From the IMG/VR virus record IMGVR_UViG_3300044646_001937, positions 62,001 to 126,000 of that record: DNA of 64,000 nucleotides; one strand, written 5' to 3'. Positions 1 through 64,000 of this stretch are shown piece by piece. The number at the start of each line of letters is the position of its first letter. Position 1 is the first letter of the stretch. The position numbers and the translations under genes are program-made. The notes under the pieces were generated by a model that did no database searches, had not been told where the DNA came from, and was given only the letters and a program-made list of their open reading frames with translations.

Positions 1-2
1 GG

Positions 3-446
3 GGCAACAGTGCTTTTCGAAGAGCTGACAACCTACAAAGCGATGCTTTTAATAAAGCTACTGAAGGATTAAAAAACACATTTAAGTTGCCTGAACATAT
101 TGCCAGATATGGACAAAATAATCTAAAGCCTGAAGATACAATCAAAGCTGTGCAAGATACGTATCAGGGTAAATATGATACGGACGTATTCAATAGAGAG
201 CATCCTACGCTTGCAGGTATAGGCAAATGGCTCACAGAGCATAACATTAATCCTCAGCATGCCGCTCTAGCTGCTGGTGGTGCAGGATTGTTAGCAGGTG
301 GATATGGTTTGGCTAAATTGCTTGGTAACAATAAACCTAAAGAAGAAGAACAAGAACAAGAACCTATGGATCCTAGAATGTTTATGTCGCCGCCTCCCCC
401 TCCACCGCAACCGCAAAGAGGACCATACAATATAGTATTTAATTAA
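3..446 (+). CDS. 5'-truncated hypothetical protein with glycine-zipper helix and Pro/Gln tail
   Basis: Frame is open from position 3 (GNSAFRRAD...) through the 87..446 ORF; contains AALAAGGAGLLAGGYGLAKLLG. Confidence 0.75.
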   Translation, partial: GNSAFRRADNLQSDAFNKATEGLKNTFKLPEHIARYGQNNLKPEDTIKAVQDTYQGKYDTDVFNREHPTLAGIGKWLTEHNINPQHAALAAGGAGLLAGGYGLAKLLGNNKPKEEEQEQEPMDPRMFMSPPPPPPQPQRGPYNIVFN

Positions 447-447
447 T

Positions 448-1308
448 ATGAACACACAAGAACAAGCATATCTAAACGGGTTCATTAAAAAAGCTGCAAG
501 CTATGGTGTAGACGCAGATACTGCGTTTGCTATACTAAAGATGGCTAATGATGGTCCTCAGCTAATAAGTGGAGGTGGGAGTCTTATAAATTCGTCAACC
601 TCTAAACCAACGCCAGAACCAACAAGTTTAACTGGACTTAAAGGATCAGGTACAGGAATGATGGCTCCAGGAAACGGATTTGAAAGAGGGTTTAAAAACA
701 TGATGGAAAGCTTTAGACCTGCACCTAAACCTATCAGTGGTGGAAGCTCTTTTGCGTCAGCGCCAGCTCAGCAATCTGCAGCCCCTGCAGGACCTTCCAG
801 CAAACCAGGAACTGGCGGCCTGATAGATACGTCAGGAAAATTGACGCTTACACCTAATAGTCCAATCTCAACTACAACTCCGTTAATTCAAGGTGGCGCT
901 AGTACGTTTGCAAGCAATCAAGGAACTCTTCCCCAAGCCTCTACACCTAAACCTAGTCAGTCTGCAGCAGGCATGAATGAGGGGTTGGCTTCACATATGC
1001 ATCTTAATGAGTTGCCAGCACAACCAGCAGCACCAGCTCAACAACCGCAGCAACCAGCAGCTCAACCTAGCGCTGGACCTAGTGACGCTTTCTTAAGAAA
1101 GATTATGGGAAGCTATGATCCTAACAGTAAAGTAGACAGAGCTCAAGCAGATAGGGTGAGACAGTTATATGCTCAAGGCAAAACAACTGCAAAGGATATC
1201 TACGGTTCTCCTGAGTATCAAATAAACAGAGAAGCTCTAGGAGCTAGAAAAGGAGCCAACAGATCTGCGTATAGCGGATTAAAGCCTGCTCCTGGCATTC
1301 CTAGATAA
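448..1308 (+). CDS. low-complexity K-x-A motif protein (putative virion internal protein)
   Basis: 286 aa, P/Q/A/S/G rich; N-terminal AYLNGFIKKAASYG module resembles modules in 52565..55045. Confidence 0.7.
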   Translation: MNTQEQAYLNGFIKKAASYGVDADTAFAILKMANDGPQLISGGGSLINSSTSKPTPEPTSLTGLKGSGTGMMAPGNGFERGFKNMMESFRPAPKPISGGSSFASAPAQQSAAPAGPSSKPGTGGLIDTSGKLTLTPNSPISTTTPLIQGGASTFASNQGTLPQASTPKPSQSAAGMNEGLASHMHLNELPAQPAAPAQQPQQPAAQPSAGPSDAFLRKIMGSYDPNSKVDRAQADRVRQLYAQGKTTAKDIYGSPEYQINREALGARKGANRSAYSGLKPAPGIPR

Positions 1309-1325
1309 TCTAATATGATAAAAAG

Positions 1326-1356
1326 AAAAGACCTATCGAAAGGTAGGTCTTTTTTT
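1326..1356 (+). terminator. intrinsic terminator, probably bidirectional
   Basis: AGACCTATC-GAAA-GGTAGGTCT 9-bp stem, GNRA loop, 3' T-tract and 5' A-tract. Confidence 0.85.
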
Positions 1357-1368
1357 GTATAATAGTTT

Positions 1369-2907
1369 ATGTTTAAAGAAGCAATAGATGTCAAAAATCT
1401 TCCAGCATATGAGATGTATTCTGACAGCTCATATCCTACGAAGACTATTGAAAATCCATATCTGAGAACATTAGCTCATGTTGCTTTTGGAAATAACATA
1501 GCACCATTTAGAAGAGATGGTGAAGACATGCGAGACGCTATGCTTAGAAGAGATAGAAGTATAGACCTTGCCAAATTGAAAGGTAAATCACTACTCACAA
1601 ACCCTATAGTAGAAGCTACCGGTATTAGCGAAAAGCTTTCACCTCTGACGGGAGGAAATATGAACAAAGCTATAAACAATTTGCATGAAAATTTAGCAGG
1701 TACTAACACTATGGGAGCATTTAAACAGCAATCAGCTAACGATGTAGAGGATACTATGGAAGCTTTAAAAAGTAATATATACAAAAAAGCTTTTCAGGTG
1801 ATAGAAGCTTCCACACCCACAGCTCATGGGTTTAAATTTCTGTCAGATACTATGGGAAGAGTAGGGGGGTTGCCGACTGCCTTGATGGTTGGGCAGGAAA
1901 AAACATTAGACATGCTGGGTAACCCAACTAGAAAAGATTTTAATAGTCAATTATCACACCTTCAAGCTGACCGAAGATTGAAAAACACTGTATTGAGATT
2001 AGGGCATACAGATCCTGTGAACGATATTCAAAGATTGTGGAAAAATAAAAACCTCAACCCTGCTTTAAAAGCTCTAGGAACGTTGACGGCTCCAGTGAAT
2101 GCGCTGCAAGCGTCTTTAACCAGAGCTAGTCACTACAATCCAGCTACAGATACTGCTGTAGTATATGGTAAAATTCCTGAAATTGCGCATCATGAGCTTG
2201 GGCACGCTAGAGATTTCAATAATTCTCAGCTAGGCGGACTTGGTAGAGCTGCTGGTATGTTTGCAGAAAACAAAATGATGCCTGCGGTGGCTGGTCCTGT
2301 TACTCAATTTCTCGAAACTCAAGCAAACATAGAAGCTGAAAAAGGATATAAAGGAGATAAAAAAGAATTTAGAAGAAGATTGTGGCCTGCTAGAGCTACA
2401 TACTGGGGAAATAGTTTGTTCGGTGCTGCAATGATGCATCCAGGATTAAGAGATAAAGCATTAGAATACATGACAGGCTCACCAGGAGAAGAGGGATTTG
2501 CAAAATATAGAGAAGTTGGAAACCATCCTATTGATACCTTGCTGGGAGAAGATGATGATGCAAGAGGAATGCTATTGAGAACTGCTCTTCTAATGACTGC
2601 GCCTACAGCTATATCAGCACTAGGAGGAAGATTGTTTGCTGAAACTAGAAATTTGTTTGGTAACAAGAAAACTAAGAAAGCTGAACTGGTAGAAGCTATC
2701 AAACACAAGATAGCTAAAGATCTTTTAGAGGGAGGCAAGGCTGACAATATGCCTGATTCTAGATATCCTAAAAAAGAATTGCTCAAAGGGCTAGCTCACG
2801 AGAAAGAGCATGTGAAGAATCCACAGATTGCTAAAGAAATAGCAAAAGATCATCTGGAAGAAACAGGCTCTTATTATACAAAACTCGAAAAAGCTAAAAT
2901 AGATTGA
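1369..2907 (+). CDS. HExxH metallopeptidase-like domain fused to C-terminal DUF5661-like domain
   Basis: HHELGH at about 2188-2205; C-terminus GLAHEKEH...IAKEIAKDHLEE...YYTKLEK matches the DUF5661 pattern as I recall it. Confidence 0.6.
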   Translation: MFKEAIDVKNLPAYEMYSDSSYPTKTIENPYLRTLAHVAFGNNIAPFRRDGEDMRDAMLRRDRSIDLAKLKGKSLLTNPIVEATGISEKLSPLTGGNMNKAINNLHENLAGTNTMGAFKQQSANDVEDTMEALKSNIYKKAFQVIEASTPTAHGFKFLSDTMGRVGGLPTALMVGQEKTLDMLGNPTRKDFNSQLSHLQADRRLKNTVLRLGHTDPVNDIQRLWKNKNLNPALKALGTLTAPVNALQASLTRASHYNPATDTAVVYGKIPEIAHHELGHARDFNNSQLGGLGRAAGMFAENKMMPAVAGPVTQFLETQANIEAEKGYKGDKKEFRRRLWPARATYWGNSLFGAAMMHPGLRDKALEYMTGSPGEEGFAKYREVGNHPIDTLLGEDDDARGMLLRTALLMTAPTAISALGGRLFAETRNLFGNKKTKKAELVEAIKHKIAKDLLEGGKADNMPDSRYPKKELLKGLAHEKEHVKNPQIAKEIAKDHLEETGSYYTKLEKAKID

Positions 2908-2957
2908 TTTTCTAGATAGGAATTGAAAATCATAGACGTATAATATAGTATATAGTG

Positions 2958-4721
2958 ATGATTGACCAAACAAAAACAATACCACAGTTAGATCCGGCAG
3001 TATCTTTGACAGACCAGGATTTGCTGATTGTGCACCAGGGTGCGCTAGATGGTATTGGAGGAGAGACAAAGAATTTTACACTAACATTACTAAGACAGGC
3101 TATTCTTGGCTCTTCTGAAAGCACAGCCAGAGAAGTAGAATTGCGTAATAATGGGCAGTATCTACAGTGGAGATATGTTGGCGACAGTAATTGGATAAAC
3201 CTTGTAGCAGTGGCTACATTGACTGGAGCTATTGGCGCTACAGGAGCTACCGGCGACACAGGATTAAGAGGACTTACAGGAAGCACAGGAGCCACTGGTA
3301 ATCAGGGAAGTACTGGTGATCATGGCAGTACTGGTGCAACAGGACCTAGCGGGCTTCAGGGAGCTTCTGGGGTTTCTGACAAATATCAGACCACATCCAA
3401 TACCCCATTAACTATTGGTGACGGTGTTAATAGTCAGCAAACTCTCACAGTAGGGTTAGGGTTAAGCTATACTATCAATCAAACATTGCTGATCTCTCAT
3501 CCATCAGAGACAGGCAAACATATGCATGGCGCTGTCAGCAGCTATAATCCTGCTACTGGTGAGCTAATTGTAGATATTACCTATCATAGCGGTAGTGGTA
3601 GCTATAGTAGCTGGATTGTTAATCTTGATGGTGCTGTAGGTGTTATGGGTAGCACCGGAGCTACAGGGGCTACCGGATATGGAGCTACTGGTGCTACAGG
3701 TCTAACTGGGGCAACAGGTCCTGCTGGGTCTAATTTTACAGTTCATCCTAACAGTGGTCTAGAATATCAGAACAGTGTACTCACAACTATCTATAACACA
3801 CTAATAGCTGACAGCGTTAATAGTGTTGCTGTAGGTGGTGCGGCTACTGCAGCTGCTGCTGCATGGAAAGCTAAGTCTCTTGTGGACGTTTTGGATACTA
3901 TTCTTTTTCCTGATATAGCTCCTACTTATACTGTACCTAGTATAAGTATAACTTATACGCAATCTGGTATACTAGAAATAGGTACACCTATTAATCAGAC
4001 TATTACAGTCACAGCTACCGAGAATGATGCTGATGCTTTCTCATATCTTTCAGTAAATCGTGACGGATCTTCAATATACAATTCTAATAGTCCTACAATA
4101 CAGTCAGCCTCAGACATAGGTGCACAGTATGGTTATGATAATCCTAATAACCCTAATAGAAAATATGTAGTTTCTCACACAGATACTACTGGCACAGTTT
4201 CAAGCAATACTGTCTCATGGAACGCTACTGGTAACTATGGTGCTGGACTAGCTAAAAATAATAATAAAGGAATTACTGATGCTAGAGCAGCTCTAGTTCG
4301 TTCTACCAATGCCCCTCAAGCAGCAAGCACGGGGTTTTCTTCTTCTAGTGTGAGTGTGTCAGGGATATATCCATACTTCTATGGTAAATCTAGTACATTA
4401 CCTACCGCCGCAGCTATTGCCGCTTTGATATCTGCAAACTCAGGACACAAAGTTCTATCCAGCGCTTCAGATAATATCACTGTAACTTTTAATGCTGCTG
4501 CCGAATACATCTGGCTAGCTGTACATAGCAGTTATCAGGCAAAGACCAAATGGTATAACACAGGATTGAACAATGGAAGTATAGGAGCCGGTCAATTTAT
4601 TCTAGCTCCTGTTCAATACGCAATAGACTCACCTCAATCACTTTGGTCAGGTGAAGCATATGATATTTATATAAGTTCTGGAGCAACTAACACAGAAGGC
4701 TCGATTATTTTTCAAAACTAG
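2958..4721 (+). CDS. collagen-like fibre protein
   Basis: GAT/GST Gly-X-Y tracts; ELRNNGQYLQWRYVGD motif of phage collagen proteins; C-terminal ~300 aa paralogous to 4764..7211. ATG 2958 preferred over GTG 2955. Confidence 0.75.
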   Translation: MIDQTKTIPQLDPAVSLTDQDLLIVHQGALDGIGGETKNFTLTLLRQAILGSSESTAREVELRNNGQYLQWRYVGDSNWINLVAVATLTGAIGATGATGDTGLRGLTGSTGATGNQGSTGDHGSTGATGPSGLQGASGVSDKYQTTSNTPLTIGDGVNSQQTLTVGLGLSYTINQTLLISHPSETGKHMHGAVSSYNPATGELIVDITYHSGSGSYSSWIVNLDGAVGVMGSTGATGATGYGATGATGLTGATGPAGSNFTVHPNSGLEYQNSVLTTIYNTLIADSVNSVAVGGAATAAAAAWKAKSLVDVLDTILFPDIAPTYTVPSISITYTQSGILEIGTPINQTITVTATENDADAFSYLSVNRDGSSIYNSNSPTIQSASDIGAQYGYDNPNNPNRKYVVSHTDTTGTVSSNTVSWNATGNYGAGLAKNNNKGITDARAALVRSTNAPQAASTGFSSSSVSVSGIYPYFYGKSSTLPTAAAIAALISANSGHKVLSSASDNITVTFNAAAEYIWLAVHSSYQAKTKWYNTGLNNGSIGAGQFILAPVQYAIDSPQSLWSGEAYDIYISSGATNTEGSIIFQN

Positions 4722-4763
4722 TATATAATACTATAAAACTAACAAACAACCAGGAGTAACGAT

Positions 4764-7211
4764 ATGTCGATTCTATTAAATGACAACTTAAATGTAGCAG
4801 CACAGAAACCAACAGATGCAAGGTACGGTCCATGGGCCAGTACAGTAGCTGCACTAGCTGGAATTCCAGCATTTCAACGCTATAAAGGTCTTACTGTAGG
4901 CGTTCTGGTTGGTGGAGTTGTTAATGAATACTGGTTTGATGATGGTATTGCTGACAGCGATCTGGTAATTAAGATTGTTGCTGGCAATAATGGAGCCACT
5001 GGCGCTACAGGACAGTCTGGCGAACAAGGGTCTACTGGAGCTACAGGTGAAGTTGGTCCTAGCGGGGCCACTGGAGCTACAGGTGAAGTTGGACCTAGCG
5101 GAGCTACAGGCGCTACAGGTGAACAAGGCTCGACTGGGGCTACAGGTCAAGCTGGTGAGCAAGGCTCTACAGGGGCAACAGGTGAATTAGGTTCTACAGG
5201 TGCTACTGGTGAAGTTGGTCCTACTGGCAGCACTGGCGCTACCGGACCTAAAGGTGATACAGGTTTAGGCTTTAGCGTATTTACTACAGGAGACACATTA
5301 GGCGACTTGTCTCTTGGTACAAACGCAAACATTGGTCAGTTTGGTTTGGTTAAAGGTGGAGAGATGTATGTTTACATGGGTGCAGGAGCTGGAGCTACTG
5401 GACCTGGTGATAGCTATAATTATGTTAGCGATCTTACTGTTGAGTCGTTATTGATTGGTTCTACTGGTGCTACAGGACAGTCTGGCGAGCAAGGATCTAC
5501 TGGTGCTACTGGAGAACTAGGTTCAACAGGTGCCACAGGTGAGGTCGGACCTAGCGGAGCCACAGGTGCCACAGGTGAGGTCGGACCTAGCGGAGCCACA
5601 GGTGCCACAGGTGAAGTTGGTCCTAGTGGAGCTACTGGCGCTACAGGTGAACAAGGCTCCACCGGCGCAACTGGGCAAGCTGGTGAACAGGGTTCTACTG
5701 GAGCTACTGGAGAATTAGGTTCTACGGGTGCTACTGGCGTTGCTGGCCCTAGCGGGGCCACTGGAGCTACAGGTGAAGTTGGTCCTAGCGGGGCCACTGG
5801 AGCTACAGGTGAAGTTGGACCTAGCGGAGCCACAGGTGCCACAGGTGAATTGGGGTCTACTGGCGCTACCGGTGTTCAGGGACCTACAGGGGCAAGCGGT
5901 GTATCCGATAGATACTTATCTACATCTACCACAGAGTTGACTATCGGTGATGGTCCTTTAGCAGATGGAATACAAACACTCACAGTTCAGACAGGTTTAA
6001 GCTACTCAATCAATCAGGACATCACCATATCGCATCCCACAGACATAACCAAGCACATGCATGGTTTTGTGGTTAGCTATAACTCTGGTACAGGTGTATT
6101 GGTTGCAAATATTGTTGAGCATGCAGGTACGGGAACATATTCTAGTTGGACAGTAAACCTGGATGGCGCTGTCGGTGCTATGGGTAGTACTGGTGCAACT
6201 GGTGCTGCAGGTATTGATGGTCCTACAGGCGCTACAGGAGCAGATGCTAGCAACAGTTTGTACAATACTAGTATAGCGACACAGGTAATGAGTGTGCTTG
6301 TCGGTGGAGCGCAACCTGCGTTGGCTGGAGATTGGAACGATCTGACAATTACGCAGGTGTTGGATGCAATCTTGTTCCCAACATTAAATCCTTCCTACAC
6401 AATTCCTACTATCAATTTGAGTACATCACAGACTGGTACAAAGGAAATTGGTTCTACTGTAAGTCAGACTCTTAACCTGGTTGGAACTAAGAATGATGCT
6501 GGTGCGTTTACAGCACTCACTATTTCTAGAACAGGTGGAGCTGGTGCTGGTACATTAACCACAACATCTAGTCCAACAATTGCATCAGCTACAGACATTG
6601 ATGATCAATATGGGTATGCAAATCCTAACAACCCTAACAAAACATATACTCTATCATATAACGAAGACTATGTGGTTGTAGATGGAACTACCAGCTGGAC
6701 TGGTAAAGGTGATTACTCTGCTGGAGCAGCTAAAAAGAATAACAAGGGAGATGACGACACTAGAACAGCTCTAGTTAGAAACTCTGGTACTCCTCAGGCA
6801 GCTGATACAAATTTTGGAGCTGATACAGACTCTATTACAGGTATCTATCCTTACTTCTATGGTAAGGTAAGCACTCAACCCTCTGCAGCAGACATTGCTG
6901 GACATATTCAGCAAGGTACCGGCGGATCTACTAAAGTTTTGGCTAGTGCAAACGGTACAGTATCTGTCACGTTCGCTGCTACAAACCACTATATCTGGCT
7001 AGCTGTTCCAGCAACCGCTACACTGAAGACCAAATGGTACAATACAGGAATTAATAATGGAGATATTGGCAACCCTGGAGACTTTATTCTTGCTCCAGAT
7101 GCACACGATGTGACTTCTCCTAACGGCTATTGGAGTGGTGTGAGTTATAACATTTATATCAGTTCAGGAGCAACGCAGACTACAGGAGCACACGAGTTTA
7201 GAAATAGTTAA
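4764..7211 (+). CDS. collagen-like fibre protein with two long Gly-X-Y blocks
   Basis: 815 aa; 31 and 50 uninterrupted triplets; AGGAG SD upstream. Confidence 0.8.
4983..5261 (+). repeat. collagen Gly-X-Y block 1 (31 triplets)
   Basis: [18 protein letters not shown] ... GPK GDT counted from translation. Confidence 0.9.
5457..5906 (+). repeat. collagen Gly-X-Y block 2 (50 triplets) with 36-nt tandem units
   Basis: Two perfect 36-nt copies at 5538-5573 and 5574-5609 ([12 protein letters not shown]) plus degenerate copies. Confidence 0.9.
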
Positions 7212-7251
7212 TATTTGCTGTAAAAGATTTCTTTTATGACTAGAATATATT

Positions 7252-9165
7252 ATGGCAATTCTATTAAACGACAATTTAAAGATAGCGTTAGCTAAACCTG
7301 TAGATAGCAGATACGGTCCTTATGTAGACACTCAAACAGCCCTGAATTCGATACCTTCTTTTCAAAGGTATCCAGGGCTTGTTGTAGGTATTAGAGATAG
7401 CGGTGATGTTACAGAATACTGGTTCAAAGACGGCGTCATTGAGCTTGTTCCAAAGATCTCGGCTACATCAGCTGGGGATTGGCAGGTAATATCGACTAGC
7501 TCTAGTGTGGCAGACAATAGCTATGTAATTGCCGATTCTTCATCCGCAGGATTTACATTAACATTATCAGCTTCTCCTGTAAGCGGATCATATGTTTGGA
7601 TTCAGGATGCTAAAGGATCGTGGGAGGCTAATAATGTTATTGTAGACCCTAATGGTAATCAAATCGTAGGGTTAAGCGACTCGTTGTCTTTAAACGTGTC
7701 TAACTCTATCGTACTGCTTACATATGTAGGTGGAGATGTTGGTTGGGATGTTAAAAATGTTGCTGGTGATTTCTCTGACTATCTTACAGGAATAATCGGA
7801 GCTACAGGCGCAACTGGGGTAGGTATCTTGCCGTTGACCACTGCCGCATTAGGTTCTTTTGGAGGCAGCTCACAAATTCCAAGCCTTACTATTGATGAAT
7901 ATGGTAGAGTAGTGAGTGCTAGCAATAACAGTATTACTCCTCAGGGTATTGGAGCACTAGGTACTGCTGATATCATAGGTATAACAAAAGGAGGAACAGG
8001 AAGCACAGCAGCAGCTGCAGCGTTAACTGCTTTAGGCGCTCAAGCAGCTTTAACTAGTGCTGCTCCATTATCTATAGCACAAGGCGGAACTGGGGCTAGC
8101 ACTGAAGAAGCTTCAAAAATGGCTTTGGCTGGAGTTATCCCAATATCAATTAGACATAACAATGCTTTAACTCTCGCTACCGTAGGCACTTTAAATGGAG
8201 CTACATGGACGATCAATTCGAACATAGTGCAATACACGTCTTTTACGCAAGCAGCTTCAGCGGGAAATGCTCCCTTGGCTATTTATCAAGCTGTTTCTCA
8301 AGTAGGTATTGCAAATATGGTGATAATTGCTATAGATACAGAGAATAAAACTATCACACTTAACAATAACGCAACTGTATCTGGAACTGGAACTGTAACT
8401 GTTCAAAACTCTACATTAAACGAGATAACATTTACAGCCGGCACATCGCCAAATACTCTTGATGGTAGAGCTTTATCTATAGGTGAATCTGTTTTATTGA
8501 CGGCTCAAGCATGTGCAGTGCATCAAGGGCCTTGGCTGGTTAAAACGCTAGGCGCATCTGGTGTTTGCGGAGTTTTTGAAAGACCTTCTTGGTTTGCTGG
8601 CGGGCAGCTATTAAAAACAGCTATGATATTTGGTGCGCAATATGGATCTTCGAATGCAGGATTCACTATAACTATTGCGCCAAATGTTGGTTCAAATAAT
8701 TGTGTTATAGGTACAGGAAATCTTTCAGCCAACACACTCTCAAATAAATCAACTATTGTATCAGTTAACAACACTACGGCTTTTTCAGCTAGGCAGACTT
8801 TTGTTGCAAACTCATCAACCGTTAATCCTTACTCATTTCAAGCATCAACTACGCAATTATCTACTTTGCTCGCTCATGCTGTAGAGTGGGACAGTAATTT
8901 AATGTATATTACTCCTGGAGCTTTAAGTACAGCTAATCTTAGAAGAACAATTAATGCTGGTTATATTCCTGCATTAACTAGCGCAGATATTCTTACTCTG
9001 GGTGCAGCACAATCTACAATACAAGCCAACGCATTAACATCTACAATGCAAGGCGTGTTAGGTCAGACAATTCTAGATGCTGTAAACGATGCTTTATATG
9101 TCTGTACAGGTACAGGGGCAGCAGGTGCAGCTAAATGGAGGAAAGTTTCTTTATCTACTTTCTAA
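7252..9165 (+). CDS. tail fibre-like protein
   Basis: N-terminus paralogous to 4764 ORF (ILLNDNL...RYGP); ADSS.GFTLTL.ASP..G..VWIQD module resembling T4 gp34-type fibre repeats. Confidence 0.7.
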   Translation: MAILLNDNLKIALAKPVDSRYGPYVDTQTALNSIPSFQRYPGLVVGIRDSGDVTEYWFKDGVIELVPKISATSAGDWQVISTSSSVADNSYVIADSSSAGFTLTLSASPVSGSYVWIQDAKGSWEANNVIVDPNGNQIVGLSDSLSLNVSNSIVLLTYVGGDVGWDVKNVAGDFSDYLTGIIGATGATGVGILPLTTAALGSFGGSSQIPSLTIDEYGRVVSASNNSITPQGIGALGTADIIGITKGGTGSTAAAAALTALGAQAALTSAAPLSIAQGGTGASTEEASKMALAGVIPISIRHNNALTLATVGTLNGATWTINSNIVQYTSFTQAASAGNAPLAIYQAVSQVGIANMVIIAIDTENKTITLNNNATVSGTGTVTVQNSTLNEITFTAGTSPNTLDGRALSIGESVLLTAQACAVHQGPWLVKTLGASGVCGVFERPSWFAGGQLLKTAMIFGAQYGSSNAGFTITIAPNVGSNNCVIGTGNLSANTLSNKSTIVSVNNTTAFSARQTFVANSSTVNPYSFQASTTQLSTLLAHAVEWDSNLMYITPGALSTANLRRTINAGYIPALTSADILTLGAAQSTIQANALTSTMQGVLGQTILDAVNDALYVCTGTGAAGAAKWRKVSLSTF

Positions 9166-9187
9166 TATAGTTTAATATTACAGCCAT

Positions 9188-10942
9188 ATGATTTCTCTAC
9201 AAACACTTAGACCCAGATTTCAAGGACCAGATGGAGCAACAGGCTCTGTAGGAGCAACTGGTTTAATGGGTGCAACTGGGCTGGGGGCAACGGGAGCTAC
9301 TGGAAATATTGGAAGTACTGGAGCAACTGGAATTGGCGCCACAGGAGCAACTGGTGTTGGTACCGAAGGTTCGACTGGCGCTACTGGATTAACTGGAGCC
9401 ACTGGACCTGCCGGCGTTTCTGACAGATATCAAACCACATCTAATTCTAGTCTTAATGTAGATAACGGTACAAAAAACCTTGTTGTAGCGACAGACTTAA
9501 ACTATACACCTAATCAGAGTGTAATTATTTCATACATTACAGATCCTACTACACACATGGAGGGAACTGTAGTCAATTACACTTCTGGTTCAGGAGCGTT
9601 GGTGGTCAATGTAACTAGCCATAATGGCTCTGGTTCTAATCTATCTGGCTGGACTGTCAATTTAGCAGGTTCTGTTGGTTCTGTTGGCGCTACTGGATTA
9701 ACTGGCGCAACCGGTGCGGCTGGCGAAGGTAACCTTGTGTTTGGTAGTACAGGTTCTACAAGAACACTTACAGGGTTTAAAGAAAACGGCGTCACATCTA
9801 CGGTTAGAACTGCAGCGATTACCAATGGTAATCTAATACTAACTCTTGCAGCATTTACTCCTACAGTTACAGCCACATCTAATGGAACTTTAAATTGGGA
9901 TGTTGCTGCATCCTCGTTTACAGCTACTGCGGATAATCCATCTGATATTCTAGATCAATACATCAGCAGCGTTCTTTCTTTAACTCAATTAACTGGTAGC
10001 GTGTCTACAGATTTAGGTGGTTACACTGCTGGCAGCTACACAGCTAATCCAGCAGGCGGTGTGGATTGGTCTAGAACATTCACCACAAACAATTCTACTT
10101 CGTATATTAGGTCTACCTCAACTACAGCCAGCGGAGGAAGCGCTAGCGCTAGAGTTTCGTTTAACTATTACAATGGTACTGGTACAGACACATGGACTAG
10201 TACGGCTGATTTTTCTGTAAATTGGAATACTGTAAGTCATTCAATTAGTCTAGCTGCGCTTACTGGGAAAACATTCCTGCAAACATACGCTAGTTCGGCC
10301 TACACAGCATCAACAACAGGCTTAACAAATTCAGCTAATAGAGCGTTTACTGTTAGCGGAACTAACGGAACTCCGAGTAGTCTCACTGGTAGCGGTACAT
10401 TGAATTTCACTACACCGATACATAAAACTAACGCTAGCTCTACAGCAACATATGTAACACTAAGTACATTGTGCACAAGACCCGCAGCTGTTACAGGAAC
10501 TTCATATCAAGTTACACTAGGACCTACGAACAGCGCTAGCGTCAACACTGCCGCTTCTTTTACATATCCTTCTTTCTGGCTTTTCACTGCCAGTACGGGA
10601 ATAATTCCTACAAGAGCTGATATTGTGGAGGACAGCAGCCCTGGCGGATTTGAGTCTAGTGTTACTCAGCTGGGAGATCAGGTTAAAGTTTTAAGTACGC
10701 AACCTATTGTCAATTTAGATAGCAATCCTGTGGCATTCTGGTTTGCTGTAAGAGCTTCTGCAAGTCAGCCCACTTCGTTTAAAACAGGCGCTAGCGCAGG
10801 ACTACTTAGTGATGTGAGTGTGGTGGATGGCGGTACTGTAGCTCTACAACCTGATTCTGTTCCTTCAGGCTATTCTGCAGAGAACTATAGACTTTGGGGC
10901 ATCACCCTACAACCTGGAACCACTTACGTGAGTATATCATAA
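9188..10942 (+). CDS. collagen-containing fibre protein with Ser/Thr-rich beta domain
   Basis: GATG tracts; shared SDRYQTTS...WTVNLAG module. Confidence 0.7.
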
Positions 10943-12570
10943 TGAGTACCGATTATAATGGATTAACAAGAAACGTGTGGCCCGGTACATGGAGTACAGG
11001 GACTAACTCGCCTATTGCGCTAGACACAGAACTAAGAGGAACATTACAGAGCATAAGTGGAGATTCTGGAGATAGACTTACAGACATTCCTGGTGCAAGG
11101 CTTACAGAAGGTATGCTTGTCTATGTAAAGACAGGTTATACCGCAGGGCTTACAACAAGATCAGGTGATAGCTATTATAAATATAATCTTTTAAACGGAG
11201 AATCTAGAAGTGCTGTTACGGGCGCAATGCCTAACGCAGAAGCCAACTGGACAGAGGCATCTTTTGGTGGAGGCGGTGGAACCAACGGTGCCACAGGCGC
11301 TACTGGAGCACAGGGTGCTACAGGAACTGGAGATCGTTATAGAACAACATCCTTTACACCGCTGACAATTGGTGATGGTCTATATGGTACGCAAACCATG
11401 CAGGTAGAGACTGGCTTAGCTTTTACAGCAAATCAGTCAATTATAGTTAATGATGCGCTAAATACAATTAACTACATGGTGGGTAAAGTCATTAGCTATA
11501 ATGCTGTTGACGGTACTCTTGTAATGATGGTTGAAAGTCATTACGGTAGCGGGGCAACAGGAAGCTGGGATGTTAACCTAGCTGGTGTGCAACCTGGAGA
11601 AGGAGGTGCAACAGGAGCTACAGGAGCTCCTGGCATTGGTGGAGTTGAATGGCAGACAGTTAGCACAAATTATACATTAACTAGTAACTCTTGGATATCT
11701 GCAGATACAACTGCGGGAGGCATAACTTTAACACTACCAGCGTCTCCATCATCAGGAGATGCTATATGGATTCAGGACATATCTAACTCATGGGAAATTC
11801 ATCCTGTTGTATTAACTACCAACAACACTGTAGATATTTACGGATATAATGAAGACCTTTCATTAAACGTTGAAGACAGTCTGGTGTTACTTACATATGT
11901 AGGTGGAAATGTTGGTTGGGATGTTAAAAATATTTCAGGTGACTATAATCTTAGCTATTTAATTGGAGCAACAGGTGCTACTGGAAGCAGAGGACCTACA
12001 GGCTTGACTGGAGTAGCAGGATCTACAGGGGCGACAGGAGTTGTAGGGACAACTGGAGCAACAGGATCTGTAGGTCCAACAGGCTTAACGGGAATTACGG
12101 GACCTACTGGTGCTACTGGAGTTGGATTTGAATCTGGCGCTCTACCTAATCCTGTTATTGAAAATTTAGATTTAACTAGTTTAAATTTTCATGTATCTTC
12201 TTTTAATAATTCATTATATCTTAAAAACAACCAAATTTATTTCGTAAATGTAAATGGCGGCGATCCTACTGCTGACGTTAATTTAAATATTGTTGGAGAC
12301 GCCAACACTTCTTTAAACAGTCTTTTGTCTGTAGGTAAAACTATAACTTTTAGCGTAATGGTTGCGAATAATTCAAACGCAGGAATTTCAACTATTCGCA
12401 ATATTCTTGTAGATAATGGTGATAGTGGATTAAATGTTACAGTAAGATGGTTTAACACCACGTGGACAGGTGCAGCAGGTTTAGATGTGTACAGTTTTAC
12501 TGTATTAAAAATTGGTGAAAACCAGTTTGAGGTATTTGGAAGTATTCAAAATGCACAGGAAGTGGTATAG
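10942..12570 (+). CDS. modular collagen/fibre protein
   Basis: ATG overlaps upstream TAA (TAATG); contains the DRYRTTS module, the gp34-like module and GATG tracts. Confidence 0.7.
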
Positions 12571-12573
12571 TTT

Positions 12574-13824
12574 ATGCCTTTAATCACAACCATAGGAGCT
12601 TCGACTAGAAGGGGGTTTGATTTTGTTCTTCCTCCTAACGTTCCTGTATTGTGGTACGATAACGGCGTACTTGCTCAGGGAGCTGCGTATAATTTACAGG
12701 GAGACGGACTATATCATAATTATATAAACGGAGTAGATCAGGGCACATATACTGGCGCTTATCAAATTAATGGGGTATGGAATAGAATACTATTTGGTAA
12801 TGTAGACTCGTATGTAAACGGTTATTACAATTTAGACGGTAATTCTAAATGGTATTACGAAGGAAATGCTGCAAATGGTTATATAGCAAATTTGCCTCAA
12901 CTGGCTATCACAATAGAAGGCGATGGCAGCTCTTATTACGTCCCTACGTCAATACTTAGCGGGTGGCATTATTTTACCGACGGCGTGGACAATGGTTCTA
13001 TATCAGGAGAACACAATGTAGATGGGCAAGGTAACAAATATTTTAAAGACGGAGGTTTGTTCAACGGCAATAAAATTAACAATGATAACCTATGGCATTA
13101 TTACCTTGATGGTGTTGAAAGCGGGTTAACTAATAATGTTGAGTTTACTGATTATAATTCAACAGATCCTTACCCTATACCGGTAATTTTAATTAACGGC
13201 AGTGTACCTACAGCAGTAAATACCACCAGCAGCAGTTCTCCTGATGCGGTACCTGTACTTGTAATTAAGGGAGCACTAATTTCAGGAAATTATTATATTG
13301 CAGATTATTCGTTTGCAGCTCAAACATTTAGAGGCTATTTAAATTACACTGGATCATCAAATGTAGGAGGCTTATTTACGTTTAATAATGGCGTTTGCGC
13401 TGGCGCAGTATATGGTTGGAGTACATCTATAAATGCTGCTTGGTTTGGCACTGAAACATTCTTTTTTAGAGATGGTCAAATGTTGGATGATATAATTTAT
13501 AATATTGGTAATGTTCTATATTTTACTGGTGTTAGTTTAGAATATGGGTTTGCTTTAGATGAAGCTCAGGCAATAGAGGGGTATAACGCAACTTACGCTA
13601 ACCCGGATTTACAGGGAATTTATGATGTGTATGCACCCTTATCTAAAAAACTGTATTTTATTAATGCGTCCGGTGCGCTTGGTTCCAAAGGCTGTCAGCA
13701 ACTTGTAGTAACAGATATTATTGGCCTTACTAGTATTGATTATTACTGTGTTGGAGACTATGGAGAAGTTCTTGCGCGTAGTTACTATTATGATACATCA
13801 GCGTGTAACTCATGCGCATCTTAA
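12574..13824 (+). CDS. aromatic YYxxG-repeat protein (putative receptor/glycan-binding appendage)
   Basis: Repeated LYHNYING, WYYEG, WHYFTDG, WHYYLDG. Confidence 0.55.
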   Translation: MPLITTIGASTRRGFDFVLPPNVPVLWYDNGVLAQGAAYNLQGDGLYHNYINGVDQGTYTGAYQINGVWNRILFGNVDSYVNGYYNLDGNSKWYYEGNAANGYIANLPQLAITIEGDGSSYYVPTSILSGWHYFTDGVDNGSISGEHNVDGQGNKYFKDGGLFNGNKINNDNLWHYYLDGVESGLTNNVEFTDYNSTDPYPIPVILINGSVPTAVNTTSSSSPDAVPVLVIKGALISGNYYIADYSFAAQTFRGYLNYTGSSNVGGLFTFNNGVCAGAVYGWSTSINAAWFGTETFFFRDGQMLDDIIYNIGNVLYFTGVSLEYGFALDEAQAIEGYNATYANPDLQGIYDVYAPLSKKLYFINASGALGSKGCQQLVVTDIIGLTSIDYYCVGDYGEVLARSYYYDTSACNSCAS

Positions 13825-13836
13825 TCTATTAAAGCA

Positions 13837-15279
13837 ATGAAATATTTATCTGGAATTAAACCAACTTTAATAGGTGACAGAGGTAGAGATGTTGTATTGA
13901 GTAGTTCGTTAACTCATGTTAAATACGCTTATGCAGGAGACGTTGGCTCTGAAAATCTTGTAGCTTTTAATAGCTTTGCTCCTGGCGCAATAGCTAAAGC
14001 TGGCGGCATCTTTACTGGAAGTACAACTTTAAAAACACTAGCAGGTACATTGATAACTGCTTCGTCTAGCAGCGGTATAGTTACCATCAACATGGCCTTT
14101 GGTAACTTTTTTAAACTTGTACTCACTGAGAACGTCGTAGGTTTTGATATAATTAACATTCCTCCTGAGGCTGCGATGTTCACTTTAATCATCGAGCAAG
14201 ACTTGGTTACAAATAGATCTGTGGCATGGGTATTTAATCAAGGTACTATAAAATGGGAAAATGCTACTCCTGTAGATGTGACGAGTACTCGCACAAATTT
14301 AGATGTGTTTTCATTTAAAACGATAAATTCTGGCAGTGTCTGGTATGCTAAAGCTAATGGTCAAAATTTTGAAGGGGTAGGTACTAGCAATCCTTCTGAT
14401 GGCACTATTTTGAGTTATGAGACATTATATATTGAAATTGATAATGTTTCTTACACTAACGGAAGCAGAGAAATTCTAGCTGATGGGTTGGGGGGCACTA
14501 GACCTGGGAATGATAACTATCCTGCAACATATCCTGGAGAAGGTGCGACTCTTTTTAAGGAAGCTGCACATGCTCAGTTGTACGTGGAAGAATGTGATAG
14601 CTATTTTGATAATGGTAGTACTTTGTGGGGGTCTGATGGATCAGGAGGTTATTTAACAATTGATCAGTATCCACCATCTACTAGTACTGCTTTATGTTCT
14701 GCGGATAGCAATCAAACATTTTTTAATAACAGCATTAAAGTTGGTACGCAAGAAGTTTATCCAGACGGTATTGGAGGATACGATCTAGGTTCTGTGATCT
14801 ATATCACCTCTGATTATTTAGGAACTTATGCAAATAACGACCCATTTGAATTTGTTAATAATAGCTGGTATAGTACAGATGCTCCCCCTACTTCTACCGG
14901 TAAAGGCACTTTTGGATTATTTCAAACTATAGGAGGTAGTGGTAATTTTTATACAAATAATTCTTATGACTCAGCTACTACTTCATTAGGTTCATGTAAC
15001 TGGACTTTAGGATATTCTTTAACGGCAGAAACTATTATAGTTTCTGCAGACTATAAAGCTGACGGAAACGGAAAGGTTTATTTAGACTGTGGCAAAAATA
15101 CCGGGGACATAGTGTATACAGAAACCATACCTTGTGATGCTTACAGTGGCTATCCTTGCAATGGCGATTACAGCGGATATCAGATTACTTATAAATTTGA
15201 TCTTAACGCTTGGACGTCATCTAGTATTGCAGGTAACGGGCAAGGTTATTTTACTATTGAGGGTGTTAGAACAGCTTAA
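13837..15279 (+). CDS. tail fibre-associated protein
   Basis: N-terminal ~180 aa paralogous to 15341..15880 (GG.FTG...GN.F.L..TE.V...IKW...D.....T...G). Confidence 0.6.
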   Translation: MKYLSGIKPTLIGDRGRDVVLSSSLTHVKYAYAGDVGSENLVAFNSFAPGAIAKAGGIFTGSTTLKTLAGTLITASSSSGIVTINMAFGNFFKLVLTENVVGFDIINIPPEAAMFTLIIEQDLVTNRSVAWVFNQGTIKWENATPVDVTSTRTNLDVFSFKTINSGSVWYAKANGQNFEGVGTSNPSDGTILSYETLYIEIDNVSYTNGSREILADGLGGTRPGNDNYPATYPGEGATLFKEAAHAQLYVEECDSYFDNGSTLWGSDGSGGYLTIDQYPPSTSTALCSADSNQTFFNNSIKVGTQEVYPDGIGGYDLGSVIYITSDYLGTYANNDPFEFVNNSWYSTDAPPTSTGKGTFGLFQTIGGSGNFYTNNSYDSATTSLGSCNWTLGYSLTAETIIVSADYKADGNGKVYLDCGKNTGDIVYTETIPCDAYSGYPCNGDYSGYQITYKFDLNAWTSSSIAGNGQGYFTIEGVRTA

Positions 15280-15340
15280 TTTATGTTAAACCTTGGTTTT
15301 TGCATAAATTAACTTATAATAGGTATTATCGTTAGCGTAT

Positions 15341-15880
15341 ATGAAACAACTCAATACATTAAAACCTAGATTTAAAGGACCTTCAGGTAAAGAAGTTCTA
15401 TTGCGGACTAGTGTGAGTCATCTGCAATGGATGCTTCAGGGTGATACTGACTGGCAAAATCTGGCTTCTCTGGATGAGTTGGCTCCTAATAAGATGTCTA
15501 AGACGGGAGGAGTTTTTACAGGACCTATTCAAGTTAGAAGTATTGTGGAAACTATTGCTATAGTGTCTATCTATACAGGAACTGCTGTATTTGACATGTC
15601 GGTAGGTAATGTTTTTAATTTGCAAATGACTGAAGACGTTTCTGCTCTGGATATCGGAAATATCCCTTCTGGAGATGTAGTTTCTTTTACGCTACTAGTC
15701 ACTCAAAATAATAGTGAAGCTAAAACACTAAATTGGGCAGGGTCTAATATACCTATTAAATGGCCTGGCAACGCTGCTCCCGTACTAACAACTGATATAG
15801 GTAAAACTGATATTTATACTCTTCTAACTATTGATCAGGGTGTTTCATTTTTTGGTTTTGTTAGCGGGCAGGTATATTAA
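15341..15880 (+). CDS. tail fibre-associated protein
   Basis: Paralog of the 13837 N-terminus; HLQWMLQGDTDWQNL motif. Confidence 0.6.
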   Translation: MKQLNTLKPRFKGPSGKEVLLRTSVSHLQWMLQGDTDWQNLASLDELAPNKMSKTGGVFTGPIQVRSIVETIAIVSIYTGTAVFDMSVGNVFNLQMTEDVSALDIGNIPSGDVVSFTLLVTQNNSEAKTLNWAGSNIPIKWPGNAAPVLTTDIGKTDIYTLLTIDQGVSFFGFVSGQVY

Positions 15881-15892
15881 TTTAACATAACT

Positions 15893-16984
15893 ATGTTAGG
15901 CTTTTCTTTTTCAGCTTTAGCGGGACATAAAGAGCCTATAGTTAGGGTGACTAGCTTGGCTAATCCTCCTGCTCCAGATCCTGATGGATTGCCTGTTTTG
16001 CAGAATGTGGTTGTATCGGGAACAACAACAACTCAAACGTATGTAACCTGGACGCTAGGCACAGACGACGATGCAGGAGTTACTATTTGCCATGTACAAT
16101 GCTATAGCTCTCAAGTGGAGGGGGTTTCTAATATTTATGTAACCTCTAAGACAGGAAGAATTACAGCACTTGTCGACTCTTTAACTCCTGGAACTACATA
16201 CACAGCAAAAGTAAGTGCTATAAGATACGCATCAGGAGGCGCGGAATATTCTTCAGATGGTTGGGCGTATTCAAATTCGTTTTTAACTTTGAGCGTACCT
16301 AGTGATTTTACGGGACTCAAAGACAGTGTGTGGTATATAAACGGTGAACCAGCTGCAGGTTTATCTAATACAGGTACTGGCGTATATAATGGAGAATATT
16401 ATATACAGGGAAATGCTACCGGATTTCAATATGTTCCTAGTTTAGGCTGGTGCGGTATATGGGCGGGTTTGACATACATTGGAGGAAATGTCGCGAACGG
16501 ACGGTATTATTGCTCTAGCTGCACTCCTGAGCAACTTTGGTTTGTAAATGGTGGCCCAATACAGAATTTATATTTTGTGAATGGAGTAGCAATAGATTAT
16601 ACTCTCGCTACAGCAGCAAGCGGTACGGGTAGTTTTGGCGGTGTTTATTATAGTAATTGGCAGCCATACACAGGATCTGTAAATGGCACATATTATAACT
16701 ATGGGCAATCTACAACCTTGGATTCTTCAGGCTCAGGCACTGTATCAAATGGAGATACCTCATTGTATTATGTAAATGGACAAAAATTTACAGGCCAAAA
16801 TACTTCATCAGGGATATTTTACATTAATGGGGTCGCTACAGATCTAGGTCCTGACGGTACAGGTGTTGTGGATGGTAAATACTATTATGGTGGTATGTAT
16901 GTGGGCGAAGTGGCAAATCCTTACGATTCAGGCCAAACATCCAGTCAGGGTAGCAGGTTTAGCGCAGGAGTTACTTACGCTTAA
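15893..16984 (+). CDS. FN3-like domain plus YYxNG repeat protein
   Basis: VTWT...SLTPGTTYTAKVSA FN3-like signature; repeats WYING, YYIQG, YFVNG, YYVNG, FYING. Confidence 0.6.
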   Translation: MLGFSFSALAGHKEPIVRVTSLANPPAPDPDGLPVLQNVVVSGTTTTQTYVTWTLGTDDDAGVTICHVQCYSSQVEGVSNIYVTSKTGRITALVDSLTPGTTYTAKVSAIRYASGGAEYSSDGWAYSNSFLTLSVPSDFTGLKDSVWYINGEPAAGLSNTGTGVYNGEYYIQGNATGFQYVPSLGWCGIWAGLTYIGGNVANGRYYCSSCTPEQLWFVNGGPIQNLYFVNGVAIDYTLATAASGTGSFGGVYYSNWQPYTGSVNGTYYNYGQSTTLDSSGSGTVSNGDTSLYYVNGQKFTGQNTSSGIFYINGVATDLGPDGTGVVDGKYYYGGMYVGEVANPYDSGQTSSQGSRFSAGVTYA

Positions 16985-16985
16985 T

Positions 16986-18053
16986 ATGATTACTGAAAAA
17001 TATATACTAGATAAAATAGCGTTTTGCTTTGCCAGGCCTAAAGATCTAACAGTCTTTTTTGCTATAATTGATCCTGATGTTTGGCCTGGAGAACCACCTG
17101 ATTTAAATCTACCTAAAGACAAAGATCTCATATGGAGTGAGCCTGTTAATGGAGTTTATTTGATCAACTTGCCGCTGATGGCCATGTTTAAACCTAAGCT
17201 TACTAGCATTGAGGAATTGTTTTTAGAAATTATTGATGCTGGTTTTAAAATTCAATCCAATAGATTCACTGTTCCATCTAAGTCAGCTTTACTTTCTATT
17301 ACCCCCATCACAGACAAACCATCTATAGCCGTAGTAAGTATGTTTTCTCCTAAAGGGCTACGCAACTATTGGGAACAGTTTTTAATTGATACTTTGCTGC
17401 CTGAAGACGTTTGCGTAGATGTGATATTTGGAGACAATACAGTCAGCGATGATGTTAAAGTTTGGTTTGATGGGTTTAAAGACAGGATGTCTGAAAAATA
17501 CCATAAGGTATACAGAATAGACCTAGGTGCCGCACACAGTTTTCAAGATGACATTAACTATCTTGAGACAAATAAACATGCACACGTAGCTAGAACATAC
17601 TCTAAGTTTATTGGTCAACTAGTAGATCATTACGATTATATTTTAAAAGTGGAAGATGATATGGAGCCTACCCCGGACGGGTTATTGCGATTGTACACGC
17701 ACATGAAAACGCTTAAAAGCAACAATCCAAAGATTGCTTCTGTGGCTGGTTATTACCCACAAAAAATGGATCCTACTACCGCTTGCATAAGCATGCAGCC
17801 AAAGGTTTGGGGTAAAATTCCTAAAATAAAAAATATCAAACCAAAACTATTTAGAGTAGAGATGCAGGGAGGGGGATTTACTCTATACAATACTGAAGCA
17901 CTTAAAAAAGTTCTTCCATACAGACTAGTTTTTAAAACGCTTTCAGGTAATTTTTATATGACAGGTTGGGACGGATATATCGGTGAAGAGTGGTCTAAGC
18001 TTGGGTGGAGGCAGTATTGCGACGGATCAATACTCTGTAACCATCATTATTAG
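16986..18053 (+). CDS. GT-A fold glycosyltransferase-like protein
   Basis: YDYILKVEDD acidic motif and GGGFTLY; ATG at 16986 after TAAT. Confidence 0.55.
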   Translation: MITEKYILDKIAFCFARPKDLTVFFAIIDPDVWPGEPPDLNLPKDKDLIWSEPVNGVYLINLPLMAMFKPKLTSIEELFLEIIDAGFKIQSNRFTVPSKSALLSITPITDKPSIAVVSMFSPKGLRNYWEQFLIDTLLPEDVCVDVIFGDNTVSDDVKVWFDGFKDRMSEKYHKVYRIDLGAAHSFQDDINYLETNKHAHVARTYSKFIGQLVDHYDYILKVEDDMEPTPDGLLRLYTHMKTLKSNNPKIASVAGYYPQKMDPTTACISMQPKVWGKIPKIKNIKPKLFRVEMQGGGFTLYNTEALKKVLPYRLVFKTLSGNFYMTGWDGYIGEEWSKLGWRQYCDGSILCNHHY

Positions 18054-18084
18054 GGAAGGCGGATTAAAAAATATTATAGTGTTC

Positions 18085-18113
18085 TCGATTTTTTGTTCTG
18101 TTTGCGTTATAAT
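18085..18113 (+). promoter_or_regulatory. sigma70-like promoter
   Basis: TCGATT-17-TATAAT in intergenic gap. Confidence 0.5.
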
Positions 18114-18139
18114 AAATGTATCGCAACACAACAAAATAG

Positions 18140-19270
18140 ATGAATAACTATATACTTAAGCCAGATAAAATAGCTAAAGAATTTGAGGACGATCCTTCTA
18201 GTGTAAGAGGCATTGCAGCTAGATTGACTTATTGCGGAAGAAACACAGGCAACCTGGTTTATTACAAAGGTATTGAGTCTGTACTCTCACAGGACATACC
18301 TGTAGCAGATTGGTTTGATGTCCCTAAAGACGCAGATAATTTAATATTACCTGCAGCAAATCAACTAGGTAGACATACTAACTTAGGAGCGATAGCTAAG
18401 TTATGGGAAGGGTTAGACAAAAATGTAGTCACACTTGGGTTGGGAGTACAATGCAGAACAATACAAGATCTTATAATCACTGACGGTACAAGAAAGTGGT
18501 TAGATTTTTTAGTTAAAAAAGCTGCAGGCAAAAAGTCTTTTCTAGGTGTAAGAGGTAAGACTACTGAGAAGGTAATCAATGATATCTACGGCTACGAGGC
18601 AGCAAGGGTCTGCGGTTGTCCTTCTCAGTTTATTTCTACTCCTGAATTTATACTAAGTAATATAAAGAACAGGCTTGATAAGCCTCTACTGAGTTTGAGC
18701 GTTAATTCTGCCGAGCCAGGCTTAAGAATGTTTGATAAATATACTACAGCATTAATAAATGAAATCATTAAATATGATGGGAGTTATATGCTACAAGCTC
18801 CCGAGCATAGTCTAGTGAGGATACTTAGGAAAAGCGTGGATGAAGATTTAAGCGAAGGTAAATTGGATTTTGATCCTAAAGATTTACACAACATAGACTG
18901 TTCTAATTTCTTTAGAAATAAAGCGACAGCTTTTTTCAATATGGGTGAATGGCAAGATATGCTGCATCGCTACGACTATAATATAGGCTTCAGAATACAT
19001 GGAACAATGTTTTCTCTAGCCTGTGGTGTTCCTTCCTTTTTGATCAATGTTGATGAACGTACTCGTGAGTTTGCTGAAACGATGATGCTTCCATATACAG
19101 AAGATTACAAAATTAGCGACATTGTAGGCTACGCTAAAGAAAGGATGATAAATCATGATTATGAGGGAATGTTAAAAAAGTGGAAAAGTAATGCTCAGAT
19201 GTTTAGGCAACTTATGGAAACTAACGAGATAGAGCTTTCTAAGCAATTTTTAACTTTTTGGTGCAATTAA
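18140..19270 (+). CDS. polysaccharide pyruvyltransferase family protein
   Basis: NTGN, GVRG..T, GCPS, GFRIHG motifs in family order. Confidence 0.8.
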   Translation: MNNYILKPDKIAKEFEDDPSSVRGIAARLTYCGRNTGNLVYYKGIESVLSQDIPVADWFDVPKDADNLILPAANQLGRHTNLGAIAKLWEGLDKNVVTLGLGVQCRTIQDLIITDGTRKWLDFLVKKAAGKKSFLGVRGKTTEKVINDIYGYEAARVCGCPSQFISTPEFILSNIKNRLDKPLLSLSVNSAEPGLRMFDKYTTALINEIIKYDGSYMLQAPEHSLVRILRKSVDEDLSEGKLDFDPKDLHNIDCSNFFRNKATAFFNMGEWQDMLHRYDYNIGFRIHGTMFSLACGVPSFLINVDERTREFAETMMLPYTEDYKISDIVGYAKERMINHDYEGMLKKWKSNAQMFRQLMETNEIELSKQFLTFWCN

Positions 19271-19274
19271 ATTT

Positions 19275-20813
19275 ATGGATAACTTATATTTACCGATACC
19301 AAAAGACTTTGTTGTATCTACATACAGAAAGTTAAATAAAGACATTCATGATTACAATGACATGGAGTGTCGAATACACTACATTGTTATAGGAAAAAAA
19401 GAAGGAAGGGCGTATAACATTAAAGATCTTCTGCCTGCAGATTTTCTGGCTGAATCATACGTGGAATATAATGTCGATCTTACTGGCATGTCTGAGCTGC
19501 AACTACAAGAGCACTATGTATTGCACGGCAAAAAAGAGCAAAGAATTTATTCTGTAGATTTACCTGACGATTTTGACGTTGAAGTGTATCGCTACATGAA
19601 TAGAGATATTTTTGATCAAACTGACGGATGGTTGAAGAGACACTATTATCAGCACGGGCAATACGAACAGCGTATATACTCTGATAGGCTGTACGATAAA
19701 TCTTTTTTTATTAATTACAATAATTTACATGAATCTGCCACATATGCAGATTATTTAAGTGATATTAGACAAATAAAATCTCAAGAGATTTTAGATATAA
19801 TCAACAGTACTCCTGACTTAGACGGTTATTTGCTGCTAGTGAGTCACGACAATTCAATTTACGGAGCTACTCATTATCTGTATTTATTGTTTGAATACCT
19901 CAGGTCTAAAAATTTTAAAGTAAAAATTTTAGATGCTGATTTTAACCCAATGCTTAAAGAAAAGTATGCAGTGAGTGATAGCGATATCTTATACTATAAA
20001 AAAGATGCTACGCTGCTATACCATATTTGCGTTAAAGCAAACCCTAGAAAAATATTTTTTAACTCTATGAGTTTCCCTATGGCGGAAGCTGCGAAATACC
20101 TTAATAGAGAAAGGTTAATAATTCACAGTCATGAAGTAAGACCTCACTATATATGTAGTTATCCTCCTGATTTCGTAGTAGCCAATACGATAGCTGAGCA
20201 ATATGAAGAATTACCTAAAGTACAACCTCCCATTATTTCTAATGAAACTTTAAAGCTGATAGACATCGAATTTGCTAAGCAGTCTTGTGTTAAAAATTAC
20301 TTAGGTGAACTGCAAACTGATAAAATTACTATAGGGATGTGTGGTAGTTTAACTACCAGAAAAAACTATAAGTTATTTATTGAGCTTGCTGAAAATTTAA
20401 AGCAGTTTAACTTTTTATGGGTAGGCGGGCATCAGGATGTTGGGGAAGATGTGGATAACTTTTACCATGTCAAAAACGTCGAGTTGCCTTACAGGTATTA
20501 CAATCTGATGGACTATTTTATACTTTGTTCTACAGAAGATCCTTGTCCTTATGTTGTACTGGAAAATCTTTATGTAGGTAATAAGGTTTTAACTTTTGAG
20601 AAAAACATATACACCAGACACGATAAAGTTTTTCTGACTGGACAGTTGTTTGAGTTCCCTGGCGAGATAAGCTATGAGAACGCCTACAAGCATATCGTAG
20701 CTAACTGCAAGAGTAAGAAGACCGCAGATACTCTAAATTACGGTAGGGATTATATTCTGAACAATTACGTTAATTTTAAACAGGAGTATCTTGCCACTTT
20801 GCTGCATACTTAA
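19275..20813 (+). CDS. GT4-type (GT-B) glycosyltransferase with three N-terminal repeats
   Basis: STEDPCPYVVLE..YVG acceptor/donor motif; three repeats of F....Y...N.D......HY...G..E.R. Confidence 0.7.
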   Translation: MDNLYLPIPKDFVVSTYRKLNKDIHDYNDMECRIHYIVIGKKEGRAYNIKDLLPADFLAESYVEYNVDLTGMSELQLQEHYVLHGKKEQRIYSVDLPDDFDVEVYRYMNRDIFDQTDGWLKRHYYQHGQYEQRIYSDRLYDKSFFINYNNLHESATYADYLSDIRQIKSQEILDIINSTPDLDGYLLLVSHDNSIYGATHYLYLLFEYLRSKNFKVKILDADFNPMLKEKYAVSDSDILYYKKDATLLYHICVKANPRKIFFNSMSFPMAEAAKYLNRERLIIHSHEVRPHYICSYPPDFVVANTIAEQYEELPKVQPPIISNETLKLIDIEFAKQSCVKNYLGELQTDKITIGMCGSLTTRKNYKLFIELAENLKQFNFLWVGGHQDVGEDVDNFYHVKNVELPYRYYNLMDYFILCSTEDPCPYVVLENLYVGNKVLTFEKNIYTRHDKVFLTGQLFEFPGEISYENAYKHIVANCKSKKTADTLNYGRDYILNNYVNFKQEYLATLLHT

Positions 20814-20873
20814 AGAAATTAATCTTGTGTAGCTTTTGAGTTTAACGGATACTGACCTATATAGATTCCTGAT

Positions 20874-21989
20874 ATGAAAAATGATATAGTTATATATTCT
20901 CCTACAGTTACGCACTTAGAAAATCTCAATGTGAGACTTAGCGTCGAGGTTTTAATAGCTGAGGAAAAAAAGATTCTCTGGTATGAGACAGCTAGCGAGT
21001 ATGAGGCTTTTTTGCTTTCTGAGCGTATGGACGCTTTTTTGGTTGCAGTTCTTCCGTTGGCTATGCGCATCAAAAAAAACATAATTTGTGAAGCACCTGT
21101 AACTGAGCAATTTTTACATAATTTAAACCAGTTATTAATACCCCTTCTCTGCAAAGGCGATTCAAGATTATTTCACTCAAAAATTAGTGCTTCTAGTGAT
21201 GCTTCAAAGTTAATCTCTGCAAATGGTGTAGCTACTGGAATGTCTTGTGGGGTTGATAGTTTACATACAACATTAACGTATTTAAATTCGTCGTTTACAT
21301 CGATGAATTTAACGCATCTTTATACCGGTAATTATTTGTACGGCAATAAAGGAGCCATATATGATCGCGCAGATTTAGTTGCAAAAGATTTGAATTTAAA
21401 ATTAGTTAAGACACACACTAATATTTCGGAGCTTTTTAAAGAGTTTAACTTACCTCATGTACCAACCCATTTTTTCAAAACAATCTTCGGAGTGCTATGC
21501 TTGAAAAAGTTATTTAAAATTTATTACTATTCGTCTGCTGGAGATTTTGCTAGTAATTTTTTATTGAAAAATAATTCAGACAAAGACACTACCGATATAG
21601 AGCTTTTGCTTTTATATATGTTTTCAACGCCAGATTTCCAGCTTATCAGTGGAGGAGGAAGTGTTGATAGATTACAAAAAACAAAAGAATTAATTAATTT
21701 TGACCCAGCTCAAAAATATTTAAATGTTTGTTTAAACCCTTATCTAGCGGTTAATTGTGGGAAGTGTGGAAAATGTTTAAGAACTTTATTATCGTTAGAT
21801 ATGCTCGGGGCTTTGGACTTATTCAGAAATGTTTTTAATGTAGATGAATACTTAAAAAACAGGTTAGACGCTTTTATGTTTTTAGTAAAAGGAAATCCGT
21901 CGAGAAACCCTTATTTAAGTGGCGTATACCAGTATTTTTTGACTAAAGAACCAAATTTAATACAGAAAGCAAAAAAGCAATTAAAGTAA
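20874..21989 (+). CDS. PP-loop (adenine nucleotide alpha hydrolase-like) protein with Cys cluster
   Basis: MSCGVDS PP-loop at 21240; LNVC...NCGKCGKC. Confidence 0.6.
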   Translation: MKNDIVIYSPTVTHLENLNVRLSVEVLIAEEKKILWYETASEYEAFLLSERMDAFLVAVLPLAMRIKKNIICEAPVTEQFLHNLNQLLIPLLCKGDSRLFHSKISASSDASKLISANGVATGMSCGVDSLHTTLTYLNSSFTSMNLTHLYTGNYLYGNKGAIYDRADLVAKDLNLKLVKTHTNISELFKEFNLPHVPTHFFKTIFGVLCLKKLFKIYYYSSAGDFASNFLLKNNSDKDTTDIELLLLYMFSTPDFQLISGGGSVDRLQKTKELINFDPAQKYLNVCLNPYLAVNCGKCGKCLRTLLSLDMLGALDLFRNVFNVDEYLKNRLDAFMFLVKGNPSRNPYLSGVYQYFLTKEPNLIQKAKKQLK

Positions 21990-21990
21990 T

Positions 21991-22959
21991 ATGAGTTTGC
22001 CTCCTTTAAAAATAGTGTTAAAAACCAAAGATGAAGATTTTTTAATAGAGTCTTGGCTGGAGTATTACAAAAATCTTGTTGGTGAAGAGAATATAATTAT
22101 TTACGACGACCACAGCACATCGACACATGTGTTGGATACTTATAGTAAGTATAAAAAAGTAGATATCAGAAAGATGCCAAAAGAGTTTGCACATTTTCAT
22201 GGCTTACATACTTATCTTGAACTGCGCGAGGAGATGAAACAAGCGTGCATGTATTACACTATTATAGACACTGATGAATTTTTGTGTTTTTTTGATCACG
22301 ATAAAAAAACAATAGATAATTCTAAGGTTTTAGACTTTATATCAGCAAACAATCATCGTGATGTGTTTCCTACCACATGGATATTTAACATGTACCATGG
22401 TTCATGTTTTAAAAAACTCACAGATGTCAGAGATTTTAATTTTGAGCTGAGTACAGTTAACGTTGATTTGGGTAAAGCGATTGCTTCTAGCAGTGGCAGG
22501 GCAGGTGAAAATATTGGACATAACATTAGCACGGCAACAAATACTTCAAATAAAGTTAAAATGCAATCTTGCCCAGAATTATTATTATTGCATACAAACC
22601 ATGTTAACTGGGAAAGTAGAATTAAAACTAGAATAAATTTTGCTAGGCAGGCTGGAGTAAAATTTAACAGCCTAGAAGAACTACTTGAGCAAATAAAAAA
22701 TAAAAGTAAAAAGACATATCACGAAATCGACATCTTTGAGTATTACACAGATAGAGAAAAATTTTTTAATAACAAAGCAGTTAAAATGCAGCATAACCAT
22801 ATGGTAATGACTACCGACGTGCTTAGCTCGTGGAGCAATAACCAAGCCATATCAAAAACATCCTTAACAGACGTTAATTTTGATCTGCGCGAAAAAATTA
22901 ACAACTTGTTTGAAAGGCAGTTCAACAAACCGGATAAGTTTGATTTTGTTAAAGCTTAA
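21991..22959 (+). CDS. glycosyltransferase family 2-like (Glyco_tranf_2_4 type)
   Basis: KDEDFLIESWLEYY, IYDDHST, IDTDEFL. Confidence 0.7.
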   Translation: MSLPPLKIVLKTKDEDFLIESWLEYYKNLVGEENIIIYDDHSTSTHVLDTYSKYKKVDIRKMPKEFAHFHGLHTYLELREEMKQACMYYTIIDTDEFLCFFDHDKKTIDNSKVLDFISANNHRDVFPTTWIFNMYHGSCFKKLTDVRDFNFELSTVNVDLGKAIASSSGRAGENIGHNISTATNTSNKVKMQSCPELLLLHTNHVNWESRIKTRINFARQAGVKFNSLEELLEQIKNKSKKTYHEIDIFEYYTDREKFFNNKAVKMQHNHMVMTTDVLSSWSNNQAISKTSLTDVNFDLREKINNLFERQFNKPDKFDFVKA

Positions 22960-22982
22960 TATATCTCTTGAAATTTTAAGTT

Positions 22983-24101
22983 ATGGAGGATAAAATAAAT
23001 TTTAAACAACCGCAACTACATTTTATGGACTTAACAAAATTAACCTTACAAGAGATAGATCAGCTAATTGCCCGTACAAGAAAAGAAAAAGTGTTGGAAC
23101 ACCACGACGCGTATGTTTCTGCGCTAGCTCCTGAGGTTACAGAGCTTAGACAAAAATTAATGGAAGCTGACAGACTTTTTCTTGCTCCTCTTCTTAAGCT
23201 AAGAGAAGAAAAAATCTTAGAAGAAGAAATCAAAAAAGCTCTTGAAGAAAACCCTTTAATTAAAGAAGTGGAAAAAGAGGTTACTGGAAAATCCGAAGCA
23301 ACGGCTAAGCCTAATGTGTCGGCTCCTTCAGTCAGTACAAGGCGCAATCACTATCTTCTACCTTTACTTAAGAAGGCTATGGCCGCCAGATGTCATACAT
23401 GGTTAGTCGGTCCTGCAGGTAGCGGTAAATCTACCTTGGCAGCTAATGCCGCAGCAGAATTAAAGATGCCTTATGCTGCACTCAGTGTTTGCAGTCAGAC
23501 TACTAAAACAGATTTCTTGGGTTATCTTGACGCACACGGCGTTTATAGATCTACTAGCTTCCGCGAGATCTATGAGAATGGTGGCATCTTCTGCCTGGAT
23601 GAAGTAGATAACGGAAATGCTAACGTATTGGCTGTGCTTAACAGCTCATTATCTGGAGACGAAACATTGTTCCCTGATAAGGTGGTTAAGAAGCATAAAA
23701 ACTTTGTGGTTGTATCTTGCGCCAACACTTTTGGCCTTGGTTCTTCTATTAGTTATGTCGGACGTACACAGATCGACGCAGCCACACTAGATCGCTTCTT
23801 CTTTGTTGAGATGCCATATGATGACGGTCTTGAAGCTCATGTTGCTGGCTTCCCTGGTGTAGCTTCTCCTAAATGGAATGATGGCGCAGGTAAAGTTCCT
23901 ACAGTTGAATCTTGGTTGGCTACAGTGCAGAAGGTTAGAGATGCTGTGGCTGAGTTGGGAGCAAAAGCAATTATTTCTCCTCGCGCTACCTACAACGGTA
24001 TTGCACTGATTAAGCAGGGAGTGCCTCAGCAGTTCCTTGAAAAGGGTCTTTTGTACAAGAGCCTTTCTGCTGAAACTGTAGCTAAAATTCGCCAGGCTTA
24101 A
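22983..24101 (+). CDS. MoxR/CbbQ/CobS-like AAA+ ATPase
   Basis: Walker A GPAGSGKST, Walker B LDEVD, DAATLDRF arginine finger; N-terminal coiled coil. Confidence 0.85.
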   Translation: MEDKINFKQPQLHFMDLTKLTLQEIDQLIARTRKEKVLEHHDAYVSALAPEVTELRQKLMEADRLFLAPLLKLREEKILEEEIKKALEENPLIKEVEKEVTGKSEATAKPNVSAPSVSTRRNHYLLPLLKKAMAARCHTWLVGPAGSGKSTLAANAAAELKMPYAALSVCSQTTKTDFLGYLDAHGVYRSTSFREIYENGGIFCLDEVDNGNANVLAVLNSSLSGDETLFPDKVVKKHKNFVVVSCANTFGLGSSISYVGRTQIDAATLDRFFFVEMPYDDGLEAHVAGFPGVASPKWNDGAGKVPTVESWLATVQKVRDAVAELGAKAIISPRATYNGIALIKQGVPQQFLEKGLLYKSLSAETVAKIRQA

Positions 24102-24105
24102 TAGC

Positions 24106-24885
24106 ATGGATACAACTATCAAATTCGAATCTACAGAGGATTTTGTAGATTTCGTAGATCATGCCAGCATGATGGATGTACTCAGCTCAGCCAGATCTGG
24201 CTGGGTTGATGGGGCTGTAGCGATACATGACCTATTGCAGAGTTTGTCGTTGTATATTGAACCTGAAAAGTTCTGGAAAGAGTTTAATCCAAATCTAAGT
24301 GGGTTGTTCTTTGATATTGGTCTTGTTTGTGCAGGTATTCCTGAATGCTGGTTAGAACCTCAGGATGCACAGAACAGAGGTTCATATGTATCTACTGATC
24401 CTGACGAAGAACGTAGAATTATCAACATAGGCTACAATGTTACTACTCCATATAATTTCTCTAAAACAAGCGTTATTGAGCGTGGAGCAATTACTGCCAT
24501 TCTTGCCTATCTTTTAGAGCAGTCTGGAAGAGCTGTAAGTATTACGCAGTACTGCAGCATATCCAAGAATAATCATAACTTCTACGGATCTCTAGTTGTT
24601 AAGCCTGCGGATAGATTATTAGACATGGACTTGTTGAGCTTCTGGCTTGTAAGTCCTGATTCTTTCCGTAAATGCTGGATGCGTGTGCTGGAGGGTTTAC
24701 CTAATGCGAAGAAGTTAGGTTTAGATAACGGGATGTACGGTAGTCCTGAACCCTTGTACGGCATCGAGCTTTCTGATGTCTTTGTTAGAGGAATCAGGAA
24801 CAAGGCAGATCTTTGGACAAGACAGGATAGCGTGGATTGGGTGTGCAATTCACTAGAGAAGTTGCAGATTAAATATTTAGTGTAA
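24106..24885 (+). CDS. AAA+ partner protein (degenerate VWA/CobT-like)
   Basis: Directly follows the AAA gene; FDIGLVCAGIPECW resembles phage AAA-partner family motif. Confidence 0.45.
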   Translation: MDTTIKFESTEDFVDFVDHASMMDVLSSARSGWVDGAVAIHDLLQSLSLYIEPEKFWKEFNPNLSGLFFDIGLVCAGIPECWLEPQDAQNRGSYVSTDPDEERRIINIGYNVTTPYNFSKTSVIERGAITAILAYLLEQSGRAVSITQYCSISKNNHNFYGSLVVKPADRLLDMDLLSFWLVSPDSFRKCWMRVLEGLPNAKKLGLDNGMYGSPEPLYGIELSDVFVRGIRNKADLWTRQDSVDWVCNSLEKLQIKYLV

Positions 24886-24892
24886 TAAACAG

Positions 24893-24920
24893 TTGATCTG
24901 TTTTAGTTGCTAGGTATAGT
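24893..24920 (+). promoter_or_regulatory. sigma70-like promoter
   Basis: TTGATC-16-TATAGT, 9 nt before ATG 24930. Confidence 0.45.
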
Positions 24921-24929
24921 CATAGAACT

Positions 24930-26081
24930 ATGCCTACTAACTTACATTGTTTAGGTGTTCCGCACACCGTAACTCACCCAGATTATTCAGCCTGTGCTTT
25001 CACGCAGAAAGTACTTAAGTTCTTGGAGATGTACAAGGACGACCCTAATTATAAAACAATTCATTACGGTCATCCTGACTCATTAACATCTGCACATGAG
25101 CATGTTAATGTAACAAATAACGATATTCTCCAGCAAACTTACGGTAATTATGATTGGCGTAAAAACCAGTTCAAACACGATTCAGGAGATCTAGCGCATA
25201 CAGTTTTTAATTCATGGGCGGCAAAAGCTATTATTGAGCGTAAGCAAAAAGGGGATCTTGTACTAGCCTTCTGGGGAGGTACAGCCCAGGCATGTAATGA
25301 CGCTAATGTAGATGGTGATCTAATTGTTGTTGAGCCTGGTATTGGTTCTGGAGGAGCTTTCGCAAAGTTTAGGTGCTATGAATCGCATCCGTTGAGAGCA
25401 GCATTTGTAGGTACTAATGGAGTAGCCAGATGCTATCCTGAATGGTATTGGCGCGTTGTTCCAAATTATTTCGATCTCAGAAATTTTGACACCACTATGG
25501 AGCGTGAAGACTACGCTTTGTATATTGGGCGTATTGGGGGCAACAAGGGGCTAGATATCGCCATTGACGCTTGTAAGCGTATGGGTATTAAACTGAAGAT
25601 TGCTGGTCAAGGTGGGCCTGAGGGGGTAGGGCTTAAGGAATGGCCTGACCATGTTGAATTTGTCGGCTACGCTGATATTGAGAAAAGAAAAGAATTGATG
25701 GGTAAGGCTAAGTTCGGTTTCTTACTCAGTATTTATTGGGAACCGTTTGGTGGTACAGCTGTAGAGATGATGCTTAGCGGTTGTGTGCCTATTTTAAGTG
25801 ATATGGGTGCAATGACTGAGTATTGTGTAGATGGCTTAAACGGATTTAGGTGCAATACTATGGGCGATATTCTTAGAGCTATCAGGCTTGTTGATACTAT
25901 TGACAGGGATAAGATGATTCAATTTGCTAGAGACAACTTTAGTCTTGAAAACGTGAAGCCTAAGTTTGATCGAGCTTTTGATGATTTTAAAGATGTGTTT
26001 GGCGGTAAGGGTTGGTACGAAGATCACAATCGGCCATTGAAAACTGGACAAGGCTTGAACTACCGCGCATTATATGTATAA
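24930..26081 (+). CDS. GT4 family glycosyltransferase
   Basis: GRI...KG, EPFGGTAVEMMLSG (E-x7-E motif). Confidence 0.85.
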   Translation: MPTNLHCLGVPHTVTHPDYSACAFTQKVLKFLEMYKDDPNYKTIHYGHPDSLTSAHEHVNVTNNDILQQTYGNYDWRKNQFKHDSGDLAHTVFNSWAAKAIIERKQKGDLVLAFWGGTAQACNDANVDGDLIVVEPGIGSGGAFAKFRCYESHPLRAAFVGTNGVARCYPEWYWRVVPNYFDLRNFDTTMEREDYALYIGRIGGNKGLDIAIDACKRMGIKLKIAGQGGPEGVGLKEWPDHVEFVGYADIEKRKELMGKAKFGFLLSIYWEPFGGTAVEMMLSGCVPILSDMGAMTEYCVDGLNGFRCNTMGDILRAIRLVDTIDRDKMIQFARDNFSLENVKPKFDRAFDDFKDVFGGKGWYEDHNRPLKTGQGLNYRALYV

Positions 26082-26961
26082 AAAATCTGTACTTTTTTAT
26101 ACCCAAAATAGATGGGCTTTCGGTCAAATACACCATGCTCTCATTAAGAGATTTTGGGAGCATGGGTATTACTGCCACTTGCTAGACTGGGGACAACATT
26201 ATAGTGAATTAGATTGGAAATTTTTAAATCTTAAATTTGATATATTTGTAACTACACCGGAAGCAATTCGCGCTTTAAAGTATAACAAAATAGACCCAAG
26301 TAAAATTGTATCTGTAGCACACGCTGAAAAAGACATTGTGGGTGGGATAGCCGCGCAAGATGTCAAAATATTTGACGACATTAAATCATTTGGTGTAGTA
26401 AATAGTGATCTAGCAGTTGCTGCGGCCAAGCTGGGTGTTGCTAGAATTCCTGATTTGGTTAAAGTGGGGATAGACTTTGATCATTTCTATTTACAGAAAT
26501 CTGATAGCTTAATCACACTGGGTTATGCTGGTGAAGTTAAGCATATAGCTGCAGATAACGAAGACTGTAAAAGAGCGCATCTTGTGAATACTGTGATGGA
26601 GAAGTCTAAAATAAACTTTAGACAACATCAATTTTTCCACCACCTTGCAATGTCCGGGTACTATTCAACTATAGATGCCTGTATATGCTCATCAAGATCT
26701 GAAACTGCTGGGCTCCCCAACATGGAGGCGGCGGCGGCTGGAAGATTAGTATTGTCTACAGGTGTAGGATACTTCGATGGTTCTTATGGAGTATTGCTAC
26801 GCACTCCTGAGAATGAGTTTGTTGAAGATGCTGTTGCAGCTTTAGAGATGTACAAAGATCCTGCCCTATATTCTGAAGCTTGCGAAAAGTCACAGCAATA
26901 TTCCAGAGATCATCATGATTGGAGTCATCATATTGATGGCTGGTTAAAACTGTTTGCTTAA
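26074..26961 (+). CDS. GT4-like glycosyltransferase
   Basis: SSRSETAGLPNMEAAAAGRLVLSTGVG. Confidence 0.75.
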   Translation: MYKKSVLFYTQNRWAFGQIHHALIKRFWEHGYYCHLLDWGQHYSELDWKFLNLKFDIFVTTPEAIRALKYNKIDPSKIVSVAHAEKDIVGGIAAQDVKIFDDIKSFGVVNSDLAVAAAKLGVARIPDLVKVGIDFDHFYLQKSDSLITLGYAGEVKHIAADNEDCKRAHLVNTVMEKSKINFRQHQFFHHLAMSGYYSTIDACICSSRSETAGLPNMEAAAAGRLVLSTGVGYFDGSYGVLLRTPENEFVEDAVAALEMYKDPALYSEACEKSQQYSRDHHDWSHHIDGWLKLFA

Positions 26962-26962
26962 A

Positions 26963-27727
26963 ATGAATTCAACTAGATATCTAATTAATTGCATAGAGAA
27001 TAGTGTGCCTGTGTCTTTTTCAAAATACGGAGATGGTGAATATTTTGCGGCTTCTGGATGCGCTGGAGCAAACTGTGACGGTGACAGATATACTCTGAAG
27101 CTCAAGGAAGAGCTGATAGATAGTATTAGATATATGGTAGATGTTTCTGAGAATGCAATGATAGGTCAATGGCCTGATGTAAATGTAAAAGCGTTTTGGC
27201 AGAGTCTGTGCACAAAGCAAATAAATTGGGTAGACTACCATACAGTGCTTCCATGCAATAAGGATACGCAAGACAAGATAGAGCTATTGAAGGCTGTTAA
27301 AAAAAGTAGTTTAAATAAAATATACGTATGCAATCCATTGTTAATTAAAGCACAGCATTTGCTGGATATTAACCACATGGTGCATGTGCCTTTTAACAAT
27401 TGGTTTGATACTGAGCTATACTCTAAGGTACTGGAAAATACCGTAAAAGCCATAACTAGCAGTAGGCCGAATATAATTATGACCAGTGCAGGTATGGGAG
27501 CTAAAGTATTAATTGCAGCTTTAAGTAAACAGTTTCCAAATAACATCTATCTAGATTTTGGATCAGCACTGGACAAGATATGTACTAAAAAAACATCTAG
27601 AGGTTGGGAGAGAGATTATGATGCGTACATGCAAGATCTAGCGGACATTCTTCCTAGCGATTGGGATAACCCTATATTCGATAGTGTTTATCTAGCTGCA
27701 GCAGAAACATTCGGGAGGCATTTATGA
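26963..27727 (+). CDS. GT-D fold (DUF1792-like) glycosyltransferase
   Basis: SFSKYGDGEY and YLDFGSALD motifs. Confidence 0.65.
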   Translation: MNSTRYLINCIENSVPVSFSKYGDGEYFAASGCAGANCDGDRYTLKLKEELIDSIRYMVDVSENAMIGQWPDVNVKAFWQSLCTKQINWVDYHTVLPCNKDTQDKIELLKAVKKSSLNKIYVCNPLLIKAQHLLDINHMVHVPFNNWFDTELYSKVLENTVKAITSSRPNIIMTSAGMGAKVLIAALSKQFPNNIYLDFGSALDKICTKKTSRGWERDYDAYMQDLADILPSDWDNPIFDSVYLAAAETFGRHL

Positions 27728-28368
27728 GAAACTGCGTAATTATTACATCTGTAATAGAGCCGTCCAGCGCGCCGTTGAGTTACACAGACAAAAGAAGCGT
27801 ATACTCTAAAGATGAGAGGTACGTCCAGACTCTCGAGACGCTAGAGTCAGTTAAAAAATATATACCTGACACTGACATAGCTATAGTAGAATGCAGTCCT
27901 GTTTCTAAGATGCTGTATGATCTAAGTACAAAAGCAGATGTGTTTTTAAACTTGTACCCTAACGAAGAAATTAGGAAAAACCCTAACAAGGGTGTAGCTG
28001 AGGCAAGGATGCTTCTAGCTATGCTGGATATTATAGAAAAATGGGAGTATCAGAACGTATTCAAGCTTACAGGGCGCTATCTTTTAAATAGCGACTTTGA
28101 CTATTCTCTATGGGACAACAAAAGCATAACAGTTAAAAAAACAAACCACTACTCCGGTCCTTCGATACACACCTTCCTGTACAAGTTCAACAAAGACAGC
28201 ATCTCAAAGCTTAAGGAAATTTGCAGTTATTTAATAGCCAGCAACGACCCAGCTCCAGTTGAGCAAGTTTTTCATAAGTATCTTTCAGACACACCTCATA
28301 TTAGCATAATAGGCAATATTGGCGTCACTGCCAGATGGTCTTGCTATAATCACATAGACCTTTTTTAA
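27724..28368 (+). CDS. glycosylation-associated hypothetical protein
   Basis: FKLTGRY motif; operon context (ATGA overlap). Confidence 0.45.
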   Translation: MRNCVIITSVIEPSSAPLSYTDKRSVYSKDERYVQTLETLESVKKYIPDTDIAIVECSPVSKMLYDLSTKADVFLNLYPNEEIRKNPNKGVAEARMLLAMLDIIEKWEYQNVFKLTGRYLLNSDFDYSLWDNKSITVKKTNHYSGPSIHTFLYKFNKDSISKLKEICSYLIASNDPAPVEQVFHKYLSDTPHISIIGNIGVTARWSCYNHIDLF

Positions 28369-28370
28369 TT

Positions 28371-28928
28371 ATGCAACATTACTATAACACGCTAGGAGAA
28401 GATTGGTTTAATTATAGCCAACTGTATGATCGGTTTGCTAGAGAATGCAGCAACGATTCAATTATTGTCGAGGTTGGATCTTGGGTGGGTAGGTCTATTT
28501 GCTATCTTGGCGTAGAGTTAGTTAATAACAACAAGCTGCCTAAAGTATATGCTGTGGATACTTGGCTAGGGAGTTCTGAACATCAAAATCATGATATAGT
28601 GAAACGAGATGAGCTCTACGCCACTTTCTTAAAAAACATCTCACCTCTGGGAGATTTAATCACACCATTGAGATTAGACTCTTTGGCTGCAGCAGAAACG
28701 TTTGAAAACGAGTCTATTGATTTTTTGTTTCTAGATGCTAGTCATTACTATGAGGACGTTAAAAAGGATATTGTTGCCTGGTATCCTAAAGTGAAGACTG
28801 GAGGCATTTTTTCAGGGCATGACGTAGATGGCGGCTGGCCTGGGGTGAATAGAGCAATTAACGAGAGCCTAGAGCTGCAGGGTTATATTATACCTCCTCC
28901 AGGTAAATGGTTTGAGAAGAAAAAATAA
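28371..28928 (+). CDS. class I SAM-dependent methyltransferase (Methyltransf_24-like)
   Basis: VEVGSWVGRS, IDFLFLDASH, VKTGG.FSGHD. Confidence 0.85.
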   Translation: MQHYYNTLGEDWFNYSQLYDRFARECSNDSIIVEVGSWVGRSICYLGVELVNNNKLPKVYAVDTWLGSSEHQNHDIVKRDELYATFLKNISPLGDLITPLRLDSLAAAETFENESIDFLFLDASHYYEDVKKDIVAWYPKVKTGGIFSGHDVDGGWPGVNRAINESLELQGYIIPPPGKWFEKKK

Positions 28929-28952
28929 CTAAGAGACAGCTTTATCTGTTTC

Positions 28953-28961
28953 TGGTATAAT
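28953..28961 (+). promoter_or_regulatory. extended -10 promoter
   Basis: TGGTATAAT in intergenic gap; same 9-mer at 30778 and 36504. Confidence 0.55.
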
Positions 28962-28985
28962 CAGAGAAAATAACCGTATACGACT

Positions 28986-29483
28986 ATGCCTAGAAAAATT
29001 ACACACTCTGGTCTTTTAGCTGATAGACCTAACCCATTAAGCGTTCCCAACTCGTATTATTTCGCTACTGACGAGGGTAAGTATTACTCCTCGGAAGGGG
29101 AAAACTGGGTCGAGCGTATTGTAGACGTTGATGACCTTGCACCAGATACAGAAGCTTACCTTGCTTGCGGGATTACTCATTCAGGCGCAATTGATCCTAT
29201 TAAAATAGGCGCTGGTCCTGTAAGCAATTTGAGTGGTGAAATTACAGTAGCAGGTACATCTCAAAATGTAAGCGAAGCTAATGAACATAGGAGGTATTTT
29301 ATGCTCCAAAACATCTCTGATACCGATATGTATGTAGGTGTAGGTTATACTCCTGAAGTGGGCTTAGGTTTGCTGATTGCTAAAAACGGAGGCACTCTTA
29401 CATGTGATTCTTTTGTTCCTTCAGAAGAAATCAATGTTATTTGCAGTACTGTGGGTAAGAAGTTTACAGCATTTGAGGCGTAA
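28986..29483 (+). CDS. hypothetical beta-rich (putative virion) protein
   Basis: 165 aa ORF in tight operon. Confidence 0.55.
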   Translation: MPRKITHSGLLADRPNPLSVPNSYYFATDEGKYYSSEGENWVERIVDVDDLAPDTEAYLACGITHSGAIDPIKIGAGPVSNLSGEITVAGTSQNVSEANEHRRYFMLQNISDTDMYVGVGYTPEVGLGLLIAKNGGTLTCDSFVPSEEINVICSTVGKKFTAFEA

Positions 29484-29485
29484 TT

Positions 29486-30772
29486 ATGAGAATATTTAAT
29501 CCCGCAGCTTCTTCAGGAGGTGAAATTGGCGCAACTGGTGCTCAGGGTCCGCAGGGACCTGGAGGCGGAGGCGGCGCTGGAGGCTTGATGTTTTATTTAA
29601 ACCAGAACACATCTCCAGACAGTACTACAGGCCTGCCTACAACTAGCTCTGTCGTAACTGGATTTGCAGTAAAAGAATTAGGTAGAATTGCTGACACAGT
29701 TCAAACAACCATTACTACCGAGCATTTACCTATTAACGCATTTAATCTTGTAGCCGGGTTTGTTAGCGATGTTCAAGATCCTAGCATCACAACTATCCCT
29801 CCTGGGTTATGGGATTTAAATTTCTGGGCTAGCAGCACAGCTAATGCCAATAACCAGACTGTAGTACAGGTCAAAGCATACGTTTATAATGGCACAACAC
29901 TGGGCGCTCCTTTTGCTATTTCTGATGAGTTGTACATCTATGATCCTACTGTAGTTGCCCAGTATACAGCAAATCTCGTGGTTGGGGCGGGAGTAACAAT
30001 AACATCCAGCGATCGTATCTATATTGAGATATGGGCCAAGGGTTCATCCAACAACTACACACTCACACTTAAATTTGGGGCAGGTACTCCCACACATCTT
30101 CATACAACTATTCCTAGTGTAAGCGGTACAGGTTTGATGAAAATTGTGGATGGTTTACCTCAAACACCTGCTTCACTGATTGTTAATGCTGACATTGCTA
30201 CAAATGCAGCCATAGCTATTAGTAAAGTTAATTTAAATTATTTTAACTTGTCGATGAATGTGCCTGTTGGTGCGTTAGAAACTATTCCTCGAAATCGTGG
30301 GTTTTCTACTTGGTCTACAGTTAGTGGGCAAATATTTTTTACAATGTTCACACCCATACAAGATATTGAAGTTAACTATTTAAGCTTTTTGGCTGGAAAC
30401 GTTACTCCTACCGCTTCAACAGTGACTGTGGGAATTTATTCTTATAATGACTCAACCGGAGATGCAACAAAATTGACTGAAACAGCTAATATTTCTGGAA
30501 GTATAACGCAAAACGCGTTTAATTTAAAGCCAATATCATATGTAAAGTTAATGGGTGGTAATCGTTATGCAGTAGGTTTTTTTGCGACGGGCGGAACACA
30601 ACCAAGCCTTGCCGGATATAATAGCGGATATGCGCCAGTTAATGATGTTTCTCCTGCTATTGCAAGAAAATCATTTGCATCAAGCTATTCATCGCTTCCT
30701 GTATCGATTAATTTAAATTCCGATGGGGCACAGACAGGGAATGTATTTTGGGCGAGGCTGTCTACTTCTTAA
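29486..30772 (+). CDS. fibre-like protein with short collagen motif
   Basis: GATGAQGPQGPGGGGG near N-terminus; Thr/Ser-rich beta body. Confidence 0.6.
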   Translation: MRIFNPAASSGGEIGATGAQGPQGPGGGGGAGGLMFYLNQNTSPDSTTGLPTTSSVVTGFAVKELGRIADTVQTTITTEHLPINAFNLVAGFVSDVQDPSITTIPPGLWDLNFWASSTANANNQTVVQVKAYVYNGTTLGAPFAISDELYIYDPTVVAQYTANLVVGAGVTITSSDRIYIEIWAKGSSNNYTLTLKFGAGTPTHLHTTIPSVSGTGLMKIVDGLPQTPASLIVNADIATNAAIAISKVNLNYFNLSMNVPVGALETIPRNRGFSTWSTVSGQIFFTMFTPIQDIEVNYLSFLAGNVTPTASTVTVGIYSYNDSTGDATKLTETANISGSITQNAFNLKPISYVKLMGGNRYAVGFFATGGTQPSLAGYNSGYAPVNDVSPAIARKSFASSYSSLPVSINLNSDGAQTGNVFWARLSTS

Positions 30773-30777
30773 TTTAG

Positions 30778-30786
30778 TGGTATAAT
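30778..30786 (+). promoter_or_regulatory. extended -10 promoter
   Basis: TGGTATAAT. Confidence 0.5.
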
Positions 30787-30809
30787 ATATTGATAACCAA
30801 TCTTTTAGT

Positions 30810-30953
30810 ATGAAGATAAATAGAGTCAAAATTATACCAGACAAAACCCAACTTCCTTTAATCTCGCCACAGATTGTTAAGGAAGTTCAAAAGCAAACTA
30901 GGCAGGTGTTCAAGTATACCTCTGCTTTAAAAAAAGCTTTTAACCTTAAGTAA
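30810..30953 (+). CDS. small basic protein (47 aa, not in ORF track)
   Basis: MKINRVKIIPDKTQLPLISPQIVKEVQKQTRQVFKYTSALKKAFNLK; fills the gap and ends in TAAT-ATG. Confidence 0.55.
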   Translation: MKINRVKIIPDKTQLPLISPQIVKEVQKQTRQVFKYTSALKKAFNLK

Positions 30954-30954
30954 T

Positions 30955-31218
30955 ATGCTAGGTCTAAGCAAGATCGCAAAGTCGATGCAGCTTAAAAAGC
31001 TGATAGAGGCAAAGCAGATGTCCGACAAACGGGACTATGGAACTAAAAACACCATACTTGCAGACCTACTGAACAACTACCCAAAGCAATTTGAAGTAGA
31101 CTCCGCATTGAACAATAAGTACGTTGGACTTACCCATAAGCCTAGCGGATTTAAAATTCACGCACCTAGGAATTTAATACCATACGGAATTGAAAACAAA
31201 GCCAATCGTGTCAGTTAA
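30955..31218 (+). CDS. hypothetical protein
   Basis: 87 aa ORF, TAAT-ATG junction. Confidence 0.65.
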   Translation: MLGLSKIAKSMQLKKLIEAKQMSDKRDYGTKNTILADLLNNYPKQFEVDSALNNKYVGLTHKPSGFKIHAPRNLIPYGIENKANRVS

Positions 31219-31378
31219 AAAAGTGTTTGAGGACCATCGCAAAGAGATGTACGAGGAGTGCAGGTCAATCATTGGAGGCACAATGGTTCTTAAATTAAAT
31301 GAGGTGCTATATTTAAAAAAGCCTCTTGCAGTTAAACAGACAATAGTTGAATATATTTTAGAACATCATGATTACTGA
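31190..31378 (+). CDS. small hypothetical protein, start uncertain
   Basis: Fills gap between neighbours. Confidence 0.4.
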   Translation: MKTKPIVSVKKVFEDHRKEMYEECRSIIGGTMVLKLNEVLYLKKPLAVKQTIVEYILEHHDY

Positions 31379-31976
31379 ACTGAACCAAGATGAGATTAAT
31401 CTACTCATCGACTATGGTAAAAAATGGACCCAGACAGGATTGAGTACTGAGCCTGTCGACATGGACAAGGCTATACTTGCTATTGCAAAAGCGTACACTT
31501 TTGCAGGTTTGAATATGCCTAAGGTTTTTCTGGGTCCGTTTAATAACCCTCTAGACTGTGCAAAAGCTCAAGTGTTCATCAAGAACCTTGGCGAAGATGT
31601 GGATATAGAGAATGTTAAAGAATTAGATATTCCTCCAGATACAGTGTTCAAATTAAAGGACATTGAGAAGGCGCTAGATGAGCAGATGCATGGGTTTAGT
31701 GATAGCTCATGGCTTTGCACATACGACTATGTCAAAGAGGTTTTTGGCGTAGGTGAGCTTGAGGTGTTTGAGGGGCTATTTGAGACTGCAAAAAATGTAG
31801 GCTGGTGGGCACCTTACGATAAGGTAGTATTTATTCAGGAGCGCCCATTAGAAGTGCATTTTAACGAGGCTGGAGAACTTCATAACGAGGACGGTCCAGC
31901 TATTAAATGGAGAGGCGACAATGATTATATGGACATCTATATAATCAACGGAGAAGTACAGCCTCCTCCAGAGTAG
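31368..31976 (+). CDS. DUF6745-like protein
   Basis: GWWAPYDKVVFIQERP...GELHNEDGPAIKW pattern. Confidence 0.65.
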   Translation: MITELNQDEINLLIDYGKKWTQTGLSTEPVDMDKAILAIAKAYTFAGLNMPKVFLGPFNNPLDCAKAQVFIKNLGEDVDIENVKELDIPPDTVFKLKDIEKALDEQMHGFSDSSWLCTYDYVKEVFGVGELEVFEGLFETAKNVGWWAPYDKVVFIQERPLEVHFNEAGELHNEDGPAIKWRGDNDYMDIYIINGEVQPPPE

Positions 31977-32037
31977 GCCATGTCGGTGACTTCACCGAAA
32001 TGGTATAAAAGGCTACCCTAACCGGTAGCCTTTTTTT
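31977..32037 (+). terminator. tandem hairpins with intrinsic terminator
   Basis: Hairpin GCCATGTCGGTG-ACTT-CACCGAAATGGT, then GGCTACC-CTAACC-GGTAGCC plus T7. Confidence 0.8.
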
Positions 32038-32075
32038 AGCTATCAGGCTTTGCTGATTTGTAGTACAATTAGGAT

Positions 32076-32852
32076 ATGGAAAAATCTAAAGTTGCCTCGA
32101 AAAAGAAACCCAAGGATCAGCCAAGAAAAGATACTAGCCCAAAAGTATATCAGAGAGAAAAAATAGATTTTGATCTTCATATCAGAGAGCTTCCTTGGAC
32201 TGAGAAACAGAAAGCGCTTATAGAGCTGGGAGGAAGTAAAGACTGCAGGATCATATTCCTAGCCGGCCCTGCGGGTAGCAGTAAAACACTTAGCGCTGTA
32301 CGTATAGGATTAGAACTTCTTAATCAAAAGAAAGTTAGCGATCTTGTATTTGTCAGGGCAGCTGTAGAAAGTGCAGACTCTAAACTAGGGTTTCTTCCTG
32401 GAGATATTGCAGGAAAATATGAGCCATATATGGGTCCCTTTGAAGACAAGATTGAGGAGCTTCTGCCTGCTGGTGAAGTTAAGCGTCTCAAGGGTGAGGG
32501 AAGGTTTATCTATCAGCCTATTAACTTTGTGCGTGGAGCTAGCTGGACAGCGAGGTGTGTAATTATAGATGAGTGTCAGAATATGACTATCAACGAAATC
32601 CAGACACTGCTTACCCGTATTGGTAAGTTTACCAGAATGATTCTTTGTGCTGATAGCGCTCAAAGCGATCTACCTAAAGCTAAGCAGGGAGGCTTTGATA
32701 AGTGCTTGCATATGTTCAATACAGAGCAAGCAGAGAAGATGGGTATTTATAGCCTAGCTTTTACTAACGAAGATATTATGCGCAGTGAGCTGTGTAAATT
32801 TATTGTGCAAACCTTTGAGGATAATCATAACGTATTACATCCACAGCACTAG
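32076..32852 (+). CDS. phoH: PhoH-family ATPase
   Basis: GPAGSSKT, LGFLPG, FVRG.S, IIDECQNMT, TLLTRIG, DIMRSEL. Confidence 0.92.
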   Translation: MEKSKVASKKKPKDQPRKDTSPKVYQREKIDFDLHIRELPWTEKQKALIELGGSKDCRIIFLAGPAGSSKTLSAVRIGLELLNQKKVSDLVFVRAAVESADSKLGFLPGDIAGKYEPYMGPFEDKIEELLPAGEVKRLKGEGRFIYQPINFVRGASWTARCVIIDECQNMTINEIQTLLTRIGKFTRMILCADSAQSDLPKAKQGGFDKCLHMFNTEQAEKMGIYSLAFTNEDIMRSELCKFIVQTFEDNHNVLHPQH

Positions 32853-32853
32853 T

Positions 32854-32955
32854 ATGAAAACACTTGGATATATTTTAATGGGTCTAGGTATTATAGCCTC
32901 CAGTGCTATAGGTACACTTGTAGGGTTAATCGTATTAGCTAGAATATTTTTCTGA
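32854..32955 (+). CDS. 33-aa single-pass membrane peptide (not in ORF track)
   Basis: MKTLGYILMGLGIIASSAIGTLVGLIVLARIFF; TGATG overlap with the next gene. Confidence 0.55.
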   Translation: MKTLGYILMGLGIIASSAIGTLVGLIVLARIFF

Positions 32956-33566
32956 TGAGAAGAGACCTGTGTATATTTGCGATATTTGCCTTCATTTGTC
33001 TGAGTGATATATTCCCAGGACAACATGAGGACGAGTCGTATATTATACGCAGAATATATCTGGATGTGTTGGGGGTTGTACCTTTACCTCATGAGGTAGA
33101 CTGGTATTGCGTATATAACGATAACGGCTATAACATGGCTGTAGAGTGGGTGCTTGCTAGACCTAGAGATAAGTGGACTCCAGGTTGGGATCATATGAGC
33201 ATAGAAGACATTAGAAAAACTCTGATGTCTCATAATTATAAGCACTTTAAAAAGATGCCACTGAGTAGAGAGCAACTCAACAGGCAGTTGTGTTATATAG
33301 CCGGAGAAGAATATACAGGAGATTATTCTACGGTTATACAAGCTAGAGGTAAGCTAATCAAATATGCTCTAGAAGCAACAGACAGTGATGTTGATGCTAT
33401 TGACCATCTTGCCTACCAGCTGATGAGTAGGGTTACTACCGTGAGTGAAGCCAACTATCTTAAAGATAAGCTAAAAGAGTATAAGCTTAGCGCTAAAACA
33501 GAGCAGCTAGCATGGGAGTCTGTTCTAGATGAGCTGCTGGGGCTGGAAGATGTAATGAACAGATAG
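32955..33566 (+). CDS. exported protein resembling DUF1549/DUF1553 (PVC-superphylum) motifs
   Basis: Signal-like N-terminus; IRRIYLDVLGVVP..HEV and LAYQLMSR.TT.SE...AWESVL. Confidence 0.5.
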   Translation: MRRDLCIFAIFAFICLSDIFPGQHEDESYIIRRIYLDVLGVVPLPHEVDWYCVYNDNGYNMAVEWVLARPRDKWTPGWDHMSIEDIRKTLMSHNYKHFKKMPLSREQLNRQLCYIAGEEYTGDYSTVIQARGKLIKYALEATDSDVDAIDHLAYQLMSRVTTVSEANYLKDKLKEYKLSAKTEQLAWESVLDELLGLEDVMNR

Positions 33567-33857
33567 CTAGCTGTTCATTATAGAGTTATTGGGTCCGCTC
33601 AGCTTGCTTCTTTTTTTCCGTTCTGTTTTTACCTTATTCAACTCTTTTGGAGTTAAGATATGTTCTAGAGAAGCGTCATCTATAGGCTTATCCAGATCTA
33701 CGGAAACTTCTTTTACGTCGCTTACAGGAGAACCACTCACAGGATCTGCCTGATACAATTGGACTCGTTCTGATTTAGTGTCAGGAATAATACGCTGCTC
33801 TATTATTTCCGCAGGATCTAGTTCTACGGAAATAGCTATATCAGAATCGTCAGTTAC
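33567..33857 (-). other. start-less 96-codon -1 frame extension of 33854..34705
   Basis: Open frame VTDDSDIAISVELDP...NNSIMNS* begins at the A9 run; its stop abuts the convergent stop at 33566. Confidence 0.6.
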
Positions 33858-34705
33858 TTTTTTTTTAAGCTGGAAGCATTTTCGTCCTGCATGTTAATCC
33901 CCTCGAATTCGACGGGTTTAAGACTAGCAATATAGGCTGCTTCTTCCTGTTCTTTCTTTTCTCTTCTAGCTTCTAGCAGCTTATTCCAGGCTAACACCAG
34001 AGTGACTGCAAGAGGATCAAATACAAAGATCAGAGCAAAGATAAAATATCTCACTGCCTCGTCTACAGTAGATCCTGTGGCGGCTGCGATGAACTTAAAC
34101 GAGCCTACATCTGTTGTGGTGTTCATACCTATCTTCAATTCAGATATATCCTTCTCAATTTCAATGATTCTTTCTCTGTCTTTAGTCAAAGATTCTTCTT
34201 TCTGTTTGATCTCAAGATTGGCTTCTTCGATAGCTTTGTATGCCTGCTCTCTAGGCGCTTTATAATTGCCAGCATCTTTGACTCGCTGCTCCTGATCTTG
34301 TCTCAGCGTGGTGAGACTTTTGATGCGTTCGCTATATTCAGCTACGCCTGTTTCAATAGCTGTCTTTTCTGTGGTCAATGCTTCAATCTTACTTTCAAAA
34401 GTACCTACAGTAGCAGAATGCACCTGATAGGCTCCTGTAAGGAAGCCGAAGATACCTAGACTGGTAACCCCCATAAGAGTCAGCACAGCAATGCAAAGAT
34501 ATGTCTTCAGCAGGAAGCTGATATGCTTCCAATAGGTATGCAGGAAACTGGCTGCGACCAGCTTACCTATCTCAAGGCTGCTGGCCATAATCCCGATTGC
34601 CAGGCTGCTTCCAGAGAACAGAACAATAAGCCCCTTGATGCTGAAGAAGGCCGCGCACCCGGCCACAAACAAAGCACTAAAAGCGACAAGTATAATGAAT
34701 AGCAT
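33854..34705 (-). CDS. multi-pass membrane protein with coiled coil (DUF4407-like)
   Basis: AFFSIKGL, SLEIGKLVAASFL, VTSLGIFGFL, FVFDPLAV. Confidence 0.7.
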   Translation of the reverse strand: MLFIILVAFSALFVAGCAAFFSIKGLIVLFSGSSLAIGIMASSLEIGKLVAASFLHTYWKHISFLLKTYLCIAVLTLMGVTSLGIFGFLTGAYQVHSATVGTFESKIEALTTEKTAIETGVAEYSERIKSLTTLRQDQEQRVKDAGNYKAPREQAYKAIEEANLEIKQKEESLTKDRERIIEIEKDISELKIGMNTTTDVGSFKFIAAATGSTVDEAVRYFIFALIFVFDPLAVTLVLAWNKLLEARREKKEQEEAAYIASLKPVEFEGINMQDENASSLKKK

Positions 34706-34791
34706 ATTACTATTATAATACTATTATTTTTTAGTGTATACACTAATTATACCCCCCCCCTGTGTAACCGGCTAGTCTTGTGGTATAGTAA

Positions 34792-34893
34792 TTTGAATCG
34801 GAGGTTTATAGCTTTTGATTCAAAGTTTGCCGAAAGGCATTTAATTTCATTGCCGTCGCAGCCTCCATGCGATGGTAAACCTAACCTGGAGGC
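34792..34893 (+). ncRNA. structured 5' leader, candidate pseudoknot translational regulator
   Basis: 8-bp hairpin, TGCC-GAAA-GGCA, and an 11-bp stem whose loop GCCTCCA complements TGGAGGC (SD). Confidence 0.5.
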
Positions 34894-34902
34894 ATAGAGT
34901 AT

Positions 34903-35337
34903 TTGAAAGTTATGTTTGGAATTATTTGCAAAATTAACGGGAAAGAAGCTTTGTATAACTGCGCGCCGTTCAGGTCTCACGATGTCGCATCGTGCGAGGC
35001 GGACATCTTAAATGAGATGTACCCAGAGAATAAGTATAGTGTAATTGATTTATGGGCGGCGACGACAAATAAACGTAGCTCGGGGGGGAAAAAATCCCTC
35101 CACGCACAAATCCACAGACTAATGAAGGCTAGCGGAGTAGTTTATTACCTTGCCAAATTTGGTGAGGGCATAGACTACAACTCCCACGGTCAGTGGGGCA
35201 TGATGTTCGCGCACGAGATTCACAAGAAGCTCGTTGACGCGGAACATGTGGTGACTGGTTACACACGAAACCATGCATTCCACAGGCTCGGCAGAGGCTG
35301 CGCCAATCGTGGAGCAGAAATCTACTGGAGTTGGTAG
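34903..35337 (+). CDS. hypothetical protein
   Basis: 144 aa; GGAGG 10 nt before TTG (ATG 34912 alternative); TGGTATAGT promoter at 34781. Confidence 0.6.
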   Translation: MKVMFGIICKINGKEALYNCAPFRSHDVASCEADILNEMYPENKYSVIDLWAATTNKRSSGGKKSLHAQIHRLMKASGVVYYLAKFGEGIDYNSHGQWGMMFAHEIHKKLVDAEHVVTGYTRNHAFHRLGRGCANRGAEIYWSW

Positions 35338-35340
35338 TTC

Positions 35341-35383
35341 ATGCGCACATCAGGGTTCAATTCCTTGATGTGCGCATTTTTTT
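35341..35383 (+). terminator. intrinsic terminator
   Basis: 15-bp stem ATGCGCACATCAGGG/CCTTGATGTGCGCAT, loop TTCAATT, T7. Confidence 0.85.
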
Positions 35384-35393
35384 AGCTATCAGA

Positions 35394-35429
35394 CAAAAAG
35401 AAAGCTGGCCTGGATTTCTCCAGACCAGC
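35394..35429 (-). terminator. intrinsic terminator
   Basis: GCTGGTCTGGA-GAAA-TCCAGGCCAGC then TTTCTTTTT on the minus strand. Confidence 0.8.
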
Positions 35430-35456
35430 CGTCTCGTTCGCAACGACTAACTAATA

Positions 35457-35879
35457 CTAAACAACTGCTTTGATATCTGGATTCATAATCTCCAGCTGTA
35501 GAATAGGAAAGCCCAACTCTGGATTATAGTCAAGCTTGGCTCTCACTACATTCTTAATTTCTACCATTTTACCAAGACTTGTCGATACAAATACTTTGGT
35601 ATCTTCGGTATTTTTTCCAGGAACAAATGTAACATTTCTCTGAGAGGCAGCTACGTTTTCTTCTTCACTCTTGGCTATCCAATCCTCATACAACGCTGCA
35701 GCGCAAGATTGCTTATTTTTAGCTTCAGCAGCTTTATGATCTTCATATGTAAACTTCTGAATATCTTCCAGCCATTTCTTCATTTCTTCGATAGTCATAT
35801 TGAATCCTGCAATCTTAAGTTCAATGTCATCGTTGATCTGCTCTTTCGGGGCTTTGGTAGTTTTGATTGTTTTGCTCAT
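35457..35879 (-). CDS. hypothetical protein
   Basis: ATG 35879 (MSKTIK) preferred. Confidence 0.6.
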   Translation of the reverse strand: MSKTIKTTKAPKEQINDDIELKIAGFNMTIEEMKKWLEDIQKFTYEDHKAAEAKNKQSCAAALYEDWIAKSEEENVAASQRNVTFVPGKNTEDTKVFVSTSLGKMVEIKNVVRAKLDYNPELGFPILQLEIMNPDIKAVV

Positions 35880-35886
35880 ATGTTTG

Positions 35887-36459
35887 TTAGGGTTGTTTTT
35901 GATAAGTGCCAGTTTCACAATAGTCGTAAAACCTTGCAAGCAAGTGCAAAAAGTCACTCAGTCTGTTAATATATTTAATCAGCAAATCTCTGCAAGCATA
36001 TTCTTGATTAGCTTTTTCTGTATCTACTAGAAACACTAAAGCTCGTTCAGCTCTTCTGCAAATTTTAGAACTTAGATCTGCTCTAGCTCCTTTTTCTGAG
36101 TTGCCATATAACACCCAGCCTTGCTGATCCAGTTCTTTCATATCCTGCAGAACATCTACTTTCTGGTCAAGTAAATCCATGTCTGCTTCTTTTACATAGT
36201 CATACTTCTCAACATATTCTTTTCTTTTTTCAGGTTCAGAAACAAGCTCACCCATGAAAAGGGTCAGTGAGTGCTGTATAGTTTCCAGATATGCTCTGTA
36301 GCTGTCTTGTTTATCTAGTGAAGCTTTTAGAAAACCTATGGCTGCATTCAACTCGTCCACATCTCCAACCAGTTGAATTCTATAATCTTGTTTACTTACT
36401 CGTTTACCAAACAACAAGCCAGTTGTTCCTTTGTCTCCTGATTTTGTAGCAATACGCAT
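35887..36459 (-). CDS. pduO: PduO-type ATP:cob(I)alamin adenosyltransferase
   Basis: TKSGDKGTT.L..G.RVSK, GDVDELNAAIG, CRRAER, YINRLSD. Confidence 0.9.
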   Translation of the reverse strand: MRIATKSGDKGTTGLLFGKRVSKQDYRIQLVGDVDELNAAIGFLKASLDKQDSYRAYLETIQHSLTLFMGELVSEPEKRKEYVEKYDYVKEADMDLLDQKVDVLQDMKELDQQGWVLYGNSEKGARADLSSKICRRAERALVFLVDTEKANQEYACRDLLIKYINRLSDFLHLLARFYDYCETGTYQKQP

Positions 36460-36503
36460 TCCTATATATGATCTTCTGCAGTCAGAATAATCAAGAGGTT
36501 TTA

Positions 36504-36512
36504 TGGTATAAT
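36504..36512 (+). promoter_or_regulatory. extended -10 promoter
   Basis: TGGTATAAT. Confidence 0.55.
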
Positions 36513-36553
36513 ATTATGAAGGCTAGTTAGCCTTTTTATTAAACAATACAACA

Positions 36554-36892
36554 ATGAAAATATCGCATGACAAAATCGCAATGGTCGTATGTAAGGAGTA
36601 CAAGACGTTCCAGGATGTGTTTGACACCGAGGACTACGAAGACGTTATATCCTATCATGAAGCTGCAGATCTCCCTATTGAGGAGATGACAAACATGATG
36701 AATTATTTGAAGAGGCATATTGAAGTTGCCTCTAAACCAGACGAGTTTGATCAACTTGTGGTAATGCTGGATGATTACTATTATCCTAAAATGGCACCAC
36801 TGGTGAACCTCACACCAGAAATGGGTCCAGTGGCCTTTGGTCGTTGGAACAGCAAGAAGAAAAAATTCGTCAAAACAGGATACCTACAATGA
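36554..36892 (+). CDS. hypothetical acidic protein
   Basis: 112 aa ORF. Confidence 0.65.
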   Translation: MKISHDKIAMVVCKEYKTFQDVFDTEDYEDVISYHEAADLPIEEMTNMMNYLKRHIEVASKPDEFDQLVVMLDDYYYPKMAPLVNLTPEMGPVAFGRWNSKKKKFVKTGYLQ

Positions 36893-37113
36893 CAACATCT
36901 GAAGGGGCCGATGGGCCAACGTTTGTGTTGCCCACTAACACAAATCCTCCAAGAGAGGAGCCTGAGGAGTGGGTTGTCAATATAACTGAATCTCCATGGA
37001 GATTGATCGGTTTTAATGACAGTGGCATTTGGAACAGTAGAGGGCAGCAAAGACACAGTTCAACCAACGAGGAATTACAACAGCAGCTCGCCATGTTGAA
37101 TAGAGTTCGCTAA
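36889..37113 (+). CDS. small hypothetical protein
   Basis: ATGA overlap start at 36889; followed by a terminator. Confidence 0.5.
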   Translation: MTTSEGADGPTFVLPTNTNPPREEPEEWVVNITESPWRLIGFNDSGIWNSRGQQRHSSTNEELQQQLAMLNRVR

Positions 37114-37125
37114 CCCTTGAAATAG

Positions 37126-37164
37126 AAAAAGCCTGGACCCCAAAAGGAATCCAGGCTTTTTTTT
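37126..37164. terminator. bidirectional intrinsic terminator between convergent genes
   Basis: A5-GCCTGGA...TCCAGGC-T8. Confidence 0.8.
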
Positions 37165-37176
37165 AGCTGTCAGAGA

Positions 37177-39027
37177 CTAGTCGATAGTACAAGCTCCGCC
37201 AGCACATGCAATTTCACCTTTGAAATCAGTGTTGTCTTTTCTTTCTTTGATGTCTTCGAAGCTGAAGTTTTCTGCTATTTGAGAAAACGCTTTATCCAGG
37301 ATTTCAAATACTTCCGGATGCGGGGGCTGGCTATAAGGCAAGTACTTATAATCTCCACCGTCATAAGGAATAAGACTAATCCCATAATACGAGTCCTTGT
37401 TTTCGATCATCCACTTCTTGATCGCCTCTTTTTCGTGTTCATGATAGTTGATTGTAAGGCTGATGTTGTGAGTGTTAACACCTTCGACGTGACCAGGCAC
37501 AATCCAATTATCGTACAATTTTTTAACACGCTCAAGACATTGTACGGCAGTTTCTTGAGATCTGAGTAGTGTGGTGTCATAGAGTTTTACAGGTACCTGC
37601 ATGATCATGTCGTTGCTGTTGAAAGGATCATCAACAACAAAGGCAGGAAATCGCTTGGCCAAGGCCTTAGCAAGAGCGCTGAACTTATCCATGCGCACTC
37701 GCCTAATATATCTGATCTCATGTCCCGCATGTACGCCCGCTGTGGTTCCCAGCCAGCTGCTGCTTGTGCCGCTAGGTTTGGTTGTAGTGATTCTCCTAGC
37801 TGGCTTGATGCCGAGCTTAGCTGCCCACTCTCTATTAATTTCGACAGAAAGTTTTGCTCCGTCTTGCAGGTTTTCATTAGTGAGAATTTGCTGATTTTCA
37901 GCCTGACCAGTGATCGATACACCGAGAAGTGACTCGTCCTCTGCATTTTCTTTCCATCCTGGGTGAACATATTTAAAGTCTGTGTATGATGCTTGTAGGG
38001 TTCCTATGATTGTAGCAGCTTCTACTGCTTGAAGCCACTCTTCTCTAGAAAAGCATTTGGCTGCGTTGATTTCTGTCAGGTTACATACTCCTCGCGACTT
38101 CAATGCAATTTCATGGCAAGGGTTAAAGCCGAGGTCATCGCTGTCACCAGTAAGCGACAACCCCGGCTCAGCTTGCCCTCCGTCGAAGCATGCCTGTATG
38201 ATATAAGCGGCTTTGCTGGCAAACTCAGGATCGTCTTTTCTTAAGACTGCACTGTTGTTTGCTCTTGCTAGCTCTGGGTATTTCTCCCACCAGTTGCCTG
38301 CCTTGCAGTGAACAAGCTCTTGTTCATCTGCATCAAAAAGACTAATCAATGCACCTCTACGTACTCCACCTACAACAACGCAATCTGCTACAAGACAGCA
38401 GATTCTATGACATTCAAAAGGAGTAAGCTTGCGTCCTTCAGATTTCCTAAGAATTGCTCTTACGTTTGCATGCATCTTGATCAATGCCTTAGGTCCGCTA
38501 GATGTTCCTCCTGTACTCAACGGACTGCCCATAGGGCGAATTTGAGTGTAGTCAAATTGAAGGTCAGGATTGGTAAACAACGCCACTAAAGAATCACACC
38601 AACCTTCTGCAGAATCTTCGATGATATATGGAGCCACAACAAAGCCTTCAGGTACAAGGTCTAGCTGTGATACATGGCGCTTCTTTACACTGAAGCCTAC
38701 CCCCGCGCCGCTCATACTCATGTAAAAAAGATCAGCGAAGTCTTTTACAGAAGTAATGTTTAGGAAGCTGCAGTTGTACATGCGGTTGTGTCTACGCTCA
38801 ATAGCCTCACCTGCAAACTGAAAGCTCCTCATGCTAGGAACTACCCTGCCAGCAAAAACCTGTTCATATGCCTTTGAGATTTCTTTCTCAAGATTTGGAA
38901 ACTTCTTAACATGCATATCTAGGTTACGCTTGATAGTTTCCTCTTTGGTTTCTCTTCTCTGTTCTTCAGGAAGATACTTTGCATAGGTGCGATAGTGAAC
39001 GATTTTTGATAGAAATTCTTTACTCAT
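37177..39027 (-). CDS. nrdJ: class II adenosylcobalamin-dependent ribonucleotide reductase, monomeric RTPR type
   Basis: RMYNC, GGVRRGA, NPCHEI, CNLTEIN, KPSGT, C-terminal CAGGAC; no small subunit nearby. Confidence 0.9.
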   Translation of the reverse strand: MSKEFLSKIVHYRTYAKYLPEEQRRETKEETIKRNLDMHVKKFPNLEKEISKAYEQVFAGRVVPSMRSFQFAGEAIERRHNRMYNCSFLNITSVKDFADLFYMSMSGAGVGFSVKKRHVSQLDLVPEGFVVAPYIIEDSAEGWCDSLVALFTNPDLQFDYTQIRPMGSPLSTGGTSSGPKALIKMHANVRAILRKSEGRKLTPFECHRICCLVADCVVVGGVRRGALISLFDADEQELVHCKAGNWWEKYPELARANNSAVLRKDDPEFASKAAYIIQACFDGGQAEPGLSLTGDSDDLGFNPCHEIALKSRGVCNLTEINAAKCFSREEWLQAVEAATIIGTLQASYTDFKYVHPGWKENAEDESLLGVSITGQAENQQILTNENLQDGAKLSVEINREWAAKLGIKPARRITTTKPSGTSSSWLGTTAGVHAGHEIRYIRRVRMDKFSALAKALAKRFPAFVVDDPFNSNDMIMQVPVKLYDTTLLRSQETAVQCLERVKKLYDNWIVPGHVEGVNTHNISLTINYHEHEKEAIKKWMIENKDSYYGISLIPYDGGDYKYLPYSQPPHPEVFEILDKAFSQIAENFSFEDIKERKDNTDFKGEIACAGGACTID

Positions 39028-39138
39028 ATTGTTTTTTATTTGTTTGTATAGGTTTACCTAACCTAACATTTATAGTACCAAAATAACTGTTTAGCCTACA
39101 GAAAATTAGTTTTCGATACGATATATTTATATCTTGCC

Positions 39139-39585
39139 TTATCTCTGTCCAAGTATATAGGGCTGACTTAACGACAATTGCCTGATGACTATTCCCATAT
39201 CCAGGGCTCTAGTCAATGAAGAATGATCTCTATGGTAGAGTTGGTCGTAGATTACTTCTTTCACACCATGTTCAGCTATGAGATCTAGGCATTTGCTGCA
39301 CGGAAGCATGGTCACATAAAGATAGTGAATGCTATCTTTTTCAGCATATTTCAAGCAGTTGAATTCTGCATGTATGACAAAAGGTCTGCGTGCATCTCTA
39401 TCAGACCAATCTAGCTCTACTCCAGGCAGAGCACCATTATACCCTGTGGCTATGGTACTTCTGTCTTTTCTAAATGCTGCAGCTCCTACGCTGATGTAAG
39501 GGTCTGGAGATCTTTGACTTGCTGCATAAGCGAGCAGCATTCCGTATTCATCCCAATTTGGACGGGGCTTTTCTGAATTATTCAT
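39139..39585 (-). CDS. dCMP deaminase (ComEB/Dctd family)
   Basis: TGYNG, HAEFN, PCSKC zinc motifs. Confidence 0.9.
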   Translation of the reverse strand: MNNSEKPRPNWDEYGMLLAYAASQRSPDPYISVGAAAFRKDRSTIATGYNGALPGVELDWSDRDARRPFVIHAEFNCLKYAEKDSIHYLYVTMLPCSKCLDLIAEHGVKEVIYDQLYHRDHSSLTRALDMGIVIRQLSLSQPYILGQR

Positions 39586-39591
39586 GAGTGC

Positions 39592-39780
39592 TTACGCTAG
39601 CACTTCGTAAGCAGCCCTGCAAAGATTTTTTAGCAGATGTTCCATTTCCTCGTCATCTACTCTATCAAAGTTATGAAACGTTGGACGCTCGCCATCGAAA
39701 TCAACTTTAAGCACACAGGAGCCATCATATACGATGGTTATCTGGTCTGTGTCTGTATTATAATCAAATTCGAATGTCAT
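39592..39780 (-). CDS. small acidic hypothetical protein
   Basis: 62 aa ORF in operon with dCMP deaminase. Confidence 0.6.
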   Translation of the reverse strand: MTFEFDYNTDTDQITIVYDGSCVLKVDFDGERPTFHNFDRVDDEEMEHLLKNLCRAAYEVLA

Positions 39781-39824
39781 CTGCGTTGTTGTGTTTTGAA
39801 TAACTTTCTAATAATATATCTAAT

Positions 39825-40517
39825 ATGCCTAGTTCTAAACAAGAAAAAATAACTAAACTTAAGGAATATTTTAGGAACATGCGTTTGGACGCATCTGTGA
39901 TGGGAAGGACTCTAGGAAGCTCATCTTCATATGTTTCGCCTCAAATAATGCTAGATACCACCAAGAAGCTGCTGGATGTGTTTGGTAGAAAGGTTGAACC
40001 TGATGATCGTGATAACGTCATCTTTTCCAAGTTTATGGGGCCTGAAGATCATATTAGAGAACATATTGAGCATGATGCAGGTAAGATTCAATTTAAAGCA
40101 AAGTCTAAGCTAAGACAAAAAAGAAACCTGTCATGGTTGCATGCAGGCTTCTTTTCTCCTCAGGTAAAATCTGTTTTTGTAGGTAACTCATTAAGTCAAA
40201 ATATTGAGGGTGTAAATCCGATGGAGCAGTATATGCTTGCACATAAAGTTACCAAAATGGGTGAGGGCGGTATCGGTTCTACTGAGGCTATTCCAGAATC
40301 TTCTAGAGAGGTAAATGAGTCTCAGTTTGGTTTACTTGACCCTATTCAAACAGTAGAGGCAACGACCATCGGGGTAGTAAATTTTTTCGTACATAATACC
40401 AGAAAAGGTACTGATGGAAAACTTTACAGACAGGTAATTGATAATGCTACTGGCAAGCCTGTATGGATTGATCATCATGAGTTTCTTTCTTCGGTTATAG
40501 ATATTCCTGAGCATTAG
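39825..40517 (+). CDS. RNA polymerase beta subunit, middle fragment (rifampicin region, fork loop)
   Basis: [19 protein letters not shown] ~ [42 protein letters not shown] ~ [23 protein letters not shown]. Confidence 0.85.
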   Translation: [230 protein letters not shown]

Positions 40518-41023
40518 TCTTTTGTTACTGGTCCCCACTTGCCTACAGGACATTTTTCTGTGGCTAGGTGCAGCTTTGCTGAAGTGCATCCGCATTGCTT
40601 GCATTTACCCATACCCATGTTTCCATCTTTATCCCAGAATGGGCAGCTATCGCAAATACTTTTTCGAAGCTCGTAAACTTCTTTAGTTGCTATAGGCATT
40701 CCGTTAGACACCCAATTTTTCATAGACCCTGCAAAGTTTTTAATTGGGCGCAGCACTGAATTGTCCACCTCAGTATCAGGAGTATCAGGTGAAGCTTCTT
40801 CTACTACTTGCAGCGTATTGCCCGCAGCTTTCTCACTATCTTTTTGCTTGTATTTAGCTACAATCATGTCTGCTTTTTTTCTAGATACAATGAAGACGTC
40901 ATCAAGCCAAACACCTTCAGCTTGTATCTCTTCTGCAAAGTCTGGTGCATGCAATTTATGCCTCTCCATAAGTTCTCTAGGGACATGCACGAAAGATTGC
41001 GCTATTTTTTGTTCAGGATGCAT
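40514..41023 (-). CDS. protein with C-terminal Cys cluster
   Basis: CDSCPF...CKQCGC...KCPVGKW. Confidence 0.65.
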   Translation of the reverse strand: MHPEQKIAQSFVHVPRELMERHKLHAPDFAEEIQAEGVWLDDVFIVSRKKADMIVAKYKQKDSEKAAGNTLQVVEEASPDTPDTEVDNSVLRPIKNFAGSMKNWVSNGMPIATKEVYELRKSICDSCPFWDKDGNMGMGKCKQCGCTSAKLHLATEKCPVGKWGPVTKD

Positions 41024-41027
41024 ATGA

Positions 41028-42827
41028 TTAGGGGTATTTAGTGTTATCTAAGGTGTAATCGTATTGATATGTATTTTTGTTAGCCCCAATTTCACGGTCA
41101 GGATTTTCTTTTGTGCCGCAAAGTTTTCCTAGGGTGAAAGAAGGAATATTGCAAAAATTATTTTTAAGACCTATAGCTCTGGAGTTGTAGGTAAAATAGT
41201 CAAATCCAAATGTCGGTATTTTGAAGGTGCCTGTGTGATCGTCATCCACATACAAACTAATATATTTTGGGTCTTTGCTTGTGGTTGCTTCTGTTTCTGT
41301 TTGCGGAATTTTAATGCCGACGTAGCCCGGAAAAAAGCACATAGTATCCTCTAAAGGAGTTACCGCTCTTAGTAAGTAAAATACCTCACACGCACCACTA
41401 ATACAAGTCACATCTTCTGCAGTTAATGTTACTCTTTTTGTTATTTTTTTAATTGGTCTTTTTGCGTAATACCAATCATATACATCCTTACACTTATTAG
41501 TATCTTCTACAAACTTATATATACCAGTGCAGTAGTTAGTCTCTCCATCATGATATTTTTCTACTTCTAAATTATATGTTTTTAAACAATCCGTACAACA
41601 GCAGCCTTTCAAGAAAGAAATTTTATCGCATCCTCCTTCTTCTGACGACCAAACAACGTTATCTCCACTATGTTCAAGCGTTTGGAAGACGTAATAATAT
41701 TCGTACCACCACCAGTCAATATTACCCTCAGAGTCGCCGTCTTGAGGACCAGGCATGTAGCCGTGGCAACTGTAAGCATCTTCAGGAGGACAAGAAGTCC
41801 ATGAATCTGTGTTATTGTCTGGTCCGTCGCAATCTCCGGAAATTTCAAAAACAGCTCTTTTTTTAGTTATGCGATCATATTTGCAAAAATCATCTCTGCC
41901 ATCATAATATTGTCCGTTTTTTTTAGGAATTTCCAGCAATTCATATATCTCATCAGTAAGTTTTGAGGCATCATTCTCGAGCTGTTCTTTTTGTTCCTTT
42001 GTCATAGGGATCCTATAATCACTTACCAAGTTAGCTGCAGCGCTCGTAAATGTTGAAGATCCTGTAGCCCCTACGATGCTACCTGAACCGTCTATTATGT
42101 AATAACCAGTAGACCCGTAACTGCCAGAAGGGCCTGAAGATCCCACGGGTGCTGACGCGCCTATTACTCCAGAAGATCCATCAGGTACTTTACGTAAAAA
42201 GTCATAAATAGACTGAGCCTCATTTATTTTAGGTAGCACTCTAGTTAGGTTGGGTAGCATTTCCTCGTGGGCTTGCTGGTAATTTTGAACAATGACCATT
42301 TCAATAGGCTGAAACCTGGTGTTTGATGGATACCTTATCTCAATTTCTATCTCACAAGACCAATCTGTATTTTCTTTATGACTGATTGGGCATCCGCACG
42401 TCATACAATCCTGGTACTTGTCTATGACAATTGTAGGAGGTATAGAAGGATCGTATGAATCAATTATATTAGAAACTCCTCCAGTGTTTTGTCCCCAGCG
42501 GTTAGGTGGGAGTACATTTGTAGCTCCAGTACCACCAATTGTGTAATCGGGTCCACCGTAAGAAGCTCCACTGCTTCCACTGCTTCCACTGCTTCCCGGG
42601 ATACCGAAATACCAACCTGTGGCTCCGGTTGGTTCAGTGCCATCTATCCTTCTTCCGTCTGCATCATACTTTGGTTCTATTTTTGGTCCGCAGTATTTGC
42701 AGTCTGCAAGGTACAAGAGATTTTTAAAAAGAGCAGTAGCTCCAGTACTGCCTGTAGATCCTCCTGTGGCTCCTGTGCCTCCAATTGTATAATCTATTAT
42801 TCCGCTAAATGATGAGGCGCCTGTCAT
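41028..42827 (-). CDS. Cys-rich protein with GATG/GSSG linkers (putative virion appendage)
   Basis: 599 aa; CKYC, CMTCGC, CCCTDC; repeated GATG. Confidence 0.6.
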   Translation of the reverse strand: MTGASSFSGIIDYTIGGTGATGGSTGSTGATALFKNLLYLADCKYCGPKIEPKYDADGRRIDGTEPTGATGWYFGIPGSSGSSGSSGASYGGPDYTIGGTGATNVLPPNRWGQNTGGVSNIIDSYDPSIPPTIVIDKYQDCMTCGCPISHKENTDWSCEIEIEIRYPSNTRFQPIEMVIVQNYQQAHEEMLPNLTRVLPKINEAQSIYDFLRKVPDGSSGVIGASAPVGSSGPSGSYGSTGYYIIDGSGSIVGATGSSTFTSAAANLVSDYRIPMTKEQKEQLENDASKLTDEIYELLEIPKKNGQYYDGRDDFCKYDRITKKRAVFEISGDCDGPDNNTDSWTSCPPEDAYSCHGYMPGPQDGDSEGNIDWWWYEYYYVFQTLEHSGDNVVWSSEEGGCDKISFLKGCCCTDCLKTYNLEVEKYHDGETNYCTGIYKFVEDTNKCKDVYDWYYAKRPIKKITKRVTLTAEDVTCISGACEVFYLLRAVTPLEDTMCFFPGYVGIKIPQTETEATTSKDPKYISLYVDDDHTGTFKIPTFGFDYFTYNSRAIGLKNNFCNIPSFTLGKLCGTKENPDREIGANKNTYQYDYTLDNTKYP

Positions 42828-42830
42828 AGT

Positions 42831-45395
42831 CTAGGCAATATTTTTGGGTACACCAGCAAAAGGATTATCATATCCGGTGGCATTGTTCCAGGGAGGAGGA
42901 GCCTCGGTGGATGCTCCTGAAGTTCCTTTATTTCCTGTAAAGCTGGTGGCTCCCACTGAGCCGTAAGCACGAAACTCCTTTTTATCTTTATCATAAAAGC
43001 CAAGCTTACCATCCTTCATTGTAAATGTTGCGCTAGCTCCTGAAGAGCCTTCATACCAATTAGTTTTTGTGGGTTCAGGAAATGCTAGAGTATAGAATAT
43101 TCTTTTTTTACCCTGACCATCACACATCATGATTGGATACCACTTAGGTTCGGATCCGGCAGGCACGATAGGCATATCCCACAATTTTCCGTCAGCTCTA
43201 GCTATCTGCATGTTTTTAAGGCCTGTTATTGTGCCTTTACACATATCAATCATCATGCCGTTTTCTGTACAACATGGATTTTGTGCAGGATATATGTTGT
43301 TTACAAATAGATCACGCAGCTCGATAGCAAGTCTTTTTCTTCTATTAGGTCTTACAAGCGCACCGGTGGCTCCCCCTGTATGTGCGACCCATTTTCTTTG
43401 CGCAGCACTCCAAACCTGGCCATGAGGCGAAACAGGTTTATCGTCTACGCATCCAAAATTACACCCACCATTACCGCTGCTTATTGTCCCGCCAGCACCA
43501 CCTCCACCACCTCCACCACCACCTCCGCCACCACCTCCGCCACCACCTCCGCCACCACCTCCGCCACCACCTCCGCCACCACCTCCGCCACCACCTCCGC
43601 CACCACCTCCGCCACCTCCAGAATCAGTTCCTCCGTTACCTGCGCCGTCACTTCCGCTAGTTCCAGGTAAACATCCTCCAGTTATTGCATTGCCGCCATA
43701 AATATCTCCAGCGCCATCTTCATTGTCGTCAAAATCCATGAAAATATCGACATGCGGAGTGGCCATTAAATATACAGATTTACCACAACCGCGTGGAGTT
43801 CCTGGAGCATTTTCGGCTACTGCAGAAACTTTAAAACAGCCACGACCAACGCTGCCGTCAGCTCCATATATGGTGATTGTACTTGCCTGTTTAGGTTGAT
43901 AAGGAAAATCTAAGTAAATTTCAGAGCATAAATCCGTATAGTAATTGTTACGGATAAGACTTCCACATGCAGGATATTCGTAATTAGTTGTATCACTTAC
44001 CTGCTGAATTGTAGGTGGTGGAGAATATTTGAGTCCTTGAACTCTCTGCCTACCTACCACCGCTCCTGCAGAGTTTACAAAGCTAATATTTAACTCTCTC
44101 AGTCCATCAAGAGTTACACCTGGTACAGCACCATGAATACCGTATACATTACCATTAAGTACTGCATCATTGTATTTAGCCACCGCCACAGGGTCATTCT
44201 GAAAATCAACAGGCAATGTAAGTGAGACTAGTTGTTTAACTTGGTACCAATTAGTCTGATATTCTATCGGATATGTGGGACATGCCTGGATTTCCATATC
44301 TCCTCTTATCTCTACACCACATACAGGATTTTCGTCAGTAGTAGGTGCAAGTATGGAATATTTTGGCGTATGCTCTTTTACTGCGCGACCATAGATTGAG
44401 CTTTTATCAGAGTACCGTAATTCTTTACAACCTGGATTAGGTATATTGAACTCGATGTCTCCATCAAGTTCCAAACTGCAATCAGGAGCACCATTTCCTT
44501 TAGCAAGCGTTATAGGTTTATTTATTTTAACATATTTAGAGTCGCCAGTGATGCTTACCTCTCCATCAATAGCAACATCCGAACATGCCTCAATTTCTGC
44601 TGAATAGCTAAAATCAAATCCACAAGAATTTTTATCATTAACGTTTAACGTAGACTTTTGTTTTTTAACAACTTTTCCTGTAAGATTGATTGCGTTGGTA
44701 GCTTGAAATTCTTCACATACATCTGCGTTAAAAAAACCAGTCATTGTCAATTGACATGGATTTTGATTGATTGCACTCAACTCAAGATTAGAACCTTTGA
44801 ATGCATCTGAAAACTGTATGTTATTATTGATTGTGTAATAGGGACAACCGTCATACTGAATATCTCCTACCAGGGCGACTCCGCAATCTTCAACAGTAAC
44901 TAAATTTAAGCTACCGGATAATGACTCTCCAAAGTTAACTGCAGATTCTGTGATTATCCTATCGCAGGCTTCAATATCAAATTTACCTGTAACTCTAAGA
45001 CTGCAATCATTAGGCGCATCGTCTGTTAATGCCTCATCATCTGACGAGCCTGGCTTTACTGGCCCGCTAGCCTCAATAACTAAAAAACTGTTCTTTGCTG
45101 CCAGATGTAAAAACTGAATGTCGGCGCTAGCTCCAAACTTTTCGCACGCAGGAAAGGGTTTTACTGGAGGCGGGTAATAGGTAGGCGGAATACCTAGCGT
45201 GTCAGGAAATTCATATGTACAAGAAGGCTCTAGATCAATTAGCGGAGTTTCAGGTAATGTTAATGTAAAAGTAATTCCAGGAGGTAGAGCACAATCGCTT
45301 GCTTGTGATGTTGCAGAGCGAGGAACATATTCCGCAAAGTACTTTGGATCATCTTTGCCTAGGTTAATTGAATCTGGATCTATTTCTAAAGACAT
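42831..45395 (-). CDS. Cys-pair repeat protein with 41-Gly linker (putative virion appendage)
   Basis: Six C-x12(-16)-C repeats; Gly41. Confidence 0.65.
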   Translation of the reverse strand: MSLEIDPDSINLGKDDPKYFAEYVPRSATSQASDCALPPGITFTLTLPETPLIDLEPSCTYEFPDTLGIPPTYYPPPVKPFPACEKFGASADIQFLHLAAKNSFLVIEASGPVKPGSSDDEALTDDAPNDCSLRVTGKFDIEACDRIITESAVNFGESLSGSLNLVTVEDCGVALVGDIQYDGCPYYTINNNIQFSDAFKGSNLELSAINQNPCQLTMTGFFNADVCEEFQATNAINLTGKVVKKQKSTLNVNDKNSCGFDFSYSAEIEACSDVAIDGEVSITGDSKYVKINKPITLAKGNGAPDCSLELDGDIEFNIPNPGCKELRYSDKSSIYGRAVKEHTPKYSILAPTTDENPVCGVEIRGDMEIQACPTYPIEYQTNWYQVKQLVSLTLPVDFQNDPVAVAKYNDAVLNGNVYGIHGAVPGVTLDGLRELNISFVNSAGAVVGRQRVQGLKYSPPPTIQQVSDTTNYEYPACGSLIRNNYYTDLCSEIYLDFPYQPKQASTITIYGADGSVGRGCFKVSAVAENAPGTPRGCGKSVYLMATPHVDIFMDFDDNEDGAGDIYGGNAITGGCLPGTSGSDGAGNGGTDSGGGGGGGGGGGGGGGGGGGGGGGGGGGGGGGGGGGGGGGGGAGGTISSGNGGCNFGCVDDKPVSPHGQVWSAAQRKWVAHTGGATGALVRPNRRKRLAIELRDLFVNNIYPAQNPCCTENGMMIDMCKGTITGLKNMQIARADGKLWDMPIVPAGSEPKWYPIMMCDGQGKKRIFYTLAFPEPTKTNWYEGSSGASATFTMKDGKLGFYDKDKKEFRAYGSVGATSFTGNKGTSGASTEAPPPWNNATGYDNPFAGVPKNIA
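43519..43614. repeat. 8 perfect copies of the 12-mer CCACCTCCGCCA (poly-Gly on minus strand)
   Basis: Counted directly; Gly codons span 43497-43619. Confidence 0.95.
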
Positions 45396-45730
45396 TAGAG
45401 TAATCTATTGAAGATGGTATAGAAAAGCAATGTTAAAGGACTTATAATCATTGCTTCTACTGAAAGGCTTGAACAAGAAGCCATAAAGCCAAGCCAAAAA
45501 CTTACGCAAACAGGACAGATTAAAAGTCTGACAATAAAACTTTCTGAGTAGTATTCATTCAGAAAGTCTGTGTATGTGCCGCTGTATCCTTCTTTGTGTA
45601 CATTATTATAATCAACAACATGAAAGAATCTATCTAATCTAAACAAGGTCATGTATTCTACAAACGCATTTGTTCTAAGCCAAATGAGTAAGAGATAACC
45701 TAGAAAGAAGGATACAGCTGCAATGCGCAT
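45395..45730 (-). CDS. small membrane protein with CPVC motif (DUF1360-like)
   Basis: Hydrophobic helices; LICPVCVSFW. Confidence 0.55.
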   Translation of the reverse strand: MRIAAVSFFLGYLLLIWLRTNAFVEYMTLFRLDRFFHVVDYNNVHKEGYSGTYTDFLNEYYSESFIVRLLICPVCVSFWLGFMASCSSLSVEAMIISPLTLLFYTIFNRLL

Positions 45731-45731
45731 A

Positions 45732-46025
45732 CTATCCGGCTTTTTCCAATTCAGTGATACGCTTTTCCAGCTCTAGAAGTAGATTGCGCTGGGCTACTGT
45801 AGCAATACGCATGCTTTGAAGCCTATTCAACTGATCTGTAAGCTTACGGATATTTTCATCCTGCTCAGCAAGATTGGTATCTGCCTGCCTAAGACCATCC
45901 GCCACTAGCAATAGTGACACATGTTTTTGATCTACGTCTGTTTCAGTTACGATTGGTAACTCTACTCGCTGTGGGGTTTCTGTTTCTGTACTCATTGTGG
46001 TTTCTGTTGTTTGTTGTGGTTCCAT
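45732..46025 (-). CDS. coiled-coil hypothetical protein
   Basis: 97 aa, heptad pattern. Confidence 0.65.
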   Translation of the reverse strand: MEPQQTTETTMSTETETPQRVELPIVTETDVDQKHVSLLLVADGLRQADTNLAEQDENIRKLTDQLNRLQSMRIATVAQRNLLLELEKRITELEKAG

Positions 46026-46192
46026 TACTCTAACGCATTGTTGTCGGTTAATAATTCTTTGATCTCTGCCTGGATGCGCTTTACTTCTTCGTTGTGGGCT
46101 TTAACCACATCTCGTTTGTTTCTTTTAGCGACTTCCAGATCAATTACGAGGTTGTAAATTTTCTGTTCCTTAGTTGTTTCTTGTTCAGGCAT
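46025..46192 (-). CDS. 55-aa coiled-coil protein (not in ORF track)
   Basis: MPEQETTKEQKIYNLVIDLEVAKRNKRDVVKAHNEEVKRIQAEIKELLTDNNALE; TAATG overlap with the next gene. Confidence 0.7.
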   Translation of the reverse strand: MPEQETTKEQKIYNLVIDLEVAKRNKRDVVKAHNEEVKRIQAEIKELLTDNNALE

Positions 46193-46229
46193 AATGACTT
46201 ATTGTTTTGAGTAGTTGCTACTCTTAATA

Positions 46230-46258
46230 ACAATACGACATACTAAAAAAGGCTGCAA
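46230..46258 (-). promoter_or_regulatory. sigma70-like promoter
   Basis: TTGCAG-17-TATTGT. Confidence 0.55.
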
Positions 46259-46269
46259 GGGATTTTAGC

Positions 46270-46300
46270 AAAAAAAAAGACGCAGCTTTTGGCTGCGCCT
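46270..46300 (-). terminator. intrinsic terminator
   Basis: AGGCGCAGC-CAAAA-GCTGCGTCT plus T-run on the minus strand. Confidence 0.8.
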
Positions 46301-46327
46301 CTTTTTATTCTAACTAGATATTCAGGA

Positions 46328-46828
46328 TTAGACTGTGCCGGTAGCTCCGGTAGAGCCCTTGACTCCTGTTGCTCCAGTTGCTCCAACTGCTCCGGTTGCG
46401 CCAATGATGTTTTCATCACCAGAAGCTGTACCGCCGCTTGCTCCAGTGTTGACTGTCACCTTAAGCAAGTCGCCTTGGGTAAGGTCAGTGCCTGGACGCC
46501 CTGTACCACGCACGTATTCAATCACATAGCTGATGTCTTTTTTCTCTGTAGCTCTTAGTGTTAATGGTGCGCTAAGATCAGTGCCAGGAAGAACATAAAG
46601 TTCTGCTGGGTTAGTTGTGTGAACAATAATGGTAGCTCTGATGATGTCTCCAGCGGGTACATCAGAAAACACAAGCGTGTCTCCATTAGCATAATCGAGT
46701 TCATCAATTACACCGTAGCTAACCTGAAGCTTCTCATAGCGAGAGCTCTTCAGTCCACCCACGTCTTTAGCTGTGGGTGTTCCTGGCACATTTACTGCAA
46801 CTTTCTTAACTGAGATATTTTTAGGCAT
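46328..46828 (-). CDS. putative virion protein with C-terminal GAT collagen tail
   Basis: Ends [24 protein letters not shown]. Confidence 0.65.
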   Translation of the reverse strand: MPKNISVKKVAVNVPGTPTAKDVGGLKSSRYEKLQVSYGVIDELDYANGDTLVFSDVPAGDIIRATIIVHTTNPAELYVLPGTDLSAPLTLRATEKKDISYVIEYVRGTGRPGTDLTQGDLLKVTVNTGASGGTASGDENIIGATGAVGATGATGVKGSTGATGTV

Positions 46829-46931
46829 ATATATTTTCTATTTAGTTGTTTTTGTTTTAACAACAGAAAGCCATGACGCAACAGGAACAATTGTTCCCAG
46901 AGGATCGCGGATCTACTCCATTGCTAAAAGT

Positions 46932-46960
46932 ATTATTGCAGATCCTTTGGAGCTAGTCAA
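46932..46960 (-). promoter_or_regulatory. sigma70-like promoter
   Basis: TTGACT-17-AATAAT. Confidence 0.5.
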
Positions 46961-46963
46961 CAG

Positions 46964-47689
46964 CTATCTAAATCGTTCTTTTAAAGTGCCTAGATGCTTA
47001 GATCTATCATGAGCGTTTCTGCCTAGGATGTTGTAGCGGCGATAGTAATTTTTATTTGTGGTGAGCCTTTGAATGGGTGCCCTCCTAATCTTATGTTCAA
47101 GATACACCTCACCATTCCACACGTTTGCCTGTTTGTAGTAATTGTCGTCGTACAATACGTCCAGCAGAAAGCTTACTCTAGCTGCGTAAGCGCCGTCGTC
47201 AAAAGCGTATAAGTTTCTGTTAGCAAAATCACTGCTCTTTGTGTCTGTGACAGTGAAGTTATTATCAGCATATATAGGCTCTCTAGATACATTCAAATCT
47301 CTAGGAGTTGTTTCAAGGTTAAGCATGTCAAAGTCTTCATGCTTAATAAAGTCTACCAACTCTTGATCTATATCTTGAAGAGTCAGGCAATCGTCTTGCA
47401 GAAAAATTACATAGTCATAGTTGTTTTTAGCGATAAGCTCTAGAGATCTACGAAAAGATTCTGGGTATGAGATTTCCTGGTATCTTATAGTTTCCAGGTT
47501 TTTAATTTGCTCAAAATACCTGCCGCCTAACAGCTGAGCAATGTAGGGTTCTGAAGAATTGTGGAAAGCGTAAAAAGTAGAATCAAACTGATTCCTAAAA
47601 CTGATATCACTCAGGTCTTTATCTCGATATTCAAACAGCTCTGCTCTTTCGTCTGAATATGTTTGTGTAAACGAGCAAATCTTTCTCAT
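46964..47689 (-). CDS. GT-A-like hypothetical protein
   Basis: YDYVIFLQDD motif, compare YDYILKVEDD in 16986 ORF. Confidence 0.45.
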   Translation of the reverse strand: MRKICSFTQTYSDERAELFEYRDKDLSDISFRNQFDSTFYAFHNSSEPYIAQLLGGRYFEQIKNLETIRYQEISYPESFRRSLELIAKNNYDYVIFLQDDCLTLQDIDQELVDFIKHEDFDMLNLETTPRDLNVSREPIYADNNFTVTDTKSSDFANRNLYAFDDGAYAARVSFLLDVLYDDNYYKQANVWNGEVYLEHKIRRAPIQRLTTNKNYYRRYNILGRNAHDRSKHLGTLKERFR

Positions 47690-47691
47690 CG

Positions 47692-48348
47692 CTAGTCTGC
47701 TCCTACAAGAATACCATACAGCTTATCTATCTCATCACCGTTATAGAGCATTCTGTTAGCATTGTATATTTTCTCTCCCCACGCGGCTTTCATTGTCCCA
47801 TCTGATATTCCTAGATCTTTTAAAACTCCGTAAAGTTTTACCTGCGAGTTCTTGATCATGATGATAAAGATCTGTTTGTCTGGTAGAAACATAATTCTAG
47901 CAGACTGCCCAGTTCTGGCCTCTGGATTGATGTGCGACTCTGGAATACCGTCTTGCCTAATCCTAGAATAGATACCTGGCAGCAATCTCTGCTGATTTAC
48001 ATTCTCATATTCTGAGCCGTTGTATATCACAGTATTGTGATTAGTTACATAAGGTACATGCGCAATAGTCGTACTCTTTGTTTCTACAACTTTACCTGAC
48101 GGTTTGTGTATTAGCTCTACAGTACCCTTTAGAGGGACAGTAAGATCTTTTTTCTCTAGTACAGCTTTCTTTTGTTCTGATGTGGTAATCTTATGCTCTC
48201 CAATACTTAAGTTCTTTACATTAAGTTTGAAGTCTTGCGTTTCAATTGCATTTAGTTTTTTACCAAAAGCATCTACAGCTGTATTGAACAGCATCTTTCG
48301 CAAATTAAACGGGTCATATAAATTGCGTGTGTCTTTTGGTGGCTGCAT
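47692..48348 (-). CDS. RNA polymerase beta subunit, N-terminal fragment
   Basis: [30 protein letters not shown] ~ [41 protein letters not shown]. Confidence 0.8.
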   Translation of the reverse strand: [218 protein letters not shown]

Positions 48349-48351
48349 AGA

Positions 48352-49278
48352 TTACTCTTTCATCAATTTCTGAAGATACGCTTTGTTCTGCTCATCTTCA
48401 AGAAGTTTTGCCATCTCAGGATATTTAGATACAATCTCCAGTTCTTTTTCTTTTGATTGTGCGGCTTCCTGCTGCTTGCCTACCATAACTTTATCGATAA
48501 GCTTATTCGCCAATCTTGTTTTTGTAGCGTTACCAATAGCGTCAATCACTGCAGCCTTTTTTACGCTTCCATATTTAAGTGTGCTAGGAGATGACAAAGA
48601 ACCAACATTGCCATGATAGTCTAAAAGACCTGGAAGTCTTGACTGCCCTCCTATGTTGATGTTTATGTTTCCAGGACCTCCTTGCCCAAATGGTCTTTTT
48701 TTCCTTTTACCAAACAGCGCGTTAGCGCCCATGAGTGCAGCACCTATACCTAGAGCAGGCATAGCGTACTGACCGTACTCACCTAACTGGTTTTTAAAAA
48801 ACTCGTTTCCCTTATCCCAGCCTTGAGATACCAAATTCTGAATATATGGAAAATAACCGCCCGCAGCAGCAGCATTTGATCTAATATTTTTTAGAAAATC
48901 AGCACCTTGCTCTAAAGTGCTAGATAATGGCGCTTCTTGTGATTTTGGGTCATTAGTTTGTGGATTTAACTTTCTTGTGACCTCACCAGCGACATCTGTA
49001 GCTCCGCCGACTGTGTCTTTCACCATTCTTCCAGCAGCTCTAACACCTTTACCAAAATCAGTTCCATACAATCCTGCGGCACCTAGCGCTGCTGCGCCTG
49101 TTGCTTTTGGATAACTCTTTGCAACGCCCTTTATAGCGCTACCCATGTTACCTAAAGAATATTTTGTAAAATCTACAACGGGTCTAGCTAGCCTGCCGAT
49201 GCCCTGCCAATTGACGGCAGCATTTTTCTCAAACTCTTCTTGTATCCCGCGTTCTAGTTCAGTGATATCTAATTTCAT
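48352..49278 (-). CDS. K-x-A/glycine-zipper protein
   Basis: FEKNAA, VKKAA; GAAALGAAGL, ALGIGAALMG helices. Confidence 0.6.
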   Translation of the reverse strand: MKLDITELERGIQEEFEKNAAVNWQGIGRLARPVVDFTKYSLGNMGSAIKGVAKSYPKATGAAALGAAGLYGTDFGKGVRAAGRMVKDTVGGATDVAGEVTRKLNPQTNDPKSQEAPLSSTLEQGADFLKNIRSNAAAAGGYFPYIQNLVSQGWDKGNEFFKNQLGEYGQYAMPALGIGAALMGANALFGKRKKRPFGQGGPGNININIGGQSRLPGLLDYHGNVGSLSSPSTLKYGSVKKAAVIDAIGNATKTRLANKLIDKVMVGKQQEAAQSKEKELEIVSKYPEMAKLLEDEQNKAYLQKLMKE

Positions 49279-49279
49279 A

Positions 49280-50557
49280 TTATACGTAAGGTTGTAATTC
49301 TACTCTTGTTGGCATTTTTTCTTCCATATACTTGTCAGGATTTTCTCTCATCTCTTTTTTCAGCATATAGGTAAGATATGCTGAACCTGCTGCAGATCCT
49401 AGCAATCCTGTGGATGCTGCATCTAACGCATTGTTTATTGGGCTGGCTGCCATGAGCTTTTGTCCTATAGCTCCCAGTGACCTGCTTACTGAATCGTCAG
49501 AGATATCTACATCGTGAAGATTGTGGCGAGCAGTCTTATCAAATAATGCTGCGTGAGCTATACCATTGCAGAAGGCATCAATGCATGGAGTTTCAGCTTC
49601 CATATCTGAGGCTGTTTTGATTCTTGATAGTAAATCAATATAGTCTTTTTGTGCCTGCATAAGCTCTTGCTGTATTTGAGCTTTCTGCTGCATATAATAA
49701 TCTTTTTTAGCTTCTCTAAAACCTTCCTGTCCGCCGATTAGCATGCGTGCTGGATGTCTGCTTAGTGTATTGACTGCACGACCAATCATCCCCACATTTT
49801 CTTCAGCGTTTTTATCGCTAAGCATCATGTTCCTGAACCTTGCATCAGTGAGCATGTCTTCTCTGTTCTTACGATCATTCATCATGGTTTCGCGATCAGA
49901 GCGCTCTATAGCTTTGTCAATATCTCCGCCGACAAGTCCTCCTGCCAGAGCTCCTCCACCTGCAGCTAGTAATTTACCTACAACGCTTTTAGGAAGAGTG
50001 CCAAGCATTGCTCCTGCCGGAATGCCTAGGTATGAGCCTATGTTTCTTTTGATATGTCCTCCGACCCCACCCGATTCTTCAGGCTCAAACACATGCTCCC
50101 TGGATCCATCAAGGTGCTCAATTACGTTAGAGTGGCGTACACCTTTTCTTCCTGGTCCAGATTCCATCAAAGCGCCAGCCGCTGCTCCGGCTGCTGCTCC
50201 TGGCAACCCAGCAAATCCTCCTCCAGCTAATGCGCCAAGCAGCTTCAGTCTGTTTCTGTTTTCTCCTGTAGTTAATGAATAGCCTGGAGTGTAGCTGGTG
50301 GTCATCTCACCCTCGGGAGATTCAATTACAGAGTTTACTGCCTCTTGATATCTTGCAATTTTATGCTGAGGCATCAGCTCTTGAGGAATTGGAATTTTCA
50401 GCACATCAGAGGGATCTCCCTCAGGGTATGCCTTTCTTTTTTGCAAATCTTTTTCCCTAGCAAGCTGTAGTGCGCTAAAAAGACTTTTACCTAGCATTTT
50501 AGATGCTAGATAGCTTTCTTCGGGTGAGAGTGGAAGGTCTACTGCGCTTTTGTTCAT
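49280..50557 (-). CDS. K-x-A/glycine-zipper protein
   Basis: NKSA, HKIAR, IKTAS, DKTAR; several GxxxG helices. Confidence 0.6.
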   Translation of the reverse strand: MNKSAVDLPLSPEESYLASKMLGKSLFSALQLAREKDLQKRKAYPEGDPSDVLKIPIPQELMPQHKIARYQEAVNSVIESPEGEMTTSYTPGYSLTTGENRNRLKLLGALAGGGFAGLPGAAAGAAAGALMESGPGRKGVRHSNVIEHLDGSREHVFEPEESGGVGGHIKRNIGSYLGIPAGAMLGTLPKSVVGKLLAAGGGALAGGLVGGDIDKAIERSDRETMMNDRKNREDMLTDARFRNMMLSDKNAEENVGMIGRAVNTLSRHPARMLIGGQEGFREAKKDYYMQQKAQIQQELMQAQKDYIDLLSRIKTASDMEAETPCIDAFCNGIAHAALFDKTARHNLHDVDISDDSVSRSLGAIGQKLMAASPINNALDAASTGLLGSAAGSAYLTYMLKKEMRENPDKYMEEKMPTRVELQPYV

Positions 50558-50558
50558 A

Positions 50559-50936
50559 TTATTTAGCTGTTTCTTTTTTGCTTCCGTAGATGATAAACAC
50601 CCTGAAGCTTCCCTGAGTCGTCCATGTATCTTTCCATAGAGTTATCAGATATTTTTTGTTGTTCATAAGCTCATTCAGCATGTCCTGATCTTTTTGCTGT
50701 TCAGGATCTAGTATTATGTTTTTAAACACATAATCTGCCATCTCATCTTTTGATGCCCTCTTTTTGATTCCTTTAGCCTGCTCAAAAGCATCAATGATCT
50801 TTTCAGGATCAAATGCCTTATTGCTAACTTCGTTCTTAATGTTTCTTTTTGAAGAAGCAGAAAGATCAGACGAGCTAACACCAAAGTCAAAGTGTTCTGT
50901 GGCTTTGGTTTCTTTGTCTATGTTAATTAAGTCCAT
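50559..50936 (-). CDS. hypothetical protein
   Basis: 125 aa; KKRAS. Confidence 0.6.
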   Translation of the reverse strand: MDLINIDKETKATEHFDFGVSSSDLSASSKRNIKNEVSNKAFDPEKIIDAFEQAKGIKKRASKDEMADYVFKNIILDPEQQKDQDMLNELMNNKKYLITLWKDTWTTQGSFRVFIIYGSKKETAK

Positions 50937-51282
50937 GTTCTCTTTTAAGGTTTTCTGTTATGTGGCGCACAAGATTAATCTTTTCACGCTCGCGCGCAAG
51001 AGCATTGTTTACATCTTCTACGCTCTTGTCCATCTCATCCATAGATAATCCTGCCAGAGCTCCTCCAGTAAGCGAACCCTTCAAACCTGTTTCAACTGCG
51101 CCAGGAACCATATTTCCAAAATTTTTAAGCATGTCGGTAGTGATGAATGCTATCTTATGCACACCTTCTCCAGTATTGATGTTTTGTAATGCGCCTTCTA
51201 GCTCAATAAGCGAAGAACCTTTTTTGCTGAGTTCTTGCGCAAGCTGAGCTTTGATAGCTTTAGCATATTTAGTAAGTTCCAT
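50923..51282 (-). CDS. K-x-A/glycine-zipper small protein
   Basis: TKYAK, HKIAF, GSLTGGALAG. Confidence 0.6.
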   Translation of the reverse strand: MELTKYAKAIKAQLAQELSKKGSSLIELEGALQNINTGEGVHKIAFITTDMLKNFGNMVPGAVETGLKGSLTGGALAGLSMDEMDKSVEDVNNALAREREKINLVRHITENLKREHGLN

Positions 51283-51284
51283 AT

Positions 51285-51659
51285 TTAGTATTTTTTAACT
51301 GTAGAAATTCCAGTTTTGGGGTCGTAGTCTGTAAATTTTCTTTCTTGTAGTGTACTATACATTATATTGCCTAGACCAAACCCAGCCAAGCTCAATAATA
51401 ATCTACCTGGTCTGGAAATCTTTGAATAGGATGCAGCTGTATGTGCTATAGCTGCTCCAGCCGCACCTGCGAGCAACTGATCAAACGCCTCAGGAGAATT
51501 AAGCATATGCATGAGGCTTTTCTTTTTCTGGTCAGGCAACCCATGATCTTCTTTTATAAATTTAAAGATCTTTGAAGGGTGCTGCAATACATCGTCTCCA
51601 AACAGGTTTAACCCGTTTGCTACTGGTGTTGCTGCAGATGATAGTCCGAATATAGGCAT
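51285..51659 (-). CDS. small protein with glycine-zipper helices
   Basis: LAGAAGAAI, LSLAGFGLG. Confidence 0.6.
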   Translation of the reverse strand: MPIFGLSSAATPVANGLNLFGDDVLQHPSKIFKFIKEDHGLPDQKKKSLMHMLNSPEAFDQLLAGAAGAAIAHTAASYSKISRPGRLLLSLAGFGLGNIMYSTLQERKFTDYDPKTGISTVKKY

Positions 51660-51662
51660 AGA

Positions 51663-52562
51663 TTATTCTGTTCTAATAGCCCTGGCCGCTAGCGCTGGTA
51701 GAGACGCTGCACCTAGTGCAAGCGCCTCATCCCCTATCCGACTAGACAAAGGCTTGCGATTTCTTTCAATCTCTCTGTCTGGATTAATTGCATCCATCAG
51801 TTTGCTTGCTCCGTGAGTTCCAAGATAGGCGAGAATAGTGGTGTTTACAGGATTTTCACTAGCATAGTCTACAGCACCTGAGGCTAGATCTTGAGTGCCT
51901 TCTGTGAGACTTTTTAAATGACTAGCAAGATCGTTTGCATCCATGCCATGTCCAGTGCCTGTGTAAGGGTTATATGCAGCAGCTTTAAACTGATCTTTAG
52001 CTCCATCTAATAGAGCTGACGGATCAATCAGCATAGAATCTGTGGTAATTGGTGCTGGAGGTTCCTGGACAGTTTGCTGCTGAGATATTGGTGCAGCCTC
52101 TTGCGGTTGAGTTTTAGCCTGCATCATTTTCAGCTTCTGCATAAACTTTTTAGATGGACTATATCTCCAGTTCTGTCCTTGCTCATGCTGAAGCATAAAC
52201 GTAGGGTTTTCAGCTCCTGTAGCCAGTGTCATATAAATGTTGTCTGGACTTGCCCTGTGAATCTGCGCTGTACCCTTGTTGATCGCTCCCTCTTCAAAGT
52301 TGAGCATGTTGTCGTCTGCAAGCCTTGATATGGGTGTGTCTTCTGCAGGATACTCGCCAGGAAAGCCTCCAAAGCTATAGACAAGATTTCCATCAGACAG
52401 TCTTAGCCCATCTTTGGTTCTAACATATTTCCACTTAGCCTGGCTGCTGATGTTAGGAAGAATGTTTTCGTTAACAGGCATACTGTTTACGTCAAAAGAA
52501 GAAACCTTTTCTATCTCTTCTTTTATTCCAAGATAAAAAGCCGGTAGATCTAGAGCTATCAT
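51663..52562 (-). CDS. hypothetical protein, K-x-A group
   Basis: 299 aa; EKVSS, FKAAA. Confidence 0.6.
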   Translation of the reverse strand: MIALDLPAFYLGIKEEIEKVSSFDVNSMPVNENILPNISSQAKWKYVRTKDGLRLSDGNLVYSFGGFPGEYPAEDTPISRLADDNMLNFEEGAINKGTAQIHRASPDNIYMTLATGAENPTFMLQHEQGQNWRYSPSKKFMQKLKMMQAKTQPQEAAPISQQQTVQEPPAPITTDSMLIDPSALLDGAKDQFKAAAYNPYTGTGHGMDANDLASHLKSLTEGTQDLASGAVDYASENPVNTTILAYLGTHGASKLMDAINPDREIERNRKPLSSRIGDEALALGAASLPALAARAIRTE

Positions 52563-52564
52563 AA

Positions 52565-55045
52565 CTATTTAGCTGAAAGTACTGGGTTGGCTTTGTTGTG
52601 TGCAGCAGTCAAAGGATTACCAGCGTTGGCGCCTACACCGTAAGAATCTTTCCAGCTGTTCATAAGCTTAGGAAGAAAATGCTGTCCGGCTACTGCTCCA
52701 GCCATAGGAAGAAGTATAGATGAAATACCAGGACCATCATCGTCGTCATCGCTAAGGCCTCTGCTAATTGCAGAACCTAGGAGTGCTCCTCCTCCTGTAC
52801 CCAGCATAGAGTTAGACATGAATGGAACAATCCTATGTCTGTCGTTATTGAGCATATCATCAGACTCTTTGAGCATTCCTTCAATAAAAGCTTCGTTAGC
52901 TCCTTCTTTAACCAACTGCTCTCTGAAGCCTTCCCATGCTTTCAGATATGCTGCTATCTTTTCTGACTCTTCAAGCTCTTTTGCTTTTTTTGTTCTGCTC
53001 TCAAGAATTTTAGTCTCTGCTTGTTTATATAATTCGACCAAAGATTCGCTAAGCATTCCTCTTGCAAAAGCATCATCGACCCCTAGCTCTTCTGCCATTT
53101 TCTTAAAGCCACTCACGCTAAATTCAAGAATTGCGTCAAACTCTGCTGTTTTAGGAATTGCTGTTCCTCTGGATGCTTTTTCCTTTAGCCATGCATCTAC
53201 TGCTGCAGGAGATCCTCCTGCACTAATCATCTTGGCTCTTTCTCTTTCTTCTCCTGGCATTCTGCTGATAGATGCTTGAGCTTGAGCTGGTGTAATTGCT
53301 CCACTCCTAACTCCCTGGTTTAATACCTGAGCTCCCCTCTCATAGTGCGATGGTGTACGGGCTTTTTGTTGCGTACTGTCTTGTGGCTGTGAGTTTTCCT
53401 GGATGATTGTCTCGCTGGCAGCCTGTGTGGGAGGGTTAGTTTCTGTGGAAGCCTGGGGGTCAGCTGCGGCTGATGGTGATGTTTGCGCTGCAGGTGCGGC
53501 TGGTTGCTGCGCTTCTGGTTGTGCATTAATAACTGCACCTCTTGATGGCATGCCTGGTGATTTGGTGCCAATGGCACCGGCCCTAGAAGGCATCCTGCTT
53601 CCCCTGGATTGCGGTAGGGGCACATTTGAAATAATAGGCTGTCTACCATTATTTTGATACAGCTCATCTAGCTGCTGTGCATTGAGGGTGTGTGGTTGGG
53701 GCTGTTCTTCTGAGGACTGAGTGGCCTGTTGTGTTTGTGAGGGTTGTTGTGTTTGTGCGGGCTGCGTTCCAGGTTTTGCCTGAGCTGGCATGGCATTTAC
53801 CACACCCTGCGCGCCGGCTGCTACTCCTTGATTTGAGTCTGGCTGATTAAATCCTTTGTAAATATCTCTGACTGCATTAGCTCCTGTAAGCCCAGTTGCC
53901 AAGGGACTGGTAACCGGAGCAATTATTGGAAATACGCCACCTGCTCCGCTACTCAATCCGGCTAAGGTATCAATTCCTGCTCCAAGGTAATCATTGTCTT
54001 TGAATCTGTTGTATGCCGAGCCAAGGCTAAGACCTGACCCTACAAAAGGAATAGCTCTGGGGGCACTTTGAGCTAGAATTTTAGCTACAGCAGGCATTGC
54101 GGCTTGTCCTGTGGAAACTGCACCTTTTCCATAATTACCGTCAGAAAACTCATTCAATGCATTTAAACCTGCGGCTGCGCTACCCAAACCTGTAAGCACT
54201 TTTCCTGCAGTGCCGACACCCTTAGCTAGGTTGCTAGCGCCAGGAGCGGGTGATCCTCCTGCAGGTGGAACTCCGCCGCCGCCAGTGGGGGGAGTTGGTG
54301 GCGCTCCTCCGCCTCCTTGACCTGCCCTAGCGGCATTGAATTTGTTGACCACATTGTTGGCCATGTTCTTTGCTCCCTGCCAAGCATTGGTAGCCTTTTG
54401 CTTTACTCCACCCACAAAGTTGCCAGCTGCTGAAGTTGGTTGAGGTGCTGCTTGTGGGTTTGTTGGGTTAGCCTGTGGAAGACCAGCCCTGGCAGCAGGT
54501 GCTGCTTGTGCAGGAGACGACTCTATGTCGATGACCTGGTTGTTTAGCTTTGGACTATTAGTCTTTGCGCCTGCTGTTCCTTTTGAGGGTGAAATAACCT
54601 CGTCTGGAGTGAGCACCTTTGTGGCTTGAGCTTCTGTGGTGGTGTTGTGAAGCCTTGGACTGTTTGCTTGTGATGCTGAGGAAGAGCTTGCTGGGGGGAC
54701 TACGTTAGCATTCCTGGGTACAATAGCGTTGGGCTTTACCTTTGGAGCTCTTTTTGTGTTCTTTGGGGCACTCTTTCCTGCTCCTGGGGTTGTTGCGTTC
54801 TGAGGTGCTGGAGGAGTTTTTGGCTTCAGCTTGACCTCTTGAGGATACGACTGAGAGTTGTAGCCCTTCTGGAACTCTTGAGCTTTCTGTCTGATTCCTT
54901 GCATGAACTTTCCGAACTGATCCTGAGGAAGACCCATTGCCATCTTTGTTGCAGCCTCTTTGCTCATCCCCAGCCCTACTGCTTCGTCCACGAAGCCGTC
55001 GATCATGCTTTGAAAGATTTCTTTTTCCTGTAGGTTGCTGCTCAT
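52565..55045 (-). CDS. large low-complexity K-x-A protein with membrane-type helices (ejection-protein-like)
   Basis: 826 aa; KEAA, KMAM, KTAE, KMAE, KQAE, KIAA; IPFVG...DYLGAGID helical hairpin. Confidence 0.65.
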   Translation of the reverse strand: MSSNLQEKEIFQSMIDGFVDEAVGLGMSKEAATKMAMGLPQDQFGKFMQGIRQKAQEFQKGYNSQSYPQEVKLKPKTPPAPQNATTPGAGKSAPKNTKRAPKVKPNAIVPRNANVVPPASSSSASQANSPRLHNTTTEAQATKVLTPDEVISPSKGTAGAKTNSPKLNNQVIDIESSPAQAAPAARAGLPQANPTNPQAAPQPTSAAGNFVGGVKQKATNAWQGAKNMANNVVNKFNAARAGQGGGGAPPTPPTGGGGVPPAGGSPAPGASNLAKGVGTAGKVLTGLGSAAAGLNALNEFSDGNYGKGAVSTGQAAMPAVAKILAQSAPRAIPFVGSGLSLGSAYNRFKDNDYLGAGIDTLAGLSSGAGGVFPIIAPVTSPLATGLTGANAVRDIYKGFNQPDSNQGVAAGAQGVVNAMPAQAKPGTQPAQTQQPSQTQQATQSSEEQPQPHTLNAQQLDELYQNNGRQPIISNVPLPQSRGSRMPSRAGAIGTKSPGMPSRGAVINAQPEAQQPAAPAAQTSPSAAADPQASTETNPPTQAASETIIQENSQPQDSTQQKARTPSHYERGAQVLNQGVRSGAITPAQAQASISRMPGEERERAKMISAGGSPAAVDAWLKEKASRGTAIPKTAEFDAILEFSVSGFKKMAEELGVDDAFARGMLSESLVELYKQAETKILESRTKKAKELEESEKIAAYLKAWEGFREQLVKEGANEAFIEGMLKESDDMLNNDRHRIVPFMSNSMLGTGGGALLGSAISRGLSDDDDDGPGISSILLPMAGAVAGQHFLPKLMNSWKDSYGVGANAGNPLTAAHNKANPVLSAK

Positions 55046-56327
55046 ATGGTAAGATTCTAGAATCAGATTTAGATTTTTCTTGTTTTATTGTAGTAGATTC
55101 GCTCTCGTTTTGCAACAAACTATCCTCTTTCTTCTCTCTAGCCTTTTTTTTAGGTATCCTAGCACAGCCTACTCTGTTGACCTTTCCTAGAGCTGCTGTG
55201 TCCTTTTTGAACAGCCAGACCAGTTCTCTGTAGCATTCTTTGGTGTTGTGGTTGAGTTCTGGAATGTTGTCTTCTCTGATTTCTCTCATATAGGTCTCAG
55301 CAAGACTGTAGCAGTTGTGAAGATAGTTGATCATCTTGCTGATGTCTTTGTAGCTGGAAACTAGCTTGGGTACTTCCTTGTGGTCTACATTAGAAGTAAG
55401 GATGCTCATGTGCTTTCCAGGATTGTGCTTGTTGAAGTAGTCAGCACAGAGCTTTGCACGCTCAAAGAGACTTTCTCTGTTCTTTTCTTTTTCTAGAAAG
55501 AAGACCAGATGAGTATGAGGACGATATTTCTTGCATAGAATAGAGTCTACACTGATTTCGTTGCTGTAGATGTAGCTAGAGACGCACTTCTTCTTGTTGA
55601 GCATTCTAGAGAAGAAGCTAGCGTTAGACTTGAAGAAGAGCTGATAGTCTTTTTTCATAAGCTCAGCTGAAGAGTACTTTTTGTCTTCTTGTAGAATCAC
55701 AGCCTGAAAGCAGACCATAGTAGAGAAGAGAGATTCTACATCATAGTGGTTGTTGAACTTTCTGTAGGCTCTCAGGCAGGTTTTAGGATCTAGAGTACGA
55801 TTGTCTAGGCAATGCTTGCTATAGGATAGATCTACAGGATTTTTAAGATTAGTAAGAATGCTGTCCTTACCATTGCTTACTATGTTGGTAGTATCGCAAC
55901 CTAGGCTTAATAGCAGATGAGTTTCTAGATTTTTTCTTTTAAGACCAAACCTATTGCTGTTTCCAGTAGTATCACTCAGTACCAGCTTTCTAAAGACAAC
56001 CTTTTCATGATTAGAGAGCAAGTGCCAGTTCTCTACATAGTCATTAGGGTTAGTATAGTTGATAGAGTGTTTAGAGAGAACAGGCCTAGAGCTAGTCACA
56101 TATGAGGATAGTGAGGAGAAGTCATTACCAGAGCCTATGAAGCGGTCTATTGCTTCTCTAGAGGGAGGAGGTATGTTTCCGTGCTTATCCTCACAGTAGT
56201 AGTAGCTGTCTTTGTTCTCTTCACTAGCACTCATAGAGCAAGAGTGCCTTGTTTCAAAGCAATCCTCAGAGGGAGAGGATGATAAAGCTATGAATTCTTC
56301 GAAAGTAAGCCTTGAGGAGCGAGCCAT
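54705..56327 (-). CDS. HUH (Rep-like) endonuclease-like protein; true end probably near 55138
   Basis: EIS...YRPHTHLVF HUH motif; last 113 codons overlap the next gene and cover its promoter. Confidence 0.45.
   Translation of the reverse strand: MARSSRLTFEEFIALSSSPSEDCFETRHSCSMSASEENKDSYYYCEDKHGNIPPPSREAIDRFIGSGNDFSSLSSYVTSSRPVLSKHSINYTNPNDYVENWHLLSNHEKVVFRKLVLSDTTGNSNRFGLKRKNLETHLLLSLGCDTTNIVSNGKDSILTNLKNPVDLSYSKHCLDNRTLDPKTCLRAYRKFNNHYDVESLFSTMVCFQAVILQEDKKYSSAELMKKDYQLFFKSNASFFSRMLNKKKCVSSYIYSNEISVDSILCKKYRPHTHLVFFLEKEKNRESLFERAKLCADYFNKHNPGKHMSILTSNVDHKEVPKLVSSYKDISKMINYLHNCYSLAETYMREIREDNIPELNHNTKECYRELVWLFKKDTAALGKVNRVGCARIPKKKAREKKEDSLLQNESESTTIKQEKSKSDSRILPYEQQPTGKRNLSKHDRRLRGRSSRAGDEQRGCNKDGNGSSSGSVRKVHARNQTESSRVPEGLQLSVVSSRGQAEAKNSSSTSERNNPRSRKECPKEHKKSSKGKAQRYCTQEC
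55087..55115 (-). promoter_or_regulatory. sigma70-like promoter for the leftward operon
   Basis: TTGCAA-17-TACAAT. Confidence 0.7.
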
Positions 56328-56464
56328 TGAGATATTGGTAAGATAGAGAGGGTATGAGAGTCAATAGGGAATGAGAGAAGTATCTAGTGAGAGAGTGGGA
56401 TTAGTGGGGAGTAAGGGAAATGTAGACATCTACTATCTATATACGTGTCTCTGGCACCCATGTA

Positions 56465-56493
56465 TTGCAACTTAGAGGGAAGCAGGGTATACT
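56465..56493 (+). promoter_or_regulatory. sigma70-like promoter for the rightward RNAP operon
   Basis: TTGCAA-17-TATACT. Confidence 0.7.
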
Positions 56494-56516
56494 CTAGTGA
56501 AAAGTCCCAGTGCCAT

Positions 56517-56822
56517 ATGAAATCCCTTAAGAAAATCAAAACTATCACAGTTCGAGGCAAGAGGTATAGGTTTATTGTAAAAAAACTCAAGGATGCCAGA
56601 GGACTTACAGATCACCCCGAGACCAAAGGCAAAGCTGTAACCATTGATGAGAGGGAAAGAGGAAAGAAATTGCTGGCAACTCTCATCGACGAGCTTATAC
56701 ACTGTGCTATATGGGAGATACAAAACGACATAGTAGATCAGATATCAGATGATATGGCAGACATACTATGGAGATGCGGTCTTAGGTTTAAAGACGAACT
56801 GGAAGAAACAGAAGAAGAATAA
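56517..56822 (+). CDS. zincin-like small protein with variant DELIH motif
   Basis: ATG 56517 lies downstream of the promoter; TLIDELIHC ~ TLIHELIH. Confidence 0.5.
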   Translation: MKSLKKIKTITVRGKRYRFIVKKLKDARGLTDHPETKGKAVTIDERERGKKLLATLIDELIHCAIWEIQNDIVDQISDDMADILWRCGLRFKDELEETEEE

Positions 56823-56824
56823 AT

Positions 56825-59800
56825 ATGCCGAATAAGAGCCACAAGTATGTTTTGGACAATGGGAAGTTGAAGAAAGTTCTTGGAACCACCAAAGCCAAGT
56901 ACAGCATTCCAGACCCATCATCCTTTTTCAGCCCTGTTACAAATCTGATTCCAGGTATCAGTTCTGTGTCTGGTGCTCGCGTATTGATTGGAGACAAGTC
57001 ATCCCTCCAGGCAATGACCCTGGTAAACAGAGAGGCTCCGCTGATACAGTCGGCCCCTAAGAACGTAAAAGGCGTAACCACCGAGAGCTTCAGCAAGCAG
57101 TTCGGTAAGCTTGTAACCGTAAACGCTAAAGCTGACGGAACAGTTACCAAGATAGACGAAGACCATATTGTGATCAAAGACAAGCTGAGTAAGCTTCATG
57201 AACACGACCTCTATAACAACTATATTGTAGGAAGAGAAAGCTACCTACACCACACTCCTGTGGTTAAGGTTGGAGACAAGGTCAAAGCTGGAGACCTCCT
57301 AGCCACATCGAACTATTCTGATGGTAAGGGTATGCTTGCTCTTGGTATGAACCTCAAGACAGCTATCATGCCCTACAGATCTCTTAACTTTGAAGATGCT
57401 CTGGTTATTTCCGAGACAGCAGCAAAGAAACTAGAGGGAGAGCAGCTGATTCCTGTACGCATGGAAATTGCTAGAGGGATGATAGTAGACAAAGACCAGT
57501 ACGTCTCGATGTTCCCTAATAAATTCTATAACGAGCAGTTGTCTAATATTGCTAGCAATGGTGTGGTCAAAAAAGGAACAGTATTGAACCATGGAGATCC
57601 AGTGATTCTAGCCTGCCAGCCTAAGTCGCTTAAATCTCTAGATATTCAGTTGGGTAATTTGTCTAAAGCTGTAAAGAATGCGTTCTCAGACGTAGGAACC
57701 ATCTGGGAGTATGAATATCCTGGTGAAGTCACAGACGTATCGGTCACATCAAAGCTAATAGCTGTTACGGTTAAGACAAAAAGACCTATGAGCTATGGAG
57801 ACAAACTAAACATGCCGTTCGGAGCAAAAGGCGTTGTACACATTGCTCCTGATACACAGATGCCCCAGGGAGAAGACGGCAAACCTGTAGATGTATTGCT
57901 CAACACTATGAGTATTACCTCTCGCGTTGCTCCAGGATTGGTAAATACTATCGGGCTAGGTAAGCTGGCAGAAAAGAAAGGAAAGGCCCTGAACATGTCG
58001 GGCTTTACCGAAGGTTCCGCAGTCCAAAAGGTGGCCGATGTTTTGGCTAAGAACAATATTAAAGATACCGAGAAACTGTATGATCCTATTTCAGGCAAAC
58101 ATATTGATGTGATGACAGGTCCGCTATACTTCAACAGATTACATCATATTGCCGAAGATAAAATATCTACAAGATCGGCAGCAACCACCTACGACATTAA
58201 CATGCAGCCCTCTAAAGCAGGATCGCATGAAAAAGCTAAACGTCTAGGTAATCTGGCTACCACCGTAGCACTATCAAACGACGCTAAAGCCGTACTTAGA
58301 GATGTTGCCACAGTCAGAGCCACAAAGAATGACGAGTTTTGGACAGCCTTGAAACTAGGGCATGCTCCACCTCCACCAAAAACCCCATTCATATTTGAGA
58401 AGTTCCTAAGCCACCTCAAAGGCTCTGGAGTGAATGTGGTTCAAGACGGTTCTAAGTTTCATATCATGCCTCAAACAGATAAAGATGTTGTAGCACTTTC
58501 ACAAGGAGCAATTACAGAACCTCTAGGCTACAAACTTAAAAAAGATGCACTCATGCATGAAGAAGGAGGACTTTTTGATCCTACACTCACAGGCATTCAT
58601 GGCAACAACTACAATCATGTGGAGTTAAATCATAAAATCCCAAACCCGATGGCTGAAGAGCATCTCAGAAAATTACTGAAGATGACTAAGGCAGCATATG
58701 ATGACGCTATCGCATCAGGAGAATTAGAGAATAAGCTTAAGGCTATGAATCTGGACGATAAGATCACAGAGCTAAAGCAATTGGTAGCGTCCAAGAGAAA
58801 ATCAGGCAGAGATGACGCTATTAAAGCTCTAAGCTTCCTGACAATGCTTAAAGAAAAAAACCTAAAGCCTGACGACATGATGCTCTCAAAGCTGGCGGTA
58901 ATTCCTGCCCAGTATAGACCTGTAATGGTTCAGGGAAATCAGACTCTGACCGCAGACGTGAACGAGCTCTATAAGGACGTGATGCTGGTTAACAAGTCAT
59001 ATGGAGAAGCCAAAGATTCTCCAGACATAGACAAGGAACATTTAACTGAAGCAAAAAAGCAAATCTATGCAGGAGTCAAAGCTGTCTATGGTTTGGGTGA
59101 ACCTATTAAGCAAAAAAGTGTAGAAAAGAACTACAAAGGCTTATTAGCATCGGCTTTAGGTTTGCAAGGCGGATCAGCCAAAGAATCTATGTTTCAGGCA
59201 AAGGTGGTAAACAAGCCTATTGATCTTGTAGGCAGAGCAGTGTTGCTTCCTGACTCTAAATTAGACTTGAATCAGGCTAGTATTCCTCAGCAGGTAGCAT
59301 GGAGTATCTATTCTCCTTTTGTTATTCGCAGATTGGTAAGACAAGGCATACCAGCCACCAAAGCCAGAGAATATTTAGACAACAAGCATCCTCTGGCACT
59401 GTCAGCACTACAGGACGAGATGACAGATCGCCCAGGCATTGTTACCAGAGATCCGCAACTTTCAAAGTACAACTTTCAGGGTATGTACCTAAAAATGAAT
59501 CCTGATCCAAAGGACTTTTCGATTAAATTAAATCCTTTGGTGTTTAAGGGGTATGGCGGAGACAGTGATGGTGACCAGCTTAACGTACAGCTACCAGCTA
59601 GTGAAGACGCAAAAGAGGAAGTTAAAGAGAAATTGCTTCCTGAAAAGAATCTTATCTATCACAGAACATTTAGTCCAATATTCACACCATCCAACGAAGC
59701 TGCTACCGGTTTATTCGCTGCAAGTTTTGAAGATAATAAGAATACTCCTAAGAAATACAGCTCTCCCCAGGACGTGGTTAAAGATTTTTTAGCAGGAAAG

Positions 59801-59830
59801 CTTGATGTTGGTGACAGAGTAGAGTTATAA
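56825..59830 (+). CDS. fusion of RNAP beta C-terminal part and beta' N-terminal part (catalytic subunit)
   Basis: beta motifs NFEDA, GDKL....G.KGV, RLHHIAEDK; beta' motifs NHVEL, VIPAQYRP, DLVGRAV, TRDPQL, GGDSDGDQ. Confidence 0.93.
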   Translation: MPNKSHKYVLDNGKLKKVLGTTKAKYSIPDPSSFFSPVTNLIPGISSVSGARVLIGDKSSLQAMTLVNREAPLIQSAPKNVKGVTTESFSKQFGKLVTVNAKADGTVTKIDEDHIVIKDKLSKLHEHDLYNNYIVGRESYLHHTPVVKVGDKVKAGDLLATSNYSDGKGMLALGMNLKTAIMPYRSLNFEDALVISETAAKKLEGEQLIPVRMEIARGMIVDKDQYVSMFPNKFYNEQLSNIASNGVVKKGTVLNHGDPVILACQPKSLKSLDIQLGNLSKAVKNAFSDVGTIWEYEYPGEVTDVSVTSKLIAVTVKTKRPMSYGDKLNMPFGAKGVVHIAPDTQMPQGEDGKPVDVLLNTMSITSRVAPGLVNTIGLGKLAEKKGKALNMSGFTEGSAVQKVADVLAKNNIKDTEKLYDPISGKHIDVMTGPLYFNRLHHIAEDKISTRSAATTYDINMQPSKAGSHEKAKRLGNLATTVALSNDAKAVLRDVATVRATKNDEFWTALKLGHAPPPPKTPFIFEKFLSHLKGSGVNVVQDGSKFHIMPQTDKDVVALSQGAITEPLGYKLKKDALMHEEGGLFDPTLTGIHGNNYNHVELNHKIPNPMAEEHLRKLLKMTKAAYDDAIASGELENKLKAMNLDDKITELKQLVASKRKSGRDDAIKALSFLTMLKEKNLKPDDMMLSKLAVIPAQYRPVMVQGNQTLTADVNELYKDVMLVNKSYGEAKDSPDIDKEHLTEAKKQIYAGVKAVYGLGEPIKQKSVEKNYKGLLASALGLQGGSAKESMFQAKVVNKPIDLVGRAVLLPDSKLDLNQASIPQQVAWSIYSPFVIRRLVRQGIPATKAREYLDNKHPLALSALQDEMTDRPGIVTRDPQLSKYNFQGMYLKMNPDPKDFSIKLNPLVFKGYGGDSDGDQLNVQLPASEDAKEEVKEKLLPEKNLIYHRTFSPIFTPSNEAATGLFAASFEDNKNTPKKYSSPQDVVKDFLAGKLDVGDRVEL

Positions 59831-59873
59831 ATGTACAGGCACAATAGTCTTTATTTTTATAACTTTTTAGTTT

Positions 59874-60074
59874 ATGCTTGATGAAAATATATGGATGCAA
59901 CTCAGCGAAGATGAAAAATTTGCAGAGTTACAGACGTATTTAAATACTATAATTAAAATAGATGAAGGCCTGCATGAGCTAAGTCATACCCCAGAGCAAG
60001 GAAAGCTTGCCTGTATGAAAAAAGAACTGCAGTCAAAAGTTTTTAAAATAATAGAAATAGAAAACGCAATATGA
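59874..60074 (+). CDS. small helical hypothetical protein
   Basis: 66 aa; 4-nt overlap with the next gene. Confidence 0.55.
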   Translation: MLDENIWMQLSEDEKFAELQTYLNTIIKIDEGLHELSHTPEQGKLACMKKELQSKVFKIIEIENAI

Positions 60075-60961
60075 AAGTATCTGAACTAATCAACTCCTAC
60101 AGCAGTATAGTTAAAGTGGCTGAAGCAAATAAACTCACGCAGAAGAGCGTGAAGCAGGCCTTTGTCGCCAATCCAAATGTGCCCCCTCCACAACCCGGTC
60201 AACCAGTACAGCAGGCACTACCTCCAGGACAGCAAGATCCACAGCAGCAGGCTGCAGCCCAACAGCAAGCTCAAGCGGCACCAGAACAACAAGCTGCACC
60301 ACAACAGGCAGCTCAGCCTGGCCCGCAGGTAACGCAATTAATGCAGCTTGTACAGCAGCTACCTCCAGAAATGCAGCAGCAGATTGGCGGCGCACTGCAG
60401 CAGCTACAGCAAATGCCTCCCCCTCAGCAGGAGCAGACAGCAGGTCAGCTAATACAGCAAATCTCTGCAAGCATGCAGCAACAGCAGGCACCTCAGCAGG
60501 CACCCGCACAACCACCACAAGCACCTCAACAGCCACAGGCGGCTCCTCAGCCAATGGAAGCACAGGCAGGACTTGAGGAAGATCTTTATGCTGCATCACA
60601 AGGCATGCAGCAACCTCCTCAGGATCCATCACAACAGATGCCACCCCAACAACAAGACCCAGCAGCAGAAGATGCGGCGCAGGCAGAGCAATCAGCCATT
60701 GAAGCCAAAAACGAGTTAGATAATGTTAAAGTAACCCTATCAGTTAGAGAACTACTTGATCTGGTAGGTAAGGGTTCCGCCACAGCATCATTATTGAAGG
60801 TCAAGCAGCTGGCCGACACACATCAGCAAAAGATGGAACAGACAAAGCAGAAAGCCGAAGCTGATCAGCAGAAGGCTCAAGCACAGCAACAGCAGCAACA
60901 ACAAGCAGACCAGCAAGGCATGATGGGCGGAGGCATCTACCCAACACCGATGGGTACGTAA
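60071..60961 (+). CDS. Gln/Pro/Ala-rich disordered K-x-A protein
   Basis: 296 aa; KVAE, KQAF; long Q-rich tract. Confidence 0.7.
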   Translation: MKVSELINSYSSIVKVAEANKLTQKSVKQAFVANPNVPPPQPGQPVQQALPPGQQDPQQQAAAQQQAQAAPEQQAAPQQAAQPGPQVTQLMQLVQQLPPEMQQQIGGALQQLQQMPPPQQEQTAGQLIQQISASMQQQQAPQQAPAQPPQAPQQPQAAPQPMEAQAGLEEDLYAASQGMQQPPQDPSQQMPPQQQDPAAEDAAQAEQSAIEAKNELDNVKVTLSVRELLDLVGKGSATASLLKVKQLADTHQQKMEQTKQKAEADQQKAQAQQQQQQQADQQGMMGGGIYPTPMGT

Positions 60962-60971
60962 TTTTCAAGAT

Positions 60972-61382
60972 ATGCCAGACTACTCTAAACTAGCGGCCTT
61001 CTTAAATTCTTTTGATGTCCTTGACCCAGGATATGACGCAGTCTCTTTTATTAAAGAGAAGATTGCCCAGGATCTACAGGATGCAAACACAATTAACAAT
61101 GGCGATGAAGAAGATCTTCAAGATAACGACATCACCATGTCTACACCAGAACAGCAGGATAACGAGAACGTTGAAGGCAAGGAGATGGAAGGGGCCTTTA
61201 AAGAACTTGAGGCGTTAAATCAGATAGATGAGGAGAAGAAGGAAGTCATTAAGCCCAAAGAGCAGTCCACCTATTCTGCAATGCAAACAGATTTTCCGTC
61301 TGTTTCGGTGCTTGGCAATCATCCCAATATCAACAAGCAAGCTTCGTTATTTACATTGTTGCAGAAAAAACTTAAAGCATAA
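60972..61382 (+). CDS. acidic K-x-A protein
   Basis: 136 aa; EKIAQ, NKQAS; TAATG overlap with beta'-C. Confidence 0.65.
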   Translation: MPDYSKLAAFLNSFDVLDPGYDAVSFIKEKIAQDLQDANTINNGDEEDLQDNDITMSTPEQQDNENVEGKEMEGAFKELEALNQIDEEKKEVIKPKEQSTYSAMQTDFPSVSVLGNHPNINKQASLFTLLQKKLKA

Positions 61383-63232
61383 TGGCTGTAACTACCACAG
61401 GACAGGTATTGTTGAAGTTCTTCCTACCTCAACAATTTCATAATCTAGTTCAGGATGTCATTTTAGATAAAAAGGGCATCTCTAAGCTTTTTGCAGAATT
61501 AGCGGAAAAGGCTCCTGAAGAATATAGTAAAATTGTATCAGATCTTACTAGATTAGGTTTCGAGATTGCTACAAGACAAGGTACGTCTATTACTTTAAAA
61601 GATCTAATCTCTCCCATCAATAAAGATAAAGAGTGGGATGAGTTTGAAAAATTTAAAGAAGAAACAGAAAAGTCAAACGACTCAAAAAGCATTAAAGACA
61701 ATAAGATCTTTAATAAATACAACGACATGATGTCTAGTATTGAAAAAGATCTATTGAATAAGGGTCTTGCTGATAATAAGTCATTGGCTAAGATTATCAT
61801 GGCAGGATCCCGAGGTTCTCCAGCACAATACAGAGGAACAATTGCAACACAGGGAATCGTAGTGGATGCAGAGGGTAAGCCTAAAATGGATCTACCTATT
61901 AAAAGTTCTTATGCTGAAGGCTTATCTTTACCAGAATATTTAGCTACTTCGTTTGGTACTAGGTCTGGGGAAGTGTTAAAAAAGATTAGTGTGGCGCAGG
62001 GCGGGTATGGCTCCAAGCAATTTGCAAGAGCGCTAATGCCTCTACAGGTAGTAGAGGCAGACTGCGAAACAATGAACGGTATCAGTGTTTCTGTAGACGA
62101 CAAAGAATCAGCAGGGTCCTATCTAGCCAAAGGAGTGTTAGACTATAATAGGAATAACGAAGTGACATTAAAAATGCTCAACGATCTTAGAAATAAGAAA
62201 GTTGAGAAGATTGTTATTCGTACACCCATGACATGTCAGTCTAACAAAAAACATCACTCAGGTGGTTTGTGTCAGATGTGTGTAGGTAAAAGAGAAAAGG
62301 GAATGGCAGCAATGGACAGCTATGTAGGTCTGGTGGCAGGTACGGCTGTAGCGGAACCATTAACAGAAAGCGCGATGAAGGCCAGACATTCAGGAGGCGC
62401 AGCCACGTCACTAGGAGGACAATCAGGCTTTAAGCTAATCAATCAGCTGGCCAACGTACCTAAGACATTTGTAGGCAGAGCCCCCCTAGCTCAAGAGGAC
62501 GGATTTGTTACTAAAGTAGAGAAAGCTGACGCTGGAGGTTACTTTATAACCGTGAATAATGAAGAGCATTATATTGGGATTGATCAGGAACCTAAAGTAC
62601 AGCAAGGAGACAGAGTAGAACAGGGACAGGTATTAAGTACAGGTCTTGTAGATCCTAGAGAGGTTGTAAAATATAGAGGAATTGGAGACGGGCGTAAGTA
62701 TTATATGGAGGCAATGAAGAAAGCATTCGACGACAGCAGTCTTCCTGTAAATCGCAGAAATTTTGAGCTGATTGCGAAAGCTGCTGTAGATCATGTCAAA
62801 ATCACAGACCCCGAAGGTATAGGTAATTATCTTCCAGATCAGGTGGTGTCATACTCAGCTATTGAGAAAGACTATAACCCCAGAAGTAACTCTAAGATGC
62901 TTAGGATAGATATGGCCTATGGTAAATATATGGAGAAACCTGAGCTTCACTACACCATTGGCACCAGAGTTACCTCCGCCGTAATCAGAGATCTCAAAGA
63001 ACATGAGATTGAATCTGTACTGGTTAACGATCAACCCCCCAACTTTGAACCAGTAATGGTACGTCTGGTGGACGTACCAGAGCATCATGAAGACTGGATG
63101 CATGTATTAAACAGCACCAACCTCGCAAAAAGGTTTGTAAATATGGTCAACAGAGGATCTACATCAGACACAAAAGGCCCTAGCCCTATACCTGGGTTAG
63201 CTATGGGTGTTGGGTTTGGACAGAAAGATTAA
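61382..63232 (+). CDS. RNA polymerase beta' subunit, C-terminal fragment
   Basis: TTGQ, GSRGS, PIKSSYAEGL, bridge helix GTRSG...GGY, Zn site C..TC..CQMC, trigger loop EPLTESAMKARHSGG. Confidence 0.92.
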   Translation: MAVTTTGQVLLKFFLPQQFHNLVQDVILDKKGISKLFAELAEKAPEEYSKIVSDLTRLGFEIATRQGTSITLKDLISPINKDKEWDEFEKFKEETEKSNDSKSIKDNKIFNKYNDMMSSIEKDLLNKGLADNKSLAKIIMAGSRGSPAQYRGTIATQGIVVDAEGKPKMDLPIKSSYAEGLSLPEYLATSFGTRSGEVLKKISVAQGGYGSKQFARALMPLQVVEADCETMNGISVSVDDKESAGSYLAKGVLDYNRNNEVTLKMLNDLRNKKVEKIVIRTPMTCQSNKKHHSGGLCQMCVGKREKGMAAMDSYVGLVAGTAVAEPLTESAMKARHSGGAATSLGGQSGFKLINQLANVPKTFVGRAPLAQEDGFVTKVEKADAGGYFITVNNEEHYIGIDQEPKVQQGDRVEQGQVLSTGLVDPREVVKYRGIGDGRKYYMEAMKKAFDDSSLPVNRRNFELIAKAAVDHVKITDPEGIGNYLPDQVVSYSAIEKDYNPRSNSKMLRIDMAYGKYMEKPELHYTIGTRVTSAVIRDLKEHEIESVLVNDQPPNFEPVMVRLVDVPEHHEDWMHVLNSTNLAKRFVNMVNRGSTSDTKGPSPIPGLAMGVGFGQKD

Positions 63233-63309
63233 CCTGTTACGGAACAAGAAGGTTCTTGATATACAAGTAGAAAGTTTATAAAATTGATTTAAATCTAAGA
63301 TAATTTACT

Positions 63310-64000
63310 ATGCGCAAAACAACTCTTAAAAAACAGGCAGCAGACGACCAGATCGAGGGAGCCTTTTTCCAGCTTGCCTACCAAAGACTGCAAGATACTC
63401 TTAAAAATCTTATTCCTTATCTTGTAGGATTTGAAATTGTTAAGAAAAACCCAGAGAATACAAAAGCCCTGGGCGTCTTTGGGTTTAGGTCAAAAAATGG
63501 ACAGATTTTGTTTGTACCTGCCTTTTTCATTAATGGTAAAGTAAAGAACCTGGATTTGCTTTATAGTAAGAACAATGAACAGTTCTACCCCCTAAACGAA
63601 GATTTTGCAGAAATGTTCATTAAAGATGAACTTTTGGGGTTGGGTGAAAACTCTAACGAAAACAGGACTTCAGTCATGCGCGATGCCTCCCAGGGAGACT
63701 ATCGTCAGATGGCTATTCCTCCCAGAACAGGTAGATATGCTATCGCCTCTGTTTTGGATTATGTGGAAAACTCAGATAACAAGACCAAGAAAGCTTTCAC
63801 AGAGCTTATTGAAAAAGACGCTGAGTTCTGTGAGTCACTGCTGAGATTTTACCCTCTTGAGAAAGTAGCAAAAGCTATTGCCCTTGAAGATGGTAAAGAG
63901 TATCGCAAATCAGACCAGGCCGCAAAGAAGATCGAACTGGTTAAGATGAAGGATAAGGAAAAGGTTAAAAAGTTAAACGATTCTCAAAAGTCCACCCTCA
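63310..64000 (+). CDS. 3'-truncated K-x-A protein (not in ORF track)
   Basis: Open to window end: MRKTTLKKQAADDQIEGAFFQLAYQRL...GFEIV...ALGVFGF...VPAFFING. Confidence 0.75.
   Translation, partial: MRKTTLKKQAADDQIEGAFFQLAYQRLQDTLKNLIPYLVGFEIVKKNPENTKALGVFGFRSKNGQILFVPAFFINGKVKNLDLLYSKNNEQFYPLNEDFAEMFIKDELLGLGENSNENRTSVMRDASQGDYRQMAIPPRTGRYAIASVLDYVENSDNKTKKAFTELIEKDAEFCESLLRFYPLEKVAKAIALEDGKEYRKSDQAAKKIELVKMKDKEKVKKLNDSQKSTL

What the first reader, a model, noticed from the sequence alone, without database searches (positions are those of the whole stretch)
35887..39585. B12-dependent dNTP module: PduO adenosyltransferase beside class II RNR and dCMP deaminase
Seen: pduO, nrdJ and dCMP deaminase lie within 3.7 kb on the same strand. 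Known: NrdJ requires adenosylcobalamin, which PduO makes from cob(I)alamin and ATP. Inference: the phage activates the cofactor for its own oxygen-independent RNR, redirecting the host B12 pool.
Basis: partly seen in the sequence, partly recalled or inferred. Interest (0 to 1): 0.6.

Follow-up and report, generated by a model that had tools for sequence, protein, structure and literature searches.

The report
Phage B12-activating enzyme beside B12-dependent reductase
A 204-kb freshwater jumbo phage carries, next to its only ribonucleotide reductase (a vitamin-B12-dependent type), its own enzyme for converting B12 into the active coenzyme; the same gene pairing recurs in several unrelated virus lineages and was not found in cultured phages or in the papers searched.

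Summary
On the minus strand lie a PduO-type ATP:corrinoid adenosyltransferase (35887-36459), a monomeric RTPR-like class II ribonucleotide reductase (RNR, 37177-39027) and a dCMP deaminase (39139-39585). The record is a complete 204-kb virus genome with terminal repeats.

The RNR keeps all five catalytic and redox cysteines. It is the only RNR in the genome; no NrdB, NrdD or other B12-binding domain was found.

PduO has the right fold (TM 0.77-0.88), intact ATP and catalytic motifs, and dN/dS of about 0.1. Its corrin pocket is remodelled, however.

The pairing is not chance. A class II RNR lies within 6 kb in 44 of 84 viral PduO loci (12 of 27 clusters), against 2 of 80 nearest cellular loci. 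Within this PduO clade, three different class II RNR types sit upstream.

PduO is absent from genuine cultured phages and from PHROGs, and no paper describing it was found.

Caveats: the three genes are not one operon here. A terminator and two opposite-strand ORFs separate RNR from pduO, which instead forms a unit with a conserved 140-aa ORF. A near-identical phage carries a clean pduO deletion, so the gene is accessory. Activity and the claimed redirection of the host B12 pool are untested.

The parts
39139..39585 (-). dCMP deaminase, 148 aa (zinc motifs HAE and PCSKC)
   Evidence: PF00383 1e-17; phrog_174 2.3e-34; best PDB matches are dCMP deaminases 2W4L, 2HVV, 4P9C, 1VQ2; syntenic upstream of the RNR in relatives at 61-70% identity.
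39592..39780 (-). Conserved 62-aa ORF directly upstream of the deaminase; function unknown
   Evidence: No Pfam or NCBIfam hit; found at the same position in family members at 53-77% identity.
37177..39027 (-). Class II (AdoCbl-dependent) ribonucleotide reductase, monomeric RTPR-like, 616 aa
   Evidence: TIGR02505 5.6e-64; phrog_367 9.5e-117; 1L1L 2.7e-35 with NPC(H)E, CNL, NC and C-terminal CxGGAC aligned; those residues are invariant across 7 diverse viral homologues; 81-96% identical across the phage family, dN/dS 0.02-0.03; four metatranscriptome contigs lie on it.
37126..37161 (.). Bidirectional intrinsic terminator (16-bp perfect stem flanked by an A-run and a T-run) just after the RNR stop codon
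   Evidence: Sequence read; fold -27.2 kcal/mol, z=-4.78, 0 of 200 shuffles as good.
36844..37113 (+). Small opposite-strand ORF (89 aa) between RNR and pduO; function unknown
   Evidence: Best-conserved frame in this gap (73% over 85 aa in L014/L015, 125 bits), better than the minus-strand frames; no Pfam hit.
36554..36892 (+). Small opposite-strand ORF (112 aa), divergent from pduO; function unknown
   Evidence: Protein-like translation, whereas the minus-strand ORFs 36539-36754 and 36781-37056 translate to Cys-rich, antisense-looking strings; no Pfam hit.
36513..36542 (-). Sigma-70-like promoter match (TTAATA-18-CATAAT) in the 95-bp divergent intergenic region upstream of pduO
   Evidence: Consensus scan. 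Weak evidence only: the number of such matches in the region equals the shuffle expectation.
35887..36459 (-). PduO-type ATP:corrinoid adenosyltransferase, 190 aa, member of a virus-specific clade
   Evidence: PF01923 4.9e-41, TIGR00636 above cut-off; 30 PDB PduO/MMAB hits; AF2 model pLDDT 90.7, TM 0.77-0.88 to 2ZHY, 6D5X, 3CI1; conserved motifs; dN/dS about 0.1; monophyletic viral clade, SH-aLRT 97.
35457..35879 (-). Conserved 140-aa ORF starting 7 nt after the pduO stop; candidate PduO partner, function unknown
   Evidence: Sequence; the same position directly after pduO in L003, L009-L016, L018-L021 and L023; conserved C-terminal beta domain, pLDDT 84-90, no PDB fold match.
35403..35430 (-). 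Intrinsic terminator closing the pduO plus 140-aa ORF unit
   Evidence: 12-bp stem with 7 GC pairs followed by a T-run.

Best explanation
This freshwater jumbo phage makes deoxynucleotides with a single, oxygen-independent, adenosylcobalamin-dependent (class II, monomeric RTPR-like) ribonucleotide reductase. It also carries its own PduO-type adenosyltransferase. That enzyme would bind cob(II)alamin, or another cobamide, taken from the host, allow its reduction to Co(I) by host reductants, and use ATP to attach the 5'-deoxyadenosyl ligand. The product is the coenzyme form the RNR needs. The enzyme would also re-adenosylate cofactor that has decayed to cob(II)alamin or hydroxocobalamin.

On this reading the phage RNR does not depend on whether, or how well, the host adenosylates B12. 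That would matter in B12-auxotrophic hosts that mainly need methylcobalamin.

PduO would then be to class II RNR what NrdG is to class III and NrdI to class Ib: a dedicated cofactor-activation accessory. It is accessory rather than essential. The dCMP deaminase is a separate, ordinary member of the same nucleotide-metabolism neighbourhood.

Shown: gene identities, motifs, fold, selection, synteny, and enrichment of the pairing in viruses. Inferred: enzyme activity, use of host reductants, the cofactor form used, and the benefit to the phage.
For: - RNR identity. RTPR model 5.6e-64 and PDB 1L1L 2.7e-35, with Cys119, Asn406/Cys408/Glu410, Cys419 and Cys731/Cys736 equivalents all present and invariant in diverse viral homologues.
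- No alternative RNR or B12 enzyme. No NrdB, NrdD, second RNR or B12-binding domain in the complete genome.
- PduO identity. Above the equivalog-domain cut-off; N-terminal TKxGDxGxT, D35 and CRRAER invariant; confident model matching PduO/MMAB structures; dN/dS 0.09-0.11.
- Family synteny. 19 of 21 loci of the window's PduO clade have a class II RNR upstream on the same strand; the other two are cut by contig ends.
- Three RNR types. The clade is paired with a 616-aa type, a 662-aa type at 28% identity (L006) and an 860-aa NrdJ+TSCPD type (L024).
- Independent lineages. Separate viral PduO clades (group B L025-L049, L051/L053, giant-virus MAGs L054/L067/L069) also sit next to class II RNRs.
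- Enrichment. 44 of 84 viral loci against 2 of 80 nearest cellular loci, p=4e-14; 12 of 27 clusters.
- Host dependence. No phage thioredoxin, glutaredoxin or flavodoxin, consistent with host reductants. A Thermus-virus NrdJm was shown to be B12-dependent and to use host thioredoxin (PMC6459318).
Against: - No enzyme assay exists.
- The corrin pocket is non-canonical in the whole clade. The Phe112 wedge is Trp, the LPGG proline is Tyr, and the Arg equivalent to human MMAB Arg186 is Ser or Ala with a Lys one position later. Arg186 contacts ATP and AdoCbl and is the commonest disease site (PMC9262797).
- pduO is not co-transcribed with the RNR in this phage.
- L171, a near-identical phage, has pduO cleanly deleted. 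L179 lacks it in 74 kb of a record estimated 38% complete.
- 1044 cultured-phage records carry this RNR type without any genuine PduO.
- The metatranscriptome contigs cover only the RNR.
- The complex prediction gave no answer.
Confidence: 0.72

Rival explanations
1. The PduO homologue is not mainly a catalyst. It acts as a cobalamin escort or chaperone, perhaps together with the conserved downstream 140-aa protein. It would bind the corrinoid and load it directly onto the RNR, or retrieve damaged cob(II)alamin from it, as human MMAB does for methylmalonyl-CoA mutase.
For: The clade-specific remodelling of the corrin pocket (W115, Y118, Ser/Lys in place of the Arg186 equivalent) is conserved across the clade. 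A tightly coupled, clade-conserved downstream ORF exists. PduO evolves about ten times faster than the RNR (57% against 96% identity for window versus L013), as expected for a protein adapting to partners.
Against: The ATP-binding and catalytic motifs are fully conserved, which argues for retained catalysis. The same PduO clade sits beside three unrelated class II RNR types, which argues against a specific protein-protein fit. The complex prediction gave no answer and counts neither way.
Confidence: 0.15
2. PduO serves host manipulation rather than the phage RNR. By raising AdoCbl it would flip host AdoCbl riboswitches or feed host AdoCbl enzymes, and its position near the RNR is only inherited synteny.
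For: pduO has its own promoter-like site and terminator and is separated from the RNR by a terminator. Roughly half of the viral PduO loci have no RNR within 6 kb.
Against: The adjacency arose repeatedly with different RNR types and different PduO clades. In some family members the two genes are only 6-52 bp apart. Large records without adjacency still encode an RNR elsewhere: G004 has two strong RTPR-type matches (8e-67), while G002 has only a weak match of unknown class (5.3e-4). No cobalamin riboswitch or other B12 gene is in the window or genome.
Confidence: 0.06
3. The PduO gene is a decaying or neutral passenger acquired from a Verrucomicrobiota-like host, with no role in infection.
For: A natural clean deletion exists in a near-identical phage. 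No genuine PduO was found in cultured phages.
Against: dN/dS is about 0.1 and there are 28 invariant positions, including all catalytic motifs, across a clade only 47-63% identical. Twelve of 14 family contigs retain it. The viral clade is monophyletic and old: at most 42% identity to any of 185,579 species genomes.
Confidence: 0.05

Closest known systems
PduO-type ATP:cob(I)alamin adenosyltransferases (L. reuteri PduO, human MMAB, B. thailandensis 2ZHY)
   Same: Same family by HMM (above cut-off) and the same five-helix-bundle fold (TM 0.77-0.88). Identical N-terminal ATP motif, the D35 equivalent and the CRRAER motif.
   Different: Virus-encoded. At most 42% identical to any cellular homologue found. 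Phe112 is Trp, a change shared with a Verrucomicrobiota-like bacterial subfamily. In addition, specific to the clade, the LPGG Pro is Tyr and the Arg186(human) equivalent is Ser/Ala with Lys one residue later. No PHROG family matches it.
Monomeric class II RNR (RTPR/NrdJm) of L. leichmannii and of phages, e.g. the Thermus-virus NrdJm (PMC6459318) and marine RTPR virioplankton (PMC10547690)
   Same: Same catalytic residues and C-terminal redox pair. A common phage gene: 1044 INPHARED records. Relies on host thioredoxin, as shown for the Thermus-virus enzyme.
   Different: Shorter (616 against 739 aa) and below the RTPR equivalog cut-off (216 against 340 bits). The published phage cases have no adenosyltransferase. 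PMC10547690 states that such viruses must infect a host that makes or modifies B12, and it never mentions an adenosyltransferase.
Phage-encoded RNR accessory factors: NrdG activase with class III NrdD, NrdI/NrdH with class Ib, T4 thioredoxin NrdC (from general knowledge)
   Same: The same logic: the virus carries the factor that installs or regenerates the radical-generating cofactor of its own RNR.
   Different: Different chemistry (Co-C bond formation on a host-derived corrinoid). The factor is optional. As far as my searches reach, it has not been described for class II RNRs in viruses.
Patescibacteria (CPR) cluster nrdR-nrdJ-pduO-DUF4430-DUF6580 (L116; also L136)
   Same: The only cellular loci among the 80 nearest PduO loci with nrdJ next to pduO, in the same order and on the same strand. 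Both are genome-reduced entities that cannot make B12.
   Different: A cellular chromosome (ftsA and ftsZ adjacent). The RNR has an ATP-cone and an NrdR regulator, and the neighbouring DUF4430 and DUF6580 genes have no counterpart in the phage.

Membership tests
PduO-type corrinoid adenosyltransferase (PF01923 / TIGR00636) | Profile match above the curated cut-off | tested here: met
   PF01923 141.1 bits (cut-off 24); TIGR00636 120.8 bits (cut-off 108.45).
PduO-type corrinoid adenosyltransferase (PF01923 / TIGR00636) | Helical-bundle PduO fold | tested here: met
   AF2 model pLDDT 90.7; Foldseek top 30 hits are all PduO/MMAB structures, TM 0.77-0.88, prob 1.00.
PduO-type corrinoid adenosyltransferase (PF01923 / TIGR00636) | N-terminal ATP-binding motif T-K-x-G-D-x-G-x-T, Asp35, and the C-R-R-A-E-R motif (human R190, R191, E193, R194) | tested here: met
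   T5, K6, G8, D9, G11, T13, D35, E36, C134, R135, R136, E138 and R139 are invariant or nearly so in 25 sequences. Roles taken from PMC9262797.
PduO-type corrinoid adenosyltransferase (PF01923 / TIGR00636) | Aromatic wedge Phe112 (L. reuteri numbering) in the F-I-L-P-G-G motif, which displaces the lower ligand to give four-coordinate cob(II)alamin | tested here: inconclusive
   The window has W115-V-L-Y-G-N. Trp also occurs in the sister bacterial subfamily (W-A-T-P-G), but Tyr in place of Pro is specific to the clade. F112A and F112H impair the enzyme (PMC6257451); I found no data on Trp.
PduO-type corrinoid adenosyltransferase (PF01923 / TIGR00636) | Arg equivalent to human MMAB Arg186 (three residues before the Cys of CRRAER), which contacts ATP and AdoCbl | tested here: not met
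   Ser131 in the window and Ser/Ala throughout the clade, with an invariant Lys at the next position. Arg in all 83 other viral and bacterial sequences compared.
PduO-type corrinoid adenosyltransferase (PF01923 / TIGR00636) | ATP:cob(I)alamin adenosyltransferase activity | not testable with these tools
   Needs an enzyme assay or complementation.
Class II (AdoCbl-dependent) RNR, monomeric RTPR/NrdJm type | Catalytic residues: thiyl-radical Cys with Asn/Glu (N-P-C-x-E), the redox Cys pair, and the C-terminal CxxxxC | tested here: met
   N302-P-C304-H-E306, C86, C315, C608 and C613 align to RTPR N406/C408/E410, C119, C419 and C731/C736. They are invariant in 7 diverse homologues.
Class II (AdoCbl-dependent) RNR, monomeric RTPR/NrdJm type | No radical-generating partner of another class (NrdB small subunit; NrdD glycyl-radical enzyme) | tested here: met
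   PF00268 and PF13597 are absent from the complete 204-kb genome.
Class II (AdoCbl-dependent) RNR, monomeric RTPR/NrdJm type | RTPR equivalog model (TIGR02505) above cut-off; B12-RNR insertion domain (PF21995) | tested here: not met
   TIGR02505 scores 216.5 bits against a cut-off of 340. PF21995 scores 18.1 against 27. The protein is a divergent, shorter relative. The phage family phrog_367 matches over its full length (392 bits).
Class II (AdoCbl-dependent) RNR, monomeric RTPR/NrdJm type | AdoCbl dependence, NTP substrate, monomeric state | not testable with these tools
   Shown biochemically for a Thermus-virus NrdJm (PMC6459318), not for this protein.
dCMP deaminase (zinc-dependent cytidine/deoxycytidylate deaminase fold) | PF00383 above cut-off with the H-A-E and P-C-x-x-C zinc-binding motifs | tested here: met
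   64.3 bits (cut-off 25); IHAEFN and PCSKC are present; best PDB hits are dCMP deaminases.
Single co-transcribed operon (the 'module' as one unit) | Contiguous same-strand genes without internal terminators | tested here: not met
   A strong bidirectional terminator lies at 37126-37161 after the RNR. Two opposite-strand ORFs occupy 36554-37113. pduO has its own intergenic region and terminator. In some relatives the RNR-pduO gap is only 6-52 bp.

The most novel reading that the evidence does not exclude
A virus-specific PduO subfamily with a remodelled corrin pocket, together with the conserved small protein encoded 7 nt downstream, forms a dedicated maturation and repair system for class II RNR. 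This would be the missing 'activase' of that RNR class. It would let phages, and possibly giant viruses, run a B12-dependent RNR in hosts that only import B12 and never adenosylate it. It might also show specificity for a non-cobalamin cobamide. Presence or absence of pduO, as in the natural deletion variant, would then track host B12 physiology.
Probability: 0.3. Interest if true: 0.75.

Novelty: new variant of a known kind. Interest (0 to 1): 0.62.

Why it matters
Class II RNRs are among the commonest replication genes in environmental phages. Their B12 requirement is used to infer host range and virus-host-B12 ecology. Current discussion assumes the host must deliver ready coenzyme (PMC10547690).

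A virus-encoded last activation step changes that assumption. It gives class II RNR a dedicated accessory, as classes Ib and III already have. It adds cofactor tailoring to the list of viral auxiliary functions. It also provides a compact two- or three-gene system (NrdJ, PduO, the 140-aa ORF) that can be reconstituted in vitro.

The natural deletion variant and the recurrent, independent origins make the hypothesis directly testable.

Tried and rejected
- DNA search of the locus against 50,697 phage records found no match.
- PHROGs has no family for PduO.
- The 15 tblastn PduO hits in the 'phages' collection include no demonstrated phage PduO. One group is Acinetobacter 'phage' MD-2021a, which is bacterial chromosome (btuB, trpB, baeSR). 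The rest are short, unannotated or UNVERIFIED contigs. The two I checked have no RNR nearby.
- Minus-strand ORFs 36539-36754 and 36781-37056 were rejected as genes. Their translations look antisense, and the plus-strand frames are better conserved.
- Complex prediction on RNR plus PduO (1:1, no alignment) returned 'no answer', score 0.00. It is not evidence either way. PduO is a trimer, and the full trimer plus RNR exceeded the size limit.
- The 140-aa ORF gave nothing in Pfam or NCBIfam (tested as the longer 166-aa frame) and no usable hit in the ESM Atlas. The large protein collection returned only 8 homologues. Foldseek against PDB found nothing below E=0.2.
- Rfam at gathering thresholds found no cobalamin riboswitch or any other family in the window. 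No tRNAs were found.
- Searches of the genome for thyA, thyX, thioredoxin, glutaredoxin, flavodoxin, the B12-binding domain, NrdB and NrdD were all negative.
- Seven literature searches found no paper on a phage adenosyltransferase paired with NrdJ. The library is not complete.
- The metatranscriptome run gave only four read-length contigs, all on the RNR. That is too thin to judge pduO expression.

Full report
**Observation**

The window is bases 62001-126000 of a complete 204,454-bp virus record with direct terminal repeats. It carries collagen-like tail-fibre genes and phage multisubunit RNA-polymerase-like genes. Its nearest cultured relatives are only about 30% identical in that polymerase.

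- PduO-type adenosyltransferase, 35887-36459, 190 aa. PF01923 E=4.9e-41; TIGR00636 120.8 bits, above its 108.45 cut-off.
- Class II RNR, 37177-39027, 616 aa. TIGR02505 E=5.6e-64; phrog_367 E=9.5e-117 over its full length.
- dCMP deaminase, 39139-39585, 148 aa. PF00383 E=1e-17; HAE and PCxxC motifs present.

The coordinates in the finding are exact.

**Is the RNR really B12-dependent?**

Its only PDB relative is the L. leichmannii AdoCbl-dependent triphosphate reductase 1L1L (E=2.7e-35, aligned over three segments). The equivalents of Cys119, Asn406/Cys408/Glu410, Cys419 and the C-terminal Cys731/Cys736 are all present. They are invariant in seven diverse viral homologues.

The complete genome has no NrdB small subunit, no NrdD, no second RNR and no other B12-binding domain. 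The protein is shorter than RTPR and falls below the equivalog cut-off, so I call it an RTPR-like monomeric class II RNR rather than an RTPR orthologue.

A viral enzyme of this kind has been shown to be B12-dependent, NTP-specific and reduced by host thioredoxin (PMC6459318). In line with that, this phage has no thioredoxin, glutaredoxin or flavodoxin of its own.

**Is PduO intact?**

An AlphaFold model (pLDDT 90.7) matches PduO/MMAB structures at TM 0.77-0.88. The ATP motif (T5, K6, G8, D9, G11, T13), D35 and C134-R-R-A-E-R139 are invariant or nearly so across 25 homologues. dN/dS on unsaturated pairs is 0.09-0.11.

The corrin pocket, however, is non-canonical.

- The Phe112 wedge of F-I-L-P-G-G is Trp. 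The sister bacterial W-A-T-P-G subfamily, mostly Verrucomicrobiota, shares this change.
- The Pro of that motif is Tyr, which is specific to the clade.
- The Arg equivalent to human MMAB Arg186 is Ser or Ala, with an invariant Lys one residue later. All 83 other sequences compared have Arg at that position.

These points rest. Arg186 contacts ATP and AdoCbl (PMC9262797), and Phe112 substitutions can cripple the enzyme (PMC6257451). Membership in the family is therefore clear, but identical substrate handling is not.

**Comparative evidence**

The protein collection holds a distinct clade at 48-63% identity, on contigs up to 190 kb. Identity then drops to 43% or less for cellular homologues. 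The best of 185,579 species genomes reaches 42%. In a tree the clade is monophyletic (SH-aLRT 97) and sister to the bacterial Trp-type subfamily.

In 19 of 21 loci of this clade a class II RNR lies upstream on the same strand, with gaps of 6 to 2694 bp. The two exceptions are cut by contig ends. The clade is paired with three different class II RNR types:

- the 616-aa type found in the window;
- a 662-aa type, 28% identical (L006);
- an 860-aa NrdJ with a TSCPD domain (L024).

Separate viral PduO clades are also adjacent to class II RNRs:

- Group B (L025-L049), with a canonical FILPGG motif, in a phage with a 5'-3' exonuclease and a GH108 lysin.
- L051/L053.
- The giant-virus MAGs L054, L067 and L069.

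Overall, 44 of 84 viral loci have such an RNR within 6 kb, as do 12 of 27 clusters at 60% identity. Only 2 of 80 nearest cellular loci do (p=4e-14). Both cellular cases are Patescibacteria. One of them carries an nrdR-nrdJ-pduO-DUF4430-DUF6580 cluster beside ftsA and ftsZ.

Conversely, 1044 cultured-phage records encode this RNR type. The 15 PduO hits in that collection include no demonstrated phage PduO: one group is mislabelled bacterial DNA and the rest are short, unverified contigs. PHROGs has no matching family.

No paper in the held library describes a phage adenosyltransferase with NrdJ. A 2023 study of RTPR virioplankton states that such viruses must infect hosts that make or modify B12, and it never mentions an adenosyltransferase.

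**Local anatomy differs from a simple operon**

Directly after the RNR stop lies a 16-bp perfect hairpin flanked by an A-run and a T-run (37126-37161; -27.2 kcal/mol; z=-4.8). The 0.7-kb gap before pduO is best read as two small plus-strand ORFs, 36554-36892 and 36844-37113. The minus-strand ORFs there look like antisense artefacts.

pduO has its own 95-bp upstream region with a weak promoter match. Seven nucleotides after its stop begins a 140-aa ORF (35879-35457), and a terminator follows at 35430-35403. That ORF holds the same position in most clade members. It has a confidently predicted C-terminal beta domain but no recognisable relatives. The space between RNR and pduO is a variable insertion site across the family, holding for example a MYG1-like exonuclease in L005.

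**Dispensability**

Fourteen IMG/VR contigs carry this family's RNR (at least 81% identity) together with downstream DNA. Twelve of them have pduO.

L171 has an RNR 99% identical to the window's, and its flanks are 95-98% identical at the DNA level. It carries a clean in-frame 510-nt deletion between two AACTGGC repeats, leaving a 20-codon stub. L179 has no pduO in 74 kb of a record estimated 38% complete.

PduO also diverges far faster than the RNR: 57% against 96% identity for window versus L013.

**Ecology and expression**

The locus occurs in lake and freshwater metagenomes from about 15 studies. One metatranscriptome holds four read-length contigs on the RNR and none on pduO, which is too little to judge expression.

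**Interpretation**

The best-supported reading (confidence about 0.7) is that PduO supplies, and probably regenerates, the adenosyl form of a host-derived corrinoid for the phage's own class II RNR, using host reductants. This makes the RNR independent of host adenosylation capacity. It is an optional accessory.

- Shown: identities, motifs, fold, selection, synteny and enrichment.
- Inferred: catalysis, cofactor form, electron source and fitness benefit.

The main rival is a chaperone or loading role, possibly with the 140-aa protein. Host manipulation and neutral carriage are less likely. The complex prediction gave no answer and is not used as evidence. The dCMP deaminase is an ordinary syntenic neighbour. 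No thymidylate synthase was found in the genome.

**Verdict**

The enzymes are known kinds. The virus-specific PduO clade and its recurrent pairing with class II RNR appear undescribed, so I rate this a new variant of a known kind, with interest about 0.6.

Noticed in passing
L171:7570-7670 (IMGVR_UViG_3300044700_000788), against window 35908-36424: A near-identical phage (RNR 99% aa identity, flanks 95-98% nt identity) has a clean in-frame 510-nt deletion of pduO between two 7-nt AACTGGC repeats, leaving a 20-codon stub. This is a natural pduO knockout variant.
   Followed up: yes
window 35457-35879 (-): A 140-aa ORF starts 7 nt after the pduO stop and ends at a terminator. It holds this position across most of the PduO clade, and some homologues carry Cys-rich inserts. 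Its C-terminal beta domain is predicted confidently, but no fold or sequence relatives were found.
   Followed up: partly
window 36539-37113: The gap between RNR and pduO is best read as two plus-strand small ORFs (112 and 89 aa) of unknown function. The minus-strand ORFs listed there look like antisense artefacts. The same site holds different inserts in relatives, such as a MYG1-like exonuclease in L005. An Amidase_2 gene sits between the deaminase and the RNR in L003.
   Followed up: partly
whole genome G000; deaminase at window 39139-39585: The phage encodes a dCMP deaminase, but ThyA, ThyX, thioredoxin, glutaredoxin and flavodoxin are all undetectable in the complete 204-kb genome. The fate of the dUMP it makes (host thymidylate synthase, or a modified base pathway) is open.
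   Followed up: partly
L054:6001-11038, L067:6001-10710, L069:1825-6534, L043: Contigs labelled as giant-virus MAGs in IMG/VR also carry a PduO homologue beside very long (1389-1505 aa) class II-like RNR ORFs in convergent orientation. The long ORFs may contain inteins or fusions.
   Followed up: no
L116:2629-7919 (Patescibacteria MAG JBAZQK010000012.1): A cellular cluster nrdR - nrdJ (with ATP-cone) - pduO - DUF4430 - DUF6580 lies next to ftsA and ftsZ. L116 and L136 are the only 2 of the 80 nearest cellular PduO loci with an RNR nearby. It looks like a compact B12-salvage plus RNR unit in a genome-reduced bacterium.
   Followed up: partly
L002 (CAKLQH020000002.1, 'Acinetobacter phage MD-2021a'): This 254-kb record in the phage collection is bacterial chromosome (btuB, trpB/C, baeSR, fatty-acid desaturase). 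Several 'Listeria/Salmonella/Enterococcus phage' records with PduO hits are short unannotated contigs that I suspect are host DNA, though I did not check them. Counts from this collection need filtering.
   Followed up: partly
window 2955-12570 (+): A run of large ORFs (588, 815, 637, 584 and 558 aa), most with collagen-like repeat matches to many tail-fibre PHROGs; the 637-aa ORF matches only a PHROG of unknown function. This is an unusually long array of fibre genes.
   Followed up: no
window 39825-40517 (+) and 56825-59830 (+): Phage multisubunit RNA-polymerase beta/beta'-like genes. The 230-aa piece beside the nucleotide genes is 71-87% identical across the family. The 1001-aa protein is only about 30% identical to its nearest cultured relatives (Salmonella phage Arash, Vibrio phages D69/D181).
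   Followed up: partly
window 35341-35430: Two strong hairpin terminators face each other (plus strand 35341-35377, minus strand 35403-35430). They mark the convergence of the pduO unit with the plus-strand ORF 34903-35337.
   Followed up: no
L037:5624-5998 (group B phage loci L025-L049): In the second viral lineage with the RNR-PduO pairing, the constant gap of about 505 bp holds a 124-aa YspA/SLOG-family ORF. It is another possible nucleotide-related accessory.
   Followed up: no

What the first reader, a model, noticed from the sequence alone, without database searches (positions are those of the whole stretch)
57797..59575. Altered catalytic core: GGDSDGD loop, PFGAKG, and deleted clamp zinc-binding domain
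Seen: the universal NADFDGD reads GGDSDGD, with all three Asp kept (59561-59575). Beta GDKxxxRHGNKG reads GDKLNMPFGAKG, with both Lys kept (57797). The canonical GLFCxxIFG-[CxC..CxxC]-GHIEL is shortened to GLFDPTLTGIHGNNYNHVEL (58565-58627), so the beta' zinc-binding domain is absent, while the second Zn site in beta'-C is intact. Known: this domain contributes to promoter-spacer contacts and to factor-dependent termination/antitermination. Inference: an active enzyme with different initiation or termination behaviour.
Basis: partly seen in the sequence, partly recalled or inferred. Interest (0 to 1): 0.65.

Follow-up and report, generated by a model that had tools for sequence, protein, structure and literature searches.

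The report
Zinc-less phage RNA polymerase, remodelled core
The gene is the central subunit of a lake-water phage's own RNA polymerase, which has lost a zinc-binding domain and rewritten several "universal" active-site residues while keeping every residue needed for catalysis. The same changes are conserved across a large uncultured phage clade.

Summary
All three observations are real. Window 56825-59830 (+) encodes a 1001-aa fusion of the C-half of RNA polymerase beta with the N-half of beta'. It reads GDKLNMPFGAKG (57797-57832), GGDSDGD (59555-59575) and GLFDPTLTGIHGNNYNHVEL (58568-58627). That last stretch sits where bacterial beta' carries its Cys4 zinc ribbon, and the whole chain has a single Cys. 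The second zinc site lies in beta'-C (61382-63232) and is intact.

None of this is an accident of one genome. All 113 metagenomic homologues aligned (52-83% identical, about 997 aa) lack the ribbon, and all keep the first two Asp, both beta Lys and Arg425. The G[GA]D[SC]DGD form marks a 74-member subclade. That subclade also changes trigger-loop Gln929 to Glu.

The ribbon loss is shared with Salmonella phage Arash and Vibrio phage D69, and phage AR9 is a published precedent.

The enzyme is built from four polypeptides, because beta-N is split into two more genes. The genome encodes two sigma-like proteins, and one is predicted to dock on the retained clamp helices.

My reading is an active, probably sigma-dependent phage RNA polymerase with a remodelled sugar pocket. 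It is a new variant of a known kind. Changed initiation, termination or sugar selectivity is plausible but untested.

The parts
56825..59830 (+). Gene for the 1001-aa fusion subunit. Residues about 20-540 are the beta C-half and residues about 545-1001 are the beta' N-half.
   Evidence: Pfam hits are Rpb2_6 at 1.7e-46, plus Rpb1_2 and Rpb1_1. PDB matches are beta and beta' chains at E about 1e-35 to 1e-30. The AF2 model has pLDDT 81.8. Foldseek's top hits are bacterial beta chains.
57386..57400 (+). Beta NFEDA loop, residues 188-192. These are the acidic pair equivalent to E. coli E813/D814.
   Evidence: N188, F189, E190 and D191 are invariant in 113 homologues. The loop aligns to the bacterial NFEDS.
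57797..57832 (+). Beta catalytic loop GDKLNMPFGAKG, residues 325-336. Both Lys are kept, while Arg-His and Asn of RHGNKG are replaced by Pro-Phe and Ala.
   Evidence: K327 and K335 are invariant. Inteins split this loop in P0076, P0078 and P0117.
58568..58627 (+). GLFDPTLTGIHGNNYNHVEL, residues 582-601. This is the site where the beta' N-terminal Cys4 zinc ribbon is missing, about 33 residues shorter than in bacteria.
   Evidence: The alignment is and the single Cys in the chain is shown. The ribbon is absent in all 113 homologues. The AF2 model shows a short helix at 586-589 and a strand at 596-606, with pLDDT about 87.
58955..59089 (+). Beta' clamp helices (coiled coil), residues 711-755, retained. 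This is the predicted docking site of a phage sigma-like protein.
   Evidence: AF2 helices run 711-729 and 737-755. The predicted interface covers residues 713-746, with ipSAE 0.76 against a best control of 0.01.
59444..59467 (+). TRDPQLSK, residues 874-881, in place of NRAPTLHR. Arg875 (equivalent to Arg425) is kept.
   Evidence: R875 and P877 are invariant.
59555..59575 (+). Beta' metal-binding loop GGDSDGD, residues 911-917, in place of NADFDGD.
   Evidence: D913, D915 and G916 are invariant and D917 is nearly so. An intein lies between D and S in P0077.
61382..63232 (+). Gene for beta'-C, 616 aa. It carries the bridge helix, trigger loop and second zinc site.
   Evidence: Pfam Rpb1_5, Rpb1_3 and Rpb1_4 hit it, as does phrog_25354.
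62063..62281 (+). Second zinc site, C228, C285, C297 and C300, intact.
62351..62404 (+). Trigger loop AEPLTESAMKARHSGGAA. The Gln929 equivalent is Glu, and the Met932 and His936 equivalents are kept.
   Evidence: Glu occurs only in the G[GA]D[SC]DGD subclade, while Gln is kept elsewhere.
47692..48348 (-). Beta-N1, 218 aa, matching residues 33-223 of Arash gp206.
   Evidence: One search gives E 1.1e-18. It is a separate ORF of 74-77% identity in 4 of 5 related records.
39825..40517 (+). Beta-N2, 230 aa, matching residues 232-469 of Arash gp206.
   Evidence: One search gives E 4.2e-22. Pfam Rpb2_3 hits it at 3.9e-06. It is a separate ORF of 81-85% identity in 4 of 5 related records.
56445..56822 (+). 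Small conserved ORF that ends directly before the fusion gene. Its real start is probably the ATG at about 56517. Its function is unknown.
   Evidence: It is 65-76% identical in 6 relatives at the same place. It has no family hit and no Cys4.
60071..61382 (+). Two conserved ORFs between the fusion gene and beta'-C. One is 296 aa and Gln/Pro-rich, the other is 136 aa and acidic. Their function is unknown, and they are possible accessory subunits.
   Evidence: Synteny is kept in near and far relatives. There is no family hit and no Cys.

Best explanation
P0001 is the central subunit of a phage-encoded, bacterial-type, two-barrel RNA polymerase. The phage is a 204-kb tailed phage from lake water.

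Composition. The enzyme is assembled from four polypeptides: beta-N1 (218 aa), beta-N2 (230 aa), the beta-C::beta'-N fusion (1001 aa) and beta'-C (616 aa). The fusion ties together the two double-psi beta-barrels that form the active centre.

Catalysis. The chemistry is the ordinary two-metal one, and these residues are all kept:
- the three Asp of the beta' loop;
- the two Lys and the Glu-Asp pair of beta;
- the Arg425 equivalent;
- the bridge helix;
- the Met and His of the trigger loop.

Remodelled residues. What has been rewritten is the set of non-chemical residues lining the substrate-sugar pocket.
- Beta' Asn458 becomes Gly.
- Beta' Phe461 becomes Ser.
- Trigger-loop Gln929 becomes Glu.
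- Beta RHGN becomes PFGA.
I infer these are a compensated, clade-specific set rather than decay.

Zinc ribbon. The beta' N-terminal zinc ribbon was lost. I infer from its distribution that the loss predates the split from the Arash/D69 phages.

Promoter recognition (inferred). It most likely goes through phage-encoded sigma70-family proteins that dock on the retained clamp helices. By analogy with Arash, the enzyme and a sigma may be carried in the virion to start early transcription independently of the host polymerase.

Without the ribbon, the enzyme lacks the surface that bacterial and lambdoid-phage regulators and Rho use. I therefore expect it to be blind to those controls. This last step is inferred from established knowledge, not shown here.
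For: Identity and architecture. It is the only polymerase set found in a complete genome with terminal repeats.

Catalytic residues are invariant in 113 homologues. dN is about 0.15 with dS saturated. Ser914 is coded by both AGT and TCT in different relatives. The polymerase genes are about 80% identical between relatives, while the ORFs between them are 45-57% identical.

Inteins lie inside both catalytic loops in relatives. This is the usual situation for conserved sites of enzymes that must work after splicing.

The motif states are clade traits. G[GA]D[SCN]DGD fills a 74-row clade with full support. Glu929 is confined to the G[GA]D[SC]DGD genomes looked at, and Gln is kept in NLDLDGD, NADNDGD, AADNDGD, NFDHDGD, Arash, D69 and Salmonella.

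Ribbon loss is shared with Arash and D69, whereas the mReC Vibrio phage 1.031.O keeps it.

Sigma: there are two sigma-like ORFs. One hits Sigma70_r4_2 at 27.7 bits against a cut-off of 25.7. The other hits Sigma70_r3 at 30 bits against 25.3 and is homologous to Arash gp10 at E 2.4e-14. The predicted docking of the second on beta' residues 713-746 scores 0.76 against a best control of 0.01. That mark was reached by 58 of 80 solved complexes and 2 of 110 mismatched pairs. The runs agree in at least 34% of contacts and the partner's pLDDT is at least 70.

Virion: in Arash particles gp206 (beta plus beta'-N) is the most detected protein, and gp216 (beta'-C) and sigma gp10 are also found (PMC10585845).

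Asn458Ser in E. coli costs less than 5-fold in sugar selectivity, and Arg425 is the main determinant (PMC7862312). So loss of Asn458 is compatible with an RNA polymerase.
Against: - No biochemical or expression data exist for this phage, and none of the listed sequencing runs that hold the gene is an RNA library.
- The docking score may reflect memory of solved sigma-beta' complexes. It does not tell whether the sigma-like protein serves the phage or the host polymerase.
- Virion carriage is known only for Arash, which is about 30% identical.
- No alpha homologue was found, so assembly must differ from that of the bacterial core.
- I found no shared promoter motif.
- The co-variation of the beta and beta' loop states rests on only two changes on the tree.
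Confidence: 0.68

Rival explanations
1. The remodelled pocket changes what the enzyme accepts. The four changes involved are Asn458 to Gly, Gln929 to Glu, Phe461 to Ser and beta Asn to Ala. The result would be relaxed or altered discrimination at the ribose 2'/3'-OH, or use of modified or non-canonical initiating nucleotides. On this reading the polymerase is functionally distinct rather than neutrally drifted.
For: Two of the three residues called universally conserved 2'-OH contacts are replaced together in one subclade. Those three are Arg425, Asn458 and Gln929 (PMC7862312). The replacements are then strictly conserved. A small polar residue at the position that is bulky in the other two-barrel polymerases compared is unusual. 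AR9 has DYDGD, and bacteria, Arash and mReC have F, Y and H.
Against: Arg425, the main determinant, is invariant. Asn458Ser has small effects in E. coli. Glu can still hydrogen-bond the ribose hydroxyls, so the changes may compensate for each other. No assay exists.
Confidence: 0.12
2. The polymerase is sigma-independent, like the phiKZ and AR9 non-virion enzymes, and uses an unrelated specificity subunit. That subunit could be one of the conserved ORFs next to the genes. The two sigma-like proteins would then redirect the host polymerase instead.
For: The ribbon-less precedent, AR9, uses gp226 and not a sigma. Conserved ORFs of unknown function flank the polymerase genes in all relatives. Phage sigma factors that act on host core are common (established knowledge).
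Against: The clamp helices are retained, and the sigma-like protein is predicted to dock on them in the canonical way. In Arash the sigma is found in particles together with the polymerase. The closest sequence relatives are bacterial cores, not the phiKZ or AR9 subunits.
Confidence: 0.15
3. The protein is a decayed polymerase kept for a structural, non-catalytic role in the particle.
For: Several 'universal' residues are changed. The Arash homologue is very abundant in particles.
Against: All residues that carry the chemistry are invariant over sequences down to 52% identity. The trigger loop and bridge helix are conserved to the letter. No other RNA polymerase was found in the genome. Inteins are kept in the catalytic loops.
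Confidence: 0.04

Closest known systems
RNA polymerase of Salmonella phage Arash (gp206 and gp216) and of Vibrio phages D69, D148 and D181
   Same: They are the best matches among deposited phages, at about 30% identity over 94-98% of the fusion. Beta is joined to beta'-N in one chain and beta'-C is a separate gene. There is no zinc ribbon (GGLFD..TGGP..W.H), the Asn of NADFDGD is lost (AADYDGD), and the second zinc site is kept. A homologous sigma-like gene is present.
   Different: In Arash and D69 the whole beta is in the fusion (1525 aa). Here beta-N is cut off and split into two distant genes. Arash keeps a bulky Tyr in the loop, HGNKG in beta and Gln929.
mReC phages (Weinheimer and Aylward 2020, PMC7481178), for example Vibrio phage 1.031.O
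   Same: They are tailed phages of 150-200+ kb that encode beta and beta' close to cellular ones. The best PHROG families for the fusion are phrog_24349 and phrog_25354.
   Different: The mReC example keeps the zinc ribbon and NADHDGD. The survey required NADxDGD and chains of at least 800 aa, so this clade would have been filtered out.
Non-virion RNA polymerases of jumbo phages AR9 and phiKZ
   Same: They are phage multisubunit polymerases made of split beta and beta' pieces without alpha or omega. AR9 lacks the beta' N-terminal zinc domain (PMC7618050), and its loop is DYDGD, not NADFDGD.
   Different: Those phages carry two polymerase sets and a non-sigma fifth subunit, and they lack the rudder. 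Here there is one set, sigma-like genes are present, a segment aligns to the rudder, and sequence similarity is highest to bacterial cores.
Bacterial RNA polymerase core (E. coli, T. thermophilus)
   Same: The fold and domain order match. The catalytic Asp triad, beta Lys pair, Arg425, bridge helix, trigger loop, clamp helices, flap region and second zinc site are all present.
   Different: There is no N-terminal zinc ribbon. Asn458, Phe461, Gln929 and beta Arg-His-Asn are replaced. No alpha was found. The subunit boundaries differ.
Cyanobacterial and plastid split beta' (gamma plus beta')
   Same: Beta' is cut at nearly the same place. PDB gamma subunits of 624-625 aa align to fusion residues 628-995 up to their own residue about 551.
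   Different: There the N-piece is a free subunit with a zinc ribbon. Here it is fused to beta-C and has none.

Membership tests
Multisubunit (two double-psi beta-barrel) DNA-dependent RNA polymerase | Beta' barrel loop with three Asp (DxDGD) | tested here: met
   DSDGD is at residues 913-917. D913, D915 and G916 are invariant and D917 is in at least 90% of 113 homologues.
Multisubunit (two double-psi beta-barrel) DNA-dependent RNA polymerase | Beta barrel loop with two Lys (GDK....KG) and the acidic ED pair | tested here: met
   K327, K335, E190 and D191 are invariant.
Multisubunit (two double-psi beta-barrel) DNA-dependent RNA polymerase | Bridge helix and trigger loop with Met and His | tested here: met
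   Beta'-C aligns over both elements. The trigger loop reads AMKARH and is identical in 7 relatives.
Cellular-type RNA polymerase (bacteria, archaea, eukaryotes) | Full NADFDGD signature | tested here: not met
   It reads GGDSDGD.
Cellular-type RNA polymerase (bacteria, archaea, eukaryotes) | [quoted passage not shown] | tested here: not met
   The stretch is 33 residues shorter, and there is one Cys in the chain.
Cellular-type RNA polymerase (bacteria, archaea, eukaryotes) | Three conserved ribose contacts: Arg425, Asn458 and Gln929 (PMC7862312) | tested here: not met
   Arg is kept, Asn is replaced by Gly, and Gln is replaced by Glu.
Bacterial RNA polymerase core | Alpha dimer as the assembly platform | tested here: not met
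   PF01000 finds nothing in the complete genome, while all 14 control genomes ring. A very divergent alpha cannot be excluded.
Bacterial RNA polymerase core | Second zinc site in beta' (C814, C888, C895, C898) | tested here: met
   C228, C285, C297 and C300 align to it and are invariant.
Sigma-dependent holoenzyme | Clamp helices that bind sigma region 2, and a cognate sigma70-family protein | tested here: inconclusive
   The helices are present. There are two sigma-like ORFs. Predicted docking scores 0.76 against a best control of 0.01. No binding experiment exists, and the target could be host core.
mReC phage polymerases (PMC7481178) | The authors' inclusion criteria: NADxDGD, and beta and beta' chains of at least 800 aa | tested here: not met
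   The loop reads GGDSDGD. Beta is split 218 + 230 + about 540 aa, and beta' is split about 460 + 616 aa.
phiKZ/AR9-type jumbo-phage polymerases | Two sets (virion and non-virion) of split subunits | tested here: not met
   Only one match to the fusion exists in the complete genome.
phiKZ/AR9-type jumbo-phage polymerases | Absence of the beta' rudder | tested here: inconclusive
   A segment aligns with the bacterial rudder region, but the model gives it no clear hairpin.
Arash-type phage polymerase | Beta joined to beta'-N, a separate beta'-C, and no zinc ribbon | tested here: met
   The difference is that only the C-half of beta is in the fusion here.
Virion-packaged RNA polymerase | Detection of the subunits in purified particles | not testable with these tools
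   This is known only for Arash (PMC10585845).

The most novel reading that the evidence does not exclude
A widespread freshwater phage clade has rebuilt the sugar-recognition pocket of a multisubunit RNA polymerase. Asn458 becomes Gly, Gln929 becomes Glu, Phe461 becomes Ser or Cys, and beta Asn becomes Ala. As a result its selectivity at the ribose hydroxyls, or its choice of initiating nucleotide, would differ from that of all studied cellular-type enzymes.

The Ser or Cys at the centre of the metal loop may be tied to intein traffic through that site, where it serves as the +1 nucleophile.
Probability: 0.12. Interest if true: 0.8.

Novelty: new variant of a known kind. Interest (0 to 1): 0.5.

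Why it matters
The beta' N-terminal zinc domain and the NADFDGD loop are treated as universal marks of cellular-type RNA polymerases. Here a large, abundant and uncultured clade of lake phages does without the first and has rewritten the second, under clear purifying selection.

This is a natural experiment on which active-site residues are truly needed. It bears especially on sugar selection, where Asn458 and Gln929 are two of the three proposed contacts.

It may also be a sigma-using core without the zinc ribbon. That would test how much the ribbon contributes to promoter-spacer contacts, RNA-exit-channel events and factor-dependent termination.

In practice, surveys that filter on NADxDGD or on chain length miss this clade. 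Some of its members are annotated in databases as 'biotin carboxyl carrier protein'.

Tried and rejected
- Megablast of 50000-64000 against deposited phages found no match.
- dN/dS could not be given as a ratio because synonymous sites are saturated. I report only dN of about 0.15.
- The co-variation test gave a perfect split: beta GNKG goes with a bulky beta' loop residue, and GAKG with Ser, Asn or Cys (22 against 91 rows). That is only two changes on the tree, both concordant, and the sign test cannot reach significance. I report it as an observation only.
- I searched 78 upstream regions of the whole genome for an enriched 8-mer. Nothing came up beyond A/T runs, so no promoter consensus was found.
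- Alpha subunit (PF01000): none found.
- T7-like single-subunit polymerase (PF00940): none found, but no control genome rang either, so this is not informative.
- Foldseek on the whole model returned only beta chains among the 50 matches listed. It therefore gave no separate structural check of the beta' N-terminus. I did not fold the beta' half alone.
- A zinc ribbon supplied in trans by a neighbouring small ORF is rejected. The ORFs at 60071-61382 have no Cys. The ORF at 56445-56822 has only two Cys after its probable start, and they do not lie in a CxxC pattern.
- A His-based replacement zinc site in 582-606 is rejected, because only H598 (the His of GHIEL) is invariant.
- Cluster look-up for names of relatives returned no organism names.
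- I did not use read laying, because no listed run is an RNA library. I did not use the large representative search, because the family was already clear.
Full report
**Where the window lies.** The window is bases 62001-126000 of a 204,454-bp IMG/VR virus record with direct terminal repeats, rated complete. The left part of the window carries collagen-like tail-fibre genes, so this is a tailed phage. DNA nearly identical to the gene occurs in lake-water and freshwater metagenomes. Twenty of the 21 listed runs hold at least part of it, from 18 studies, and none is an RNA library.

**The observation.** ORF 56825-59830 (+) gives P0001, 1001 aa.
- Pfam finds Rpb2 domain 6 on residues 102-464 and Rpb1 domains 1 and 2 on 667-935.
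- Solved bacterial beta chains match residues about 20-540, and beta' chains match about 610-1000, with E-values of 1e-35 to 1e-28.
- The gene is therefore a fusion of the C-half of beta with the N-half of beta'.

- GDKLNMPFGAKG lies at 57797-57832.
- GLFDPTLTGIHGNNYNHVEL lies at 58568-58627.
- GGDSDGD lies at 59555-59575.

Alignment with Salmonella beta and beta', which share E. coli numbering, confirms the equivalences.
- GGDSDGD lies on NADFDGD.
- GDKLNMPFGAKG lies on GDKMAGRHGNKG.
- Only 13 residues separate GLF from HVEL, where the bacterium has 46 that include the four zinc-binding Cys.

It fails outright, because P0001 has one Cys. The small ORFs around the gene do not supply a ribbon either. 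In the AF2 model (mean pLDDT 81.8) residues 582-606 form a short helix and a strand at good confidence. The second zinc site sits in the separate beta'-C gene 61382-63232. Its C228, C285, C297 and C300 align with C814, C888, C895 and C898.

**The rest of the enzyme.**
- The N-terminal 480 residues of Arash gp206 match two small ORFs far from the fusion gene, at 47692-48348 (-) and 39825-40517 (+). The second has an Rpb2 domain 3 hit.
- Both are separate ORFs, 74-85% identical, at the same relative places in four of five related records.
- The polymerase is thus made of four polypeptides.
- The fusion has a single match in the genome, so there is one set and not two.
- No alpha subunit was found.

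**How general the features are.** The word search returned 408 proteins at E of 1e-10 or better. The best 120 are 52-83% identical, and 113 of them are about 997 aa long, with the same architecture. They come from contigs of up to 190-290 kb.
- In the 113 aligned sequences, D913, D915, G916, K327, K335, E190, D191, R367 and R875 are invariant and D917 is nearly so.
- All 113 lack the ribbon, and 81 have no Cys at all.
- The loop reads G[GA]D[SCN]DGD in a fully supported clade of 74 rows that includes the window.
- The other rows read NLDLDGD, NADNDGD, NFDHDGD or AADNDGD.
- The beta loop keeps GNKG wherever the beta' loop has a bulky residue, and reads GAKG wherever it has Ser, Asn or Cys. That is only two changes on the tree, so it is not statistically testable.

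I then fetched contigs of six farther relatives and read their beta'-C genes. The trigger-loop residue equivalent to Gln929 is Glu only in the G[GA]D[SC]DGD genomes. It is Gln in all other relatives, in Arash, in D69 and in Salmonella. In the window's near relatives the trigger loop is identical to the letter apart from one Ser-to-Gly change in L008.

Between the window and five relatives dN is about 0.15 while synonymous sites are saturated. Ser914 is coded by AGT in some relatives and TCT in others, with TGT (Cys) in between. The polymerase genes are about 80% identical, against 45-57% for the ORFs between them. All of this points to strong purifying selection on a working enzyme.

**Inteins.** Five relatives are longer than the rest.
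- Three carry an insert of about 350 aa between GDK[LV] and SNxxGAKG of the beta loop. It starts with Cys and ends with Asn followed by Ser.
- One carries an insert of about 440 aa between the first Asp and the Ser of the beta' loop. That Ser is then the +1 residue.
- One carries an intein with splicing and LAGLIDADG domains directly after DCDGD.

Inteins settle in conserved sites of proteins that must function after splicing, so this is further indirect support for activity. It also raises the idea that Ser or Cys at the centre of the loop is linked to intein occupancy. This is speculation.

**Relatives with names.** The best deposited matches are Salmonella phage Arash and Vibrio phages D69, D148 and D181, at about 30% identity over 94-98% of the fusion.
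- There the whole beta is joined to beta'-N (1525 aa), and beta'-C is a separate gene.
- They lack the ribbon too and read AADYDGD.
- They keep a bulky Tyr, HGNKG and Gln929.
- An mReC phage, Vibrio 1.031.O, keeps the ribbon and reads NADHDGD.
- On this distribution the ribbon loss looks older than the loop remodelling, which belongs to the window's subclade. The tree is unrooted, so this ordering is inferred.

The mReC survey required NADxDGD and chains of at least 800 aa, which would exclude this clade (PMC7481178).

The literature says the N-terminal zinc domain is shared by all multisubunit polymerases. It is kept in the phiKZ non-virion enzyme but not seen in the AR9 one (PMC7618050). AR9 also reads DYDGD (PMC9209446). 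Loss of the ribbon in a phage enzyme therefore has a precedent.

**How it probably works.** The chemistry-bearing residues are all there, so I take it to be an active RNA polymerase.

Mäkinen et al. name Arg425, Asn458 and Gln929 as the conserved contacts of the substrate 2'-OH. They find Arg425 dominant and Asn458Ser worth less than 5-fold (PMC7862312). Here Arg is kept and the other two are replaced together, by Gly and Glu. Ser replaces Phe461, and Ala replaces the beta Asn. The simplest reading is a compensated rebuild in which Glu and Ser take over hydrogen bonding. A real change of selectivity is possible but unproven.

For promoter recognition, the genome has two sigma-like ORFs outside the window.
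- A 194-aa ORF at record position 33629-34213 has a region-4 hit above the Pfam cut-off and a weak region-2 hit.
- A 210-aa ORF at about 155747-156379 has a region-3 hit above the cut-off and is homologous to Arash gp10.

A complex prediction of the second ORF with the beta' half of P0001 scored 0.76 against a best control of 0.01.
- That mark was reached by 58 of 80 solved complexes and 2 of 110 mismatched pairs.
- The runs agree in at least 34% of contacts, and the partner's pLDDT is at least 70.
- The interface lies on the clamp helices, residues 713-746, which is where sigma region 2 binds in bacteria.
- This supports binding but does not show it. It may reflect memory of solved holoenzymes, and it cannot tell phage core from host core.

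In Arash particles the fused subunit is the most detected protein, and beta'-C and the sigma are present too (PMC10585845). The enzyme may therefore be injected to start early transcription. For the window's phage this is analogy only.

Loss of the ribbon should remove the surface used by regulators of the bacterial enzyme, and it should change the RNA exit channel. That follows from general knowledge of the bacterial enzyme and was not tested.

**Verdict.** This is a new variant of a known kind, namely a four-piece, ribbon-less, probably sigma-using phage polymerase with a conserved, rewritten sugar pocket. It is typical of a large uncultured freshwater clade. I rate interest at about 0.5.

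Noticed in passing
Relatives P0076, P0078 and P0117 (beta loop); P0077 and P0104 (beta' loop): Inteins or intein-like inserts of 340-510 aa sit exactly inside or right after the two catalytic loops. One lies between GDK[LV] and SNxxGAKG, one between D and SDGD, and one after DCDGD. In P0077 the loop's central Ser is the +1 residue.
   Followed up: partly
Window 47692-48348 (-) and 39825-40517 (+): The N-half of beta is split into two small genes on opposite strands, 8.5 and 16 kb from the fusion gene. The arrangement is conserved in relatives.
   Followed up: yes
G000:C1:33629-34213 (L017:1462-2046) and G000:C1 about 155747-156379 (L020:1492-2124), both outside the window: There are two sigma70-family-like ORFs. 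The second is homologous to the particle-associated sigma gp10 of phage Arash and lies among probable structural genes.
   Followed up: partly
Window 60071-60961 (+): A 296-aa Gln/Pro-rich, low-complexity protein is encoded between the polymerase genes, followed by a 136-aa acidic protein (60972-61382). Both are syntenic in all relatives, and their function is unknown.
   Followed up: partly
Window 63310-63999 (+), which runs off the window: This ORF is about 81% identical in relatives, as conserved as the polymerase. It is weakly related to Arash gp218, annotated 'structural protein' (E 2.8e-10).
   Followed up: no
Window 2955-12570 (+): This is a row of large genes with collagen-like tail-fibre repeats, hitting many PHROG tail-fibre families.
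   Followed up: no
Window 35887-36459 (-) and 37177-39027 (-): A cobalamin adenosyltransferase gene (Pfam 4.9e-41) lies next to a ribonucleotide reductase-like gene. This suggests a B12-dependent reductase with its own cofactor-activating enzyme.
   Followed up: no
Window 52565-55045 (-) and 54705-56327 (-): Two long ORFs on the same strand overlap by about 340 bases. The real start of the 826-aa ORF is probably further downstream. Only its C-terminal 90-180 residues are conserved in relatives.
   Followed up: no
Relatives: Several members of this polymerase family are named 'biotin carboxyl carrier protein' by their source, probably because of the lipoyl-like hybrid motif in beta (weak Pfam Biotin_lipoyl_2 and Peptidase_M23 hits).
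   Followed up: no
One relative in alignment A2 (row with GFTADSDGH): A single homologue has His in place of the third Asp. This could be a sequencing error or a decayed copy.
   Followed up: no
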